Below are positions 1 through 53,311 of a stretch of 53,311 nucleotides of DNA, one piece after another. The stretch covers positions 1 through 53,311 of the forward strand of contig CAZCLC010000003.1 in NCBI GenBank assembly GCA_964499455.1. Direction: 5' to 3'. This stretch comes from an uncultured Candidatus Saccharibacteria bacterium (GTDB taxonomy: Bacteria > Patescibacteriota > Minisyncoccia > Phycocordibacterales > Phycocordibacteraceae). The position numbers were made by a program, and so were the translations under genes. Position 1 is the stretch's first letter; each line of letters begins with the position of its first letter. The notes under the pieces are model-generated. The model saw only the letters and a program-made list of their open reading frames with translations. It made no database searches and was not told the origin of the DNA.

Positions 1-27
1 CTGTTACTTAAAGAAGTAGAAAAATAA
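1..27 (+). CDS. Possible 3' end of a CDS running in from the window edge (LLLKEVEK*)
   Basis: Frame 1 is open from base 1 to TAA at 25-27, followed by a GC-richer non-coding structured element. Confidence 0.4.
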   Translation: MLLKEVEK

Positions 28-32
28 GGGGG

Positions 33-322
33 CAATGCTTGCGCGCGCATTGGGTGGGTGGGGCAAGCGCAATATGATTTGCTTGTGCCTTTAGCACAAT
101 CCTTTTTCTTTATCCGCATAATCACGCGCTCAGTGCGTGAAAATTATCAATCGCTCCGCGATTGTTTGAAAAAGGTTCGCGCAAAGGTTACAATCTCACT
201 GCCAATTTAGAATTTCAGAGTTTTTGGAAGAATTATGTGCGAGGCTTTACTTTGCAGAGCGCGAGCAAAGTACGTGTATGCTTCTGAAGCGAGTCCGATA
301 TTATTTGTAATTCTATAAAACT
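33..322. repeat. Multi-hairpin structured intergenic element
   Basis: Nested inverted repeats: CAATGC/GCATTG 33-52; CCTTTTTC/GAAAAAGG 101-175 enclosing TCACGCGC/GTGCGTGA 122-140 and CAATCGC/GCGATTG 148-164; TACTTTGC/GCAAAGTA 248-272; GCTTC/GAAGC 280-290. Confidence 0.6.
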
Positions 323-427
323 ACGCATTTGGTTATAAATACCTTCTGTGAATCAACTTAAATAGTCATTGACAGTATTTAATATCTATTTATATACGTT
401 CATAGCATAGGCTCAATTTTTATTTTT

Positions 428-1003
428 TCAATAATTATCTTCTTTAATTTGGAAGTATGATTGTGGGTGCAGACATGCCGGACATTTCTCTGGTGCTTCC
501 TTACCTTCGTGTAGATATCCGCAATTTCTGCATTTCCAAATCATAATATCATCTCTCTTAAATACTTTTCCAGATTCAAGATTGGAATATAGTTTTCTAT
601 ATCTATTTTCATGTGCTTCTTCAACTTTTGCTATCATTCTAAAAGTAGTCGCAATTTCAGTAAACCCTTCATCTTCAGCTACTTTAGCAAAATCAGGATA
701 TAATTTTGACCATTCTTCATTTTCACCTTTAGCCGCAGCTTCTAAATTTTCCGAAGTGGTTCCTATCTTTCCTGCGGGATAAGTAGCGGTAATTTCAACA
801 GGTCTTCCTTCCAAAAATTTAAAGAATCTTTTAGCGTGCTCTTTTTCATTTAGTGCAGTCTCCTCAAAAATACTGGAAATTTGTTCAAGCCCATCTTTTT
901 TCGCTTGTTTATAAAAATAATCATATCTCATTCTTGCTTGGGATTCTCCAGCAAAAGATTTTAATAAATTTTTCTCAGTTTGTGTTCCTTGTAGTGTTTT
1001 CAT
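428..1003 (-). CDS. rbr: Rubrerythrin
   Basis: FAGESQA, EKEHA and EEAHE di-iron motifs plus C-terminal rubredoxin CRNC...CPAC. Confidence 0.93.
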
Positions 1004-1219
1004 ATTTATATAGATTAAAATTAAATTCGCGTTTATACATTTTAAAAATTAATAAAAGTGATTCTTTTTGTGTATAACATTCTAATGTTCTCACCACATT
1101 ATTTAGCAAGTGGAAAACCAGTCTTATACTCAAATATATATTATACTCAACAAAAAGAAATGCACAAAAAAATGACTTGCGAAAACTGCAGTGTGAGTTA
1201 TTCAATGATATAGTAATAA

Positions 1220-1705
1220 ATGAATACATTTATGACACAAGAACCTTTATTTGACTGGAGAGCACGTGAATATGAATTTGATGATAAGCCAAGCGAATGG
1301 TATTGGGCACTCGCAATTATTGCTATTGGTGCGATTATCACAAGTATTCTTTTTAAGAATTATCTACTTGCTGTTGTGTTCGCTGCGGCTGGATTTGCTA
1401 TTGGTATTCAAGCAGCGAAAGAACCACACGAACATCATTTTAGACTTACAAAAGATGGGTTGTATATTGACCACCGTCTATACCCATTTGATCTTATGCA
1501 TTCTTTCAGTGTTATTGAATACTTTAATGAAACAAAACCGATGGCGCTATCCATCAAAACACACAGCCTTTTATCTCCTCATCTAATGATTCCGCTTGTA
1601 GACGTTAATATAGATGAACTTTATGCCTTTATGTTTGCGTATGTAGAAGAGGGAGAACATAAAGAAATGTTTGTTGATCGGCTTATTGATTTTTTTAGAC
1701 TTTGA
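1220..1705 (+). CDS. Hypothetical membrane protein (2 TM plus small soluble domain), CPR-type
   Basis: 161 aa ORF; W-x-A-x-E-Y...WYW N-terminus followed by two hydrophobic helices. Confidence 0.75.
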   Translation: MNTFMTQEPLFDWRAREYEFDDKPSEWYWALAIIAIGAIITSILFKNYLLAVVFAAAGFAIGIQAAKEPHEHHFRLTKDGLYIDHRLYPFDLMHSFSVIEYFNETKPMALSIKTHSLLSPHLMIPLVDVNIDELYAFMFAYVEEGEHKEMFVDRLIDFFRL

Positions 1706-1767
1706 AAACTTGGCGAAATGACTTATACAATGTACAGTGCAACGTATATTCGCTTTATTGTGAATTT

Positions 1768-1839
1768 GCCCTCGTCGTTCAATGGATAGGACGCTAGCTT
1801 GCGGAGCTGGTAATGTAGGTTCGATTCCTATCGGGGGCA
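1768..1839 (+). tRNA. tRNA-Arg(GCG)
   Basis: Acceptor GCCCTCG/CGGGGGC, anticodon arm CTAGC-TTGCGGA-GCTGG, T-loop GTTCGATTC; CCA not encoded. Confidence 0.93.
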
Positions 1840-1949
1840 CAAGATAATTACTTAGTTTTTGCTATCAAAGTTCAACACACAGTAATTGCTGAACGAAGCA
1901 TACCAAAAATATACATTGTTTTCTGATACAATATTTTTATGTTTTACAT

Positions 1950-2021
1950 GCCCTTATAGCTCAATGGATAGAGTGCAAGTTTCCGGAACTTGAGATCGAG
2001 GTTCAATTCCTCGTGGGGGCA
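1950..2021 (+). tRNA. tRNA-Arg(CCG)
   Basis: Acceptor GCCCTTA/TGGGGGC, anticodon arm CAAGT-TTCCGGA-ACTTG, T-loop GTTCAATTC. Confidence 0.93.
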
Positions 2022-2077
2022 CAAAACAGTCTATAAGCTGTGTTCAGAATATTTAAAAAATGATAAAATTATAGTCT

Positions 2078-3175
2078 ATGGAAAAGAAAATCAGAGTGGG
2101 TATACTTTTTGGTGGAAAGTCGGCAGAGCACGAGGTTTCATTAATGTCGGCAAAAAACGTACTGGATGCAATAGACAAAGATAAATATGACATTACTTTG
2201 ATTGGTATAAATAAAAATGGTCATTGGTTGTCAAATAATAAATCTAATTTATTACTAAATAGTGATAATCCAAAACTACTAAAATTAAATCAAGTAAGCG
2301 ACTTTGTTGTTCTTGTTCCGCAACATAATGGGGAGATAATAAACTTGTCCGCACAACAAAACAAAAACTCGGTTGATGTTATATTTCCGATTTTGCACGG
2401 CCCGTTTGGTGAAGACGGAACTATGCAAGGTTTATTAAAACTGGTAAACATTCCTTTTGTTGGTCCGAGTATTCTTGGATCAGCTGTTTGTATGGATAAA
2501 GATATTACCAAGAGATTACTTAGAGACTCTAAAATACCTATCGCAAAATTTGTTGTATTAACTAATAAGAAAGATGCTAAATATACACAAATTAAAGATA
2601 AACTTGGGTTACCACTTTTTGTTAAGCCTGCAAATATGGGATCTTCAGTTGGCGTAAGTAAAATTGAAAATGAAAAGGATTTTGAGGCGGCACTGGAAAG
2701 AGCTTTTGAATATGATGGAAAAATTATCGTTGAAGAATTTATAGACGGCAGAGAAATTGAATGTGCAGTGCTTGGAAATGAAGAACCGATTGCTTCTGTG
2801 CCAGGTGAAGTAATTATAAATAATGAATTTTATTCCTATGAAACAAAATACATTGATGAAAACGGTGCTTCATTGAATATTCCGGCAGATATTCCAAAAG
2901 AAGCAGCCAAAAAAATACAGGAGCTGGCTATAAAATCTTTTAAGGTATTGTCTTGTGAAGGAATGAGCCGTGTAGATTTCTTTCTAAAAAAAGATATGAG
3001 TATTATTGTTAATGAAATAAATACAATTCCAGGATTTACATCAAACAGCATGTACCCTATGCTATGGAATAAAAGTGGGATTTCATACACAAAATTAATT
3101 GACGAATTAATTCAACTTGCAATAAAAAGATTCAAAAAAGAACAATTATTAAAAACTAATTATTCTCCAGAGTAA
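2078..3175 (+). CDS. ddl: D-alanine--D-alanine ligase
   Basis: GGKSAEHEVS, LHGPFGEDG, KPANMGSSVG, omega loop FYSYETKY, NEINTIPG. Confidence 0.96.
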   Translation: MEKKIRVGILFGGKSAEHEVSLMSAKNVLDAIDKDKYDITLIGINKNGHWLSNNKSNLLLNSDNPKLLKLNQVSDFVVLVPQHNGEIINLSAQQNKNSVDVIFPILHGPFGEDGTMQGLLKLVNIPFVGPSILGSAVCMDKDITKRLLRDSKIPIAKFVVLTNKKDAKYTQIKDKLGLPLFVKPANMGSSVGVSKIENEKDFEAALERAFEYDGKIIVEEFIDGREIECAVLGNEEPIASVPGEVIINNEFYSYETKYIDENGASLNIPADIPKEAAKKIQELAIKSFKVLSCEGMSRVDFFLKKDMSIIVNEINTIPGFTSNSMYPMLWNKSGISYTKLIDELIQLAIKRFKKEQLLKTNYSPE

Positions 3176-3178
3176 TTT

Positions 3179-3688
3179 TTAACAATGTGGTGCTTCAATT
3201 ATAGAACCGATATCATCTCCTGCAAAAGTCGCTGGCGGACCATTTCCCCAAGAAGTATCACGGTTGCCATTCGGACCCATTGACCAAAGCACAGAATTAA
3301 GAGAACAGTCTGGTGTAACATTGTAATTATTATCATAACAATAGTAATTACCCCATGGATCTTTATATATTGCTGACGGAAGATCTTTTGCGCTTACAAG
3401 AGAATCCATAACTATCTTCCAAGAACTATTACAAGGATTGGAGCAAGCGCTACAACTATCTATTCCTGGAGGCAACTTGCCGGTAGTATTCAGATACATT
3501 TGCATTGCTGTATTAATCTGATTCATCTCAACCTTAGCTTGATTAATATTGGCCTTTGTTCTTAAAATATTCAGAGACGCAAAGCTAATGCTTGATATTA
3601 AGCTTATTATAGCAATCACTACCATAAGCTCTATAAGAGTAAATCCTTTTGTTGTATTTAATTTATTTCCTCGACTGAAAATATTCAT
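3179..3688 (-). CDS. Type IV pilin / GspG-like pseudopilin, Cys-rich
   Basis: Class III signal KG/FTLIELMVVIAII, DPWGNYY and SMGPNG GspG-like motifs. Confidence 0.88.
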   Translation of the reverse strand: MNIFSRGNKLNTTKGFTLIELMVVIAIISLISSISFASLNILRTKANINQAKVEMNQINTAMQMYLNTTGKLPPGIDSCSACSNPCNSSWKIVMDSLVSAKDLPSAIYKDPWGNYYCYDNNYNVTPDCSLNSVLWSMGPNGNRDTSWGNGPPATFAGDDIGSIIEAPHC

Positions 3689-3716
3689 AGAAAATTAGGC
3701 GTTTTTATAAATAATT

Positions 3717-4007
3717 TCAACGTGGTAAAACATTGGGTGTTGTTATCGAGTGTATTTTAGTAACTTCCCTATTATTAAAAAATATAAGTAACGAAACAAT
3801 AATCGCAATTATAATAAATCCAATCAAAATGTAGTTTGCTTGTTTTTCATTTTTAATAAGTCCACCTGAGTATTTTATGACCCATTGAATGATTTTAGGA
3901 GTATCTGAATGATACAGAAGCATTGATTCATGTTCTTCGTTAAATTTCACCTTATTATTTGAATTATCAGATATGTTATTTAAATCATTTTTATTATATT
4001 GATCCAT
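3717..4007 (-). CDS. Small hypothetical single-pass membrane protein
   Basis: 96 aa ORF, amphipathic segment PKIIQWVIKYSGGLIKNEKQA followed by a TM helix. Confidence 0.7.
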   Translation of the reverse strand: MDQYNKNDLNNISDNSNNKVKFNEEHESMLLYHSDTPKIIQWVIKYSGGLIKNEKQANYILIGFIIIAIIVSLLIFFNNREVTKIHSITTPNVLPR

Positions 4008-4128
4008 AAATATATTTATATTTAGAAAATATGCATTTCCTAATTTCTTATCACTGTTTTCAGTCTATCATTAAATCTTGTTTTTAAAATTAAGAGTAGA
4101 ATAGCTGTTTACAAAAGACGGTATAAGT

Positions 4129-4446
4129 TTACCGTCTGTTTATTTTTTTTACGACTCCTTCTGTTTTATTTTTTATATTTTTTTCACCTATACGTCGTAT
4201 TGCAGAAATAAGACGTGATTTTTTACGTGCAGCAGTGTTAGCTTTAATAATACCTCGCTTAGATGCTTTATCAATTGCCTTATATGCTTGTGGAATAAGC
4301 TTTTCAGCTGCTGATATATCACCAATCGCCAGTGTCTTTTTTATATTCTTTAAAGCAACAAGCATTGCTTTATTACGACGTATATTATATACATGTTTAT
4401 GTAACGAAGCGCGATATGCTTTTTTCGCTGATGATGTAATTGCCAT
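4129..4446 (-). CDS. rpsT: 30S ribosomal protein S20
   Basis: MAITSSAKKA, AIDKASKRGIIKANTAARKKSRL. Confidence 0.95.
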   Translation of the reverse strand: MAITSSAKKAYRASLHKHVYNIRRNKAMLVALKNIKKTLAIGDISAAEKLIPQAYKAIDKASKRGIIKANTAARKKSRLISAIRRIGEKNIKNKTEGVVKKINRR

Positions 4447-4518
4447 ATTGACAGCAATAATACGTCAAAATCGCAAGAAGCGCAAATATGTAGCATGACG
4501 TATGTTAGGATAGATACG

Positions 4519-5073
4519 ATGATACGCACTATTAAAGGAATTGTGTTGTCAATTGAATCAGACGGGATCATTGTTATGGTGTCTGGATTTGGGTTATTGA
4601 TTCATCTTGCAGAGCATAAACAGCTAATTGTTGGAAAACAAATTACACTTGCAACTCATATGGTGATACGACAAGGTGGACCTGAGCTTTATGGGTTTAT
4701 TGATCCTAAGGATAGACAATTTTTTGAATTGATACTTACTGTTTCTGGATTCGGTCCGAAAACTGCTTTATCTCTATTGCGTCGTTCAGCACGAGCACAG
4801 CTTGAATCGGCAATTGCCAAGCATGATATTGAATATCTAACCAGAGTTATAGGCATTGGTAAAAAGGCTGCTGGAAAGCTTATTGTTGAACTTGCTGAAA
4901 AGCTGAAAAACAGTGATACAACACATACAGATGTAGACACAGAAGTATTTGATATGCTCGTAGCACTTGGATATACAGAGCGCGAAGCACGTAAAGCACT
5001 TGATATGGTCCCTGAAAACATAGTTGGTAGTAACAAACGCCTGAAAACCGCACTCGGAGTAACGCTTAAATAA
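4519..5073 (+). CDS. ruvA: Holliday junction branch migration protein RuvA
   Basis: MIRTIKG start (chosen over 4495), LYGF, VSGFGPKTAL, IGIGKKAA HhH motifs, LVALGY C-terminal domain. Confidence 0.93.
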   Translation: MIRTIKGIVLSIESDGIIVMVSGFGLLIHLAEHKQLIVGKQITLATHMVIRQGGPELYGFIDPKDRQFFELILTVSGFGPKTALSLLRRSARAQLESAIAKHDIEYLTRVIGIGKKAAGKLIVELAEKLKNSDTTHTDVDTEVFDMLVALGYTEREARKALDMVPENIVGSNKRLKTALGVTLK

Positions 5074-5077
5074 CATT

Positions 5078-6391
5078 ATGAATAAAGTAATTCCGAATAT
5101 TATTCTTTTTTTAAAAAGAGTTTTACCGTCTTCAATGGTGCGGCCTTTACTTCCTTTTTATCATGCTGCGTGGTCATTTCTTTCCGCAGTTTTCTATGGT
5201 TTTCCAGCACGACACCTTATTGTTATCGGTGTTACTGGTACAAAAGGTAAATCAATTGTTATTGAAATGCTCGCTGCCATATATGTACAGGCAGGAGAGA
5301 AAGTTGCTCTTGCTTCTACTATACGCTTTGCAATCGGCGAGGATTCAAAACCGAATTTATTTAAAATGACTACCCCAGGGCATGGTTTTATACAAGCGTT
5401 CCTAAAACGAGCAAAAAAAGACCATTGTACGTACGCTATTATAGAAATTACATCAGAAAGTGTTTTACAATATCGTCATTGGTTTCTGTTTCTTAATGGA
5501 CTGGTTGTAACTAATGTCCATCCAGAACATATAGAACGACATGGTTCATTTGAAAACTATATTGCCGCAAAACGAAAAATTGTCAGTGCGCTTGAACATT
5601 CGCATAAAAAAAAACGTATTCTTGTTGTTGGGAATGATAGTGCAAACATTAAACCGTTCTTAACTTCATCTGTACCACACACAATTACATTCCAAAAAAA
5701 TGAATTGCATAAACTTGCCGTGCATGATAGCTCGGTTTCGTTTTTATATAAAAATACACAGATAACACTTAATTTATCAGGAGCGTTTAATGCATTAAAT
5801 GCTCTTGCTGCTATAAAAATGTGTTCTGCGTTTGGAATTTCACTAATAAATGCTTCGTATGCGCTTTCACATCTCTCATATATTCCAGGACGTGTTGAAC
5901 ATATTTCACTTGGACAAAAATTTATGGTTGTAGTTGATTATGCTCACACACCAGATTCACTTAAAGCATTATATGAAGCGTTTCCACATCATAGAAAAAT
6001 TTGTGTACTCGGAAATACAGGTGGTGGACGAGATAAATGGAAACGTCCTAAAATGGGACGTATCGCGGATGAGGCTTGTACAGAAGTAATTCTTACTAAT
6101 GAAGATCCTTATGATGAAAATCCTGTTCTCATTTTGAATGAAATGGCGCACGGTATGAAACGACAACCGCATATTATTATGGATAGACGTAATGCAATAT
6201 ATAAGGCACTAACACTCGCACGTCCTGGAGATGCTATACTTATATCTGGCAAAGGAACTGACCCTTATATTATGGGTCCGAATGGAACAACAATAAAATG
6301 GAGTGACGCAGAAGTAGTGCGTGAAGAGTTGCATCATTTAAAACAAGAAACGGGAAAAGAATTTTTTGATACAATAGAAAATAATATTTAA
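5078..6391 (+). CDS. murE: MurE-family UDP-MurNAc-tripeptide ligase
   Basis: GVTGTKGKS P-loop, PGRVE, VDYAHTPD, GGGRDKWKR, SGKG. Confidence 0.88.
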   Translation: MNKVIPNIILFLKRVLPSSMVRPLLPFYHAAWSFLSAVFYGFPARHLIVIGVTGTKGKSIVIEMLAAIYVQAGEKVALASTIRFAIGEDSKPNLFKMTTPGHGFIQAFLKRAKKDHCTYAIIEITSESVLQYRHWFLFLNGLVVTNVHPEHIERHGSFENYIAAKRKIVSALEHSHKKKRILVVGNDSANIKPFLTSSVPHTITFQKNELHKLAVHDSSVSFLYKNTQITLNLSGAFNALNALAAIKMCSAFGISLINASYALSHLSYIPGRVEHISLGQKFMVVVDYAHTPDSLKALYEAFPHHRKICVLGNTGGGRDKWKRPKMGRIADEACTEVILTNEDPYDENPVLILNEMAHGMKRQPHIIMDRRNAIYKALTLARPGDAILISGKGTDPYIMGPNGTTIKWSDAEVVREELHHLKQETGKEFFDTIENNI

Positions 6392-6397
6392 ATTATT

Positions 6398-7378
6398 ATG
6401 GATGATGCAGTTTTTTTTGTAGGATTTTTTGCTTTCATTTTTGTACTATGGCTAATATCTGGCGGACCAACTCGCCCGATTTCATTTGCCGGACCGGTGC
6501 TTCATACGACGGTCTCATATGGTGGTACTACTTCCTCAAACAGTAGACTTCCACACATACATTACAGATACAACTCAGCACAAAAATCTAAAACGCAAAA
6601 CACAGACAATCGGCAAATAGAACAAAAACTTTCTACGATAAATACGCAGATAAGCAACCTATCTAAAGAAGTTGGAAAAAATGTCGCATTTGGAATAGCT
6701 TCACCATATCGTGGTGATGTTACTTTAAATCATTACATTTCTGGTGCAGGCTCATCAAACCCTGATAGAGAATATATTATTTTGCGAGTTTCAGAAAGCG
6801 CATCTTCACCAGTTACTATTTCTGGTTGGCGATTAGAAAGTGGTACAACTGGAAAAGCCGCGATTATTCCAAAAGGAACTAAGATACCACGCTCAGGTAT
6901 TGTTAACCCGTCGATGCCGATTGTCATTAATCCTGGCGAAGAAGCAATTATTTCTTCTGGGCAATCTCCAATTGGAGCGTCATTTCAAGAAAATATATGT
7001 ACTGGATATTTTACACAGTATCAATCATTTTATCCTTCCATGCCTCTTGTTTGCCCAATACCAAAAAAAGAATTGGAAAGAAACTATCAACCACAGCCAT
7101 ATAGCCGAGACCTGACATGTATTACGTATGTACAACACATACGACGATGCACACTTGCTGCAACTATTCCATCAAACCTTACAACATCATGCTCAATATT
7201 TTTAACTGATTATATTAACTACAATGGTTGTGTTACGGCACATCAAAATAATATTGGTTTTCTTGGAAATACGTGGCGTATTTATCTCGGACGAACAAGC
7301 AGTATGTGGCGTAAACGTTACGAAACAGTTATACTGCGTGATGCTAAGGGAAGAACAGTAGATATGTTTTCTTATTAG
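6398..7378 (+). CDS. Membrane-anchored Cys-rich exported protein, probable lamin-tail-like domain
   Basis: N-terminal TM, coiled coil, EYIIL...VTISGWRL and C-terminal ETVILRDAKGRTVD resemble LTD motifs; six Cys. Confidence 0.65.
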   Translation: MDDAVFFVGFFAFIFVLWLISGGPTRPISFAGPVLHTTVSYGGTTSSNSRLPHIHYRYNSAQKSKTQNTDNRQIEQKLSTINTQISNLSKEVGKNVAFGIASPYRGDVTLNHYISGAGSSNPDREYIILRVSESASSPVTISGWRLESGTTGKAAIIPKGTKIPRSGIVNPSMPIVINPGEEAIISSGQSPIGASFQENICTGYFTQYQSFYPSMPLVCPIPKKELERNYQPQPYSRDLTCITYVQHIRRCTLAATIPSNLTTSCSIFLTDYINYNGCVTAHQNNIGFLGNTWRIYLGRTSSMWRKRYETVILRDAKGRTVDMFSY

Positions 7379-7432
7379 TATTTTTTACTAATAAGAAGAA
7401 AATTTTGTAAAAATATGATATAAGATAGTCAT

Positions 7433-7505
7433 CCGCCTATAGCTCAATTGGTAGAGCAGTGGCCTTTTAAGCCATTGGTTGTAGGTTCAAGTCCTACTGG
7501 GCGGA
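7433..7505 (+). tRNA. tRNA-Lys(TTT)
   Basis: Acceptor CCGCCTA/TGGGCGG, anticodon arm GTGGC-CTTTTAA-GCCAT, T-loop GTTCAAGTC. Confidence 0.94.
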
Positions 7506-7593
7506 CAAGCGAGTGAAAAGAATAATGAAATTATTCTTTTCCGAGCGCGGACGTTCAGCAGAAGCGCTAGCTTCTACTGGGCGGACAAGCGAG
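7494..7593 (+). repeat. 20-bp direct repeat of the tRNA-Lys 3' end (att-like scar)
   Basis: CTACTGGGCGGACAAGCGAG at 7494-7513 and 7574-7593, 60 bp apart. Confidence 0.85.
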
Positions 7594-7989
7594 GAGAAAA
7601 CAGTGTACACTGTTCCAATGAGTATGGAATTAGGACAGTATATATTTAAGAAAACGAATGTGTAATTTTTATTTATCACTCCGTTGGTAATTAGTTTCTT
7701 TTCAATGTAAGAATTCCTAATTCAGTGTTCAGAGAGTTGGTAATTCTTTATATATGCAAAAATCAATTGTCATAGCATCGCACGCTCTGGAACAATAGAT
7801 AATATAAATTTTATTATGCACATCAAAAACCTTTATATGTGTAGAAATTTTGTTTAGTGTAATGAGTTATGCAAGAACAAACCACCCATCGGCAAACTCT
7901 TCGGGTGTACTTACGCCAATAATGTATTCTATATTGTTGTGTGCTTATACGCCTCATACACGGAAATAAATGAAAATGGTAGTATGTTT

Positions 7990-8664
7990 CTAAGTATCTC
8001 TAATAGAAAGTGCAAATCGTTCAATATCTAAAGATAGATCAGAGCCGGTGCGACGAGAGTTTCCTAAAACAGAAAGAAGAGTAAGTGAAAGCGAACATGC
8101 CTGCGTAGGAGTCCACATACGAGACCCTTTTTTCATAAGTTCCCTTGCCTTCCAATGTAATAATCCATGTATCATTTCAGGCGTATCTCCGGCACGAATA
8201 GCACGAATAATCTCAAGCCATAATACTGACGTATTTCGCAAAGCAAGTGCATTTACAAGAGTATTATTAAATACACGATGAATCTGTTCATTTTTTTTAG
8301 TATCAAAAATATATACTTTGCGTGCTTTTGTACTGATGGTATCTGGTGGAAATCCTACGCGCTTCGGTGCAATGATTACAATTGCATTATTTGTTGCAAC
8401 GAGCGCATCAATACGAGCAGTTAATGCTTCACGAGTATCCGATGTAGATTCGGTGGTACTGTACGGATCATCAAGTAATACAAGGAGTCTATTTACAAAA
8501 AGTGAACCTGCACCAATAATAAACTCAAAGTTTTCGTTACTTAATTCATTTGGCATAAGATGGACATATGTTAATTGTGGTTCTTTTCCTTTTGCAGCAG
8601 CAATCCATGAGAAAGCATGCGTTCTAATACTGTTATTGTCTGAGCCAGTAAATAAATAAATCAT
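7990..8664 (-). CDS. holA: DNA polymerase III delta subunit-like protein (short)
   Basis: MIYLFTGSD start overlapping the polA stop (ATGA), GSLFVNRLLV motif, position after polA. Confidence 0.7.
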   Translation of the reverse strand: MIYLFTGSDNNSIRTHAFSWIAAAKGKEPQLTYVHLMPNELSNENFEFIIGAGSLFVNRLLVLLDDPYSTTESTSDTREALTARIDALVATNNAIVIIAPKRVGFPPDTISTKARKVYIFDTKKNEQIHRVFNNTLVNALALRNTSVLWLEIIRAIRAGDTPEMIHGLLHWKARELMKKGSRMWTPTQACSLSLTLLSVLGNSRRTGSDLSLDIERFALSIRDT

Positions 8665-11045
8665 GTTTTTCGATAATATTGCTGAAGTGTACCCCATGTA
8701 TCTCCTGTTTTTATTTCAGTACGAAGCTCTATTCCTTTTGATTGTTCTTTTGTAAGTACGGTTTCCATAGTGTGTGCAATAATAGCAATAATTTCTTCCA
8801 TTTTTGTGATGGAGACTTCATATACAAGCTCGTCATGTACTTGTAACAAAAGATGTGTGTTTGTCTCAAGATTCTTTTTTGATAAAGTATTCTGTACGCG
8901 TATCATTGCTATCTTTATAATGTCAGCCTGAGTACCCTGTATTGGCGCATTAATTGCCATACGTTCCGCTTGTGCCCGCACATATGGTAATGAGGACCGT
9001 ATCTCTGGAAAATAACGACGCCGACCAAATAATGTTTCAGTATATCCGTCTTTACGTGCTGTTTCTTTCGTGTTTTCAAGATATTGTGCCAATTGATTAA
9101 ATTCTTTAAAATATCTTTGATAGAAATCGCGCGCTTCATCAAGTGATGTACCGATTTGTTGCTTAAGTGCCTGCACACCCATACCATAAAGAATGCCAAA
9201 ATTTATTATTTTTGCTTTTCTGCGCATGTCATCATCAACTTCATCAAGTGATACATGAAAGACACGTGCTGCAATTTCTTTATGTACATCACGATCAGTA
9301 TGAAAAATGGAAAGCATTTTTTCATCACCTGATAGGATTGCTGCTATTCGTAATTCAATCTGTGAATAATCTAATCCTACAAAGACATAGGAATGTGAAG
9401 CAATAAACATATTACGAATTGAAGCTGCACGCTGACCATGGTTTGGAATATTTTGAAGATTTGGATTATGAGATGCCATTCGTCCAGTAGAAGTACCCGC
9501 CTGTAAAAAACTTGTATGTAGCCGATGATTAGCATCAAGCATCGCGGGTAAATTATCAATATACGTTGATAAAAGTTTTTGTATCTCACGATACTCAAGA
9601 ATAGTATCAATAATCGTGTGTTGTTTACGAATCTTTTGTAATTCAGATTGGCGTGTTGAGCGATGCCCTGCGCTGGTACGCTTTTGTCTTTTTGCTAATA
9701 AATGAAGTTCGTCGAATAGTACTACACTAAGTTGTTGTGGAGAATTTATATTGAAAATATGTCCTGCTACTTTATATATTTGTTTTTCCAACACAGCAAG
9801 TTCTTTGTGATATTTTTTTGAAAGCATTGTACATAATGTTGTGTCAATAAGAATGCCGCGTTGTTCCATATTTTCAATTATTGGAATGAGTGGTTTTTCT
9901 ATTTCTTTATATATATCTGCAAGACGTCCTATTTGTTCAATATTTTTGATAAGGCTTTTATATGCTTGTGCAAAAGTTTGTTGTTTTGTGTATGCAAGAA
10001 TATCTTCGAGTGTTGGATTAGTTATTTCAGATGAGAGTAACCAAAGCATAATTTGTGCCTGAGTAAAATGTGCTGCAGAGAACTTCTCAATTGACTTATC
10101 AGTTTGTGTTGTCAAAGAATCATTATTACCAAACACTGTATATATACGATTAACAAGTGATTGAAATCCAAACTTTTGCATAAAATTTATTATTGTATCA
10201 AGATGTACACTTACATTCCATGGTGTTTTTGGAAGTGAAAAGACAATTGGTGCGTCAGTACGTATAACAGCGAGAGCTTTTGAAAAAACTGCATCATCTT
10301 CATGTTCTTTTAATAATGAAACTATTCTTGGTTTTATTCCTTTTGATATAAATATTGCTTCGTTTTTTTTAAGACTATCATATATTTGTTCCATATTTCC
10401 AAACAATTGTATCAATATTGTCGCTGTTTTTTCACCTATTCCAGGTATTCCTATAATATTATCAGAAGGATCTCCACGAAGACCTTTCCAATCTGGAATG
10501 TATTTTGGTGGAAAACCAAAACGTTTTTCTACGGCTTTTTCATTATATAAAATAGTATCATTTAGACCTTTTTTAAGTGTATATACTTGTACATTGTCAC
10601 CTGAAACAAGTTGCATTGTGTCCATATCTCCAGATGCAATAATAATATCTATAGAATTATTAAAAAGTTTGTGTACAATTGTACCGATAATATCATCTGC
10701 TTCAAAACCAGCACGATCATAAATTGGAATTGAAAACGCCTTAAAAATATCACGAGAACGAATAATTTGTGCAATCAGTGCGTCGTCAGATTTCTGTCTA
10801 TTTGCTTTATATTGCGCATCAGCCTGATGTCTTATTGTTGGTCCTGGTAAATCATAACAAGCAGCAATATAATCAGGATTTATCTCTTTTATTATATGAA
10901 TAAGCATAGAAATAATTCCATAAAGTGCTCCTGTGGGTTCTCCTGTGGGTCCTGTAAAATCAGGAAGTGCGTGGTATGCACGATGAATTATAGCGTGTGC
11001 GTCAAGTAGAATTAGACGCTTTTTCTTTTTTTTAGTATCAGTCAT
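8661..11045 (-). CDS. polA: DNA polymerase I (5'-3' exonuclease plus polymerase, little or no 3'-5' exonuclease domain)
   Basis: LLDAHAIIHRAYHA, FEADD, GDPSDNIIG, DYSQIELR, AKIINFGILYG, LLQVHDEL. Confidence 0.96.
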   Translation of the reverse strand: MTDTKKKKKRLILLDAHAIIHRAYHALPDFTGPTGEPTGALYGIISMLIHIIKEINPDYIAACYDLPGPTIRHQADAQYKANRQKSDDALIAQIIRSRDIFKAFSIPIYDRAGFEADDIIGTIVHKLFNNSIDIIIASGDMDTMQLVSGDNVQVYTLKKGLNDTILYNEKAVEKRFGFPPKYIPDWKGLRGDPSDNIIGIPGIGEKTATILIQLFGNMEQIYDSLKKNEAIFISKGIKPRIVSLLKEHEDDAVFSKALAVIRTDAPIVFSLPKTPWNVSVHLDTIINFMQKFGFQSLVNRIYTVFGNNDSLTTQTDKSIEKFSAAHFTQAQIMLWLLSSEITNPTLEDILAYTKQQTFAQAYKSLIKNIEQIGRLADIYKEIEKPLIPIIENMEQRGILIDTTLCTMLSKKYHKELAVLEKQIYKVAGHIFNINSPQQLSVVLFDELHLLAKRQKRTSAGHRSTRQSELQKIRKQHTIIDTILEYREIQKLLSTYIDNLPAMLDANHRLHTSFLQAGTSTGRMASHNPNLQNIPNHGQRAASIRNMFIASHSYVFVGLDYSQIELRIAAILSGDEKMLSIFHTDRDVHKEIAARVFHVSLDEVDDDMRRKAKIINFGILYGMGVQALKQQIGTSLDEARDFYQRYFKEFNQLAQYLENTKETARKDGYTETLFGRRRYFPEIRSSLPYVRAQAERMAINAPIQGTQADIIKIAMIRVQNTLSKKNLETNTHLLLQVHDELVYEVSITKMEEIIAIIAHTMETVLTKEQSKGIELRTEIKTGDTWGTLQQYYRKT

Positions 11046-11481
11046 ATTTTATTCGTCGACGTGTTCCTGAAAGTATATTAATCGTAATTCTCATAGAGAT
11101 GTATGGAAGTGTACCTTTTATACGCTCTGGCCACTCAATAAAAATAATGTTGTGAGGTATTGTAAAAAATGTGTCTGACACTATTGTGTGCAACATATGC
11201 GGGTCTTCCAGTCTGTATGCATCAATATGAATTAGATTTATAAATGAATTTACTGTGTTTTGAGAAATATCATATTCTTTCATAAAAACAAATGTCGGGC
11301 TTGTAATATTTGCTTTTACTCCATATTTTCTAAGTACACCGCGAACATACACGGTTTTACCAGCACCAAGATTACCCGAAAGTGTAATTATGGTTGCTTT
11401 TTTAGTTGTCGGGTGACATGTTAATAAAAAACGTGCTGCTTCATGTTCTGTCTCCTCTTCGGTATTTACTAATACTTCCAT
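11038..11481 (-). CDS. tsaE: tRNA t6A37 biosynthesis ATPase TsaE
   Basis: GNLGAGKT, TSPTF, HIDAYRL, IEWPE. Confidence 0.93.
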   Translation of the reverse strand: MEVLVNTEEETEHEAARFLLTCHPTTKKATIITLSGNLGAGKTVYVRGVLRKYGVKANITSPTFVFMKEYDISQNTVNSFINLIHIDAYRLEDPHMLHTIVSDTFFTIPHNIIFIEWPERIKGTLPYISMRITINILSGTRRRIKYD

Positions 11482-11547
11482 ACCACTATTGTATCAGGCA
11501 TACAGATTAGTGGTATAAGAGCTATGTACACGGTATGATATAAATAT

Positions 11548-13218
11548 ATGTCATTATCATTCGACGATTCTAAAGAATCTTCTACGCTCAAAAAAGAGCA
11601 GTTAAAAGAAGAGGAGGATGTACAGCAAATTCTTTCTAAAAAATATGGAATGCAGTATGTTGATTTGTCTATGTTACCGATTGATAATGGTGCGTTACGA
11701 CTAATTGAAGAGAAGAAGGCCATACGCGCACAAGTAGCCGCATTTGCTAAAGCAGGCAAAAGTATTTCGATTGCAATACATAATCCAAATAATGAATACT
11801 TGCACATTGTATTGCGAGACCTTAAAACGCGTGGATATATGATAAAAAAATTTTTAGTATCCGATAGAAGTATTGAAAAAGCGTTATCACGTTACAGTGA
11901 TCTTTCGTTTTCTGCTGAATCAACTGTTGGAGTATTTGACATATCAGCAAATGAGATGTTGAAATTTTCAAAAGAATTGAAAAATATATCTTCAATTCGT
12001 ACACAAATTGAACAACTGGAAATAGAAAAAAATATTGAAAAGGTGTCTAGTCTGCTTGAATATATTCTCGCCGGAGCACTTGCTGTACGTGCTTCTGATA
12101 TCCATTTAGAACCACAAAAAAATGGTATTCGTGTTCGGTTTCGTATTGACGGATTATTAACTGATGTAGCAACAATTGACTTAAAATTATATAAGCTGAT
12201 TGATTCGCGAATAAAAATACTCTCTGGTTTAAAATTAAATATTCGTAATCGTGCACAAGATGGTCGGTTTAGTATTATATTACAAAATAAAGATATCGAG
12301 ATTCGTGTTTCACTTATCCCAAACGCATATGGCGAATCATTTGTATTACGTCTTCTTGACCCAAGTTCAATTCAAGTTTCTTTTGAACAACTTGGTATAC
12401 ATCCAAAACTACTTAAACGCCTTGAGGAAGAAATTACCCGCCCAAACGGTATGTTACTGACTACAGGTCCTACAGGATCAGGTAAAACAACAACACTGTA
12501 TGCATTTCTTAAAAAGATAGTAAAAACTGATATTAAGATAATTACAATAGAAGATCCTATTGAATATCATCTTGATGATATTGTACAAACACAAACAAAC
12601 GCAAAGGTTTATACATTTGCATCAGGACTTCGCTCAATTGTTCGACAAGACCCGGATATTATTATGGTTGGCGAAATAAGAGATAAAGAGACAGCAAAAA
12701 TCGCAATACAGGCTGCGCTAACTGGACATTTTGTGTTCTCAACTCTTCATACAAACAATGCCGCTGGAACATTCCCGCGTTTCGTTAATTTTGGTGTTGA
12801 TCCAAAAGAATTTGCATCTGCAATAACAGTTTCAATGGCACAGCGTTTAGTACGACGTCTTGAACCAAATAATAGAAAGCAGATTCCTTTAACTGATAAA
12901 CAAAAAAAGCTTATAGAGCATGTACTATCAACTATTGAAGATAAAACATTATTACCAATATCTAAGAGTGCATGGGTTCCTAAAATATTGTCAAAAAATA
13001 ATGATGGTTATAAGGGAAGAGTTGGATTATATGAGGCTATTTTCATGGATGATGAAATGGGTATGTTCTTGCGTGACAATCCAAGTGAATCAGATATTGC
13101 AAAAAAGGCACGTAAACAGGGGTATCTTACAATGGCACAAGATGGTATCTTGAAAGCTCTGGCGGGTGAAACTACAATTGAAGAAGTACTTCGCGTTGTT
13201 GATATTAAGAGTGACTAA
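11548..13218 (+). CDS. pilB: GspE/PilB-family type IV pilus assembly ATPase
   Basis: ASDIHLEP, RFRIDG, GPTGSGKTTTLY, TIEDPIEY, RQDPDIIMVGEIRD, TGHFVFSTLHTN, GYKGR. Confidence 0.9.
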   Translation: MSLSFDDSKESSTLKKEQLKEEEDVQQILSKKYGMQYVDLSMLPIDNGALRLIEEKKAIRAQVAAFAKAGKSISIAIHNPNNEYLHIVLRDLKTRGYMIKKFLVSDRSIEKALSRYSDLSFSAESTVGVFDISANEMLKFSKELKNISSIRTQIEQLEIEKNIEKVSSLLEYILAGALAVRASDIHLEPQKNGIRVRFRIDGLLTDVATIDLKLYKLIDSRIKILSGLKLNIRNRAQDGRFSIILQNKDIEIRVSLIPNAYGESFVLRLLDPSSIQVSFEQLGIHPKLLKRLEEEITRPNGMLLTTGPTGSGKTTTLYAFLKKIVKTDIKIITIEDPIEYHLDDIVQTQTNAKVYTFASGLRSIVRQDPDIIMVGEIRDKETAKIAIQAALTGHFVFSTLHTNNAAGTFPRFVNFGVDPKEFASAITVSMAQRLVRRLEPNNRKQIPLTDKQKKLIEHVLSTIEDKTLLPISKSAWVPKILSKNNDGYKGRVGLYEAIFMDDEMGMFLRDNPSESDIAKKARKQGYLTMAQDGILKALAGETTIEEVLRVVDIKSD

Positions 13219-13259
13219 AAACCAAATATTTTAAAATATTTGGTTTTTAGTCACTCTTA
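13206..13259. terminator. 54-bp perfect palindrome overlapping the pilB stop; possible bidirectional terminator
   Basis: TAAGAGTGACTAAAAACCAAATATTTT|AAAATATTTGGTTTTTAGTCACTCTTA with no spacer. Confidence 0.6.
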
Positions 13260-13267
13260 TTCCGTTC

Positions 13268-13408
13268 ATAACCCTCCAAACATTCTTTCTGTTAAGAAAG
13301 GTCAATATATCGCCTGAGGGTACTCCCAGCAAATAAGCGTAACGCTCATAACCAGAAGATCCTTGGGGAAAATATCAATAAGCCGTCAAGCCTTGCTTGG
13401 AGGGTTAT
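13268..13408 (-). ncRNA. Candidate structured ncRNA (possibly 6S-like)
   Basis: Closing stem ATAACCCTCCAA/TTGGAGGGTTAT; inner stems extend by G-U pairs only on the minus strand; TATAAT on minus strand at 13441-13446 upstream and palindrome downstream. Confidence 0.55.
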
Positions 13409-13501
13409 AAATAGAATAAATATACCTCATCAAAAAGTATATTATAAAAGAGCTTACGAACTATGTATTCGTGTGTTAGAATGGTATCACGTTACAATAA
13501 T

Positions 13502-14491
13502 ATGTCAAGTACACTTTCTTCAGATCCAGATAAAATTTTAGATTCAACTCTTAGACCGGAAACATGGAATGAGTATATCGGACAAAAGCAAGTAAAATCA
13601 AATGTCCATATTGTTCTTGAGGCTGCAAAAAAACGTAATGAAGTTCCAGAACATATGCTATTTTACGGTCCACCAGGCGTTGGAAAAACAACATTGGCAC
13701 ATCTTATTGCTAAAACAGTTAATGCTCCATTTAAAAGCACGTCTGGAGTAGCTATTGAACGCGTTAGTGACCTTGCTGCAATCCTTACAAATCTCGAACC
13801 AAATACTGTCTTATTTATTGATGAAATACATCAGCTCTCACATAAAATAGAGGAACTCCTATATCCAGCGCTTGAAAACGGAACACTTGATATTGTTTTG
13901 GGGAAAGGTCCTTCTGCTCGCACAGTTGAATTAACACTTCCACCGTTTATGCTCGTCGGAGCGACAACACGTGTAGCAAAAATCTCTGGACCACTTAGGT
14001 CTCGTTTTAGTGGTGGTGTATACCAGCTTGATTTCTATACTGATGACGACATAGAAAGTATACTCGCGCGCTCAGCGAAATTACTTGGACTATCCATTAT
14101 AAAAGAGGTACTACACAGTATTGCTTCTAGAAGTAGGGCAACACCACGTACTGCAAACACTCTTCTAAAACGAATTCGAGATTTTAGTGAAGTGTATAAT
14201 AAGACGTTTTCCATACTTGTGTGTGATGAGGCTTGTCAACTGTTTGGTGTAGATGAGTTTGGGCTTACAAAAGACGATAGAAGGTATCTAACAACGTTAA
14301 AAAATGGATTCCGTGGTGGGCCTGTTGGTGTACGAGCTCTTGCAGCAACACTTCATGAAGACGTTGAGACACTTGAACAAGTATATGAACCTTTTTTACT
14401 TCGTTTAGGTTTTGTTGAACGTTCACAGCGTGGAAGACTGCTCTCATTAGAAGGAAATATATACCTATCCAATATAAAAAATTTGGTATAA
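13502..14491 (+). CDS. ruvB: Holliday junction branch migration ATPase RuvB
   Basis: LRPETWNEYIGQ, GPPGVGKTT, FIDEIH, GATTR, GGPVG, YEPFL. Confidence 0.96.
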   Translation: MSSTLSSDPDKILDSTLRPETWNEYIGQKQVKSNVHIVLEAAKKRNEVPEHMLFYGPPGVGKTTLAHLIAKTVNAPFKSTSGVAIERVSDLAAILTNLEPNTVLFIDEIHQLSHKIEELLYPALENGTLDIVLGKGPSARTVELTLPPFMLVGATTRVAKISGPLRSRFSGGVYQLDFYTDDDIESILARSAKLLGLSIIKEVLHSIASRSRATPRTANTLLKRIRDFSEVYNKTFSILVCDEACQLFGVDEFGLTKDDRRYLTTLKNGFRGGPVGVRALAATLHEDVETLEQVYEPFLLRLGFVERSQRGRLLSLEGNIYLSNIKNLV

Positions 14492-14511
14492 TATCATATA
14501 TAAATAAAATT

Positions 14512-15072
14512 ATGTCAGGTCATAGTAAGTGGTCACAAATAAAAAGACAAAAAGCGATAACAGACGCCACTAAAAGTAAGGTATTTTCTCGTTTTGCTAG
14601 ACTTATAACTCTTGAATCGAAAAATGCTAGTGGAGATATCGCAGCACCGACACTTAAAGCTGTTATTGACCGTGCAAAAGCAGCAAATATGCCTAAAAAT
14701 AATATTGATAGAGCTGTTGCTAAAGGTATTTCAAAAGATGCCAATTCACTTGAACGAGTTATGTATGAGTGTTATGGTCCGTCGGGTATAGCCATACTCA
14801 TTGATGCACTCACTGATAATAAGAATAGGACAACTCAAGAAATAAAACATTTACTTATTAAACAAGGTATTGAACTTGCTACTCAAGATGCTGCTTCATG
14901 GGCTTTTACAAAAAATAAAGATAATTCATATACACCTAATACGCAAACAATAGTAGAGATATCTGGAAATGATGAGAGAAAAATAGAAGCACTTTTATCT
15001 TTATTAGATGAACATGATGATGTGCAGAATATATACACAAACGCGAATGGTTATGAGAATACTTGCGATTGA
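14512..15072 (+). CDS. yebC: YebC/PmpR-family protein (short form)
   Basis: MSGHSKWSQIK, NMPKNNIDRA, YECYGP, TDNKNRT, DDVQNIYTN. Confidence 0.92.
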   Translation: MSGHSKWSQIKRQKAITDATKSKVFSRFARLITLESKNASGDIAAPTLKAVIDRAKAANMPKNNIDRAVAKGISKDANSLERVMYECYGPSGIAILIDALTDNKNRTTQEIKHLLIKQGIELATQDAASWAFTKNKDNSYTPNTQTIVEISGNDERKIEALLSLLDEHDDVQNIYTNANGYENTCD

Positions 15073-15529
15073 TCCCGGTTTTGATAGGGTAGGAATGGCA
15101 GTAGTTGAAGGTACGGCTTCTAAACCAAAGTTTATATGGAGTGATACTTATATACCACCCACTAAAAAAACTGTAGAACGACTTGCGGCAATTTTTAATT
15201 CAATAGAAATCTCATTGAAAACTTACTCTCCTAATATTTTAGCCATTGAAACACTTTTTTTTAATGTTAATAAAAAAACTGCATTGGGTGTTGCCGAAGC
15301 ACGTGGGGTAATACTTGCTGTTGCTGGAATACACTCTGTTTCCGTAGTTGAATATTCTCCACAAACAATAAAACTTGCTGTTACAGGATATGGTGGTGCA
15401 AAAAAAGATGCTGTTATGAGGATGGTTAAAAAACTTATTGTACTTCCGGAAAAAAACCGTATCGATGATGAGTTTGATGCATTAGCATTAGGTATTACAG
15501 CATTATCAAATAAATATCCACGTGTATAA
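15053..15529 (+). CDS. ruvC: Crossover junction endodeoxyribonuclease RuvC
   Basis: MRILAIDPG, AIETLFF, AEARGV, GYGGAKK, DDEFDALA. Confidence 0.95.
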   Translation: MRILAIDPGFDRVGMAVVEGTASKPKFIWSDTYIPPTKKTVERLAAIFNSIEISLKTYSPNILAIETLFFNVNKKTALGVAEARGVILAVAGIHSVSVVEYSPQTIKLAVTGYGGAKKDAVMRMVKKLIVLPEKNRIDDEFDALALGITALSNKYPRV

Positions 15530-15614
15530 ATAATTCTTATATATTTTAGTGGAAATTAATGATGCTTATTATATTTAAAAAATATAATAGCACTAACATG
15601 ATATTATTATTAAA

Positions 15615-17750
15615 ATGAATTTTAAAACTAAGAAAAAAAGAACTTCCGTTTACACTATTGGACGAGCACGTCCGTTTTTTGTTATTTTTTTATTATTCAT
15701 TGGATTCATTTTTTTTATTGTAGGCGCTGGAGCAATATGGATTGCACTTACACCAACACCAGATATTGCCTCATTTACAAATAGAGAGGTAGTACAGTCA
15801 ATGAAAATATATGATCGCACAGGTAAAGTACTTTTATATGATTATGGAAGAGATATAAAAAGGAGTATTGTACCTATTTCTGATATTTCTATGCCTATAC
15901 AAAGAGCCGTTGTTGCTGTAGAAGACTCAAATTTTTATAGCCACGGTGGTATTCGTTTGTCTTCAATATTAAGGGCAATGTTTGTTGATATGTTTGGTGG
16001 GTCATTTGCACAAGGAGGGTCAACTATTACACAACAAGTAGTAAAAAATACGATTTTAACAGATAAAAAAAGTGTTGTACGAAAAATACATGAGTGGGTG
16101 CTGGCGATAAAACTTGAACAGTATTATTCAAAAAATCAAATATTGGATACTTATCTAAATAATATGCCTTTCGGAGGTACACTATATGGTGTTGAAGCAG
16201 CAAGTGAAGCTTTTTTCCATAAAAATGCCAGTTCTGTTGATTTAGCACAAGCTGCATATCTTGCTGCTCTTCTTCAAGCACCTACATATTATTCTCCATA
16301 TGGACAACATATACAGGCTTTAAAAAATAGAAAAAATTTCGTGTTATGGAGAATGAAAGAAATTGGTTTTATTACTCCACAACAATATACACAAGCATTT
16401 AATGAAAAAGTAATTTTTTATCAGAATAAAAACTCAGGAATAATCGCTCCTCATTTTGTCTTTTATGTTATTAATAAACTTGAAAATAAATACGGTTCAC
16501 AAGCATTAAAATCAGGATTGAAAGTGATCACAACACTTGATGTACCATTACAAGAAAAAATGCAATCTATTGTAACAAATTATGCAAAAGAGAATATGAA
16601 GAAGTTTAATATAAAAAACGAAGCTGCTGTTGCAATAGATCCACATACTGGTCAAATACTTGCAATGATTGGGTCACCGGATTATTTTGATGTAAAAATT
16701 GATGGTAGTTTTAACGATACCATCGCATCTAGGCAACCTGGTTCAACATTTAAACCATTTGTGTATGCTGTGGCGCTTGAAAAAGGATTTACAAGAAACA
16801 CAGTTATTTTTGACCTTCCTACACAATTTTCAACATCATGCTTACCTAAACAAAATACAAATGATATACCTCCATGCTACGCTCCAATAAACTTTGATAA
16901 TAGATTTCGTGGACCGATGACATTTACAACAGCTCTTGCTCAATCAATTAATATACCTGCAGTAAAAGTTCTTTATTTAACAGGTATCCAACCTGTTATT
17001 AATTTAGTAAGGTCAGCCGGATTAACAACTATACAAAACTCATCAAAATATGGTTTATCATTTGCACTTGGAGCAGCTGACGTAAGACTACTTGATATGG
17101 TTGACGCATATGGTGCGTTTGCAACCAGTGGTATACATAATAAAACCACATCAATACTTGAGATTATAAAACATAATGATTCTGTTATAGATAAATATAT
17201 ATATCATCCTATTAGAATTATGCCAGCATCAGTTGCGTATGACATATCAGCTATATTATCTAGTAATACAGCGCGCTATCCAGAATATCCACCTATAAAC
17301 CCGCTTCATTTTCCAGGATATGATGTAGCTGTAAAAACAGGTACTACAAATAAATTCAGAGATGCATGGACTATCGGTTATACACCATCAATTGTAATAG
17401 GTGTATGGGCTGGAAATAATAATAATTCACCAATGGTAAAAAAAATTGCTGGATATCTTGTTGCACCAATGTGGAATGAAATAATGAAGTATGCATTAAC
17501 AATGTATCCTAAAAAATATTTTGGTGAACCTACTGTGATTCCAAATAATATTTCTCCCATATTACGTGGACAATATATTATTCCAAACAAAATAGGTGGT
17601 TACGAGATTCATAATTTATTATATTGGGTTTCGAAAAATAATCCATTAGGAGTACAACCGCATAATCCTTTTATTGACCCACAATATAAATATTGGGAGT
17701 ACCCAATATCGCAATGGATAAAAAATAATAATATTTTACACGCAAAATAA
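15615..17750 (+). CDS. Class A penicillin-binding protein (transglycosylase plus transpeptidase)
   Basis: EDSNFYSHGG, GGSTITQQ, RKIHE; transpeptidase STFK, SIN, KTGTT. Confidence 0.94.
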   Translation: MNFKTKKKRTSVYTIGRARPFFVIFLLFIGFIFFIVGAGAIWIALTPTPDIASFTNREVVQSMKIYDRTGKVLLYDYGRDIKRSIVPISDISMPIQRAVVAVEDSNFYSHGGIRLSSILRAMFVDMFGGSFAQGGSTITQQVVKNTILTDKKSVVRKIHEWVLAIKLEQYYSKNQILDTYLNNMPFGGTLYGVEAASEAFFHKNASSVDLAQAAYLAALLQAPTYYSPYGQHIQALKNRKNFVLWRMKEIGFITPQQYTQAFNEKVIFYQNKNSGIIAPHFVFYVINKLENKYGSQALKSGLKVITTLDVPLQEKMQSIVTNYAKENMKKFNIKNEAAVAIDPHTGQILAMIGSPDYFDVKIDGSFNDTIASRQPGSTFKPFVYAVALEKGFTRNTVIFDLPTQFSTSCLPKQNTNDIPPCYAPINFDNRFRGPMTFTTALAQSINIPAVKVLYLTGIQPVINLVRSAGLTTIQNSSKYGLSFALGAADVRLLDMVDAYGAFATSGIHNKTTSILEIIKHNDSVIDKYIYHPIRIMPASVAYDISAILSSNTARYPEYPPINPLHFPGYDVAVKTGTTNKFRDAWTIGYTPSIVIGVWAGNNNNSPMVKKIAGYLVAPMWNEIMKYALTMYPKKYFGEPTVIPNNISPILRGQYIIPNKIGGYEIHNLLYWVSKNNPLGVQPHNPFIDPQYKYWEYPISQWIKNNNILHAK

Positions 17751-17751
17751 A

Positions 17752-18003
17752 CTAAAAGATAGTTGAAACAACGATTCCGTTTTCTTTCATTTCTTTAAGT
17801 ATAATATTTTCTTGAATATGTATCTCAGTTTTTATAATGGGACTTGTTAAAACAGTAAGTATATTATTATTATATTGTATTGCAGACGCTGATATTTTAA
17901 TTCCTATATTTTTAGAAAGAATATTCGCACAAATATATTGAGTACGTGAAAATTGTATGTATGATTTTTTGTTATTAGATAAAATATCTTCAATTGATTT
18001 CAT
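17752..18003 (-). CDS. Probable DciA/DUF721-like helicase loader
   Basis: 83 aa directly after dnaN; IQYNNNILTVLTSPIIKTEI fits the DciA KH-like pattern. Confidence 0.5.
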   Translation of the reverse strand: MKSIEDILSNNKKSYIQFSRTQYICANILSKNIGIKISASAIQYNNNILTVLTSPIIKTEIHIQENIILKEMKENGIVVSTIF

Positions 18004-18013
18004 ATTTTATGAA

Positions 18014-19117
18014 TTATTGATTCATAGGCATAATAAGGTATAAAAATGAATTATCACCAACACCTTTTATAATAAGTGGTTGACCTATATTATTTGCTTG
18101 AAGTGATATATTTTCTGTTTTAATAAGTGATAATGGTGTCTGAAGATAATGATAATTAAAAGAAAGTTCTATTTGATCTCCTGATATTTTTGCTGGAATA
18201 GAACCTGTTGAGGAACCAGTATCATTATTATGTGATGAAAGTATTATTGATTGTTTCTCTGTATCAAATAAAAGTGTTATTTTTTGAAAAGTATCTGAAA
18301 AAACACTTATATGTTTAAGAAGTGTTTCAAAATCTTTACGTAATATAATTGCATTTTTTATTGTTTGTTTTGGTATGATTTGTTTATAATCTGGATATGT
18401 ACCATTTGTAAGTCTTGTGGTTACAGTGTTACCATCCCATTGAATAGCTAATTGATGCTCATCAATTAGTATTGTAAGTTGTGTGTTTGTTGGTATTGTT
18501 TTTAATATATCTGAGATATTTTTTGCAGGTACAAGAAAAGAAATATTTTGTGGAATGTTAGATGGTATTGGTTGTATTTTTTCAATTAAACGAAAAGAAT
18601 CAGTTGTTACTGTTGTTAATGTGTTAGTTGTGAACGAAAAAAATAAACTCGCAAGTTCTGGACGTATACTTGATGTTGATGCACAAGAAACAGTAGTTTC
18701 AATAGCTGAAGATAATATTTTTCCATCTAATAAAAAATTATTTTTATTAGATGGAAGTGGAATACTTGGAAAATCTTCATGTGAAATTGTTTTTACAATA
18801 CTTTTAATATGATCTGTAGAAATAATTACAGTATCACCTGTTTGTTCAAGTGTTATAACACCATTATTGTTTAATGTTGGTGTTATTTGTTGAATAATAT
18901 TAGCTGGAATAGCGACAACACCATTTTCTTTTATTTTTCCAAAAACTTTAAAATCAGCAGCTATTTCAAGATTATTTGCTCTAAATTTAATCCCATCATC
19001 TCCTGCGATGATAACAATACAAGACAATACAGGTAAACTAATGGAATTTCTCTGTGTAAAGAATATTATCTTATGCACAGCTTCAGAAAATTCTTTTTTT
19101 TCTATTGTTATAAACAT
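18014..19117 (-). CDS. dnaN: DNA polymerase III beta clamp
   Basis: SLPVLS, RPEL, TTDSFRL, GTYPDYKQIIP, YLIMPM; downstream of dnaA. Confidence 0.95.
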   Translation of the reverse strand: MFITIEKKEFSEAVHKIIFFTQRNSISLPVLSCIVIIAGDDGIKFRANNLEIAADFKVFGKIKENGVVAIPANIIQQITPTLNNNGVITLEQTGDTVIISTDHIKSIVKTISHEDFPSIPLPSNKNNFLLDGKILSSAIETTVSCASTSSIRPELASLFFSFTTNTLTTVTTDSFRLIEKIQPIPSNIPQNISFLVPAKNISDILKTIPTNTQLTILIDEHQLAIQWDGNTVTTRLTNGTYPDYKQIIPKQTIKNAIILRKDFETLLKHISVFSDTFQKITLLFDTEKQSIILSSHNNDTGSSTGSIPAKISGDQIELSFNYHYLQTPLSLIKTENISLQANNIGQPLIIKGVGDNSFLYLIMPMNQ

Positions 19118-19372
19118 ATATTATATAAAAAATAAAATTAGCTCTTTATTAGCACTGTGGAAACTGTGTATTTACGATTAAAACATAATATAATCAACAT
19201 ATCTTTAAATTTCTGAAATATTAAAACATGTTGATTAATATATAATAACTATATTATATATATTAACACATAATATATTATTACTCTGGTCTATAAATAT
19301 ACTGCTTTTATTAATGAAATATCCACAATATTTTATATACTAATTAACAATTAATGCACAGACTATACATAT
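19118..19372. other. oriC: Replication origin oriC
   Basis: Very AT-rich dnaA-dnaN spacer with DnaA-box-like 9-mers at 19156-19164, 19165-19173, 19319-19327 and 19352-19360; on the minus strand tandem boxes are followed by GTGC, TAA TAA and an AT tract before dnaN. Confidence 0.8.
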
Positions 19373-20740
19373 TTATTTTAATAATGAACGTATATCATCT
19401 AATTCTTTTTCCAAATAAGGATCTTTTTCCAACTCTCTTTTAATTTTATCACACGAATGAATAACTGTTGTGTGATCACGTCCACCCAACTCAATACCTA
19501 TACTTGGGTATGAAATATTAAAGTCTTCACGGAGTATATACATAATTATCTGTCTTGGCCTAACAATCTCTCTCCTTCTAGTTTTTTTATAAATAACATC
19601 TCTATCTATGTTATAAAATTCACATACTTTAGAAATTATTTGTTTTACAGATACAGATTTATTTGATTTTGAGAATGAACGTAATAATTGTCGTACTTCT
19701 AAAAGATCAGGTGGTAATTCTTTTGTTTGTGTATAGCACACAATTGTATTAACAGCTCCTTCAATTTCTCTTATACTACCTTGTATTGTTATTGCAATAT
19801 ATTCAACAATCTCATTAGATAAATTAATTGAATTGAAAGATAATTTTTTATTTATTATAGCTATTTTCGATTCTAAATCCGGTTCACCAATATCAACCAT
19901 CATACCTGCAGAAAACCTACTTCTCAATCTTGCCGCTATATCTGGAATAGCCGATGGTGCTCTATCTGATGAAAAAATAATTTGTTTATTTGTGTCATAT
20001 AATGCATTAAAAAGATGAAATAATTCTTCCTGTGATTTTTCTTTTTTTGAAAGGAAATGAATATCATCCATAATAAGTAAATCATATTGACGATACTTCT
20101 CTTTAAACCTATTTGCTGTACCTTTTTGTACAGAATCTATATAATCAACAGCAAATCTTTCAGATGTTAGATAATATACTTTACGATTAGGATATATTTT
20201 TTTAAATTGATTTCCAACAGCTTGTATTAAATGTGTTTTTCCACGTCCTGTATCACCATAAATAAAAAGAGGATTATATGTAATACCTAATTCACGCATA
20301 ACAGCTTGTGCTGCTGTATATGCCATTTCATTAAAAGAACCAACAATAAATGAATCAAACACATATCTTGGGTTTAAATTATCATTTCTATCAACATAGA
20401 AATCACTAAGTGGGAGTGTTGTTGTCGGTTTCTTTTTTGTAATATATATGGGTTTTTTATACTCTTCTTTAACGATTACATATTCAATATTTCTAAATTC
20501 ATAAGATACAGATCTGATAATTTTTAAAATTATCAGATTAAATTTTTTTAAATACCATTCTTTAAAAAACTGACTTGGTACAGCTATATATACAACACCA
20601 TTTTCTATTTTTATAATAAAACTTTTCTTAAACCATGTATTAAAATTTGCTTGAGAAATAGAAAGTTCTATCTGTGTTAACACATACTCCCATAATTCTT
20701 TTAAATTAAGTGACGAGTGTGTCTTTTCAAATGTATTCAT
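19373..20740 (-). CDS. dnaA: Chromosomal replication initiator DnaA
   Basis: LNPRYVFDSF, YNPLFIYGDTGRGKTHL, DDIHFL, RLRSRF, GGRDHTTVIH; start 20740 chosen because TATAAT lies 9 nt upstream. Confidence 0.97.
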   Translation of the reverse strand: MNTFEKTHSSLNLKELWEYVLTQIELSISQANFNTWFKKSFIIKIENGVVYIAVPSQFFKEWYLKKFNLIILKIIRSVSYEFRNIEYVIVKEEYKKPIYITKKKPTTTLPLSDFYVDRNDNLNPRYVFDSFIVGSFNEMAYTAAQAVMRELGITYNPLFIYGDTGRGKTHLIQAVGNQFKKIYPNRKVYYLTSERFAVDYIDSVQKGTANRFKEKYRQYDLLIMDDIHFLSKKEKSQEELFHLFNALYDTNKQIIFSSDRAPSAIPDIAARLRSRFSAGMMVDIGEPDLESKIAIINKKLSFNSINLSNEIVEYIAITIQGSIREIEGAVNTIVCYTQTKELPPDLLEVRQLLRSFSKSNKSVSVKQIISKVCEFYNIDRDVIYKKTRRREIVRPRQIIMYILREDFNISYPSIGIELGGRDHTTVIHSCDKIKRELEKDPYLEKELDDIRSLLK

Positions 20741-20841
20741 ATTGTTGTCATTATACTCCAAATGTTTAAATTGGATACAATAACAGAAAATATAGGTATT
20801 TTGCATTTTTTATAATAACCTGTTAATATCATGTGGATAGT

Positions 20842-20979
20842 ATGACAAAAAGAACGTATCAACCAAAAAAACGAAAACGTGCAAAAACACATGGATTTCT
20901 TTCACGTTCAAAAACAAAATCAGGCAGAAAGGTTATTCGTAATAGAGCAAGAAAAGGTAGAAAAGAACTTACTGTGTAA
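20842..20979 (+). CDS. rpmH: 50S ribosomal protein L34 (absent from the ORF track)
   Basis: [45 protein letters not shown]; divergent from dnaA. Confidence 0.96.
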
Positions 20980-20984
20980 ATAAT

Positions 20985-21296
20985 ATGTCAGCAGTATGTA
21001 AAATGGACAGGAATGATGTGTCCGCCCTACTGCATTCAAAAAAACCAATAAAGTCAACACATTTTTCTGTTATATGTAGTAATAAGATAAAAGGACACGC
21101 TATTATTATTGGAAAAAAAATTGAAAAACTTGCTGTTAATAGACATAAAACAAAACGACGTATATTTTCAATACTTAATACAATAAATTCTAAAAATACA
21201 GGATATATTGTTTTTGTAAAAGTAAAGATATTATCTATTCCATATAAAGATATACAAACAGAGCTACTATCACTTATAATGAAAAATATAAACTAA
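20985..21296 (+). CDS. rnpA: RNase P protein component
   Basis: IIIGKKIEKLAVNRHKTKRR variant of the RNR motif; rpmH-rnpA-yidC synteny. Confidence 0.85.
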   Translation: MSAVCKMDRNDVSALLHSKKPIKSTHFSVICSNKIKGHAIIIGKKIEKLAVNRHKTKRRIFSILNTINSKNTGYIVFVKVKILSIPYKDIQTELLSLIMKNIN

Positions 21297-21306
21297 TATT
21301 GTTTTT

Positions 21307-22050
21307 ATGATATCAAGTCTTTTTCATACCTTTTTCTATAACCCAATTTATAATTTATTGGTTATTTTAATACATATTATACCAACAGGAGATGTTGGTA
21401 TTGCTGTTATTATTATTACTATTATTATTCGTTTTATCCTCCTCCCTTTTTCTTTATCTGCTGCGCGCACACAACACGCAATGAATTTTCTCACACCTGA
21501 ATTGAATAAAATTCGTGAACAACATAAAGATAATAAACAACAACAAGCAAAAGAAACAATGGCTCTTTATAAAGCATCAAACGTAAATCCATTTTCAAGT
21601 TTTATTGTTATGTTTCTTCAGATTCCAGTACTTTTAGCACTTTATATGGTTTTCCTTTATGGTGCACTTTCTACAATTGATCCACATATTCTTTACTCAT
21701 TTGTTTCTTCACCGACAATTATATCAATGAAATTTTTAGGTATATTTAATATGGCATCAAAAAGTATTATTCTTGCAGTATTTGCTGGTATTGCACAATA
21801 TTTTCAAGCAACACTTACAATTAAACGTACTAAAACAATTCAACAAAAAGGTAAAATGAAAGATGTAAGTAATATTATGAATACACAAATAAAATATGTG
21901 TTTCCAATAATTATTGCGATTGTTGCTTACTCAACATCAGGAGCAATTGCACTTTATTTCACCACCACTAATATATTTGGTATTTTTCAAGAGAAATATC
22001 TTCAACGTTCATTAGTTAAAGTAAAAACTGTACAACAAAATAATAAATAA
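21307..22050 (+). CDS. yidC: Membrane insertase YidC/Oxa1 (short form)
   Basis: IIRFILLP, LYKASNVNP, LQIPV, ALYFTTTN. Confidence 0.92.
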   Translation: MISSLFHTFFYNPIYNLLVILIHIIPTGDVGIAVIIITIIIRFILLPFSLSAARTQHAMNFLTPELNKIREQHKDNKQQQAKETMALYKASNVNPFSSFIVMFLQIPVLLALYMVFLYGALSTIDPHILYSFVSSPTIISMKFLGIFNMASKSIILAVFAGIAQYFQATLTIKRTKTIQQKGKMKDVSNIMNTQIKYVFPIIIAIVAYSTSGAIALYFTTTNIFGIFQEKYLQRSLVKVKTVQQNNK

Positions 22051-22101
22051 AAATTTTATTATTTAACTTATATATTTATAAATATAATTTGAATATATAC
22101 A

Positions 22102-23367
22102 CTAAGGCTGAAGTCTAAATGACCATAATGATCCATCTCTTTTATTTATAAACGATAGTATATGTTGTTTTGGATCAACCGAGGGAGCGATAATATCAAA
22201 CGGTTTCTTATTCTCTTTTGTAAGATTAAACAATAATTTTACATACCTATTTTTCATATTGATTTTCCATATATTATCTGTGAATGAAATTTTACCTTGG
22301 TACCAATCATCTGGGTAAGATGCTACTGGTGTTTTTTCAGGAATACCACAATATATAGCAGTATCATCTTGTGACCATACACATTTATTTGAAATAGTAG
22401 AAATTGGTAAATTAATCATTGTGTGGTTCGGTATAGATATTATTCCCATTTTTATTAAACCATCTGGACTATCATAATTTATAAGCGCCTCTGTACCGGC
22501 GTGGTTTATCAATGCAGTCAATCCTTTTTTTGGTCCAGCAACAGTAGTAAACATACCTGTCTTTTTATTTACAATAAATGCATACCCACCAATATCTGCA
22601 GACGGTTTAGTATATATGAAATAATTTTTCAAGCCCGCAAACATAACCCGTATATTTGTAAGTGGTGTTTGAAAAGCTGTATATATATTAGCAGCATCTT
22701 TTTGTGCACTTTTTATTATTGAACCATTCTCTCCAGAAGAGACCATAAGAATATTATCAGTTCCTTGTGTAAGTATTTGAGTTAATTCTTGTGGAAGGAA
22801 AAAACCACCAATTCCATTCTGTGGAAGCGCGTATGTCGCAATTTCACCATTACCAGTGTTTCCTGTGTGAGATATATAACGTACGTATACCAATGATCCG
22901 TCTGATAACCATACTGCTGAATTTATTCCTGGGATAGTTTTATTTGAAATACGCGTTTGTCTACCTGTTAAAGAATTATATTGATATATATTACCACTCT
23001 GTTGGTCTATATATTTTATAATAACTACTGCGTTAGTTAGTGTTGATGTGCTGTTATTTTTGATATCAAGAGAAAATATTGCTGGTACAACAGGGCCAGT
23101 GCTTATTTGCACAAGCCTTGCGAGTGTGTTTGTTGTACTGGTTGTAGTTCCTGTCCCATTGTTTATACTACCAGTGGTATACCTATTGTTATTAGTTATA
23201 TTTGTTGAAGAAGTATTCTCTTTTACAACTGGGAATGATGATTGTGTAGTAGTGTTTGATTTTGTAACAACAACATATGCACTATGATTTGCGAAGAATA
23301 AAACATACACACCGATTCCAATCGCAATGATGAAAAAAAAACTTATAATAATGAGTGTCTTTCGCAT
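22102..23367 (-). CDS. Membrane-anchored exported protein, probable beta-propeller; last gene of the T4SS-like cluster
   Basis: N-terminal TM, Thr/Asn linker, WLSDG and KCVWSQD blade-like motifs, YPDDWYQG. Confidence 0.65.
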   Translation of the reverse strand: MRKTLIIISFFFIIAIGIGVYVLFFANHSAYVVVTKSNTTTQSSFPVVKENTSSTNITNNNRYTTGSINNGTGTTTSTTNTLARLVQISTGPVVPAIFSLDIKNNSTSTLTNAVVIIKYIDQQSGNIYQYNSLTGRQTRISNKTIPGINSAVWLSDGSLVYVRYISHTGNTGNGEIATYALPQNGIGGFFLPQELTQILTQGTDNILMVSSGENGSIIKSAQKDAANIYTAFQTPLTNIRVMFAGLKNYFIYTKPSADIGGYAFIVNKKTGMFTTVAGPKKGLTALINHAGTEALINYDSPDGLIKMGIISIPNHTMINLPISTISNKCVWSQDDTAIYCGIPEKTPVASYPDDWYQGKISFTDNIWKINMKNRYVKLLFNLTKENKKPFDIIAPSVDPKQHILSFINKRDGSLWSFRLQP

Positions 23368-23416
23368 ATTAGGTTTATATTAAAATTGGGTTATATGTTA
23401 TACATAATAGTATTAA

Positions 23417-23989
23417 TTAAAAAACAATATTAATTGTATAAATACACACCAGATTTGGGTCTGTTGTGCTTTTACAATTATATTCAGCTATATTAGTATA
23501 ATCCTTAGCTTTTTGGCTTGAACAACCACCGCTCACTTTTATGCTCTCAACAAGTCTGGTGCCGGTAGGGATAGTTTCTTTACACAACTGTGTATTTTGA
23601 GACTGTACCGCCGGCTGTGTTATTTTGACACTGCTAGTTCCAAGTTTCATAGATAATGCTGATGGATTAATAAATTGAAAGACAACATATGGAGAAAGTA
23701 CGAGAACAAGACCAAAAATTGCCATCATTATTTTATGTCTGCCAGCTTCTTTATTAGTGACACTTGCACCACTTCCCATCCAAAGGAAACCACCCCAAAC
23801 AATCTCAAGAACAGCTAATATAACAGCAATACCAATTGCATATGTATACAAACTATTTACAAAATGAACTAATGATGTTGATGCTGCATAGTTTGTGAAT
23901 GCCGGGAAACTTGTCAACGGTGCGAATCCGCTAGTAGTGAGCATATACCGTATATTTTTTTTACTGTCTTTAAATCTAAAAATATCCAT
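23417..23989 (-). CDS. VirB2/TrbC-like T4SS pilin with Cys-containing tail
   Basis: AVLEIVWGGFLWM...AIFGLVLVLSPYVVFQFINP two-helix pilin pattern; start moved from 24100 to avoid overlap. Confidence 0.75.
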   Translation of the reverse strand: MDIFRFKDSKKNIRYMLTTSGFAPLTSFPAFTNYAASTSLVHFVNSLYTYAIGIAVILAVLEIVWGGFLWMGSGASVTNKEAGRHKIMMAIFGLVLVLSPYVVFQFINPSALSMKLGTSSVKITQPAVQSQNTQLCKETIPTGTRLVESIKVSGGCSSQKAKDYTNIAEYNCKSTTDPNLVCIYTINIVF

Positions 23990-23996
23990 AATTATA

Positions 23997-24983
23997 TTAT
24001 AAGCCAAATAACCCAAAACTACCTCCTGAATTTGATCCAAATAACAATGATAATTGTGTTTTTGCGCTCTCGTACGTTGTGTTATTTTGCGCCAAGACAC
24101 TTAAAATAGTGTTTCCACTCCCTATACCCTTAGGGCGTACAGTTAATAAATTACCTGTCTGTACATTTGTGCCGTTTAAAAACCATGTAATATTCGGATC
24201 TCCATTTTTGGTAGAAAAACCATATGGAACTGCCGCAAAAGTTGATTCTACTGAACCAATTGATTTTATAGAAGAAAGTGTATGAGTATAATTAATACCA
24301 GTGAGAGGATTATCTTTATATATATAAACAGTAGGCGTACCAGCCATTAGTGTAATCTCTCGTTGCGCAGCTCGTGTACCACGTTGGTTTTTTACTAATA
24401 CAGAGAACACCTCTTTCCTGTACGGAAGAGGAGCATTCACTAATACCGAATCATTTCCTATACCTGAAGCAGCAAGTGTTTGCCCGTTACTTTTCCAAAC
24501 ATATGAAAGAACAGAAGGATTAGTTCCGTTAGTTTGTATATTTGGTATAGCCACAAGCCGTATATTCCCTGTTGTCGGAATAGTTGGTGAACCAAGATAT
24601 CCTAAAGGTGCCGTAGCCAATGGTTCAACCACTAATGCGACGGATGCTGGATGAATAGTAATCGCTTGTTTGTATATATGCCCGTTTGACGTCACTGCTA
24701 TAACTATATACATAGGAACACCAACAGTACCAGTAGTAAATGAAATGGATTTTGATCCTGTACCGACACCAATCTTTTTCTTATTTATATAAACAGAAAA
24801 TATACTGTTAGTAGTTGAAATTGAATTACTTGAAATAGAAATTGTTGCACGTGAATATGGCTGAGGATATGTTGGTGTCAAATTGATAAAAAATGGTGTC
24901 AAATGAGTTGTTTGTGCGAATATATTATGTGGTACAACAATAAAAAATACCCCTAACACAATAATTATTAAAAACTTTTTCAT
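23997..24983 (-). CDS. Secreted beta-rich (Ig/PKD-like) protein
   Basis: Signal peptide ending IFA-Q; repeated LSYVW-x-x-NG and ITWFLNG strands. Confidence 0.65.
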   Translation of the reverse strand: MKKFLIIIVLGVFFIVVPHNIFAQTTHLTPFFINLTPTYPQPYSRATISISSNSISTTNSIFSVYINKKKIGVGTGSKSISFTTGTVGVPMYIVIAVTSNGHIYKQAITIHPASVALVVEPLATAPLGYLGSPTIPTTGNIRLVAIPNIQTNGTNPSVLSYVWKSNGQTLAASGIGNDSVLVNAPLPYRKEVFSVLVKNQRGTRAAQREITLMAGTPTVYIYKDNPLTGINYTHTLSSIKSIGSVESTFAAVPYGFSTKNGDPNITWFLNGTNVQTGNLLTVRPKGIGSGNTILSVLAQNNTTYESAKTQLSLLFGSNSGGSFGLFGL

Positions 24984-25078
24984 ATTATTAAGTATAACGC
25001 ATTAAGTGTATTTATAGCGAGTATTATTTCAATCTGTACTAATCTTTTTTAATAAATAAAATCATAGATACTTTGTTA

Positions 25079-25678
25079 TTATTGTGTTACAAATTGCTGT
25101 GATAGCAATCTTTGTTGTCTGTTATATGCGAGCAATCTTTTTTTATACTGTAAAAAAGCATCTCTATCGTCTTCCATAACTGTCATAATAATGATAGTAA
25201 TACCTATAAGTAGTGATGGTATTATATTTATAAAAGGAATAAGACCAACAATAAGACTTATAACCGCTGCCACTAAGCGTTTTCTTGATCTCGTGTCCAA
25301 AAATGATATGCCTGCTATAGTGAACCAAAAGTAAAATAACATCCACGCGAAAAAATCGATTGCATCAGATAAAATATCACCGACAAAACCAATAACTGCC
25401 GAACCGATACCAGTGAAAATTTCAGCGCCTCCTACAGCTAAGGCTGCTACCGCGCCACCAGCTACACCAAGTGCCTCCGATACACCACTACCTAAAAAGG
25501 ATGTTTTATTTGTTATATATACACTAGTTATTCCACCAATAAGTAATGGTGCTGTTATAAAAAATATTGAGAATATAAAAATAAATATACTGAAGAAAAA
25601 CGCCACACTAAACATAAGAACTGCGCGAGTAATGGGCATTTTTCTTGTTGGTGGTTTTGGCTGTAATAATTGCTTCAT
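25079..25678 (-). CDS. Hypothetical polytopic membrane protein
   Basis: Several TM helices, Gly/Ala-rich, GLIPFINIIP motif; coupled to virB4. Confidence 0.7.
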   Translation of the reverse strand: MKQLLQPKPPTRKMPITRAVLMFSVAFFFSIFIFIFSIFFITAPLLIGGITSVYITNKTSFLGSGVSEALGVAGGAVAALAVGGAEIFTGIGSAVIGFVGDILSDAIDFFAWMLFYFWFTIAGISFLDTRSRKRLVAAVISLIVGLIPFINIIPSLLIGITIIIMTVMEDDRDAFLQYKKRLLAYNRQQRLLSQQFVTQ

Positions 25679-25684
25679 ATTATC

Positions 25685-27517
25685 CTAATGTTGTTTTTCT
25701 TGCTCTGCGTCAAAACGGTTTTTTTCTTTACTTATAGATAGAAGTTGTGAAGGATCTGAAGTGATAATTTGATCTTCAGTATAGGAAGCTACGATTTTAA
25801 TTGCCACATGTTTTAATCCTGCAAAAAACAATCCTTCACCAACGCCAGACTCTAAAAGTAAATATTTTTCCTCATCCGTGAGGTTAAATGTTTTTTGCAG
25901 TAGATCAACTGTTGTTGGGGATTGTTTAAGCAGAATCTGCAATGATGAGTTTGTAAGAATAGGTTTTCCATATGGTGAGCGCAAGAAATCTTCAACATCT
26001 TGCGTAATAGTGGCAACACCAAGATAGTATTTTCGTCCGCGCTTAGCAATAGAATACAAAAACGATGCGGTATCTTCTGATTTCATCATCCACCACGCCT
26101 CATCAATAACAAGTAATCGCTTTTTTAAATTATGTCGTACAACATTCCAAATATGTCTAGAAATTATATACATAGCTACTGGCTTAAGCTCGTCTTCCAT
26201 ATCACGAACGGAAAAGACAATAAATTGTCGATTAATATCAATATTGGTTGGTTTATTAATAAAACCGGACCATGAACCACGTGTGTATTTCGCAAGACGT
26301 TCTACAAGCGAATCACTTCCCTCCATACCTATCAATACTGTTTCAAAATCTGCAAGAAGTGGTGGTTCAGTATTTGAAAAATCAGTTTCTCCAGTGATAT
26401 TTTTTAGGGCGTAAGTTTCAGCAATTGCACGATCTACAATAGAATCTTCCTCGGGACTAAGCCCGCCGAGCATAATTCTAAATAGACCAACCAAAGTAAT
26501 AATATTGTTACGTAAAATATCCTTCGGATCCTCGTCCTCTTTAACTGGCGGTAGATCAAATGGATTGATATGATGTTCAGAAGAAAGTGAGATGTTGAAA
26601 GAGCGACCATCGGTTGCCTCTGCAAGTTGTTCATATTCTCGTTCAGGATCAATAACAATCACATCAGTACCAAACATAAGAGAACGCAAAATCTCAAGCT
26701 TAGCAGCATATGATTTTCCAGAACCGGATTTTGCAAAGAATACTGAGTTATAGTTTTCTAGAGAGAATCGATCAAAAAGAATTAATGAAGCATTATGCCG
26801 ATTTATGCCATAGAGAATACCGCGATCACTAGTCAGATCAAATGATGTGAACGGAAAAATAGAAGAAAGTGGTTCAGTGTTTAATTTTGATTCAACCATA
26901 AGTTCATCATTTTCAAGCGGTAGTATTGTACGAAACCCTTGTTCCTGCTGAAAAAGTGCCGGCTTTGTATAAATTAATTGTGCGTCTAAAATACTGCGGA
27001 TACTTATCTCAGTTTTACTTAACTCTTCTTTTGAGTCTCCATATATTGTTATATATAACCCAACATCAAAAAGACGCTCCCTAGCTTGTTGAAGCCGATC
27101 ACGTAGCATCTCCAGGTTTTGATATGCGGCATCAAGTTTTGGATCTCGTACTAACCCATGATGCTCTCTTTCGTTTATTTGACTCTGTACATCTGCAACT
27201 TTTTTCTGAAAGTTATGAAGCGCTTCCTCAGTATCAATAGGGTGTATAAAAATGGAAACGTCAAGTACTTTATCAAGATTAATAATAGGAGAAAACCATC
27301 CATCACTTAAAAACGCCGGGTATGACACGGTATAAAATGTACGAGCAAATTTTTCATTAAGTGATATTTCTTTAGAACCTATTTTTAAAGCAGTCGGTGC
27401 AATTGTATCAATAAGATTTAATTTATTCTGCGTATAAATATTCCCAGGTAGAACATTAGAAAAATCTAATGCCCCTCGCTCTTTTTTATTTTTATTGAAG
27501 AAATTAAAAAGTGACAT
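25685..27517 (-). CDS. virB4: VirB4/TraC-like T4SS ATPase
   Basis: GILYGIN, AKSGSGKS Walker A, IDPEREY, INPFD, LLVIDEAW Walker B, KRGRKY, TITQD. Confidence 0.88.
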   Translation of the reverse strand: MSLFNFFNKNKKERGALDFSNVLPGNIYTQNKLNLIDTIAPTALKIGSKEISLNEKFARTFYTVSYPAFLSDGWFSPIINLDKVLDVSIFIHPIDTEEALHNFQKKVADVQSQINEREHHGLVRDPKLDAAYQNLEMLRDRLQQARERLFDVGLYITIYGDSKEELSKTEISIRSILDAQLIYTKPALFQQEQGFRTILPLENDELMVESKLNTEPLSSIFPFTSFDLTSDRGILYGINRHNASLILFDRFSLENYNSVFFAKSGSGKSYAAKLEILRSLMFGTDVIVIDPEREYEQLAEATDGRSFNISLSSEHHINPFDLPPVKEDEDPKDILRNNIITLVGLFRIMLGGLSPEEDSIVDRAIAETYALKNITGETDFSNTEPPLLADFETVLIGMEGSDSLVERLAKYTRGSWSGFINKPTNIDINRQFIVFSVRDMEDELKPVAMYIISRHIWNVVRHNLKKRLLVIDEAWWMMKSEDTASFLYSIAKRGRKYYLGVATITQDVEDFLRSPYGKPILTNSSLQILLKQSPTTVDLLQKTFNLTDEEKYLLLESGVGEGLFFAGLKHVAIKIVASYTEDQIITSDPSQLLSISKEKNRFDAEQEKQH

Positions 27518-27523
27518 AATTTT

Positions 27524-28171
27524 TTATGAAAGACGAATAGGGTCTTCTATCTCACCAGGGTTAAATGACCTGAAGAAAAGCTCAATAAGTTCTTCTGTAC
27601 CGAGTGAAATAGTACGTACTCCTGTTGTCGATATACTTGATGCAACTAACGCCATTCGTTCTTGCAGTTGTGTACGTGCCTCTTTAAATATCTCTTCACT
27701 ACCAGTTGTCTGTTCACTAACCTTATTTTTATTATGACTGACAAATCCTGAAAATAAATGTTGTGCAGCTTCTGTGCTATTTTGCGAATAAGGAACAACA
27801 ATATAAAATGATTTAGTCATAATGTTGGTGTTTTCCGTAAAAGTTTTAATAAATGACATATATTCCCGTAACTGAATACGCAATAGTTCTGTTTGTTGTT
27901 TCTTCTTTTTTTCCTCTAAAAGAGAAAGATATGGACGAATATCAATTTTACGTGACTGCACCACTATTTGTATAGAAAAATCAAGAGTGTTAAGAAATGT
28001 TTGAAATCCACTGATAATAGCATTTTGTTCATTGGAAGATTTCAATTCAAAATTAATTGATGAGCACATCAAAACCCCACGATACCCTCCGTTTTTAAGT
28101 ATAATAACTCCTTCACGAATATCTTTAATCGGAACGAAGTTTTGTGCTGATGTTGCATTTGTTGTAGACAT
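27524..28171 (-). CDS. VirB4-associated conjugation-type protein
   Basis: SINFELKS, FLNTLDFSIQI and KSFYIVVPY resemble the protein usually found between PrgI and VirB4. Confidence 0.65.
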   Translation of the reverse strand: MSTTNATSAQNFVPIKDIREGVIILKNGGYRGVLMCSSINFELKSSNEQNAIISGFQTFLNTLDFSIQIVVQSRKIDIRPYLSLLEEKKKKQQTELLRIQLREYMSFIKTFTENTNIMTKSFYIVVPYSQNSTEAAQHLFSGFVSHNKNKVSEQTTGSEEIFKEARTQLQERMALVASSISTTGVRTISLGTEELIELFFRSFNPGEIEDPIRLS

Positions 28172-28177
28172 AATAAA

Positions 28178-28591
28178 TTACATTTGAGTATTTTCTGGTA
28201 TACGTGCGACATCAAGTGATCCTGCAAGCTCGCGTAATTTACTTCGTGTAAGCCTAACAACACGTACTGGCGTCTTTTTTTCGTGTACTGCTGTTGGTTG
28301 TGATTTTACAGATGTATATTTTTTCCATAGGAAAAAGCGTGAGGATGTATAATATTTAATTGCTGCTTCAACAGTATGTTCGAACGGTTTATTATTTATT
28401 TTATAGAACGCTAACGCACTGGCAAAACCGACTGTTGGTATTCCTAACAAAACCGCAATAAAAAACGGCAGATAACGTAATAATAAAAAAAGCAATCCGA
28501 TACCGCCTGCTATATAAACAAATTGTTTAAGAGTGAGCGGACCGATGATTTTACTCTCCATTTCAATAAATTGTGGTACTTGATGCTCCAT
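28178..28591 (-). CDS. PrgI-family (VirB3-like) membrane protein
   Basis: QVPQFIEMESKIIGPLTLKQF followed by two TM helices and INNKPF. Confidence 0.82.
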   Translation of the reverse strand: MEHQVPQFIEMESKIIGPLTLKQFVYIAGGIGLLFLLLRYLPFFIAVLLGIPTVGFASALAFYKINNKPFEHTVEAAIKYYTSSRFFLWKKYTSVKSQPTAVHEKKTPVRVVRLTRSKLRELAGSLDVARIPENTQM

Positions 28592-28652
28592 GTATATATT
28601 AGTATATCTGAAAAATGATACACTGTCTGTGCTGTTTTCCACTTAGTTGGCG

Positions 28653-29162
28653 TCACACTAACGGTTCTCTGTAAGGATCAGCAGTATATTTTTCCACGAT
28701 TGGTTTTTTAGGTGGTGTAGGAATACTCTGAATTGTTGAATGTTCTGGATATGGTGGTTGTTGAGTTGGTTTTTTAATATCCTGAATAGGATGCTGTATT
28801 TTCATTTGTTCTCGCAGTGGTGAAAACACCATTATTTCTATATCATGCATAATGTTATCTACGTTATTTTTATCAAAGCCGTTATTTATCAATACATCGG
28901 ATACTTCTTGAGGGTTCTCCACCCCGATAAGCATAAGAAGTAGCTCATTTTCAAGTACTGCAGATTGTTTTGTTTGAAGCTCATATCGTTGTGCGAGTGT
29001 TGTAGCGACGACTACATATTTTTTTTCTAACAAAAAACCTTTAACTTCTTCAGGTACATTATCTATAAACGCTCGCAGGCTTTCTTGTAGCGTTGGCACC
29101 TTTTTTGAATCTACATCAGTATAGGTATCTTGGTGTTTGGAAGTTTTTTGTGGTGTATTCAT
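28653..29162 (-). CDS. Hypothetical protein with Pro-rich tail and terminal DPYREP motif
   Basis: 169 aa ORF inside the T4SS-like cluster. Confidence 0.7.
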   Translation of the reverse strand: MNTPQKTSKHQDTYTDVDSKKVPTLQESLRAFIDNVPEEVKGFLLEKKYVVVATTLAQRYELQTKQSAVLENELLLMLIGVENPQEVSDVLINNGFDKNNVDNIMHDIEIMVFSPLREQMKIQHPIQDIKKPTQQPPYPEHSTIQSIPTPPKKPIVEKYTADPYREPLV

Positions 29163-29200
29163 AGATGTTTATTTATAACTTTTTAAAATATATCGTAGAC

Positions 29201-31126
29201 TTATGAATCTTGTTCAGAAATATCTTTTTTATCTTTCGCGGACTCTTTGAGTATTTTTTCAATCGTATCAACAAACTTTTCTTTATCATCTTTTGTTGCA
29301 TCCTTAATAATCTTTTTTGCTACGTCTTTACGCCATTTACTACCGTACATACCAAGACCATAACTAAGTTCTCGCATGTTCTTTGCATATAATATCTGGG
29401 GGAAGTTTTTTGATTCACGTTCTTTCATTTCGGATGTCTTTTTTGCAACATTTGCTTCACGCTTTGTTTGTTCGGTAGTAAATTGTTTATTAACATCCTC
29501 AGTTTGTTTTGTTTGCTGATTTATTATATCGTTCTTCTGTGTTTGCAATGTTTGCAGATCTTGCTTGAGTTCAGCTAAGTCATTAGGTGATTTTATAAAA
29601 GTAGAATTAATGGAATCTTCTATTTCTTTAATTTTAGTATCTATTTTTTTAAGTTCAGCGTCACTGTCTTCATTTATTTTCTCTATAGTATTATCAAACT
29701 TTTCTTTTTCGTTTGTGTTTATGTCTTGAAGTATCGTTACCCCTTCTTTCATTCGTTCCGTCTCTTCCTTATCTGCTTTTGTAGGTCTGAGACTCTTCGA
29801 ATATTCCTCAGTTTTCTTAATCTTCTCTTCTTCTGCGCCTCTATACCCTCCTGTTTTTGTTTTTCCCGCACCAATTCCTAACGCACTAAGTCCACCACCA
29901 ATCTTTGTGGCACGTACATCAAAACTTGATTTTGCTGCCCTATCCAACATATCGCCACCAATTCTTCCAAATACCGCACTTCTCCCAATTTTTGAGCTTC
30001 TCCATTTTTCAGAAAGACGTTGACCACTCCATCCGATTGTTTTCTGACCTAACCATCCTACCTGACCAAATGTTGCTCGCCCGCTTATTTTGGTTGCGAA
30101 ACCAGCTGCTTTATTAGATAAACTTTTTGCTACAATGAGAGATACAATAAGTAAACCAATTATAACGGAAAAAGTTAAAAGTAATCCTGACATTGATGTC
30201 GTACCTGGACTGCTCACAGCCGTCCCGTAATTTACTCCGCCAGTAATTGAACTAACAAATGTGCTTTGTGCCATTTTTGTTACCACAAGAAGAAATAATA
30301 ATAATACAGGAGCTAATATTGTTTGGCTTGCAAGAACATGCCACCATTTTTTTCCATAAGAGCTTATAAGTGGTATGCCGGCAAGACCGATGAAACCGAT
30401 AGGTGAAACAATTAAGAGAAACAGTAACACTACAAATCTGGAAATAAGCATGATTGCAATAGCTCCAAATACAAATGCCAATATGAGAAACATAATAATT
30501 CCCAGCAATGCGATCTCTACTTTTTGTCCTGCAGGGAGCTTCGCATTTACTGTACTATATATACTACTTGTTTTTACTGCAGTCATTACTGCGTTTGATA
30601 TTGGCTCAGGGCTTGCGTTAAATGATGTTGGGATAGAGCCACCGTTTATTTGTGCATAAAATTGCGTCGCAAACACATTTCCAGTATCAACGATAAATTC
30701 GGTAAAAAATAGTGAAAAATTCAGTAGTATGGCAACGAGAAGCAGTTTTGGTAATACTTTTTTTGCTCCATAGGTTACATTATCAAGTATCGTTGCGATA
30801 CCGATGGCGATAAAACCAAATACAAGCAAAATGTTTCCAAGGTCGCGGAATAAAGCCCATGCTGTTTGTAGACTTCCAATATCCTTAATATAATATCCCA
30901 TGCGAACAACAGTGTAATACATCGATGCTCCCATAAGTGTTGCTGCAAATTCTACAAGCCAATGGAAAGGTGTCATGAGCATAAGAAGCATATCTGACAG
31001 AATTCCAGGTGAACTGGTATTAGACGCAAATACAAATGAAGTTGGGAACACAATAAATATGAACATTAATACAATTAATGTTGTCAGCTTTTTTTGTGTA
31101 AAATATTTCTGTAAATATATAAGCAT
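29201..31126 (-). CDS. VirB6/TrbL-like polytopic membrane protein with C-terminal coiled coil
   Basis: WALFRDLGN, AILLNFSLF, RFVVLLFLLIVSPIGF, WW motif, about 7 TM, charged coiled-coil tail. Confidence 0.72.
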   Translation of the reverse strand: MLIYLQKYFTQKKLTTLIVLMFIFIVFPTSFVFASNTSSPGILSDMLLMLMTPFHWLVEFAATLMGASMYYTVVRMGYYIKDIGSLQTAWALFRDLGNILLVFGFIAIGIATILDNVTYGAKKVLPKLLLVAILLNFSLFFTEFIVDTGNVFATQFYAQINGGSIPTSFNASPEPISNAVMTAVKTSSIYSTVNAKLPAGQKVEIALLGIIMFLILAFVFGAIAIMLISRFVVLLFLLIVSPIGFIGLAGIPLISSYGKKWWHVLASQTILAPVLLLFLLVVTKMAQSTFVSSITGGVNYGTAVSSPGTTSMSGLLLTFSVIIGLLIVSLIVAKSLSNKAAGFATKISGRATFGQVGWLGQKTIGWSGQRLSEKWRSSKIGRSAVFGRIGGDMLDRAAKSSFDVRATKIGGGLSALGIGAGKTKTGGYRGAEEEKIKKTEEYSKSLRPTKADKEETERMKEGVTILQDINTNEKEKFDNTIEKINEDSDAELKKIDTKIKEIEDSINSTFIKSPNDLAELKQDLQTLQTQKNDIINQQTKQTEDVNKQFTTEQTKREANVAKKTSEMKERESKNFPQILYAKNMRELSYGLGMYGSKWRKDVAKKIIKDATKDDKEKFVDTIEKILKESAKDKKDISEQDS

Positions 31127-31137
31127 ATATTATTCTT

Positions 31138-32703
31138 CTATGAACCACCCCAGTTATTTGAATTAGACGAATTCAAATTATTGATACACTGCTGCACTTG
31201 TGTTTGTAGTACTTGAAGTTCAAGGTTTGCACTTTGTGCAATTTTGTTCATAGTACCAACAGTTGTTGTCATACCTTCAAATGATAGACTATTAGTCTGC
31301 GCTTGTGAGATTTGTTGTACCGTTGGTAATGTACCGTCCGTAATTATTTTTTGAAATTCTGCGCCAACTGCCGCTATTGATGTTGCAGACCCACTGTTTA
31401 TCGCAACTTGTGCATTAGATTTTATTTGTTCAAGTTTAATAAGCCCGGTTCTCGCTGATGTGATAGATACTTGTGTCTCCGAATACTTAATGATAACACC
31501 ATTAAGAGATGCTTTTGCGGTTACAATATTTGAGTATGGTACAGGACACGAGCTGTTTGGTGATGTGTAGTTAATCAATGAGCGTAGAGCATTTTCTGCA
31601 CGACTTTCTGAACTAAGAATCTTTTGTAGGTTTGATATATATTGATGTATGTTACTCTCTTTACGGTTTATAGCATTTTGTAAAGATGTGTTTATTTGGC
31701 TAAGGCTTCCTGTTGGAGTTCCGTTTTTGTATTGACTGATATAAGATGAACTGCCTCCTTGAGACAGAGATGCTATACCAAGTAATCCACCCCCACTTCC
31801 ACCTCCTATTGCTTTTGAAACAAGGTTTTGTGCGAGATTACCTATAATTTCACTAATTTCATCAGCAGATACAAGAGAGCTAATTCCTGAGCCAAGAGCT
31901 TTATCAAGCTGTGCTTTAATTACACTACCAGGTGTTTGTATAGAACAGCTTGTACCATCACTATTACAGTTTGTTTTAGACAAAAAGCCTTGTGCCCAAT
32001 TTGCTTCTACCACTTTGTTTGTTTGAGCATTTGATACACTTGTATTAAGTGCGTTATTTGCTCCCTCGTATGCATAGTATGGATTATTGTTACTGTTTGC
32101 ATTTATTGCTTTCCATCCATTCCATCCACCTGCACCGAAGTCTCCATTGAGGAAAGCGTGCGTGTTTGGTACTGTATTAGACAGTGTTTCGGTGTGTGCA
32201 GACCAATAATTAGAAGCTGTATTTTTAGTGTATGTAGTATTTACAGCATTTGCGATAGTTCTATTATAAGATTGAGAGTATGATGAACCGGTTCCTGCGC
32301 CAGTAACAAATCTGTTTTCAGCAAAATCACCGGTTTGCCCGATATATTTTTTAAGATTGGTCACAAAGCCAGGTCCACTAGTACCGTTTTGGTTAATATG
32401 ATGTTCTGCGATATTTGTTACAAGATCGCTTGTGATTGATCGTAATGTAGATTTTGCTATTATCCACGCAATAGGGTCAAGTGCATACTCTTTTGTAACA
32501 AGTGACGCGGTAAGAATATTTCCAGCTACGATTTTAATGCCATTAATAATTGTTTTTGCCACTACTGTCGGGTCAAGTACAATACCCAAAAATGCATACA
32601 CTGGTCTTGGCGCGGAAACAAACATACCACCAGCAAGAATAAGAAGCATGCTTATTCCTATTAATGTACGCTTGGCATCTTGTTGTAAATTATGTACACT
32701 CAT
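31138..32703 (-). CDS. Secreted Asn/Ser/Gly-rich helical protein (possible VirB5/TrbJ-like)
   Basis: Signal peptide ending VYA-F; VLDP, KEYALDPIAW and QTPGS; adjacent to the VirB6-like gene. Confidence 0.55.
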   Translation of the reverse strand: MSVHNLQQDAKRTLIGISMLLILAGGMFVSAPRPVYAFLGIVLDPTVVAKTIINGIKIVAGNILTASLVTKEYALDPIAWIIAKSTLRSITSDLVTNIAEHHINQNGTSGPGFVTNLKKYIGQTGDFAENRFVTGAGTGSSYSQSYNRTIANAVNTTYTKNTASNYWSAHTETLSNTVPNTHAFLNGDFGAGGWNGWKAINANSNNNPYYAYEGANNALNTSVSNAQTNKVVEANWAQGFLSKTNCNSDGTSCSIQTPGSVIKAQLDKALGSGISSLVSADEISEIIGNLAQNLVSKAIGGGSGGGLLGIASLSQGGSSSYISQYKNGTPTGSLSQINTSLQNAINRKESNIHQYISNLQKILSSESRAENALRSLINYTSPNSSCPVPYSNIVTAKASLNGVIIKYSETQVSITSARTGLIKLEQIKSNAQVAINSGSATSIAAVGAEFQKIITDGTLPTVQQISQAQTNSLSFEGMTTTVGTMNKIAQSANLELQVLQTQVQQCINNLNSSNSNNWGGS

Positions 32704-33767
32704 AGTTTTTGTTGTTGCTGTGTTGCAGTTATTTCATCCATTAGATTTACAAATGATGCTCCAGGATCTCCAGGCTTAAGCACTACTCCAGAAGAACGAA
32801 ATACATCACCCATATCGGTAAACGCCTGAGCAAGTGCCAATGCACTTTTTTTATATTGAGAAAGAGCAAGCATAGTAATAATTGGGTCGGTATTTATTTT
32901 TGCAAGATTATTTATTACACTTGCCATACTCGCGTAAGCATTAATCATTTCAAGATGTGCTTGTACGACTTCTGTTGGAACTGTCATTTGTGCCAACGCA
33001 GCCGCTGCAGCACTACAGATATCAGCGATTGCTTGAATATGTGCAACTGCCGATGTATTAGAATTTTGTGCTGCTTCTTGTAAATATATAAGCACGCCTT
33101 TATCTTGTGATATTGTATGTTTAGAAAATGCCTGTTGCACTCCCGCAGCATACGCGCGCATTGCGGCCGTACCTGACCCACCTATTTTAATTTGAGAAAG
33201 TGTGCGATATGGTGTCGGTGCAGTTACTTGATTATTTAGCTGCAACATAGTTTGTTTTACAACTTCAGTGAGTTGCTGTTTTGAAAGCGCTGACCCTCTA
33301 TTTAATTCTTTTTGTGCTAAGTATATAGAAAAGAAATTTTTCGCAAATATATCTGTAAGAGATCCTTGTGTTGGCACAGGACCATATCCAGTATTGTCGG
33401 CTTTTACTGTTGTTGATGTAGCCGTCTTCGGTAGAGTAAATGCTTTCGGTACTATAAGACCTTTTGCAACAGCTTCCCCATCTGTCATACCAAGTCCGAA
33501 TGTATCTGCTTTATACGGATTTGTTCCATATAACGCTTCTTCCCAATTTGGTAACCCGTCGTGGTCGCTATCTTTATTTGCTAAGGTTTGCAAAAGAGTA
33601 TCGGTAGAGATTGCATCTGCGTGATTAGTAGATAATCCACCGTTTCCTAAAATATACGCACCAACAATAACAACACAGGCAAATAATATTGCCGACACTA
33701 TACCCCATTGTCGTGTTATCCAAGTCACGGTATATATAAGTATACCAAGACAAACAACAATAAGCAC
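32700..33767 (-). CDS. Membrane-anchored protein with a TSP3-like Ca-binding repeat
   Basis: DSDHDGLPNWEEALYGTNP...DTFGLGMTDGEAV; start uncertain (GTG). Confidence 0.7.
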   Translation of the reverse strand: MLIVVCLGILIYTVTWITRQWGIVSAILFACVVIVGAYILGNGGLSTNHADAISTDTLLQTLANKDSDHDGLPNWEEALYGTNPYKADTFGLGMTDGEAVAKGLIVPKAFTLPKTATSTTVKADNTGYGPVPTQGSLTDIFAKNFFSIYLAQKELNRGSALSKQQLTEVVKQTMLQLNNQVTAPTPYRTLSQIKIGGSGTAAMRAYAAGVQQAFSKHTISQDKGVLIYLQEAAQNSNTSAVAHIQAIADICSAAAAALAQMTVPTEVVQAHLEMINAYASMASVINNLAKINTDPIITMLALSQYKKSALALAQAFTDMGDVFRSSGVVLKPGDPGASFVNLMDEITATQQQQKL

Positions 33768-33776
33768 ACGATAATA

Positions 33777-34574
33777 TTAGGTTGGGTGTGTATTAATATT
33801 TGTTATAAAATATTGAGTGAGTTCGTACCATTTTTTAACAGAAACATCTTCCGCTCGTATGTTTGGTGCGATGCCAGTAGCGGAAAGTGCACTTTCCGCT
33901 ACTGTGAGGTCTCTAATTCCAGCCAGATTACTTACTAATTTTTTACGCTTATGAGAAAATCCCGCGTGTATAATATCAAAAAAATATTTTGCTTCACGTT
34001 CATTTGAAAATGGAGAATGTATATTTCGTATTGAAAGTACAGCAGAATCAACTGTTGGAGCAGGTAAAAACGCCCCGCGCGGTACAGTGAATTCATAATG
34101 CGGATTACCATATACCTTTACTGAAATAGACAAAATGCTTTCTTTTTTTGATCGCGCAATACGTTCGGCGACTTCCTTTTGTACTAAAAGGACCATACGT
34201 TGTGGACGGCACATTGTTTCAAGGAATAATCGTAATATGTTACTTGTTAGATAATATGGTATGTTAGCCACTAATATATATGGTTTAGATATTACACACG
34301 GAACAAAAGTACGAATATCTTGATGTTGAACATTAAGTACTCCGCGCGAAATTGCCACAGTGAATTTTTTATCAAGAACATTTATAAGATTCTTGTCCGT
34401 TTCAAGCGCAAGAACATATCCAGCTTTTTCAATAAGCGCTTTTGTAAGTATTCCAGTACCTGGTCCTATTTCTACAACAGTATCGTTTAGAGTAATTTTT
34501 GCTGTATCAACAATACGCTCCGCAATATGCTTATGCAAAAGAAAATGTTGCCCAAGTGATTTTTTTGCATGCAT
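33777..34574 (-). CDS. rsmA: 16S rRNA dimethyladenosine transferase RsmA/KsgA
   Basis: AKKSLGQHFL, EIGPGTG, VANIPY, QKEVAER, FLPAPTVDSA. Confidence 0.96.
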   Translation of the reverse strand: MHAKKSLGQHFLLHKHIAERIVDTAKITLNDTVVEIGPGTGILTKALIEKAGYVLALETDKNLINVLDKKFTVAISRGVLNVQHQDIRTFVPCVISKPYILVANIPYYLTSNILRLFLETMCRPQRMVLLVQKEVAERIARSKKESILSISVKVYGNPHYEFTVPRGAFLPAPTVDSAVLSIRNIHSPFSNEREAKYFFDIIHAGFSHKRKKLVSNLAGIRDLTVAESALSATGIAPNIRAEDVSVKKWYELTQYFITNINTHPT

Positions 34575-34578
34575 AACA

Positions 34579-36486
34579 TTATGAATATATTATCTGTTCA
34601 TTTATACGCGTATCATACTTCATAGATGTAATATTCATGTCTTGAATAAAAGATGATGGTTTCTGTGCATAATCGGTACCGTATATGCGTCTAACTTGCG
34701 CAAGAGTTAATACAAGTCGCCGTTTTGCACGCGTTATCGCAACATAGCAAAGGCGTCGCTCCTCCTCTTCATCACGTACTTCATTTCCAACACGTTCGTG
34801 AGGAAATAATCCTTCTTCCATTCCAGTTATAAACACTGTATCAAATTCAAGCCCTTTTGCTGCATGCACTGTCATAATAACTACTCCTGATGTTTGTGTG
34901 TGTCTATCAAGTTCATCTTGGTCACTTGCCAAAGCTGCGTCTGTCAAAAAATCTGAAATACTATTTTTCCCGGGAGTTGCATCATAACGGCTAGCAAGGG
35001 TTGCAAGCTCGCGCATATTTTCAAGTCTTTCCTGTCCATCTTTCCCTTCCAGTAGGCATTTTGCTTGTAGTCCGCTTTCTTCTATTACTAATTGTACAAA
35101 AAGAGACGGAGTAAGTTTCTCAGCTTCATGCGCGAATTTTTCAATTAGACGTTCAAAAAAATCAATACACCTACGTTCTCTTAGATTAAGTGAATCTCGT
35201 TGACCAGAGAGCATCTTTCCGAGCGTTATTTTACCGATACCGCGTGGTGGTGATTGTACAGCACGAATACGGTCAACCTCAATATCCGGATCAAGTGTAA
35301 TACGTATCCATGAAAGAACATCCTTCACTTCTTTTCGTTCAAAAAATTTAGTTCCAATAAGTCGATAAGGTATTCCAGCACGAAGCAATCCTTCTTCAAG
35401 AGCTCGCGATTGGAAATTCGCGCGAAACAATATTGCAATATTTTCCGGAAGAATACCGCTTCGCAGTTCTTTTTGTATTTCTTGTGCTATCCATAAAGCC
35501 TCTTTATCCTCTGTTGCAGCTATATATGTTGTAATTGGCAGTCCAATAGGATTATCAGTGACAGAATTTTTTTCTTTTCTATTTTTATTGTGTGCAATAA
35601 GAGCATTTGCTGCATTGATAATCGTTTTTGAAGAACGGTAGTTGTACTCAAGTATTATAGTTTTTGCATCTGGATATGTATCTTCAAATGAAAGTAAATT
35701 TTTTATTGTTGCACCGCGCCATGTATAAATTGTTTGGTCAATATCTCCTACAACAAAGATATTTCTATGTTTTGCAGCTATTGTTGTTGCAATAAATCCC
35801 TGTGTTTCGTTTGTATCCTGATATTCATCTATATGTACATATCTAAATTGTTCTTGTACGGCATGTCGTACATCCTCATGTTCTTTAAGCATCCGCGCGG
35901 GAAGAACAATAAGGTCTTCAAAATCAAGTGCTTTTTGTTTGCGTAGAGCTGACTCATATTGTGGCCATACATTTTCAATTACTCGCGCCTGAAAGCTTTT
36001 GTGATCATCTTTCTCTAAAAATTCCTCTATAGAAACACTAGATCCTTTTGCTTTTGCAATTTGAGAGAGAACACCACGTGGTGGTACTTCTTTAGGATTA
36101 ATACTAAGAGATTCAAGTATTTTTTTTATCATTCGTTCGGAATCTTTACGGTTAACTATAACTGTGTGACGTGGTATTCCAATGGTGTTACCATATTTTT
36201 CAAGTAATATTCTCCCAAAGCCATGAAAAGTTACTACAAGTGGCGAATGTTCACGTTGCATATTTTCTATGCCAATACGTTCACGCATTTCGCGCGCCGC
36301 CTTATTAGTAAATGTTACAGCAAGGATGTTTTCTGCTGGTACATTTTTTTCTTCCAAAAGATACTGCATACGCGTAGTTAAAACGCGTGTCTTTCCAGAA
36401 CCGGCACCCGCAAGAACTGCTACTGGCCCTTCTGTAGTTAGAACCGCCTCCTTTTGTCTCTCGTTTAATTTTTCTAAAGAAAACAT
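34579..36486 (-). CDS. pcrA: UvrD/PcrA helicase
   Basis: AGAGSGKT, TFTNKAA, DEYQD, VGDIDQTIY, NYRS, MTVHAAKGLEF, EERRLCYVAITRA. Confidence 0.93.
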   Translation of the reverse strand: MFSLEKLNERQKEAVLTTEGPVAVLAGAGSGKTRVLTTRMQYLLEEKNVPAENILAVTFTNKAAREMRERIGIENMQREHSPLVVTFHGFGRILLEKYGNTIGIPRHTVIVNRKDSERMIKKILESLSINPKEVPPRGVLSQIAKAKGSSVSIEEFLEKDDHKSFQARVIENVWPQYESALRKQKALDFEDLIVLPARMLKEHEDVRHAVQEQFRYVHIDEYQDTNETQGFIATTIAAKHRNIFVVGDIDQTIYTWRGATIKNLLSFEDTYPDAKTIILEYNYRSSKTIINAANALIAHNKNRKEKNSVTDNPIGLPITTYIAATEDKEALWIAQEIQKELRSGILPENIAILFRANFQSRALEEGLLRAGIPYRLIGTKFFERKEVKDVLSWIRITLDPDIEVDRIRAVQSPPRGIGKITLGKMLSGQRDSLNLRERRCIDFFERLIEKFAHEAEKLTPSLFVQLVIEESGLQAKCLLEGKDGQERLENMRELATLASRYDATPGKNSISDFLTDAALASDQDELDRHTQTSGVVIMTVHAAKGLEFDTVFITGMEEGLFPHERVGNEVRDEEEERRLCYVAITRAKRRLVLTLAQVRRIYGTDYAQKPSSFIQDMNITSMKYDTRINEQIIYS

Positions 36487-36557
36487 ATTTATTTACTATA
36501 CCTGCAAATGGTCTAAAACAGTAAAAATTGTTCTCAACACTATACATTTCTAACCCA

Positions 36558-36585
36558 TTGACCACACGATACTATGCGCTATAAT
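36558..36585 (+). promoter_or_regulatory. Sigma70-type promoter for the LysM/M23 gene
   Basis: TTGACC (36558-36563), 16 nt spacer, TATAAT (36580-36585). Confidence 0.65.
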
Positions 36586-36643
36586 CTGCGTACAGGAAGA
36601 TATGGAAGAATGATCTAATGGCTTATTAGAGCCGTTTTATGGA

Positions 36644-37825
36644 ATGGATGATTTACCGAATGCCATCAATTTACTTATTTTGCCAACTACACATACCTCC
36701 GTCGAACATTATACAAAGTATCGTTGGAGTGCATATAAAACACCGATTACCGTTATTGGAGTAGTAGTGGTTATTTGTATTTTCATAGCTATTCCAAGAA
36801 ACACTAATGCGTTTTGGTTTTTTCAAAATGCTACGACATACGCACAGGGTATAAATAGTGTTCCAGCATCTTTTAATACAGATATAACAACACTACATGC
36901 GGCAACTAACAGCAATCCTCATGCAGGATCAAATGAAATTGCAATAGCAATAACAGGTAACGCAGCTATTTTAGGAAATGTTAATCCAGAAAGTACATCA
37001 TTTAATAAAATTACTACTCATCCGACAGACGGGCAGATTTCTCTTTACGTGGTTCGTCCGGGTGACTCGCTTTCGGAAATAGCACAAATGTTTGGTGTGT
37101 CCGTAAATACTATTTTGTGGGCGAATAATATTACTGACAGAAACATTATAAAGCCAGGTATGACACTAACTATTCTGCCAATTTCTGGAATACGACACAT
37201 AATTAAAAAAGGAGAAACACTTGCCTCAGTAGCAAAAAGATATCATGGAAACATAAACGATATCGCTTTGTATAATAATATCTCCCCAAACGCCGTGATT
37301 ACTCCTGGTACAACCATACTTATTCCTGGTGGAGAGATGATAGTGGTACCACATACTGTAATTTCCAGAAAGTATTATCATATCACACACGCACCGTCTA
37401 ATCCGTATCGTGGAGGTAGTGGTCCAGTAATTCCAGATTTCTTTGGTAATCCATTACCGGGTGGAATTATCACTCAAGGCTTACATGGTTGGAACGCTGT
37501 TGATATAGGGGCACCGATGTGGACACGAATTCACGCAGCTGCTCCAGGAACAGTTATTATATCGCATGTCGGTGGATGGAATGGCGGGTATGGAAATTAC
37601 GTCGTTATTGATCATGGAAACGGTACACAAACGCTATATGCTCATATGGTACGTGATATATCGCATGTTGGTGAAAGAGTTTCTCGTGGTGAAGTAATCG
37701 GATATGTTGGTATGACTGGCGAAGCGACCGGACCACATTTACATTTTGAAGTACGCGGTGCTTACAATCCGTTCGTATCATGTTCTGTTGGAAGAGCATG
37801 TTATCCAAAAATGCTCGCACACTAA
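36644..37825 (+). CDS. 2x LysM plus M23 peptidoglycan endopeptidase
   Basis: YVVRPGDSLSEIA and HIIKKGETLASVA LysM domains; HGWNAVD, YAH and GPHLHFEV M23 motifs; start uncertain. Confidence 0.92.
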   Translation: MDDLPNAINLLILPTTHTSVEHYTKYRWSAYKTPITVIGVVVVICIFIAIPRNTNAFWFFQNATTYAQGINSVPASFNTDITTLHAATNSNPHAGSNEIAIAITGNAAILGNVNPESTSFNKITTHPTDGQISLYVVRPGDSLSEIAQMFGVSVNTILWANNITDRNIIKPGMTLTILPISGIRHIIKKGETLASVAKRYHGNINDIALYNNISPNAVITPGTTILIPGGEMIVVPHTVISRKYYHITHAPSNPYRGGSGPVIPDFFGNPLPGGIITQGLHGWNAVDIGAPMWTRIHAAAPGTVIISHVGGWNGGYGNYVVIDHGNGTQTLYAHMVRDISHVGERVSRGEVIGYVGMTGEATGPHLHFEVRGAYNPFVSCSVGRACYPKMLAH

Positions 37826-37996
37826 TTTTTACATTGTTGATAAAAGGATAATAAAAAATAAACTCCGCTCGTGTACGTGATCGTATTTTGTATATTTTCT
37901 TCCTTCTATTACATCTAAACCACCTGTTTATTTTATTTATACCCCATTTTAATTTAGACGATACTGTATAAATCTATTTGTGATAAGTTCTATATA

Positions 37997-39328
37997 CTAT
38001 ACGCGTTTAATATGTGCACCGATTGCGTTAAGTCGTCTTTCAATGTGTCCGTATCCGCGGTCAATATGTCGCGCTGCACGAATTATAGTTGTCCCTTGTG
38101 CGATAGTTCCGGCAATAATATAAGCAAGTCCAGCACGTAAATCAGGAGCTTCGAGTTTTTTCCCCGTTAATGCTTTCGGACCACGTATTAATATTCTGTG
38201 CGGATCAAACATAGTAATATCTGCTCCCATACGAACAATATCATCAGCATACCGTAATCTTCCTTCAAATAATGTTTCAAACACCATGCTTTCCCCGACT
38301 GTTTGTGTAAGGAAAACAGTTATAGGTGCTTGTAAGTCTGTTGAGAAGCCGGGGTATTCATGAGTGCGTACTGAAACCGCTTTATATGGAATCAATGATT
38401 TTTTGATTGTCAAAGATGATGAATCACGTTCATATGTTACGCCAGATTCATCAAATAAATCAAGCAGTGCTCGTATATGGTTCGGATTACAATTTGTAAT
38501 TTGTATATGATTTCCTGCCAATGCCGCTAAAATTGCAAAACTTCCAGTTTCAATACGGTCTGGCATAACAGTATAAGACACATCATGTGTATGTAGGGGC
38601 TCCCCATCCCTACCTTCAATAGTGATAGTTGTGGTGCCAACACCTTTTATATTTGCACCACACGCAACCAAATAACGTGATAGATGCTGTATTTCCGGTT
38701 CCATTGCCGCGTTTCTAAGAACAGTTGTACCATGTGCAAGTGTTGCTGCCATTAGCATTGTTTCTGTTGCACCGACACTTGCGAGACGAAAAAAGATATC
38801 TGCTCCATGAAGTCCGTTTGGTGCGGTTATATGATGGTATTCATCATCTTTTGTATGTATAGCTCCCATAAGTTCAAATGAACGAATAAATAGATCAATT
38901 GGACGTGTTCCAATAACACAACCACCTGGATGTGGAAAAGAGACACTTCCATATCGCGCGAGTAATGGACCGGTTAATACAACAGATGCTCTCATTTTTT
39001 TTGCCTCATCTTCTTGTAGAGCCGTATGTGCTTGTTTCGGCGCATGCAAAATTAATCGTTCCTCAGTTTTATCTACTTTTACCCCAACTGTTTCAAGAAG
39101 AGCGTTAAGCGCAACGATATCAAGTACATCTGGTATATTTTTAATAGATACACTGTCTTCAAATAACAGAGAGGCCGCCATTATTTTTAGTGCATCATTT
39201 TTTGCACCATAGATAGGTACTATACCTTCAAGCATGTGCGCTCTATTTTGTCCTTCAATAATAAAAGATTCATTATTCTCTGTAGCCAAGTATGTTTCGT
39301 TTTTTTCTACTATGTTCTCTTTTATCAT
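37997..39328 (-). CDS. murA: UDP-GlcNAc 1-carboxyvinyltransferase
   Basis: GAKND, MRAS, PGGCVIGTRP, SVGATE, AMEPE, PDRIETG, PGFSTDLQ, DLRAG, HIDRGY. Confidence 0.96.
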   Translation of the reverse strand: MIKENIVEKNETYLATENNESFIIEGQNRAHMLEGIVPIYGAKNDALKIMAASLLFEDSVSIKNIPDVLDIVALNALLETVGVKVDKTEERLILHAPKQAHTALQEDEAKKMRASVVLTGPLLARYGSVSFPHPGGCVIGTRPIDLFIRSFELMGAIHTKDDEYHHITAPNGLHGADIFFRLASVGATETMLMAATLAHGTTVLRNAAMEPEIQHLSRYLVACGANIKGVGTTTITIEGRDGEPLHTHDVSYTVMPDRIETGSFAILAALAGNHIQITNCNPNHIRALLDLFDESGVTYERDSSSLTIKKSLIPYKAVSVRTHEYPGFSTDLQAPITVFLTQTVGESMVFETLFEGRLRYADDIVRMGADITMFDPHRILIRGPKALTGKKLEAPDLRAGLAYIIAGTIAQGTTIIRAARHIDRGYGHIERRLNAIGAHIKRV

Positions 39329-39371
39329 ATTTATGATTGTATTAAGTGTAACACTTGTCGCTTTTAGAATC

Positions 39372-40928
39372 TTAGTACATACCTAACATGCCTCGTGGAC
39401 GATATTGCAGTGCTTCAAAAATATGTGAAGGAGTAATTTTTAATGTCTGTTCCATATTTGCAATAGTATGGGCTAATCGTAGTGTACGATAATATCCGCG
39501 TGCGGAGAGTTTAAGTTTTTTTGCGGCTTGCACTAAAGTTTTTTGTGTTTCGTCGGTGCATCGTATCATCAACTCCTCATCTTTTTCAAACGAGGTGCTT
39601 TTTTTGTTCTTATTTTTATTATGGCATTCTTGTGAAAAATCGCGTGCGGCAATCACTCGTTTACGAACTAATATTGATGGTTCGCCATTTTGTAACGCAG
39701 CAAGTGTTTCGTGTGGTACGGGCGGTACCTCCACCCACATATCAAACCTATCAGCAATAGGGCGAGAGATTTTTCGTGCTTGTTTTTGTGCGGTACGAAC
39801 AGCAAGCATTGCATCGTTAGTAACAGTTTCAGCAGGGTTCATTGCCGCGACCACCATACAGTCTGCCGGAAATGTAACTGTCGCTTTCGTTCTAGAAATC
39901 GTTATACGCTTATCCTCAAGCGGTTGACGCAGTGCTTCAATAGTCTGTGTTCCAAATTCAGTAAATTCATCAAGAAATAAAACACCTTTATGTGCTAAAG
40001 TCATTTCTCCGGCGCGTGGGAAAACTCCACCACCAACCATTGCAGTATATGATGCTGTATGATGAGGCGCGCGAAACGGTGGCCAATACACCACTGTTCC
40101 TGGATTAAGGATCCCAGCTGTTGAATGAATTGTAGTTACTTCGAGGACCTCATCATCAGTAAGTGGTGGAAGGATACTTGGAAGCGCTTTAGCTAAAAGT
40201 GTTTTGCCGGTTCCCGGCGGTCCATATAATACAATATTATGTCTTCCAGCGGCCGCAATTTCAAGAGCTCTTCTTGCACTTTCCTGTCCTTTTATCGCCG
40301 AAAGATCAATTGCAGGAGGAGGCGTACTTTGTTTTACTGCAGAATATATTGGCAGTAAAACCTCACCACGTATATGGTTAATAATTTCCGATAGGTTTTT
40401 TGGAGCATATACAGATAATCCATTCACCAAACTTGCCTCCGCAGCGTTCCCAAGTGGTACAAAAGCAGTAGTAATGCCATGTGCGTAGGCAGCGCGTATT
40501 TGCGCAAGCACACCATGAACCGGACGTATTGTACCGTCAAGAGCAAGTTCACCGGTGCACAATGTTTTATTTACAATAGATGGAATTTCTTCAGTAGCAA
40601 TAAGATAGCAAAGTGCAAGAGGGACATCATAATGTGAACCTTCTTTTTTTATATCCGCAGGTGATAGTGATAATACAATTCGTCGATTTTCAGATTTTGG
40701 TGATTTGAATCCAGCGTGCCGAATAGCTGCGGCAATTCTATCGCGTGATTCTTCTACGGCACGATCTGCGAGACCAACAACCGAGAATGAATGAAGTCCT
40801 CGTGTAACATCTGCTTCAACAGTAATCAGTGCAGCATCTGCTCCTATTGGTTGCGCTGTTGTAACAGTTGCATAACCGCGTATGCGCTGTTTATGTTTAG
40901 AACCGCTTCCTTCATAATTGTCGTTCAT
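39372..40928 (-). CDS. comM: YifB/ComM Mg-chelatase-like AAA+ helicase
   Basis: VGLADRAVEESRDR, GELALDG, GPPGTGKT, PFRAPHH, LAHKGVLFLDEF, LRQPLE, LSARG. Confidence 0.92.
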   Translation of the reverse strand: MNDNYEGSGSKHKQRIRGYATVTTAQPIGADAALITVEADVTRGLHSFSVVGLADRAVEESRDRIAAAIRHAGFKSPKSENRRIVLSLSPADIKKEGSHYDVPLALCYLIATEEIPSIVNKTLCTGELALDGTIRPVHGVLAQIRAAYAHGITTAFVPLGNAAEASLVNGLSVYAPKNLSEIINHIRGEVLLPIYSAVKQSTPPPAIDLSAIKGQESARRALEIAAAGRHNIVLYGPPGTGKTLLAKALPSILPPLTDDEVLEVTTIHSTAGILNPGTVVYWPPFRAPHHTASYTAMVGGGVFPRAGEMTLAHKGVLFLDEFTEFGTQTIEALRQPLEDKRITISRTKATVTFPADCMVVAAMNPAETVTNDAMLAVRTAQKQARKISRPIADRFDMWVEVPPVPHETLAALQNGEPSILVRKRVIAARDFSQECHNKNKNKKSTSFEKDEELMIRCTDETQKTLVQAAKKLKLSARGYYRTLRLAHTIANMEQTLKITPSHIFEALQYRPRGMLGMY

Positions 40929-40974
40929 TATGTATATGCATATCTCTATTATGCATTTTCTGTGTTAATTATGA

Positions 40975-41337
40975 TTATTTTTCTTCGTGTGATTCGCAAG
41001 TACGCGCTGCAGGATCTGCTATGAGACGCTCATCTTCAATAGAATGCTGTGTTCCTGATATTGTGCAGATACCGTATGTATTATTATTTATACGTTCAAT
41101 CGCATCGATGACTTTTTGGTAGCGTATTTGTAAATCATTTACAAGAGCTACATTTTTATCATATTCTTCAAGTGTTGCCGCAGCGTCTTCTTTTTCTGAT
41201 TCAGGCTCAACAGACTTAGAAACAACCTCCCATTTATCTGGATTTGTTCCTATATGCTGGCTTATAGTATTAAGTTGTTGTTTAAGTTCTTCGCTTTCTT
41301 CCTCTAACCGTTTTTTTAGTATATTAATGTTAGTCAT
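40975..41337 (-). CDS. DksA/TraR-family protein with variant zinc finger
   Basis: Coiled coil, AIERINNNTYGIC, ERLIADPAARTC. Confidence 0.85.
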   Translation of the reverse strand: MTNINILKKRLEEESEELKQQLNTISQHIGTNPDKWEVVSKSVEPESEKEDAAATLEEYDKNVALVNDLQIRYQKVIDAIERINNNTYGICTISGTQHSIEDERLIADPAARTCESHEEK

Positions 41338-41385
41338 ATTTTATAGGATAGCATATTGATGTGCTATATTCATCTATTATAATGA

Positions 41386-43089
41386 TTATTGATTTAGTTT
41401 ATTAAGAAGAACAATAAATGCCGCTGCATTACGAGCAATTATGAGTGTGTTTCTATTGGCAAAACCATACAACAGTATGCTTTGTTTCGAAGAATCACGC
41501 AGTATGCGCACACTATGATTTAGTATTGTTTCATCAACAAAAGCATTAGTGGTAGGAACCCCTGTTTTGTTTATTTGAGTTGTTTGTTCCGTTGTTGTAC
41601 TTGTTGATGTGGCGTTCGCTACATTTGTACTTATTGTTATGGGATATATTTCTTGTAAGTCAGTTGCAATACTGTTTTCCCAACGTAACATACCGGCAAA
41701 TGCAGCGTCATATGAAGCAACACGTAGGATAAAGAATGGTCGTGTTTGGTTTCCTGCAGCGACAATACCGACAGTGCTATCGACGGCCGTATTATTCATA
41801 AGAATTGTCGGAATAGGTAAATGAAGTGCGGCAATTATATATCCACCTGGTAGTGGGCGTTTTTTAATAACACCATTTTTAAGTTTAGTTGTGGTTGCAA
41901 GATATGTTATGGCAACTGCTCCGTTTTGAAGAGATATCTGTGCTGTTTGTGCAAGTGCTTGTAGTAAAGCAGGGCCGCTCCCTAATATTTCATGTGAAGT
42001 ATTTGATGATATTAATGAAGGAACCGATAAAACAATTGGTGCAGGACTCGTTTCTTTTATGTTATGTAAATATGCGTAGCCAATACCTACAATACTTATT
42101 ATAACAAGGAGCGTGCCACCTATAACAAACCATAACGAGGTCCGATGTGTTTTTTGAATATGTGATTTTGTACGTGACTGCGCATCATGTTCAACAGCAA
42201 GAATAGATGTAGCTGATGCTCCAGTTTTTCTTACAGTATCAACGAAATCTGTTTTGTATGTATGTATTGGTGAAATTGTTGGGCCGTTTTGTGTTGTGGG
42301 CACTGTTTTTTTTACAGGTGTTTGTGGAGGCGGTGTTGGTGGTGTTTCATATTTTGGTGGTAACACACTTCCAACAACGAAGTTATTCCCTACATTTTTT
42401 TTCTGTGGTACTTTTGAACGAAGTCGTTCAAGTATTTTTCTTCTTTTATCTTCACTCTCATCTTGCAATGGTATAGGTGTATTAATAGGTTTTGTTTTAG
42501 TAGGAACTGTCGGTGGTATTATGTCTTCATGAACAACAACTTCATCACTTGTTTGTGATGTGCGTGTCGGCGCAGTAGCTTGCTGTTGTACCGACACTAC
42601 ACTTTCTGAAGCAGATGGTACCGTTTCTTTCGCTATTATATTATCTAATTGCTGTTGTGTTGACTGTACAGGAGAGGAATTTAATGGTTTTTTAACATAT
42701 AACGGCTCTTGTGTTTTTATAGTATCAGGCGACGAGATAATTATATTTTCATGAACAACTTTTCCAGATGAATTATCTGTAGTATTTTCTCTATCGTTAG
42801 TTTCATTACTTACAAGAATCCAAGACCACAGCTTTGACCAGAGCGATTGTGATGCGTCTATTTGTTTCCGATGTATTACTACCATATCAACAGGTATTTC
42901 CGGTACTTCTTTCTTTTTCGTTACCGTTGGTTCTGGTCTCGGTATATTTTGTACTTGTTTAGATATTTGTATTGGTACTGTCGGTGAACTATTTTTTACA
43001 GCAGCAATATCACGTGCGTATGTACGTACAATAAACTTTTTATTTGACGGTACCAGTATTGTTTTTTTATTTTTATCAGCTGGCTGCAT
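41386..43089 (-). CDS. Bitopic protein: long Pro/Thr-rich disordered region, TM helix, C-terminal exported domain
   Basis: VRTYARD and IHTYKTD motifs, TM around LWFVIGG...GYAY, AFAGMLRWE and FVDETI...LLYGF. Confidence 0.7.
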   Translation of the reverse strand: MQPADKNKKTILVPSNKKFIVRTYARDIAAVKNSSPTVPIQISKQVQNIPRPEPTVTKKKEVPEIPVDMVVIHRKQIDASQSLWSKLWSWILVSNETNDRENTTDNSSGKVVHENIIISSPDTIKTQEPLYVKKPLNSSPVQSTQQQLDNIIAKETVPSASESVVSVQQQATAPTRTSQTSDEVVVHEDIIPPTVPTKTKPINTPIPLQDESEDKRRKILERLRSKVPQKKNVGNNFVVGSVLPPKYETPPTPPPQTPVKKTVPTTQNGPTISPIHTYKTDFVDTVRKTGASATSILAVEHDAQSRTKSHIQKTHRTSLWFVIGGTLLVIISIVGIGYAYLHNIKETSPAPIVLSVPSLISSNTSHEILGSGPALLQALAQTAQISLQNGAVAITYLATTTKLKNGVIKKRPLPGGYIIAALHLPIPTILMNNTAVDSTVGIVAAGNQTRPFFILRVASYDAAFAGMLRWENSIATDLQEIYPITISTNVANATSTSTTTEQTTQINKTGVPTTNAFVDETILNHSVRILRDSSKQSILLYGFANRNTLIIARNAAAFIVLLNKLNQ

Positions 43090-43179
43090 ATATGTACCAT
43101 ACTAACCCATATTCGCTTACAGTGTACGAAAAATAATCACATATAAAAATTATATTTTATAACAAAGTACTAATTATAA

Positions 43180-43704
43180 TTAGTGCTTTGTATCTTTATA
43201 ATCAATTAAGAATTTTTGTGGGTCATCACACATATCTGTGAAAGCATGGGCAGCTTCCTTTATTTTTGCAGATGAAGATCTTCCAAAAGAAATAACTTCT
43301 ACCTGGCATCCTTCATTCATATCAAGATATTCTATAAGTGGAACAAAGTCGCCGTCACCAGTCGCAAGCACTATCGTATCAAGTTTTGGTGCGAGTTTGA
43401 CCGCATCAATACTTAAACCAACATCCCAGTCAGCCTTTTTTGCACCACCGGCAAAGATTTGTAAATCTTTAACTTTCGTTTCAATTCCTATTTTAGTGAG
43501 TGCTTCAAAGAAATTTTTTTCGTCGCCACTTTCTGTCGAAATTACATATGCGATAGCACGCACTAATATACGACCACCTACAGCTTCATCGAGTACTTTT
43601 GCGAAATTAACTCTATTTTTATATAAATGTTTTGCACTATGATATAGATTTTGTGTATCTATAAAAACACCGACTCGTTGAGCACTATGTTTTATAACTG
43701 CCAT
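43180..43704 (-). CDS. NYN-domain (LabA/DUF88) PIN-fold protein
   Basis: FIDTQNLY, KKADWDV, ATGDGDFVP, GCQVEV. Confidence 0.92.
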   Translation of the reverse strand: MAVIKHSAQRVGVFIDTQNLYHSAKHLYKNRVNFAKVLDEAVGGRILVRAIAYVISTESGDEKNFFEALTKIGIETKVKDLQIFAGGAKKADWDVGLSIDAVKLAPKLDTIVLATGDGDFVPLIEYLDMNEGCQVEVISFGRSSSAKIKEAAHAFTDMCDDPQKFLIDYKDTKH

Positions 43705-43848
43705 AAGTAATATAAAGTATTTTGATTAAAATATTAAAAATAAAGAACCAATGCTATCTTTTTAAATAATAACACAACACATCAGTTTATAAACATTTTA
43801 TAAAAGCACTGAAATTCACATACCCATAATCTGTGCATATATAAAAAA

Positions 43849-43876
43849 TAAAGTAACTTATTTTAGCGTTACTTTA
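43849..43876 (-). terminator. Intrinsic terminator after rpsO
   Basis: TAAAGTAAC/GTTACTTTA stem followed by T6 on the minus strand. Confidence 0.55.
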
Positions 43877-43883
43877 CAGGTTG

Positions 43884-44150
43884 TTATCGTTTAAGCCCAA
43901 GTTTTTTTATTACAGAATTGTAGCGACGTTTATTATGCGCTTCAAGATAACGTAAATGAACTCGACGATCTGCAACCATTTGCAGTAATCCTCGTCTGGA
44001 GTGGAAATCTTTCTGATTTTTCTTTAAATGTTTCGCAAGCTCCTTAATACTTCTTGTAAGTAAAGCAACTTGCACCTCCGGAGAGCCGGTATCAGATTCA
44101 TGACGAGTTACACCACTTATGGCTCTCATTTTTGTTTGTTTACTAAGCAT
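43884..44150 (-). CDS. rpsO: 30S ribosomal protein S15
   Basis: DTGSPEVQVALLT, KDFHSRRGLL, IKKLGLKR. Confidence 0.96.
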   Translation of the reverse strand: MLSKQTKMRAISGVTRHESDTGSPEVQVALLTRSIKELAKHLKKNQKDFHSRRGLLQMVADRRVHLRYLEAHNKRRYNSVIKKLGLKR

Positions 44151-44261
44151 AAAAGAAAGCATACCACATATTGATTATTTTTGCAATCATTGTAGAATCA
44201 CACTAAAAAAACAAGAACAATATATTGTTATATTGTGCGACATATACGCTATACTAATTAA

Positions 44262-45155
44262 ATGGGTATTGAAGCACTAAAAAAACATTTTCTTGAATAT
44301 ATTGAGATTGAACGTGGTCGTTCCATAAAGACAGTTGAAAATTATGATCGTTATCTATCAAGGTTTTTTATACAAGCCAGTATTAAAAATACAAATGATA
44401 TTTCTGAAAAATCAATACGTGCATTTCGTCTGTGGCTTAACCGTCAACCTGGAAGTACAGGCACATTAAAACGTAGTACACAGAATTATTATCTTATCGC
44501 GCTACGTGCTTTTTTAAAATTTCTTCGTAAACAAGAAGTATTTTGTGTATCACCTGAGCGCATTGAGCTTGCGAAGTCGCCCGAACGCTCACTTGATTTA
44601 ATTAATCATACTGAACTTTCTCGTTTATTAAGCGCTCCACATGGAACGGATGAGAAAAATATTCGCGGCAGAGCAATTTTAGAGCTTTTGTTTTCAACGG
44701 GGCTGCGTGTTTCAGAGCTTTGTGCACTTAATGCTGATATTGATATGTCTCGTGGTGAGATTTCTGTTCGTGGAAAAGGCGATAAAGTTCGTGTTGTATT
44801 TATATCCCCTTCTGCAAAAAATGCAGTTGAAGCGTATATACATATACGTAAAGATATGGAAGAAGCACTTTTTGTAGGTATTTCAAAAGGGAAAAAACGT
44901 AGTGAACGTATTACTTCGCGTTCTATTGAACGTATTGTAAAAAATTGTGCTATACGTGCCGGTATTACAAAAAAAGTTACACCGCACGTACTTCGTCACA
45001 GTTTCGCGACTGATCTTCTTTCAAACGGCGCTGATTTACGTAGCGTTCAAGCCCTTTTAGGTCATGCAAATATTGCCACGACCCAAATATATACTCATGT
45101 TACTGATGCTCATCTGCGTGAAATCCATAAAAAATATCATAGTAATCACCAATAA
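44262..45155 (+). CDS. XerC/XerD-family tyrosine recombinase
   Basis: SAM-like N-terminal domain; TGLRVSEL, RGKG, TPHVLRHSFAT, LGH, TTQIY catalytic set. Confidence 0.93.
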   Translation: MGIEALKKHFLEYIEIERGRSIKTVENYDRYLSRFFIQASIKNTNDISEKSIRAFRLWLNRQPGSTGTLKRSTQNYYLIALRAFLKFLRKQEVFCVSPERIELAKSPERSLDLINHTELSRLLSAPHGTDEKNIRGRAILELLFSTGLRVSELCALNADIDMSRGEISVRGKGDKVRVVFISPSAKNAVEAYIHIRKDMEEALFVGISKGKKRSERITSRSIERIVKNCAIRAGITKKVTPHVLRHSFATDLLSNGADLRSVQALLGHANIATTQIYTHVTDAHLREIHKKYHSNHQ

Positions 45156-45184
45156 ATGCTTTTATTTGGTATAATGTTTTATAT

Positions 45185-45949
45185 ATGCGCATAGTTTCTT
45201 GGAATGTAAACGGTTTACGTTCAGTTGCTAAACATAATTGTTTTATACCATTTTTGAAAGAAACCAAGCCGGATATTTTTTGTTTACAAGAGACAAAAGC
45301 AAATCCGGAACAGTTATCAGATGAAGTACTTAATCTGGGAGGTTTTTCATCTTTTTTTTCATCGTCACAAGTGCGTAAAGGATATAGCGGTGTTGCATTA
45401 TATTCAAAACAAGAGCCACTTTCCGTTTCATATGGTATGGGTATACAAGAATTTGACCAAGAAGGACGAATTATTGTTGGAGAATATGAGGATTTTTGGC
45501 TTTTAGGCGTATATTTTCCAAATGGTGGGCGTGGACAGGACCGTCTGGAGTATAAACTCCGTTTTTACGATGCCTTTTTGCAATTTATACAAAGATTGCG
45601 TAATACAAAACCTGTCATTTTTTGTGGTGATGTAAATACTGCCCATGAAGAAATTGATCTCGCTCGTCCAAAAGAAAATGAAAATAATACTGGTTTCCTT
45701 CCCGAAGAGCGGGCGTGGTTGGATGAAGTTATACGTACAGGATATGTTGATACATTTCGAGATAGACATCCAAAAAGTACAGGTATGTACACATATTGGG
45801 ATGTAAAAACACGTGCTCGTGATAGGAATGTTGGATGGAGACTTGATTATTTTTTTGCATCAAATGAAATTGCACGACGCATAAAAAGTGCAAACATTTA
45901 TACAGATATATATGGTTCTGACCATGTGCCTGTCTCTATAACTCTATAA
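45185..45949 (+). CDS. xth: Exodeoxyribonuclease III / AP endonuclease
   Basis: SWNVNG, LQETK, GYSGVA, YFPNG, GDVN, WRLDY, GSDHVP. Confidence 0.95.
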   Translation: MRIVSWNVNGLRSVAKHNCFIPFLKETKPDIFCLQETKANPEQLSDEVLNLGGFSSFFSSSQVRKGYSGVALYSKQEPLSVSYGMGIQEFDQEGRIIVGEYEDFWLLGVYFPNGGRGQDRLEYKLRFYDAFLQFIQRLRNTKPVIFCGDVNTAHEEIDLARPKENENNTGFLPEERAWLDEVIRTGYVDTFRDRHPKSTGMYTYWDVKTRARDRNVGWRLDYFFASNEIARRIKSANIYTDIYGSDHVPVSITL

Positions 45950-46005
45950 AGGACACCATAAAGGACAGTTATCCACACCCAACCACTTTACGTATGTCCT
46001 TTATA
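45945..46005. promoter_or_regulatory. Perfect DnaA box flanked by TATAAAGGACA repeats
   Basis: TATAAAGGACA 45945-45955, ATAAAGGACA 45958-45967, TTATCCACA 45969-45977, TGTCCTTTATA 45995-46005. Confidence 0.6.
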
Positions 46006-46150
46006 AGGATAGACTTGTACTTGGACATATTAGTTCTTTGGAAAAAGTTCTTTCGCTTTTATGTTTTTCATTAATATGTTCCGATAATGGGCGATCCCAT
46101 AAATAAATAAATACATACAATAAAAAATAATAAAGCAAATAAAATAAAAT

Positions 46151-46234
46151 AAAAACCACCAAATTATCTCCCAGCGGATTACTAAAAAATAAGCCCCAAA
46201 TCTAAAATTTTGATCTGCACAAATGGTGGTTTTT
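46151..46234 (-). ncRNA. Candidate three-stem structured RNA
   Basis: Closing stem AAAAACCACCA/TGGTGGTTTTT; inner stems CAGATC/GATTTG and GGG(C)TTATT/AGTAATCC rely on G-U pairs on the minus strand. Confidence 0.45.
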
Positions 46235-46327
46235 TTATTTCCATTTTTATTTCACCATAATCTTTTTTAATAAATGGGGCATTTACACAAGCAATAAAAG
46301 CTCATAATTATTACTATGTTTCCGATT

Positions 46328-46369
46328 TTACTACCAGCCCCATTTCACGTGAAATGGGGCTGGTGGTAA
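46328..46369. promoter_or_regulatory. parS: parS-like site inside a 32-bp perfect palindrome (42 bp with one G-T pair)
   Basis: ACCAGCCCCATTTCACGTGAAATGGGGCTGGT; core matches the parS consensus TGTTTCACGTGAAACA. Confidence 0.75.
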
Positions 46370-46441
46370 TTCTGTAGCAACATACGGCTTGTTATATGCT
46401 ATATTGCAGTATAGATGATTATTTACAACAAAACCTCGCAG

Positions 46442-46457
46442 TATTTCACGTGAAATT
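46442..46457. promoter_or_regulatory. parS: parS-like site
   Basis: TATTTCACGTGAAATT. Confidence 0.72.
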
Positions 46458-46535
46458 GAAGCCAATGCACGAGATCACTAACAATATGAGACTCCACATA
46501 ACCAAAAGGAAGTAATGCGACAATTTAACATATAC

Positions 46536-46564
46536 AATATTTGGACATCCGATGTCCAAATATT
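46536..46564. repeat. 29-bp palindrome (REP-like)
   Basis: AATATTTGGACATC-C-GATGTCCAAATATT. Confidence 0.8.
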
Positions 46565-46640
46565 ATTGAATAGTCGCTCTACCGCCACAGCAAAAAAAAG
46601 TGGGCACTCCAGATGGTGTCACTTATATATGACTACTTAT

Positions 46641-46686
46641 AAACACTCCCTATTCCATTTCACGTGAAATGGAATAGGGAGTGTTT
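46641..46686. promoter_or_regulatory. parS: parS-like site inside a 46-bp perfect palindrome
   Basis: AAACACTCCCTATTCCATTTCACGTGAAATGGAATAGGGAGTGTTT. Confidence 0.75.
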
Positions 46687-46727
46687 CAAAATCAGCAGTA
46701 TGACCTGTATAACTTTTTTGTGAAAAC

Positions 46728-48188
46728 TTAGCGTACGTGATGTTTTTCTAATATATTCTTTATTTCCTGCTCTTCTCTTTTTTCACTTCCAGCTTTTCCT
46801 ACTTCCCCAAGTTTTTTTAATTCATCATTAGGTAATACTATAAGTTCTTTAATTCTATTGTTTAGATAGCTTAATGTGTTCTTTTCTGGGTTTTCAAGTA
46901 CATCTTCAAGAACAGTATTTAATATCCACCCTATGCGCGGTCCTGCTTTCACGTGAAATGTATCCATAATTGTTCTCCCATTCACCTTTAACATTTTGAC
47001 TGACAACGGGTCTCTGAGTGCCTGTTCAACCATTGCTTTATATTTTCTGAAGCGAAACGGTTGTTCTTTTGGTCTGCCTGTGCCAACACGGTCGCATATA
47101 CGTAGATTGAGTAGATCCCATATATTTTCACTTCCGACATTTTTTATCATCCTACGAACAGCAGATAATGTTATCTGGTCAGGGTCAGAGAAAAACATAT
47201 GCCACCGTACTAAACTGACAACTTTTTCTATCGTTACACGTGAAAACCTCAATTCTGTTAATGCTTTTCTCGTTACACGTGAACCAACTACTTCATGCCC
47301 ATGGAAAGACCAGTCTTTTTTTTCTTCAGACCACCGTCTCGTCTCTGGTTTTGAAATATCATGGAAAAGAGCCGCTAAACGTATATCAAGAGGCCATTTT
47401 TTATCGGCTGCATGCTGCATTGCTCGTATTAAATGTTCAAAAACATCAAATGAATGAGCCTGATTTTGTTTAACTTCAATTCCTCGTGTAAGATCCGGTA
47501 TTATATATTTTAAAACGCCAAGTTTTGCAGCGAATGTTAATGCTATTATTGGTTGGTCAGATTGTAAAATACGTATTAGTTCATCTCGTATACGTTCCTT
47601 AGAAACAAAGGCGAGGACAGACGCCTTTTTTTGTATTGCTAAAGCTGTGTCTGTGTCAAGTGCAAAATTAAGTTCAGAGACAAGTCGTAATGCACGCATA
47701 AGTCGTAATCCGTCTTCTTCAAATCTATCCTGTGCTATACCTACAGCACGTAAAACACCATGTTTCAAATCATCTTGTCCTTTATAAGGGTCAATAATAT
47801 GTCCTTTAGAATCATAAGCCATTGCATTTATTGTAAAATCTCTACGCGCTAAATCTTCTGTTATTGATGCTCCAAAAGAAACAGAATCTGGACGGCGTTT
47901 GTCACTGTATATTGATTCTGTACGATACGGAGTTATCTCTATAATATGCAAACTTTCTTCTTGTGTATTAAGCACAACACCTACAGTACCGAAATCATTA
48001 GTATAGAATGTTTCTTCAAATATATCCTGAATCTCTTCTGGTTTTGCGTTAGTCGTTATATCCCAATCCTTCGGCTTTCTGTTTAAAACAATATCACGTA
48101 CACAACCACCGACTAGGTATGCTTCGTAACCGTTTGTCTGCAATGTATTAACTATCGTATGTATTTCATTTGGAATAGAGTAGGGCAT
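46728..48188 (-). CDS. cca: CCA-adding tRNA nucleotidyltransferase with HD domain
   Basis: VGGCVRD, DWD, RRDFTINA, EDGLR, ERIRDE, FHDISKP, FHGHE. Confidence 0.92.
   Translation of the reverse strand: MPYSIPNEIHTIVNTLQTNGYEAYLVGGCVRDIVLNRKPKDWDITTNAKPEEIQDIFEETFYTNDFGTVGVVLNTQEESLHIIEITPYRTESIYSDKRRPDSVSFGASITEDLARRDFTINAMAYDSKGHIIDPYKGQDDLKHGVLRAVGIAQDRFEEDGLRLMRALRLVSELNFALDTDTALAIQKKASVLAFVSKERIRDELIRILQSDQPIIALTFAAKLGVLKYIIPDLTRGIEVKQNQAHSFDVFEHLIRAMQHAADKKWPLDIRLAALFHDISKPETRRWSEEKKDWSFHGHEVVGSRVTRKALTELRFSRVTIEKVVSLVRWHMFFSDPDQITLSAVRRMIKNVGSENIWDLLNLRICDRVGTGRPKEQPFRFRKYKAMVEQALRDPLSVKMLKVNGRTIMDTFHVKAGPRIGWILNTVLEDVLENPEKNTLSYLNNRIKELIVLPNDELKKLGEVGKAGSEKREEQEIKNILEKHHVR
46945..47286. 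promoter_or_regulatory. Three intragenic parS-like sites in cca
   Basis: GCTTTCACGTGAAATG 46945-46960, CGTTACACGTGAAAAC 47232-47247, CGTTACACGTGAACCA 47271-47286. Confidence 0.6.
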
Positions 48189-48251
48189 ACTTAGAATATT
48201 AATACCAGAATAGCATTTTTCATAGTAACGCAGTAGTATATTATGTATTAT

Positions 48252-48326
48252 GCCCTCGTGGTGAAATGGATATCACATCAGTCTTCGGAACTGACGTTCC
48301 GGGTTCGAGCCCCGGCGTGGGCACCA
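48252..48326 (+). tRNA. tRNA-Arg(TCG), CCA encoded
   Basis: Anticodon arm TCAGT-CTTCGGA-ACTGA, T-loop GTTCGAGC, U5-U68 acceptor mismatch, ends GCACCA. Confidence 0.92.
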
Positions 48327-48548
48327 ATAATCAATTCGCCGATTTTTTACGATTGATTTGGTAGTGTGTTACTTTACAGAACAAGTAAATAGTTTTCGTG
48401 TACTCTGTGCGTAGAAAAATGGAGATTCAATGCCGTTTACAATTTTAAACATTGCTTTTCCAGAACATAATAGTTAATAAAAGCTTTTACGGAGCTTATG
48501 TATATTCAGTGTTAAACTTATATGCGACATTGAAATATCAGCAAATTA

Positions 48549-49391
48549 ATGAAATACACTATGAGAACAAAGTCGACGCAGCTACCAACACATCAAGAGT
48601 TACGAAAAATACTTGCATTTGAAGCATCAAGAGAAATCCAGCATGAAAAAGAAAGTGTTCATTATGCCAACTTTTCTACTATGATTGAACTGTTGAAGTC
48701 TTTTAATTTAAAGACCGATTTTTTTACTGAAGATTTTAGATTTGAAGATTTTGACAACAAAATACTTTTTAACGAAACTGTAAAAATGTTTAGCGACTTA
48801 GTAAATAATATTTTATCTACACAAGATGATCTTGGAAAACGAAAACTTTTTAATAACTTATATGGATATCTTTCTGAAGAAGACACACCACAAAAATCAG
48901 ATCTGATTTTTGTATTTGGCGCTAAACAAACATTTCGCATAGAAAAAGCAATTGATTTGTACAAACAAGGGTATGCACCAAGAATACTGGTGAGTGGTAG
49001 ATCGCCATCTTATGAAAATACTGCAACTATGTCTGAAGCAGAAATATTTGCGGAGTTTGCCATCAAACAGGATGTGCCCAAAGAAGATATAATTTTGGAA
49101 AAAGAATCTATAACAGTTCCAGACAATGTAAAACGGTCACTTAATTTATTAGAAAAGGAAAATATTAAACACAATAGTATTATCCTTGTAAGTTCTCCTT
49201 TTTCGCAACGACGCGGTTGGGCACATTTTAGTAAGATGAGTAAAGTCGGTACAAAAATATTACGGACGAATTCAGATAAAATATCTGATATGTTTACCAA
49301 AAACGGTTGGTATAAAAACGAAACAGGAACAAAAATAGTTGTAAAAGAGTTTTTTGCTTTACGGATTAGTGAACTAATAAATACATCTTAA
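48549..49391 (+). CDS. YdcF/DUF218-family protein with N-terminal extension
   Basis: DLIFVFG, LYKQGYAPRILVSG, SEAE, IILEKES, ILVSSPF. Confidence 0.82.
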   Translation: MKYTMRTKSTQLPTHQELRKILAFEASREIQHEKESVHYANFSTMIELLKSFNLKTDFFTEDFRFEDFDNKILFNETVKMFSDLVNNILSTQDDLGKRKLFNNLYGYLSEEDTPQKSDLIFVFGAKQTFRIEKAIDLYKQGYAPRILVSGRSPSYENTATMSEAEIFAEFAIKQDVPKEDIILEKESITVPDNVKRSLNLLEKENIKHNSIILVSSPFSQRRGWAHFSKMSKVGTKILRTNSDKISDMFTKNGWYKNETGTKIVVKEFFALRISELINTS

Positions 49392-49487
49392 ATTTGTCAT
49401 CCATAGTCTATAAGGTTATCAATTTATTGGGTTTTAGCTATATAACGGAATGCAGATGACCTACGTATATGATATGCTTCTGAGGAA

Positions 49488-49558
49488 GCGGATATGGTTT
49501 AGTGGTAAAATGCGTCCTTGCCAAGGATGAGTCGGGAGTTCGATTCTCCCTATCCGCA
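49488..49558 (+). tRNA. tRNA-Gly(GCC)
   Basis: Acceptor GCGGATA/TATCCGC, anticodon arm CGTCC-TTGCCAA-GGATG. Confidence 0.94.
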
Positions 49559-49884
49559 CAAAATACTCTATTGATTCTGTATATATTGCTAATTTAAACA
49601 TATTTGCGTGAAGTATGTAATTTCTCTGTCATATATAGACAGAGTTCATTCTTTTTGGAGCAGATTTCTATATTAAAATATATTCTTGTTGATTCTTGCT
49701 GTCCTAGTCTTTATTGCATTTAGTATTATTCCGAGATCTTGCTATTTTATAGTATAGAGTAGTGGATATTTATCCCAAATTCTTTCTGGATGTTAAATAT
49801 CTCATTATAGAAGAAATTACTTGATTTGCCGTTAAATATAATCAAATATAGTCATAAAATTACATCAAAAGGTCATTTTACAAC

Positions 49885-49944
49885 TGTGGACAAACCTGTG
49901 GATTGTGTGGACAAAGTATAAAGGACATTATTATGTTTTTTATA
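49885..49944. promoter_or_regulatory. Three DnaA-box-like sites plus an imperfect TATAAAGGACA palindrome upstream of yraN
   Basis: TGTGGACAA 49885-49893, TGTGGATTG 49897-49905, TGTGGACAA 49906-49914; TATAAAGGACA-TTATTA-TGTTTTTTATA 49917-49944. Confidence 0.55.
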
Positions 49945-50007
49945 TAAATCATTTATATACATAAGAATTAAGCCATTATTCTGTAAGTCAAGGTATACTA
50001 CGAAGAT

Positions 50008-50403
50008 ATGGACATTTCACATTTGTCTCACAAAGAAGTTGGCGATCTTGGTGAGCGTGTCGCGGCAGATTATCTACACCGAAACGGTTTTCATATTGAT
50101 GGAAGGAATATTGCGAAGAAGACTGGAGAACTTGATATTGTGGTAAGTAAAGGGAAGGTGCTTCACATTATAGAGGTGAAAAGTATTTTGTGCAATGAGT
50201 TTGCCACACATTCGCAGGAGGAAGACTCTTTTAATCCAGCAGAAAATCTACATGCTATGAAAATAAGGAAAGTGGTGCGTACTGGTGAATGGTATGTGCT
50301 TGAACGAAATTGGGAAGGGGAGTGGCAGGTGGATGGCGTTATCGTATGGCTGAGGCGTCGTGATGGCGCTGCTCGAGTGCGGTACCTACCACATATTGTA
50401 TAA
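50008..50403 (+). CDS. yraN: YraN-family nuclease
   Basis: GDLGERVAADYL, GELDIV, IEVKS (PD-(D/E)xK). Confidence 0.88.
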   Translation: MDISHLSHKEVGDLGERVAADYLHRNGFHIDGRNIAKKTGELDIVVSKGKVLHIIEVKSILCNEFATHSQEEDSFNPAENLHAMKIRKVVRTGEWYVLERNWEGEWQVDGVIVWLRRRDGAARVRYLPHIV

Positions 50404-50475
50404 TTTGGTACAATGGCTCGGTACACATATGTGCGTTATATTGAAAACAGCAATTTTTTATGTAGATGTACTTTT

Positions 50476-50546
50476 CGGGATGTGGTGTAGGGGTAGCACG
50501 AGTCCTTTGGGAGGATTTAGCCCGAGTTCGAATCTCGGCATCCCGA
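50476..50546 (+). tRNA. tRNA-Pro(TGG)
   Basis: Acceptor CGGGATG/CATCCCG, anticodon arm AGTCC-TTTGGGA-GGATT, T-loop GTTCGAATC. Confidence 0.93.
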
Positions 50547-50637
50547 CTTAATTTATATATTACGGTATGAAAAACATTATCGCCAAGACGGATAATTTTC
50601 TTTATGGTAATGTTGTGATATCTGAGGCATAGCTATT

Positions 50638-51693
50638 ATGACATATATCACAAAAATGATTGCAAATTTTTTCTCTTTAAATGGAACATTACTTATCCAT
50701 GCATTTGTTATTACATTTATAGCAATGTTTATTTTCCTTTTTTTGCGAAGCCGTCTTGTAGTTCACTTAATTAAATGGTCAAAACATACAGAAAACAAAT
50801 TAGACGATGCTGTTGCAGCTATGGTAGACAGTATTAAACCATTTTTTTATTTTGTGGTATCAATCTATTTTGGTATCCAAGTATTCGTACTTCCTCTGCC
50901 AGCAAAAATGGTCATAAATAGTATTCTTCTTCTTGTTATATCTTTTTATGGTATTCGCGCGATAATCACTGCACTCGAAATATATTTTGAACAGACAACC
51001 GTACAGAAAACTGAACTTGCGGCACGAAGATTGTTTATTACTTTAGTAAAAATAATTTTATGGACTGTTGCAATTCTTCTCCTTCTTTCTAATTTAAATA
51101 TAAACATTACTTCTCTTGTCGCTGGGCTTGGTATTGGCGGAATCGCAATTGCGTTTGCTCTCCAAAATATACTTACAGACTTATTCAGTTCATTTGCTAT
51201 TTATTTTGACAAACCGTTTATTGTTGGTGATTTTATTATTGTTGGTCAACATATGGGAACTGTTGAACGAATTGGTATTAAAACAACGCGAATCCGTGCT
51301 CTGCAAGGTGAGGAGATTGTAATATCAAATCGTGAACTTACGACAACTCGCGTACAAAATTTTCGTTCAATGAACGGGCGTAGAGTAGCAACAACTATCG
51401 GTATTGAATACAGCACACCAAAAGAAGTGATTGCTGCGCTTCCAGCAAAAATAAAAGAATGCATTACTAACGTTAAAAATGTTAAAGTTGACCGTGTGCA
51501 TTTTTCCGGCTTTGGAGATTCCGCACTTACTTTTGATTTAATTTATTATGTGCTGTCTGGAGATTATATGGAATATATGGATCGTCAACAGGAAATTAAT
51601 CTATCAATTATTGGTTTATTTGAGAAAGAAAATGTATCTTTTGCTTTTCCGTCGCAGACTGTTTATTTGCAATCTTCTTCTGCTAAAGAATAA
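50638..51693 (+). CDS. mscS: MscS-family mechanosensitive channel
   Basis: LVAGLGIGGIAIAFALQ, DKPFIVGDFI, GTVERIGIKTTRIR, FAFPSQT. Confidence 0.93.
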   Translation: MTYITKMIANFFSLNGTLLIHAFVITFIAMFIFLFLRSRLVVHLIKWSKHTENKLDDAVAAMVDSIKPFFYFVVSIYFGIQVFVLPLPAKMVINSILLLVISFYGIRAIITALEIYFEQTTVQKTELAARRLFITLVKIILWTVAILLLLSNLNINITSLVAGLGIGGIAIAFALQNILTDLFSSFAIYFDKPFIVGDFIIVGQHMGTVERIGIKTTRIRALQGEEIVISNRELTTTRVQNFRSMNGRRVATTIGIEYSTPKEVIAALPAKIKECITNVKNVKVDRVHFSGFGDSALTFDLIYYVLSGDYMEYMDRQQEINLSIIGLFEKENVSFAFPSQTVYLQSSSAKE

Positions 51694-51711
51694 TTTCAAC
51701 TGAATACATTA

Positions 51712-52905
51712 TTAAGAAGAAAGTGCTTGTATAATATAAGCTGTTAGTTTTTGTTTTATTGGGGCGAATGTTTTTATTGCTGTCGTTGTTGATTCTGAAA
51801 GCAGAACATTTAATGATTGCCCTGATTCTCGTAAGTAGTCGCGATAAATATATGAACCTGTTATAGCAGTCATGTTGCGTTTGTTTGTAGGTCCAGTAAT
51901 TGTGCTAGTGGTAATTAGAGCGATTAGCTTGTTGTAAGCATTAATTATACCGCCACCAGACGATCCTTCTTGTGCGGCAACAGTTCCACCAAGACCAACA
52001 ACATCGGCTGTGGTTGTAGCGAATGTATAAAGTTTTTTTACACTTCCGTATACAATGGTTGGATATAGTGCGGTCTGGACTATTCCATTAGAGAGGAATT
52101 GTGCTGCATATGAACCTATAACTACATTATCACCAACAAAGGGCGTGGTAGTGGCAATTGATACGAACGGAAAGGATATTGGCAGTGCAACCCCTGTGTC
52201 GCTATGTGTTACGGCTAAAATTGCAATATCATGTTCACCAGTACCGTGTGGAGTCATTTGTGCCGACGTTGTTGCGTTTGTTTTAACCCATACGCTTGAA
52301 ATGAATACAACAGTTGCGTTATAGCGATTATGCGCTGGGTTTCCGGCACGTACGATGCATTTTATCGCATTCGTAATTGGGTAATTCTTCAAAAGAAAAT
52401 ACTGTGCCACATGTGCATTAGTTAAAATATATCCGTTGGGGCTAACAAAAACGCCACTACCTGATATATATTGTTCAGTTGAGTTAGATGACCTTGTTTT
52501 GCAGAATATATTTACTAATACATCTCGTATATTACTTGCAGCTATTGAAAGTCTTTCCGGAGATTGTATTGTTTTAATTGGTAGCGGAATGTGTTTATAA
52601 AGCGTTACGTGTGTTATTGAAGAATTAGTTTTAAATGTAGATGAATCATTTTTTATTGATGTTTGATGTAATTGTGTAATTGTGGATTGTTTGTAAGGAG
52701 AAGAGTGAGACGGTGGTGATAATATAGGCAACGGAGATATATAAATATATGCTGGAACTGGCGTGTATAAAACCACAGTGGACGGTACTTGTTTTTTCAC
52801 TGAAAATGTACCACCTGAAAACATCGTCATAACAACAGCGATATATATACCACCACTAATAATTATGGCAGGATATACAAATAAATGTTTTATAGATGAT
52901 CGCAT
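51712..52905 (-). CDS. Membrane-anchored trypsin-like serine protease (no PDZ)
   Basis: GSGVFVSPNGYILTNAHV (His), EHDIAIL (Asp), EGSSGG (Ser). Confidence 0.88.
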   Translation of the reverse strand: MRSSIKHLFVYPAIIISGGIYIAVVMTMFSGGTFSVKKQVPSTVVLYTPVPAYIYISPLPILSPPSHSSPYKQSTITQLHQTSIKNDSSTFKTNSSITHVTLYKHIPLPIKTIQSPERLSIAASNIRDVLVNIFCKTRSSNSTEQYISGSGVFVSPNGYILTNAHVAQYFLLKNYPITNAIKCIVRAGNPAHNRYNATVVFISSVWVKTNATTSAQMTPHGTGEHDIAILAVTHSDTGVALPISFPFVSIATTTPFVGDNVVIGSYAAQFLSNGIVQTALYPTIVYGSVKKLYTFATTTADVVGLGGTVAAQEGSSGGGIINAYNKLIALITTSTITGPTNKRNMTAITGSYIYRDYLRESGQSLNVLLSESTTTAIKTFAPIKQKLTAYIIQALSS

Positions 52906-52965
52906 TGTCTATATATGTTACATAATTCGTGCGATAAAGTCTTGTTTTTGGTATGCTATATACGC

Positions 52966-53036
52966 GCGGGCATAGTTTAGTGGTAAAACGATTGCCTTCC
53001 AAGCAGTAGTCGGGAGTCCGATTCTCCCTGCCCGCA
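52966..53036 (+). tRNA. tRNA-Gly(TCC) with atypical T-loop
   Basis: Acceptor GCGGGCA/TGCCCGC, anticodon arm ATTGC-CTTCCAA-GCAGT, T-loop TCCGATT. Confidence 0.9.
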
Positions 53037-53064
53037 CAACATTGTTTCGCCGTGTAATAAGTTA

Positions 53065-53133
53065 GCGTGAATGACCATTGGTCATTCACGCAATGGTTGG
53101 AAGTTTAACTTCCAACCAAAACTTCCAACCATT
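53065..53133. repeat. Two abutting palindromes, the second with a duplicated arm
   Basis: GCGTGAATGACCA-T-TGGTCATTCACGC 53065-53091; TGGTTGGAAGTT-T-AACTTCCAACCA 53094-53118; AACTTCCAACCA repeated at 53120-53131. Confidence 0.82.
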
Positions 53134-53311
53134 ATGCATGTTCACCACAACATCTTAAAACAATATGCCATTAGGTTTATTGTTTACACAACACTGCGCA
53201 TCATATTTTCTTGTTTTGCGAACTCAACGTTGCCTCTCTTTATGCACGATTGCTTTCGGAGCTTTATGTATTGTGTCCACAAGCAATTCCAAAGCATTTT
53301 CAACTGTTTCA

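Follow-up and report, generated by a model that had tools for sequence, protein, structure and literature searches.

Two descriptions of chromosomal T4SS-like systems of Patescibacteria come closest to the locus considered here. In Southlakia epibionticum ML1 (Saccharimonadia; Wang et al. 2023, PMC10633639), T4SS and pilin genes were reported to be essential for epibiotic growth; that system (SEML1_0006-0019) shares with the present locus VirB4, PrgI, a (here putative) VirB6-like protein, PF18895 pilins and a gene beside virB4 in the position of trsD, annotated there as hypothetical, and, according to the part of the report considered, it likewise contains no recognisable relaxase or coupling protein. 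For Paceibacteria, Quinonero-Coronel et al. 2025 (PMC12102498) described loci in which a VirB4 of MPF_FATA type is accompanied by a separately encoded TrsD, PrgI/VirB3, VirB2-like pilins and a VirB6-like protein; they are located beside dnaA, dnaN, rnpA and ksgA, lack a relaxase and have the T4CP encoded elsewhere, all of which is also found here, with a candidate for the VirB6-like protein. Most neighbouring genes are unnamed in that survey (grey, legend of Fig. 6). General passages on T4SS are available in a review (PMC12857230), and tube-like structures were seen at the parasite-host interface of a cultivated relative, for which the authors suggest T4SS pili (bioRxiv 10.64898/2026.06.21.733656).

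The cluster at 22102-36486 of the window (the whole stretch of 53,311 nucleotides analysed here) is a chromosomal T4SS/pilus locus of Patescibacteria, located beside the origin, and the system as such has already been published. The first-pass annotation had recognised a conserved chromosomal T4SS-like system of Patescibacteria, in agreement with the relevant parts of both reports; as far as those of PMC12102498 extend, the locus does not differ essentially from the Patescibacteria-clade T4SS. Its placement in the Patescibacteria VirB4 clade has as its sole support the VirB4 identity of 52–86% to Paceibacteria genomes and MAGs. With a probability of about 0.85, the locus is a vertically inherited chromosomal T4SS of this clade in Paceibacteria (Kaiserbacteria-like), i.e., an MPF_FATA derivative without DNA-processing genes, which would serve host contact or exchange. 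What is added appears to be a group of about six unnamed accessory proteins, which occur throughout the class as conserved partners; further additions are a two-module layout, split in part of the genus, and a protein whose C-terminus bears a strongly conserved DPYRE motif. The approximately six accessory families may already be listed in Tables S3 and S4 of PMC12102498.

Table 1. Features of the T4SS locus and its surroundings in the window.
Feature	Position	Strand	Description or basis
Pilin (type IV pilus)	3179-3688		
PilB-like ATPase (type IV pilus)	11548-13218		
Origin-region flank: dnaN, dnaA, rnpA, yidC	18014-22050	dnaN -, dnaA -, rnpA +, yidC +	
dnaN	18014-19117	-	Origin flank
dnaA	19373-20806	-	Origin flank
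g421, propeller protein	22102-23367	-	N-terminal TM helix, disordered Ser/Thr/Asn-rich linker, extracytoplasmic propeller (predicted)
VirB2-like T4SS pilin	23417-24100	-	Cys-containing C-terminal extension; PF18895 E 1.3e-8, 35.2 bits (cutoff 26.6); PF04956 E 1.2e-4
g328, secreted or anchored protein	23997-24983	-	Signal/anchor helix, alignment
g199, small polytopic membrane protein	25079-25678	-	Four predicted TM helices
virB4 ATPase (CD1110/MPF_FATA type)	25685-27517	-	NF045971 (NCBIfam conju_CD1110) E 4.6e-116, 388.9 bits (cutoff 325)
trsD-like gene (215 aa)	27524-28171	-	Homologue of the VirB4 N-terminal domain; conju_CD1110 positions 2-165, E 2e-9
prgI (VirB3-like, 2 TM helices)	28178-28642	-	PF12666 E 2.8e-9, 37.8 bits (cutoff 27)
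g169, DPYRE protein	28653-29162	-	Helical N-domain, variable Pro-rich linker, C-terminus with strongly conserved DPYRE motif
g641, VirB6-like polytopic membrane protein	29201-31126	-	About 6 TM helices, long charged C-terminal tail
g521, secreted protein	31138-32703	-	Signal peptide, conserved N-domain, Gly-rich linkers, long C-terminal helical bundle; alignment, AF2
g355, TSP3-motif protein	32700-33767	-	N-terminal membrane anchor, TSP3-type Ca-binding motif, helical domain; TM prediction, alignment
rsmA/ksgA (16S rRNA adenine dimethylase, 265 aa)	33777-34574	-	PF00398 (RrnaAD) E 4e-48
pcrA (UvrD/PcrA helicase, 635 aa)	34579-36486	-	PF00580 (UvrD-helicase) E 3e-80; PF13361 E 3e-67
LysM + Peptidase_M23 cell-wall hydrolase	36644-37825	+	PF01551 E 1e-26; PF01476 E 6e-26
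Tyrosine recombinase	44262-45155		Xer-type domains

ORF calling in the window yielded 13 minus-strand ORFs at exactly the coordinates annotated before, beginning with pcrA and as tightly packed as had been described; gaps or overlaps range from -4 to 95 nt, which is consistent with a single long operon. The proximity to the origin was likewise confirmed, since dnaA, dnaN, rnpA and yidC are all situated at one flank, where rnpA and yidC directly adjoin the cluster. The previously proposed names pcrA, rsmA, VirB4, PrgI and VirB2-like pilin are in accordance with the profile matches in Table 1. The Walker A and Walker B motifs of VirB4 are intact, and GSGKS and DEAW are invariant in the orthologue alignment; a match to the Mycoplasma ICE family NF045975 (E 1.2e-78) was under the curated cutoff. 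PrgI was found in 20/20 and 53/53 related loci and in 18/20 loci at the class level. In the pilin, TM helices are predicted at 88-106 and 126-144, and translation probably starts at an internal ATG, close to 23989 or to 23941; its match to the Mycoplasma ICE family NF045849 (E 2.7e-4) was also under the curated cutoff.

Two further core assignments were retained in part. The gene described as a VirB4 partner is indeed a homologue of the VirB4 N-terminus and was a separate ORF in 40/40 related loci (20/20 + 20/20), but as a new subunit it does not stand, being TrsD-like and already published; its match to TrsD (NF041427) had an E value of 2.9e-7 and 30.5 bits, far under the family cutoff of 200. 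For the VirB6-like protein (g641), six predicted TM helices and the position of the gene upstream of prgI agree with the name, but family matches were sub-threshold (TrbL/VirB6, PF04610, in 4/18 orthologues, E 2e-5 to 5e-4), and comparison with PrgH of pCF10 by hhalign gave an E value of 0.025 and a probability of 2%. The gene was present in 39/41 relatives and 18/20 class-level loci. Searches of the cluster with Pfam, NCBIfam and profile comparison recognised no VirB8-like or VirB1-like protein.

About seven unassigned genes had been put forward as candidate novel subunits. About six unnamed conserved partners are counted here. Among these, g421 is, according to its AlphaFold2 model (pLDDT 88.2, pTM 0.80), a membrane-anchored seven-bladed beta-propeller with two invariant Cys in the propeller. 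Foldseek ranked G-beta, DCAF1 WDR, oligogalacturonate lyase and tricorn highest, at E values of about 4e-10; normalised to the target, TM was 0.5–0.6 for propeller-sized chains and 0.12 for tricorn, a chain of 1023 residues; the earlier description as propeller-like thus agrees with model and fold search. No Pfam repeat was detected in 20 orthologues (0/20), the likeness to WD40/PD40 being one of fold only, and within one look-alike cluster 13% of the proteins contained PD40. The gene was found in 20/20 and 58/58 related loci and in 15/20 class-level loci, with yidC as neighbour in 58/58 and dnaA in 56/58 of the related loci.

The protein g355 carries the motif DSDxDGLPDWEE and appears, from its sequence, to be an accessory envelope protein; its gene adjoins that of the VirB6-like protein in 14/20 class-level loci. 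Its designation as a TSP3-repeat protein is upheld by TSP3_bac matches in 9/16 orthologues, three of them above the cutoff, but the copy in the window is weak and below it (18.6 bits). The N-domain of g521 contains the conserved motifs GFxGxPxFV, QNNPY, WGxGFLSW and TPGSVI, and its AF2 model is confident at residues 334-515 only, i.e., in the C-terminal helical bundle; fold searches gave generic helical bundles (best Z 10.8) and no specific match. A pilus-tip protein of VirB5/TrbJ type was considered for g521; an N-terminal motif resembling DUF4141, which we take to be linked to VirB5-like proteins, was present in only two orthologues. The DPYRE protein (g169) is probably cytoplasmic because no TM helix is predicted; it occurs in 15/20 class-level loci, had Pfam matches in 0/9 orthologues, and all of its 43 database homologues are unnamed. 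Its profile did not match an ORF of pCF10 which is presumably PrgG.

The small membrane protein g199 is poorly conserved in sequence; however, a small ORF with at least two TM helices follows virB4 directly in 27/40 loci. For g328, the Ig-like part of the earlier description was not shown; BiPBP_C matches were weak and restricted to 2/19 orthologues. Its look-alikes in the ESM Atlas are all unnamed clusters, most commonly of the phylum Minisyncoccota, the nearest named cluster being PKD at 0.76; an Ig/PKD-like fold is only a lead. No match was obtained between the g328 profile and PrgL, the VirB8-like protein of pCF10.

The identity of the genes, their conservation and synteny, and the absence of mobility genes are direct observations. 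VirB4 was present in 39/41 relatives (69–86% identity) and in 117/121 sampled genomes of the class (52–73% identity). The order prgI-trsD-virB4-...-g421, followed by yidC and dnaA, was seen in 20/20 loci, and the entire gene order is repeated across genus, order and class, with the same 13-gene order in class-level families. Strain variability, which had been named as a possible refutation, was thus not found, and the accessory genes co-occur with virB4 across the compared loci, as anticipated; it is this shared gene order alone that appears to tie them to the machine. Some members of the genus have the cluster divided into two modules 40–70 kb apart, so strict co-transcription is not required. 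In 6/6 split loci pcrA and rsmA remained with the module containing the VirB6-like gene (module A), and in 5/6 the gene for the LysM-M23 hydrolase, which is divergent from pcrA, was still beside the latter. This hydrolase may be a candidate wall-remodelling partner of VirB1 type; section 13 of PMC12102498 mentions VirB1 homologues containing M23/LysM.

CD1110-type VirB4, PrgI and TrsD descend from Gram-positive conjugation systems, and an integrated conjugative element or a recent remnant of one could be envisaged. The constant location next to dnaA and yidC at the levels of genus, order and class, the presence of the cluster and the VirB4 identities throughout the class, a GC content similar to that of the flanks, and housekeeping genes on both sides make this most improbable. 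Moreover, as annotated previously, no relaxase, VirD4 or VirB11 is encoded in the cluster, and neither integrase nor att site is found at it: the sole tyrosine recombinase in the window lies 7.8 kb beyond pcrA, and no att-like flanking direct repeats were found. The genome, which is 96.5% complete, gave 0 matches to the relaxase families PF03432, PF01076, PF03389 and PF02486, which favours the non-mobile reading; together with the conserved position, this supports the notion of a domesticated machine. The families PF02534 and PF10412 (coupling protein) also had 0 matches. The local absence of VirD4, thought to be notable, is real but corresponds to the published norm; a VirD4-like ATPase bearing TraG-D_C is encoded on a separate contig (C2).

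This VirD4-like (T4CP-like) ATPase is retained in 41/41 relatives, which suggests substrate handling and argues against an adhesive pilus through which nothing is transported. Attachment to the host could moreover be covered by type IV pilus genes of the same genome (Table 1). A purely adhesive function would accord with the presence of seven PF18895 genes in the genome, one in the cluster and six paralogues elsewhere, which point to a filament on the surface whose subunits vary, and with the resemblance of propeller, TSP3 motif and secreted proteins to surface or adhesion modules; on balance, it appears improbable.

A machine for nucleic acid import, similar to ComB or Ced, in which pilus and VirB4 would draw in host DNA or RNA and PcrA would process the strands, is also unlikely, although slightly less so. 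It would be compatible with the missing relaxase, the lack of an adjacent coupling protein, the retention of pcrA-rsmA with module A, and the feeding on host RNA proposed in the 2026 preprint, where the tube-like structures are possible T4SS pili. VirB4 and the T4CP-like protein also showed weak NCBIfam matches to CedB and CedD, which import DNA in archaea, but these matches were far under the cutoffs and confined to the P-loop region. PcrA, one of two UvrD-family proteins encoded in the genome, and KsgA are ordinary housekeeping proteins and their genes probably just neighbours; section 14 of PMC12102498 had already surveyed ksgA adjoining virB4, among the origin-proximal neighbours. In Southlakia, according to passages of a review, cells that had lost comEC were no longer competent but stayed viable.

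Most likely, therefore, the machine serves host-cell contact and exchange of macromolecules rather than conjugation. How it is assembled, what the accessory proteins do, and its cargo and direction of transport are inferred; the gene content suggests the following. The VirB4 ATPase would act together with the separately encoded TrsD-like N-domain and would be anchored by PrgI/VirB3 to the membrane at the VirB6-like channel protein. Powered by VirB4, the VirB2-like pilin could assemble as a tube or pilus across the cell wall, which the neighbouring LysM-M23 hydrolase may open. The extracytoplasmic part would be formed or decorated by class-specific envelope proteins, i.e., the TSP3 Ca-binding, secreted helical and small polytopic proteins, g328 and the propeller; substrates may be supplied by the distant VirD4-like ATPase. 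A more far-reaching version is rather doubtful: Paceibacteria would have rebuilt the periphery of a Gram-positive-type T4SS, both extracytoplasmic and cytoplasmic, with their own subunits (propeller, TSP3 protein, g521, g328 and g169) in place of VirB1, VirB8 and an adhesin. In this version, the C-terminal DPYRE peptide of g169 would dock on one of the ATPases, and the lasting operon link to PcrA would reflect the handling of imported host nucleic acid.

Comparison with better known systems shows the extent of the relationship. The prototype of MPF_FATA, Prg/Pcf of Enterococcus pCF10, has the same order of VirB6-like PrgH, PrgI and VirB4 (PrgJ, CD1110 family), but there VirB4 is encoded by one gene, a hydrolase (PrgK), a VirB8-like protein (PrgL) and a relaxase are present, the VirD4-like PcfC is adjacent, and a pilin is lacking. 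The VirB4 N-terminal domain as a separate small gene is shared with the staphylococcal Trs systems of pGO1/pSK41 (TrsD + TrsE), which in contrast are plasmid-borne and conjugative, with relaxase and coupling protein; this link is also drawn in PMC12102498. A pilin-like protein paired with VirB4 in a wall-less or monoderm lineage is known from Mycoplasma (Mbov_0395 and Mbov_0397), although there the genes reside on mobile ICEs. The Southlakia locus differs by a phage-tail-lysozyme/glucosaminidase protein, an NTF2-like (VirB8-like) protein and an array of six pilins, and in the part of its supplement considered the word "propeller" is confined to rows outside the T4SS, e.g., DNA gyrase (PMC10633639); here, a single pilin is encoded in the cluster and six elsewhere, and the locus has its own TSP3 protein, g521, g169, g328 and propeller. 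Compared with the Paceibacteria loci, as presented in the relevant part of PMC12102498, six neighbours of the kind drawn there in grey are conserved here, one of which is modelled as a seven-bladed propeller.

Within the source genome (566,873 bp in 32 contigs, completeness score 96.5%; the window is contig C3), ORF calling placed 13 ORFs in the cluster, all on the minus strand and spaced by -4 to 95 nt. Together with Pfam and NCBIfam matches and the genomic context, this confirmed the 13-gene, T4SS-like cluster noticed in the first-pass annotation, and the names PcrA, RsmA, PrgI, VirB4 and T4SS pilin were borne out by the family matches (Table). The 215-aa product previously called a "VirB4 partner" is indeed related to VirB4; in NCBIfam it matched positions 2–165 of the CD1110 VirB4 family as well as the TrsD family, and is therefore a separately encoded, TrsD-like homologue of the VirB4 N-domain. 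Downstream of the cluster are yidC and rnpA (plus strand), then dnaA and dnaN, in agreement with the proposed location beside origin genes; upstream are a divergent LysM-M23 peptidase gene, murA and further housekeeping genes. A scan of the cluster for promoters and terminators gave signals no higher than those of shuffled controls. Elsewhere in the window, a type IV pilus ATPase, an N-methyl pseudopilin and two ORFs without Pfam matches were noted (Table). The YebC/TACO1-family ORF is short, its Pfam model was matched in two pieces, and about 65 nt at the beginning of ruvC lie within it; this may be a frameshift or start-codon artefact.

Table. Location of the features, family matches, and number of class-level loci (of 20) matched by each cluster gene. 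Positions refer to the window unless a contig is named.
Feature	Location	Strand	Match or description	Class-level loci
T4SS-like cluster	22102–36486	minus	13 ORFs	
PcrA/UvrD helicase		minus	Pfam, E 3e-80	10 (partly limited by flank fetched)
RsmA/KsgA		minus	Pfam, E 4e-48	15
g355		minus	TSP3 protein	14
g521		minus	secreted helical protein	12
g641		minus	VirB6-like	18
g169	28653–29162	minus	DPYRE protein	15
PrgI		minus	37.8 bits (cutoff 27)	18
TrsD		minus		20
VirB4 ATPase		minus	Gram-positive CD1110 family, 388.9 bits (cutoff 325)	20
g199		minus	small polytopic protein	
g328		minus	secreted or anchored protein	11
T4SS pilin		minus	PF18895, 35.2 bits (cutoff 26.6)	14
g421		minus	propeller	15
Tyrosine recombinase	44262–45155		Xer-type domain pair	
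N-methyl pseudopilin	3179–3688		T2SSG-like	
235-aa ORF	7990–8697		no Pfam match; weak holA-like NCBIfam match	
Type IV pilus ATPase	11548–13218		PilB-like T2SSE with MshEN domain	
YebC/TACO1-family ORF	14512–15072		186 aa	
ruvC	15008–15529			
567-aa ORF	41386–43089		no Pfam match	
926-aa ATPase	C2:45613–48393		DUF87 and TraG-D_C (PF12696)	
Three tandem pilin genes	C6:23643–24486		PF18895	
Two tandem pilin genes	C17:3125–3749		PF18895	
One pilin gene	C15:6579–6764		PF18895	

The cluster is not mobile. Four relaxase Pfam families gave no matches across the genome, no att-like direct repeats were found flanking the cluster, and its GC content is close to that of the flanks. The only tyrosine recombinase of the window is of the Xer type and lies 7.8 kb beyond pcrA. 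The relaxase, att site and integrase reported as missing from the cluster were not recovered by these searches either. A strain-variable ICE had been named as the contrary case; instead, VirB4 was present in 39 of 41 relatives from the genus and order (69–86% identity) and in 117 of 121 genomes sampled from the class (52–73% identity). In a first set of 20 loci around virB4 (about 19.8 kb each), tblastn detected prgI, trsD, virB4, g421, yidC and dnaA in every locus, and g328 and the pilin gene in 19 each. A second set of 80 loci, from MAGs titled Kaiserbacteria, Paceibacterota, Parcubacteria or Nomurabacteria, with some genomes overlapping the first 20, kept the gene order of the cluster. Where at least 8 kb of downstream sequence was available (58 loci), g421 and yidC were found in 58, dnaA in 56, dnaN in 54, the pilin gene in 52 and g328 in 47; where at least 9.5 kb was available upstream (53 loci), the counts were 53 for trsD and prgI, 36 for g641, 31 for g355, 28 for rsmA, 24 for g521, 22 for pcrA and 9 for g169. 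The order was the same in both sets and in the class-level loci described below. With synteny conserved and relaxase and att-like repeats absent, the ICE reading was rejected, and the earlier reading as a non-mobile, T4SS-like machine is supported, with corrections to its parts. Among the second-set loci were many from MAGs titled "uncultured Candidatus Saccharibacteria", with VirB4 68–81% identical to that of the window and a Paceibacteria-type gene order; the titles of those MAGs therefore look unreliable.

In the first set, eight of the 20 loci showed no tblastn match upstream of prgI; these eight belong to a single genus. The VirB6-like gene g641 was present in 39 of 41 relatives, including genomes with nothing matched in that region; in such split genomes it is located 40–70 kb from virB4, and in the three genomes whose two halves could be located (G017, G007, G023), the pcrA-to-g169 part lies on the same contig in inverted orientation. 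In the one single-contig genome the VirB6-like gene lies at 704–706 kb and virB4 at 774.5 kb. The split point, between g169 and prgI, occurs in part of the window's own genus. Since the series pcrA-rsmA-g355-g521-g641-g169 was intact in all six distant regions fetched, five of which also carried the M23 peptidase gene, the locus consists of two modules: this series (module A), and prgI-trsD-virB4-g199-g328-pilin-g421, fixed beside yidC and dnaA (module B). The window carries the contiguous form. A class-level scan of 20 loci, using profile HMMs built from orthologues, also showed the contiguous form, which is therefore probably ancestral for the class; co-occurrence of the accessory genes g328, g521, g355, g169 and g421 with virB4 was seen in 11–15 of these loci.

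For g421, the propeller-like label was substantiated by a confident AlphaFold2 model (pLDDT 88.2, pTM 0.80; 85-sequence alignment), in which a disordered linker separates a TM helix (2–28) from an all-beta domain (85–418). Foldseek matched it to seven-bladed propellers, i.e., G-beta, the DCAF1 WD40 domain, oligogalacturonate lyase and tricorn (E about 4e-10). Two cysteines are invariant. A phylum-wide profile search gave 44 "hits" in 81, most on the N-terminal TM helix only; among 77 genomes from other classes, 14 had propeller-domain matches at E ≤ 1e-15.

The remaining unnamed products could be described in part. g355 has an N-terminal anchor, a TSP3-type motif (DSDxDGLPDWEE) and a helical domain; TSP3_bac was matched in 9 of 16 orthologues, in 3 of them above the cutoff. 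g521 carries a signal peptide and, besides a conserved N-domain, has linkers rich in Gly and a C-terminal helical bundle, the latter being the confident portion of an otherwise poor AlphaFold2 model (mean pLDDT 55.7); fold searches (Foldseek, VIA-align wide) returned generic helical bundles only, and the idea of a VirB5-like protein stems from a DUF4141 match of 24 residues in one orthologue and a second weak match. g169, with no predicted TM helix, comprises a helical N-domain, a Pro-rich linker varying several-fold in length and a C-terminal DPYRE(P) motif. DPYRE is retained without change in all 10 close orthologues and was present in the majority of 31 class-level orthologues; when the genome was translated in all six frames, it occurred only once, in g169. 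All 43 database relatives were unnamed and none had a Pfam domain; a literature search for the motif gave nothing relevant. This end looks like a candidate docking peptide. g199 has four predicted TM helices and is poorly conserved; in 27 of 40 loci, the gene directly after virB4 is a small ORF with at least two TM helices. g328 has a helix of the signal or anchor type; the clusters resembling it were all unnamed, most commonly from Minisyncoccota, and the Ig-like label was not confirmed. The VirB6-like designation of g641 agrees with six predicted TM helices, followed by a long charged tail; TrbL/VirB6 matches were sub-threshold (4 of 18 orthologues), and the hhalign match to PrgH of pCF10 was marginal. 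By the same method, no similarity was found between PrgL and g328, or between g169 and the pCF10 ORF which we take to be PrgG. Profiles of g421, g521 and g641 gave nothing significant against PDB sequences.

VirD4 is absent locally, as stated before, but a genome search found a VirD4/TraD-like ATPase on contig C2, beside ftsH. PF12696 matched this 926-aa ORF; the coupling protein families PF02534 and PF10412 had no matches in the genome, and the weak TraD and CD1115 VirD4-like matches of the ORF were all far below the family cutoffs. It was present in 41 of 41 relatives (42–69% identity), most of which have another paralogue (about 600 aa) that was not found in the window's genome. The 755-aa ORF following the 926-aa ORF on C2 had no family match. 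Six further PF18895 VirB2-like pilin genes are situated outside the cluster.

From established T4SS biology, VirB4 and TrsD would dock via PrgI/VirB3 on the VirB6-like channel, with VirB4 powering the extraction of pilin and its assembly; the part that crosses the wall could be built or decorated by the M23 hydrolase together with the accessory proteins of the envelope, and the distal ATPase on C2 may recruit substrates. Conceivably, though less probably, the machine might import host nucleic acids, which would make sense of the link with PcrA. To our knowledge, the Patescibacteria T4SS is the only one reported to be essential for growth of its bearer. Compact and cleanly bounded, this Paceibacteria locus leaves the general picture of the system unchanged. 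It provides six conserved partner genes that are as yet unnamed, for one of which the fold was predicted with confidence, and its natural two-module split could guide operon and interaction studies. Should the accessory proteins be real subunits, they would show a conjugation machine rebuilt for an epibiotic lifestyle.

In the available text of the survey by Quinonero-Coronel et al. 2025 (PMC12102498), the VirB4 proteins of Patescibacteria form a monophyletic clade within MPF_FATA. Of the associated components TrsD is the most abundant, and PrgI, VirB6 and VirB2-like pilins are also named; in Paceibacteria, virB4 lies near dnaA, dnaN, rnpA, ksgA and rpmH. According to the same text, relaxases are rare. 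T4CP (VirD4-type coupling protein) homologues mostly lie at a distance from virB4, and pilin genes occur in arrays; both points agree with what is seen here. In Southlakia, a T4SS with a pilin array was essential in co-culture (Wang et al. 2023, PMC10633639); as far as described there, that locus differs in encoding one protein of lysozyme type, another that is NTF2-like, and six pilins, and in the available supplement "propeller" appears in non-T4SS rows only, e.g., DNA gyrase. A possible pilus conduit is discussed in available parts of a 2025 review (PMC12857230) and a 2026 preprint (bioRxiv 10.64898/2026.06.21.733656). Because it matches the published features, the cluster is another example of the known Patescibacteria T4SS. 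The accessory families may already be listed in Tables S3/S4 of PMC12102498; with the system itself known, their catalogue is a modest addition.

Follow-up and report, generated by a model that had tools for sequence, protein, structure and literature searches.

The chromosomal parS consensus is a 16-bp palindrome, TGTTNCACGTGAAACA, and the recognition of parS by ParB has been treated as nearly invariant across bacteria. In Streptococcus pneumoniae a system of ParB, parS and SMC operates without ParA. According to Jalal et al. (PMC7383237), parS is distinguished by guanine at position 1 and adenine at position 6 of the half-site; Arg173 of Caulobacter ParB, an arginine conserved in all ParBs, reads guanine 1; R173 and G201 are the residues associated with guanine 1 and with parS-specific variants; and Q162 is a further parS-contacting residue. 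In the one-hybrid screen described there, any residue at position 184 permitted parS binding, and read-out of adenine 1 required Gln173 together with Lys at 179 or 184 (PMC7383237). The lengthening of inverted-repeat arms by template switching is established too, according to two abstracts (PMC7202029, PMC3820800). A literature search on parS or ParB together with cruciforms returned no on-topic paper, and none of the matches listed for parS/ParB in Patescibacteria, Candidate Phyla Radiation or Saccharibacteria dealt with parS sites.

The window analysed here is a stretch of 53,311 nucleotides (contig C3) from the genome of an uncultured Candidatus Saccharibacteria bacterium, referred to below as G000. 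An earlier note, made from the letters alone, had proposed that a spacer in this window is a centromere-like segregation locus with altered ParB specificity, whose sites, two of them extended into long palindromes, may also act as cruciforms or hairpins. The reading that we favour, and consider reasonably probable, is that the locus is a parS hub for the single ParB of the genome, likely linked to SMC, in which position 1 of the half-site has gone from G to A and the palindromes are gene-end hairpins grown by template switching.

The parS-like sites and their surroundings

The 12-mer TTTCACGTGAAA is present in four copies in the whole 566,873-base assembly (about 567 kb), and all of them are clustered within 616 bp (C3:46343-46958) rather than scattered. 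Three belong to exact copies of the 14-mer ATTTCACGTGAAAT found by motif scan, and the fourth lies in cca, a gene for a tRNA nucleotidyltransferase (Table 1). When up to two mismatches to ATTTCACGTGAAAT were allowed, five matches were observed against 0.74 expected, a number reached in none of 100 shuffles. The earlier note had counted three copies within about 360 bp of gene-free spacer, which the exact scan bears out, and had missed the one in cca. Its placing of the locus near the origin also holds, with the figure of 27 kb from oriC corrected to 25.5 kb from dnaA; distances here are measured to dnaA as a marker of the origin region.

Table 1. Features of the locus and of the origin region (positions in the window)
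Feature	Position	Strand	Remarks
dnaN	18014-19117		beside dnaA; rnpA and yidC next
dnaA	19373..20806	-	origin-region marker, 25.5 kb from site 1
Xer-type tyrosine recombinase	44262..45155	+	Pfam/NCBIfam
ExoIII-family nuclease	45185..45949	+	convergent with cca; Pfam
Genus-conserved block	45950..46030		two direct copies of TAAAGGACA, perfect DnaA box, inverted TGTCCTTTA
Conserved hairpin element	46146..46239		CCACCA...TGGTGG bordered by runs of A and T; candidate for an RNA or a terminator
Perfect 32-bp palindrome round site 1	46333..46364		46328-46369 with one mismatch (21-nt arms, 95%)
parS-like site 1	46342..46355		ATTTCACGTGAAAT, exact match; 16-mer CATTTCACGTGAAATG; centre of 32-bp palindrome
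parS-like site 2	46443..46456		exact match (TATTTCACGTGAAATT); without extended palindrome
29-bp palindrome	46536..46564		AATATTTGGACATCCGATGTCCAAATATT; between the parS-like sites
Perfect 46-bp palindrome round site 3	46641..46686		starts 42 nt past cca stop
parS-like site 3	46657..46670		exact match (CATTTCACGTGAAATG); inside 46-bp palindrome
Relic half-site	46714..46727		cca strand: TAA g TTTTCAC aaaaaag; adjoins cca stop
cca (CCA-adding tRNA nucleotidyltransferase)	46728..48188	-	Pfam PolyA_pol and HD; NCBIfam CCA families
parS-like site 4	46946..46959		cTTTCACGTGAAAT (GCTTTCACGTGAAATG), one mismatch to ATTTCACGTGAAAT; in cca, genus slot -228
Decayed in-gene site	47233..47246		TTTTCACGTGTAAC (cca strand); genus slot -515

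Set against the 16-mer consensus, no site in the whole genome comes within two mismatches. The core matches at 12 of 12 bases in all four sites, and the perfect 16-mers of sites 1 and 3, which share the 18-mer CCATTTCACGTGAAATGG, depart from it at 4 of their 16 bases. At position 1, seven of the eight half-sites have A, the remaining one has C and none has G; scans for parS that admit up to two mismatches to the 16-mer would overlook this putative centromere entirely. In the reading frame of cca, site 4 corresponds to T-F-H-V-K, and the decayed site at slot -515 entails a Glu to Val change within F-S-R-V-T. Where close relatives have a full site at the cca stop, only the relic half is left in G000.

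The hub comprises the 3' half of cca and the downstream spacer, which extends for 778 bp from the ExoIII stop at 45949 to the cca stop at 46728 and contains no Pfam-bearing ORF. The small ORFs of the spacer (53, 50 and 44 aa) gave no Pfam match, and the related genome G108 lacks a conserved counterpart of the 53-aa one. The Xer recombinase, ExoIII nuclease, DnaA box, palindrome and candidate RNA that had been described as adjacent were all located. The DnaA box at 45969-45977 is the one perfect copy in the window, in which boxes with at most one mismatch show no enrichment (23 found, 20.8 expected). Kin of the 29-bp palindrome occur at C12:16617 and C26:422 and in the related locus L092. The conserved hairpin element folds on either strand (z -2.9 and -3.7), and Rfam gave no match to it; at the gathering threshold the window yielded tRNAs alone, at E <=5 the spacer yielded just microRNA-type chance matches to the palindromes, and at E <=0.01 ten relatives' loci yielded nothing besides tRNAs. 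The GC skew of the window tracks gene orientation and places no origin. In 300 kb of the relative G017 the cumulative skew has a broad trough at 710-820 kb, the minimum bin of which adjoins dnaA; this is compatible with dnaA as origin marker, without separating dnaA from the hub.

The putative hub across the genus and its predicted partner proteins

The exact 12-mer was found in 27 of 40 relatives, and the reversed control in none of the 40. A survey of the 18 loci of the genus in which cca is complete, counting sites with at most one mismatch, revealed recurrent slots inside cca, at -875 (14 of 18), -515 (12 of 18) and -228 (4 of 18), and within the roughly 250 bp that follow it; at least one site lies within 460 nt 3' of the cca stop in 13 of the 18. 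Third-codon-position identity at the three slots (0.80, 0.60 and 0.73; median, 0.39) ranks 4th, 36th and 9th of 484 windows, and in the comparison of G000 with G108 the sites form islands of identity in a spacer that is otherwise unalignable. These ranks and islands point to selection at the DNA level on the site sequence in relatives. The hub is origin-proximal in all five relatives with long contigs, 24-62 kb from dnaA, and 14 of the 15 TTYCACGTGRAA matches in these relatives are at the cca locus. As far as such comparison can say, the region is a genus-wide parS hub at a fixed cca locus. Its position at cca would have been held throughout the genus during the turnover of single sites, G000 apparently having lost two in-gene sites and the stop-codon site and being left with three sites in the spacer and one in the gene. 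The picture for the genus would be of a centromere that keeps its location as its sites turn over, with a cca-tied hub, codon-embedded sites and no ParA.

A single ParB_N gene is encoded in the genome, on contig C4 and so outside the window. Its product, of 380 aa, scores 100.8 bits with that family and 161.8 with TIGR00180, above the cut-off; the closest solved structures are those of Spo0J and ParB (E 2.6e-40 and weaker), the similarity is full-length, and the GERRLRA box is intact, as expected of a cognate chromosomal ParB. In the single-contig relative G017, parB lies about 400 kb from dnaA. ParA (PF13614) has no match in G000, nor in 25 of 30 genus genomes. A gene for an SMC-like protein matches TIGR02168 at 518.7 bits; at 748 aa the protein is short, and it has no match to the Pfam hinge domain, which weighs against the SMC part of the favoured reading. 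The statement in the earlier note that the window holds neither parA nor parB is correct, and of the genes for which it suggested a search, parB and an smc-like gene are present in the genome and parA was not detected. The genome-wide lack of ParA and the retention of the hub in relatives had escaped the note. Its main proposal, a centromere-like parS locus, gains support from the finding that these are the sole sites in the genome, origin-proximal and conserved with cca, and that a canonical ParB is present. The hub would serve as the place of nucleation for this ParB. With ParA absent and an SMC-like ATPase present, the most likely task of the hub would be to organise the origin region and to recruit or load SMC, not to work with a ParA motor.

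Position 1 of the half-site and ParB specificity

The unusual ends of the sites, which the earlier note had pointed out, are real and clade-specific. In 18 relatives, each of the 24 non-coding hub sites has at least one half-site with G at position 1 (G 26, C 13, T 6, A 3), the hemi-canonical form being GCTTTCACGTGGAACA. In the clade of G000, which also contains G108, L084 and L092, this is true of one site in 12, and position 1 of the 24 half-sites is A in 17, T in 5, G in 1 and C in 1; these tallies overstate independence, because the four members are related to one another and the sites may be of common descent, and to that extent they count against the favoured reading. The A-type 14-mer was found in 2 of 151 genomes of the genus and, outside it, in 3 of 300 other genomes of the order, as single copies. 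On these tallies G000 and its closest kin would have exchanged guanine for adenine at position 1. Since the relatives keep G on at least one half-site, the ParB of the clade may read position 1 differently, or need no G there.

The ParB residues tied to guanine 1 do not mirror this change. The recognition helix SREYVSNSIRLL is identical in G000 and in 29 other ParBs of the genus, the specificity positions are R/S/N/G, and the equivalents of R173 and G201 are retained. The earlier note had proposed a segregation locus with altered ParB specificity: the locus is supported, and only flanking residues on the DNA side set this ParB apart. By the rule of Jalal et al. (PMC7383237), the A-type sites should be poor ParB sites, a point against the favoured reading; the retained Arg/Gly pair keeps altered specificity at the level of a possibility. 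Four residues on the DNA side, N136, N158, K161 and Y173, are absent from the 29 genus ParBs; N136 is equivalent to Q162 and N158 to residue 184, and Y173 lies two residues before the equivalent of G201. All four are carried by P0001, a ParB 96% identical to that of G000, and N158 is found also in ParBs that are 81-83% identical. G108, whose sites are A-type, is a 90%-complete assembly in which neither a protein search nor a Pfam family search revealed a ParB, and G100, whose ParB is 82% identical and has N158, contains neither the TTYCACGTGRAA word nor a cca match.

It is tempting to suggest that the clade has moved its centromere word from G1 to A1 with the arginine kept and with changes on the DNA side compensating, and that in this clade the parS palindrome seeds the growth of long perfect palindromes by template switching; we put this forward with considerable reserve. 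The compensating positions may be the equivalents of Caulobacter Q162, 184, 187 and 199. If true, the clade would offer a naturally occurring form halfway from parS to the Noc-binding site (NBS) and a route to new specificity beyond the published Arg-to-Gln path. Centromere sites with A1 only, alongside an intact arginine, would mean either that position 1 is dispensable or that specificity has another route.

Of the explanations for the shift at position 1, a true switch of specificity is conceivable, though doubtful: ParB would have co-evolved, outside its recognition helix, to prefer A1 on both half-sites, giving sites intermediate between parS and the Noc site. Consistent with this are the loss of G half-sites from 11 of the 12 clade sites, as against none of 24 in relatives; the excess of A over T at position 1 in the clade (17 to 5); the conservation of A-type ends between G000 and G108 despite a diverged spacer; and the four residues, unique with respect to 29 genus ParBs and shared by the 96%-identical P0001. 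It is difficult to reconcile with a retained arginine and an unchanged SREYVSNSIRLL helix, with the tolerance of any residue at 184 and the requirement of Gln173 plus Lys 179/184 for A1 read-out in the published screen (PMC7383237), with N158 in ParBs that are 81-83% identical, or with the T and C at position 1 within the clade, and each of the two genomes in which co-variation might have been seen is missing one partner (G108 the ParB, G100 the cca and site matches). The clade is AT-rich, with a spacer GC of 0.32-0.39 against 0.46-0.57 at relatives' loci, and some of the shift might therefore be due to drift from G to A where read-out is weak, which tells against the favoured reading also. 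A separate explanation is a decaying centromere, with position 1 drifted to A or T under AT pressure, weak relic sites, and ParB-parS being lost from a reduced genome. The low GC, the loss of three ancestral sites, the absence of ParA and the undetected ParB in the 90%-complete G108 assembly fit such an outcome, which is nevertheless improbable given an intact ParB (GERRLRA box, full-length similarity to solved ParBs), a perfect 12-bp core in four of four sites, the gain of new sites, and site ends conserved over two species amid unalignable spacer. That the sites belong to some other CACGTG-reading protein, a regulator or a Noc-like paralogue, is very unlikely: A1 is indeed the base of the Noc-binding site there (PMC7383237), but the one ParB-family gene found has R/S/N/G rather than Q/K/K/R, position 6 is parS-like, the NBS word is absent from the genome, and canonical TGTTCCACGTGAAAC-type sites occupy the same places in relatives.

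Long palindromes and likeness to described systems

The 32- and 46-bp perfect palindromes reported by the earlier note agree with our coordinates, and their outer arms are mutually different and each single-copy in the genome. As RNA they would fold into hairpins of -29.8 kcal/mol (z -6.35) and -39.2 kcal/mol (z -7.54), respectively. They do not behave as dispersed repeats of the REP or MITE kind, the arms being confined to their own palindrome apart from one chance word with one mismatch. Nor do they qualify as intrinsic terminators: a T tract is absent (the tails are AGTAAAATCG and ATAAGTAGTC) and a terminator scan calls neither, which sits uneasily with the favoured reading of gene-end hairpins. 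Perfect inverted repeats are numerous in this genome (129 with arms of at least 11 and a loop of at most 8, of which 50 have arms of at least 15). We use "gene-end hairpin" descriptively for a class defined here, with perfect arms of at least 15 and a loop of at most 8, intergenic and shortly after a gene end. Of 39 intergenic hairpins, 23 are within 100 nt past a gene end (median 52 nt), and hairpin density is equal in relatives' loci (0.228 per kb over 228 kb). The 46-bp palindrome fits the class; the 32-bp palindrome has the form of a gene-end hairpin, yet the closest gene end called is 364 nt away, a further point against the favoured reading.

Comparison with relatives suggests how the arms might have arisen. 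In L092, CCCATTTCACGTGAAATGGGG and 11 of the 15 following bases correspond to the right arm of the 32-bp palindrome and the left flank is unrelated; the one-sided form is also present as a contig piece in a public run. That the right arm is one-sided in L092 points to inverted copying by template switching. In L084 the same core is surrounded by a third arm sequence, forming a 40-bp palindrome, and in L011 and L020 the stems of post-cca hairpins contain parS-like words. From this one comparison we infer growth of the arms by template switch, with the direction of copying taken from one relative without an outgroup and with the match resting on local similarity, as the global alignment of the spacers is poor; these limits bear on the favoured reading as well. 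The two palindromes would then belong with the long, perfect hairpins found at gene ends here and in related genomes; the parS palindrome would have served as the seed, and growth would have taken place in the DNA itself, with one flank copied inverted to the other side.

The proposal in the earlier note that the sites may also act as cruciforms or hairpins fared less well. Functional DNA structures, whether cruciforms or single-strand hairpins, taking part in centromere action would account for the exactly central position of two of the three G000 spacer sites, and of one L084 site, in perfect palindromes of 32-46 bp, and for a symmetry free of wobble pairs, as a DNA-level function or origin would give. 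Such a role is decidedly unlikely when 129 palindromes of this kind exist genome-wide, mostly at gene ends and at a density like that of relatives; when palindromes do not exceed 20 bp at sites 2 and 4, at any G108 site or at any of the 38 exact-core sites in the 27 relatives' loci examined; and when the arms are unconserved between kin. We therefore do not take the long palindromes for a device peculiar to the centromere; long perfect hairpins are a gene-end feature of genome and genus, and one arm has the look of an inverted copy made recently. Assembly artefacts are a most improbable source: the contigs of one public run do end at the centres of the palindromes, neither of which is bridged in full, but unique sequence flanks both within a 53-kb contig, contig pieces bear out the centres and cover 28 to 38 bp of each palindrome, and palindromes of 20 and 40 bp occur on the same core in independent metagenome contigs. 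In public data the stretch is contained in a single DNA run (share 0.56), with no RNA run listed; the DNA run is possibly the source sample, and so lends no independent support and is silent on expression.

Among described systems, the parS and ParB (Spo0J) of the B. subtilis/Caulobacter type are close, with the same central 12 bp (TTTCACGTGAAA), sites likewise clustered near the origin and in some cases intragenic, and a ParB with the GERRxRA CTP box and helix-turn-helix also found in G000; the canonical word TGTTCCACGTGAAAC is present in relatives of G000. The G000 sites differ in having A instead of G at position 1 on seven of eight half-sites and C..G instead of T..A as outermost bases, and the hub is tied to cca rather than to parAB, with parB elsewhere. 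The ParA-less arrangement of S. pneumoniae is matched by ParB, parS and an SMC homologue without ParA, except that the SMC-like protein of G000 has just 748 aa and no hinge Pfam match. With Noc and its site NBS (ATTTCCCGGGAAAT), the G000 sites have in common A1 and an outer ATTT..AAAT frame (PMC7383237). They are not NBS: position 6 is A, as in parS, not C; ATTTCCCGGGAAAT does not occur in the genome; the ParB has R/S/N/G, and no protein carries the Q/K/K/R specificity residues; and the sites are clustered on the origin side, not scattered. Finally, quasipalindrome mutation by template switching in E. coli and yeast likewise produces perfect symmetry from an inverted copy of one arm (PMC7202029, PMC3820800). 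The event in G000 is deduced instead from comparison of natural genomes, each arm having gained 6 to 14 bases at a predicted protein-binding site, and would constitute a natural example of arm-copying at such a palindrome.

The parS-like sites and their setting

A scan of the window allowing at most two mismatches to the parS-like motif gave five matches against 0.74 expected, and none of 100 shuffles reached five. The three motif copies reported in the earlier note are exact matches, and a fourth site lies within cca. In a whole-genome word scan of the assembly of the genome under study (G000; 566,873 bases in 32 contigs, rated 96.5% complete, about 35% G+C), the 12-mer TTTCACGTGAAA occurs four times, clustered within 46343-46958 of the window contig with no copy elsewhere, and both the canonical GTTTCACGTGAAAC and the Noc-site word are absent. 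Sites 1 and 3 have CCATTTCACGTGAAATGG in common, and site 1 lies 25.5 kb from dnaA.

Features of the parS-like site cluster and its surroundings (window positions)
Feature	Position	Strand	Remarks
dnaA, dnaN, rnpA, yidC	18.0-22.1 kb		
ExoIII-family gene	45185-45949	+	
Conserved non-coding block	45950-46030		directly 3' of ExoIII stop; genus-wide
Conserved hairpin element	46146-46239		AAAAACCACCA ... TGGTGGTTTTTTT
Spacer			778 bp, between convergent ExoIII-family gene and cca; holds sites 1-3
Perfect palindrome, 32 bp	46333-46364		centred on site 1; 21-nt arms with one mismatch
parS-like site 1	46342 (start)		exact ATTTCACGTGAAAT
parS-like site 2	46443 (start)		exact ATTTCACGTGAAAT
Palindrome AATATTTGGACATCCGATGTCCAAATATT	46536-46564		between hub sites
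Perfect palindrome, 46 bp	46641-46686		centred on site 3
parS-like site 3	46657 (start)		exact ATTTCACGTGAAAT
cca	46728-48188	-	contains site 4
parS-like site 4	46946		cTTTCACGTGAAAT; within cca

The exact 12-mer was found in 27 of 40 relatives, and a reversed control word in none of them; in relatives of the same genus it stands at fixed places in cca. When slots are numbered relative to the cca stop and sites with at most one mismatch are counted over the 18 loci with a complete cca, slot -875 (codons H/x-V-S-R-E-R) is occupied in 14, slot -515 (K-F-S-R-E-T), which is present too in three other families of the order, in 12, and slot -228 in four; 13 of these loci have one to four further sites no more than 460 nt past the stop. 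Third-codon-position identity at slots -875, -515 and -228 is 0.80, 0.60 and 0.73, respectively, against a median of 0.39 (ranks 4th, 36th and 9th among 484 four-codon windows), which suggests that the DNA sequence itself is constrained. Of the 15 TTYCACGTGRAA words in five relatives with long contigs, 14 fall at the cca locus, 24-62 kb from dnaA. The fixed slots, the third-position constraint and the dnaA-side clustering together argue that the 3' half of cca with its downstream spacer is the parS hub of this lineage, and the locus that had been called centromere-like appears to be a genuine one. The location of the hub is conserved and its individual sites turn over. Three are gone from G000, namely those at -875 (an Arg-to-Lys change), at -515 (Glu to Val, with TTTCACGTGTAA as the remnant) and at the stop codon, where its closest kin have one; slot -228 is retained, and three sites lie in the spacer. 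Among the papers listed by a literature search on parS or ParB in Patescibacteria, the Candidate Phyla Radiation and Saccharibacteria, none gave an account of parS sites in the group.

The conserved block beside the ExoIII-family gene holds TAAAGGACA twice as a direct repeat 11 bp apart, an inverted TGTCCTTTA, and a perfect DnaA box, TTATCCACA (45969-45977), the only perfect one in the window. Relatives show the same arrangement, a perfect DnaA box also adjoins the hub in the single-contig relative G017, and the block is possibly a regulator site or an iteron-like element. The hairpin element is nearly identical in the related genome G108 and in the metagenome contig L084; both strands fold (z -2.9, -3.7), the terminator scan marks a T-tract terminator at 46177-46156 of the minus strand, and Rfam gave no match. 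The element is possibly a small RNA; alternatively, cca transcription might really stop here, which would place the three spacer sites within a transcribed 3' region. The AATATTTGGACATCCGATGTCCAAATATT palindrome has two related copies in G000 (C12:16617-16645 and C26:422-448) and a 58-bp palindromic version in the same spacer of a second metagenome contig, L092, and may be a binding site or a member of a small repeat family. The stretch from dnaA to the hub also contains a block of genes on the minus strand (22102-33767), among them those for a type IV secretion pilin, a TraG/VirB4-like ATPase and PrgI-family proteins, together with several Pfam-less ORFs; an origin-proximal island for conjugation or secretion is one possibility.

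Segregation proteins and the base at position 1

A single ParB-family gene was found in G000, outside the window on contig C4. Its 380-aa product has a GERRLRA box, and its N-terminal ~215 residues resemble solved Spo0J, ParB and Noc structures. An SMC-like gene is present (C12:9371-11617, the sole one found in G000), and a ParA-type ATPase was not found: PF13614 gave no match, either here or in 25 of 30 genus genomes, and PF01656 matched below threshold only. The SMC-like protein is short, its 748 aa amounting to some two thirds of the normal SMC length; it matches head domains but no hinge Pfam family, and its TIGR02168 score is 518.7 bits, under the cut-off of 567. Of 150 genus genomes, 133 have a ParB match, and close homologues of the G000 ParB carry source names in Paceibacteria/Parcubacteria (candidate phyla radiation), placing the lineage there. 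In G017 the distance from parB to dnaA is about 400 kb and that to the hub 343 kb.

The half-site base adjoining the 12-mer core (position 1), which is guanine in canonical parS, was tallied for non-coding hub sites only. Each of the 24 sites from 18 relatives carries guanine in one or both half-sites (of 48 half-sites, G 26, C 13, T 6, A 3); in typical words, GTTTTCACGTGGAACA and GCTTTCACGTGGAACA, one half, TGTTCCAC, is fully canonical. These were compared with the sites of G000, of G108 (one GTDB species of the genus) and of contigs L084 and L092, which share the locus and were retrieved by search with the 18-mer. In this group guanine is found in a half-site of just one site out of 12 (A 17, T 5, G 1, C 1), the four genomes being kin with AT-rich spacers (0.32-0.39 G+C against 0.46-0.57 in the relatives' loci). 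Among 151 genus genomes the symmetric A-type 14-mer occurs in two, with three copies in G000 and two in G108; another 300 genomes of the order yielded only single copies, in three of them. Between G000 and G108, the part of the spacer that bears the sites can be aligned only at the sites, A..T ends included. These tallies, the rarity of the 14-mer and its conservation in an otherwise unalignable spacer indicate that the shift at position 1 is real, clade-specific and maintained, and the non-consensus ends first remarked upon in the earlier note are a genuine change. Kinship and AT-richness qualify this, as does the fact that G to A is the commonest mutational path.

The altered ParB specificity that had been proposed was weighed against a published specificity rule. 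According to Jalal et al. 2020 (PMC7383237), R173 of Caulobacter ParB hydrogen-bonds parS guanine 1, R173 and G201 are conserved across all ParB orthologues, Q162 is among the parS-contacting residues, positions 179 and 184 are variable, with any residue tolerated at 184 for parS binding, and Gln173 reads adenine 1 only with lysine at 179 or 184. Aligned to a solved Noc with Q/K/K/R, the G000 protein has R/S/N/G (R147, S153, N158, G175; offset 26), keeping Arg and Gly, and by that published rule is a member of the R-x-x-G class, which is specific for parS. All 30 genus ParBs examined have the same recognition helix, SREYVSNS(I/L)RLL. Four DNA-side residues are absent from the 29 other genus ParBs: N136 (equivalent to Q162; His in 26 of 29), N158 (equivalent to position 184), K161 (Glu in 26 of 29) and Y173, two residues ahead of the G201 equivalent. 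A 96%-identical homologue has all four, and homologues at 81-83% identity have N158 alone. The variant ends may reflect a new or relaxed read-out by ParB, or drift; that the ParB of this clade truly prefers adenine at position 1 seems rather doubtful. G108, with A-type sites, has no ParB match in its assembly, and the related genome G100, with an N158 ParB, has no cca match and no site word. These two are the closest genomes to G000, and each assembly is without one partner; palindrome-rich hubs may be prone to assembly gaps.

Long palindromes and their origin

The perfect 32- and 46-bp palindromes with different outer arms are present as first described; the arms are unrelated to each other and single-copy in the genome. 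Their proposed role as cruciforms or hairpins of a centromere has to be weighed against the rest of the genome. With perfect arms of at least 11 and a loop of at most 8, the 567 kb of G000 contain 129 perfect inverted repeats, 50 with arms of at least 15, where a rough estimate of chance expectation is about 3 and 0.02, respectively. They span 22-61 bp, mostly just past genes, many without a T tract. Of the 50 long-arm repeats, 39 lie outside genes as called by a crude ORF search (85% coding): 25 tandem, 6 convergent, 3 divergent and 5 at contig edges. Among these, 23 of the 39 are no more than 100 nt past the nearest gene end (median 52 nt). The relatives' loci (228 kb) have the same density, 0.228 per kb, or 0.079 per kb for arms of at least 15. 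Long perfect hairpins are a property of the whole genome, and the lineage's way of ending transcripts may be unusual. A centromeric cruciform device is considered an unlikely reading.

The 46-bp palindrome begins 42 nt past the cca stop and so fits the gene-end class; the form of the 32-bp palindrome fits as well, although the closest called gene end is 364 nt away. No T tract follows either, a consensus terminator scan calls neither, and as RNA both are predicted to be very stable, at -39.2 (46-bp) and -29.8 kcal/mol (32-bp). In two relatives' loci, L011 (27-nt arms) and L020, the stems of post-cca hairpins contain parS-like words, so that overlap between hub sites and gene-end hairpins recurs in different forms. 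In the initial set of 27 relatives' loci, palindromes around the 38 exact-core sites are at most 20 bp long, and no G108 site is surrounded by a long one. In the sole public run holding the stretch, possibly the source sample, contigs break at the palindrome centres. Literature searched on parS, ParB and cruciforms gave no account of parS embedded in long palindromes.

The close relative L092 reads CCCATTTCACGTGAAATGGGG then TTAGCGGTAATTTT; beyond a common 20-bp core, 11 of the 15 positions agree with the right arm in G000, CTGGTGGTAATTCT. The opposite flank of L092 is unrelated, and the palindrome there extends over just 20 bp. A contig piece from the run has an L092-like form, with three differences over 46339-46371. 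The left flank in G000 is the inverted complement of the right arm with one mismatch, and in L084 the same 18-bp core sits in a perfect palindrome of 40 bp whose arm is a third, unrelated sequence. The one-sided arm in L092 and its inverted complement in G000 suggest inverted copying by template switching at a short palindrome: the parS palindrome would seed a hairpin, one flank would be copied inverted onto the opposite side, and the mismatch would have arisen afterwards. Such one-flank copying would be the simplest history, its polarity being taken from one relative without an outgroup; the G000 and L092 spacers give no global alignment. The palindromic extension is best read as the genome's ordinary gene-end hairpin habit, probably seeded on a parS palindrome and grown by inverted copying, in keeping with the extension of inverted-repeat arms by template switching described in two earlier reports (PMC7202029, PMC3820800).
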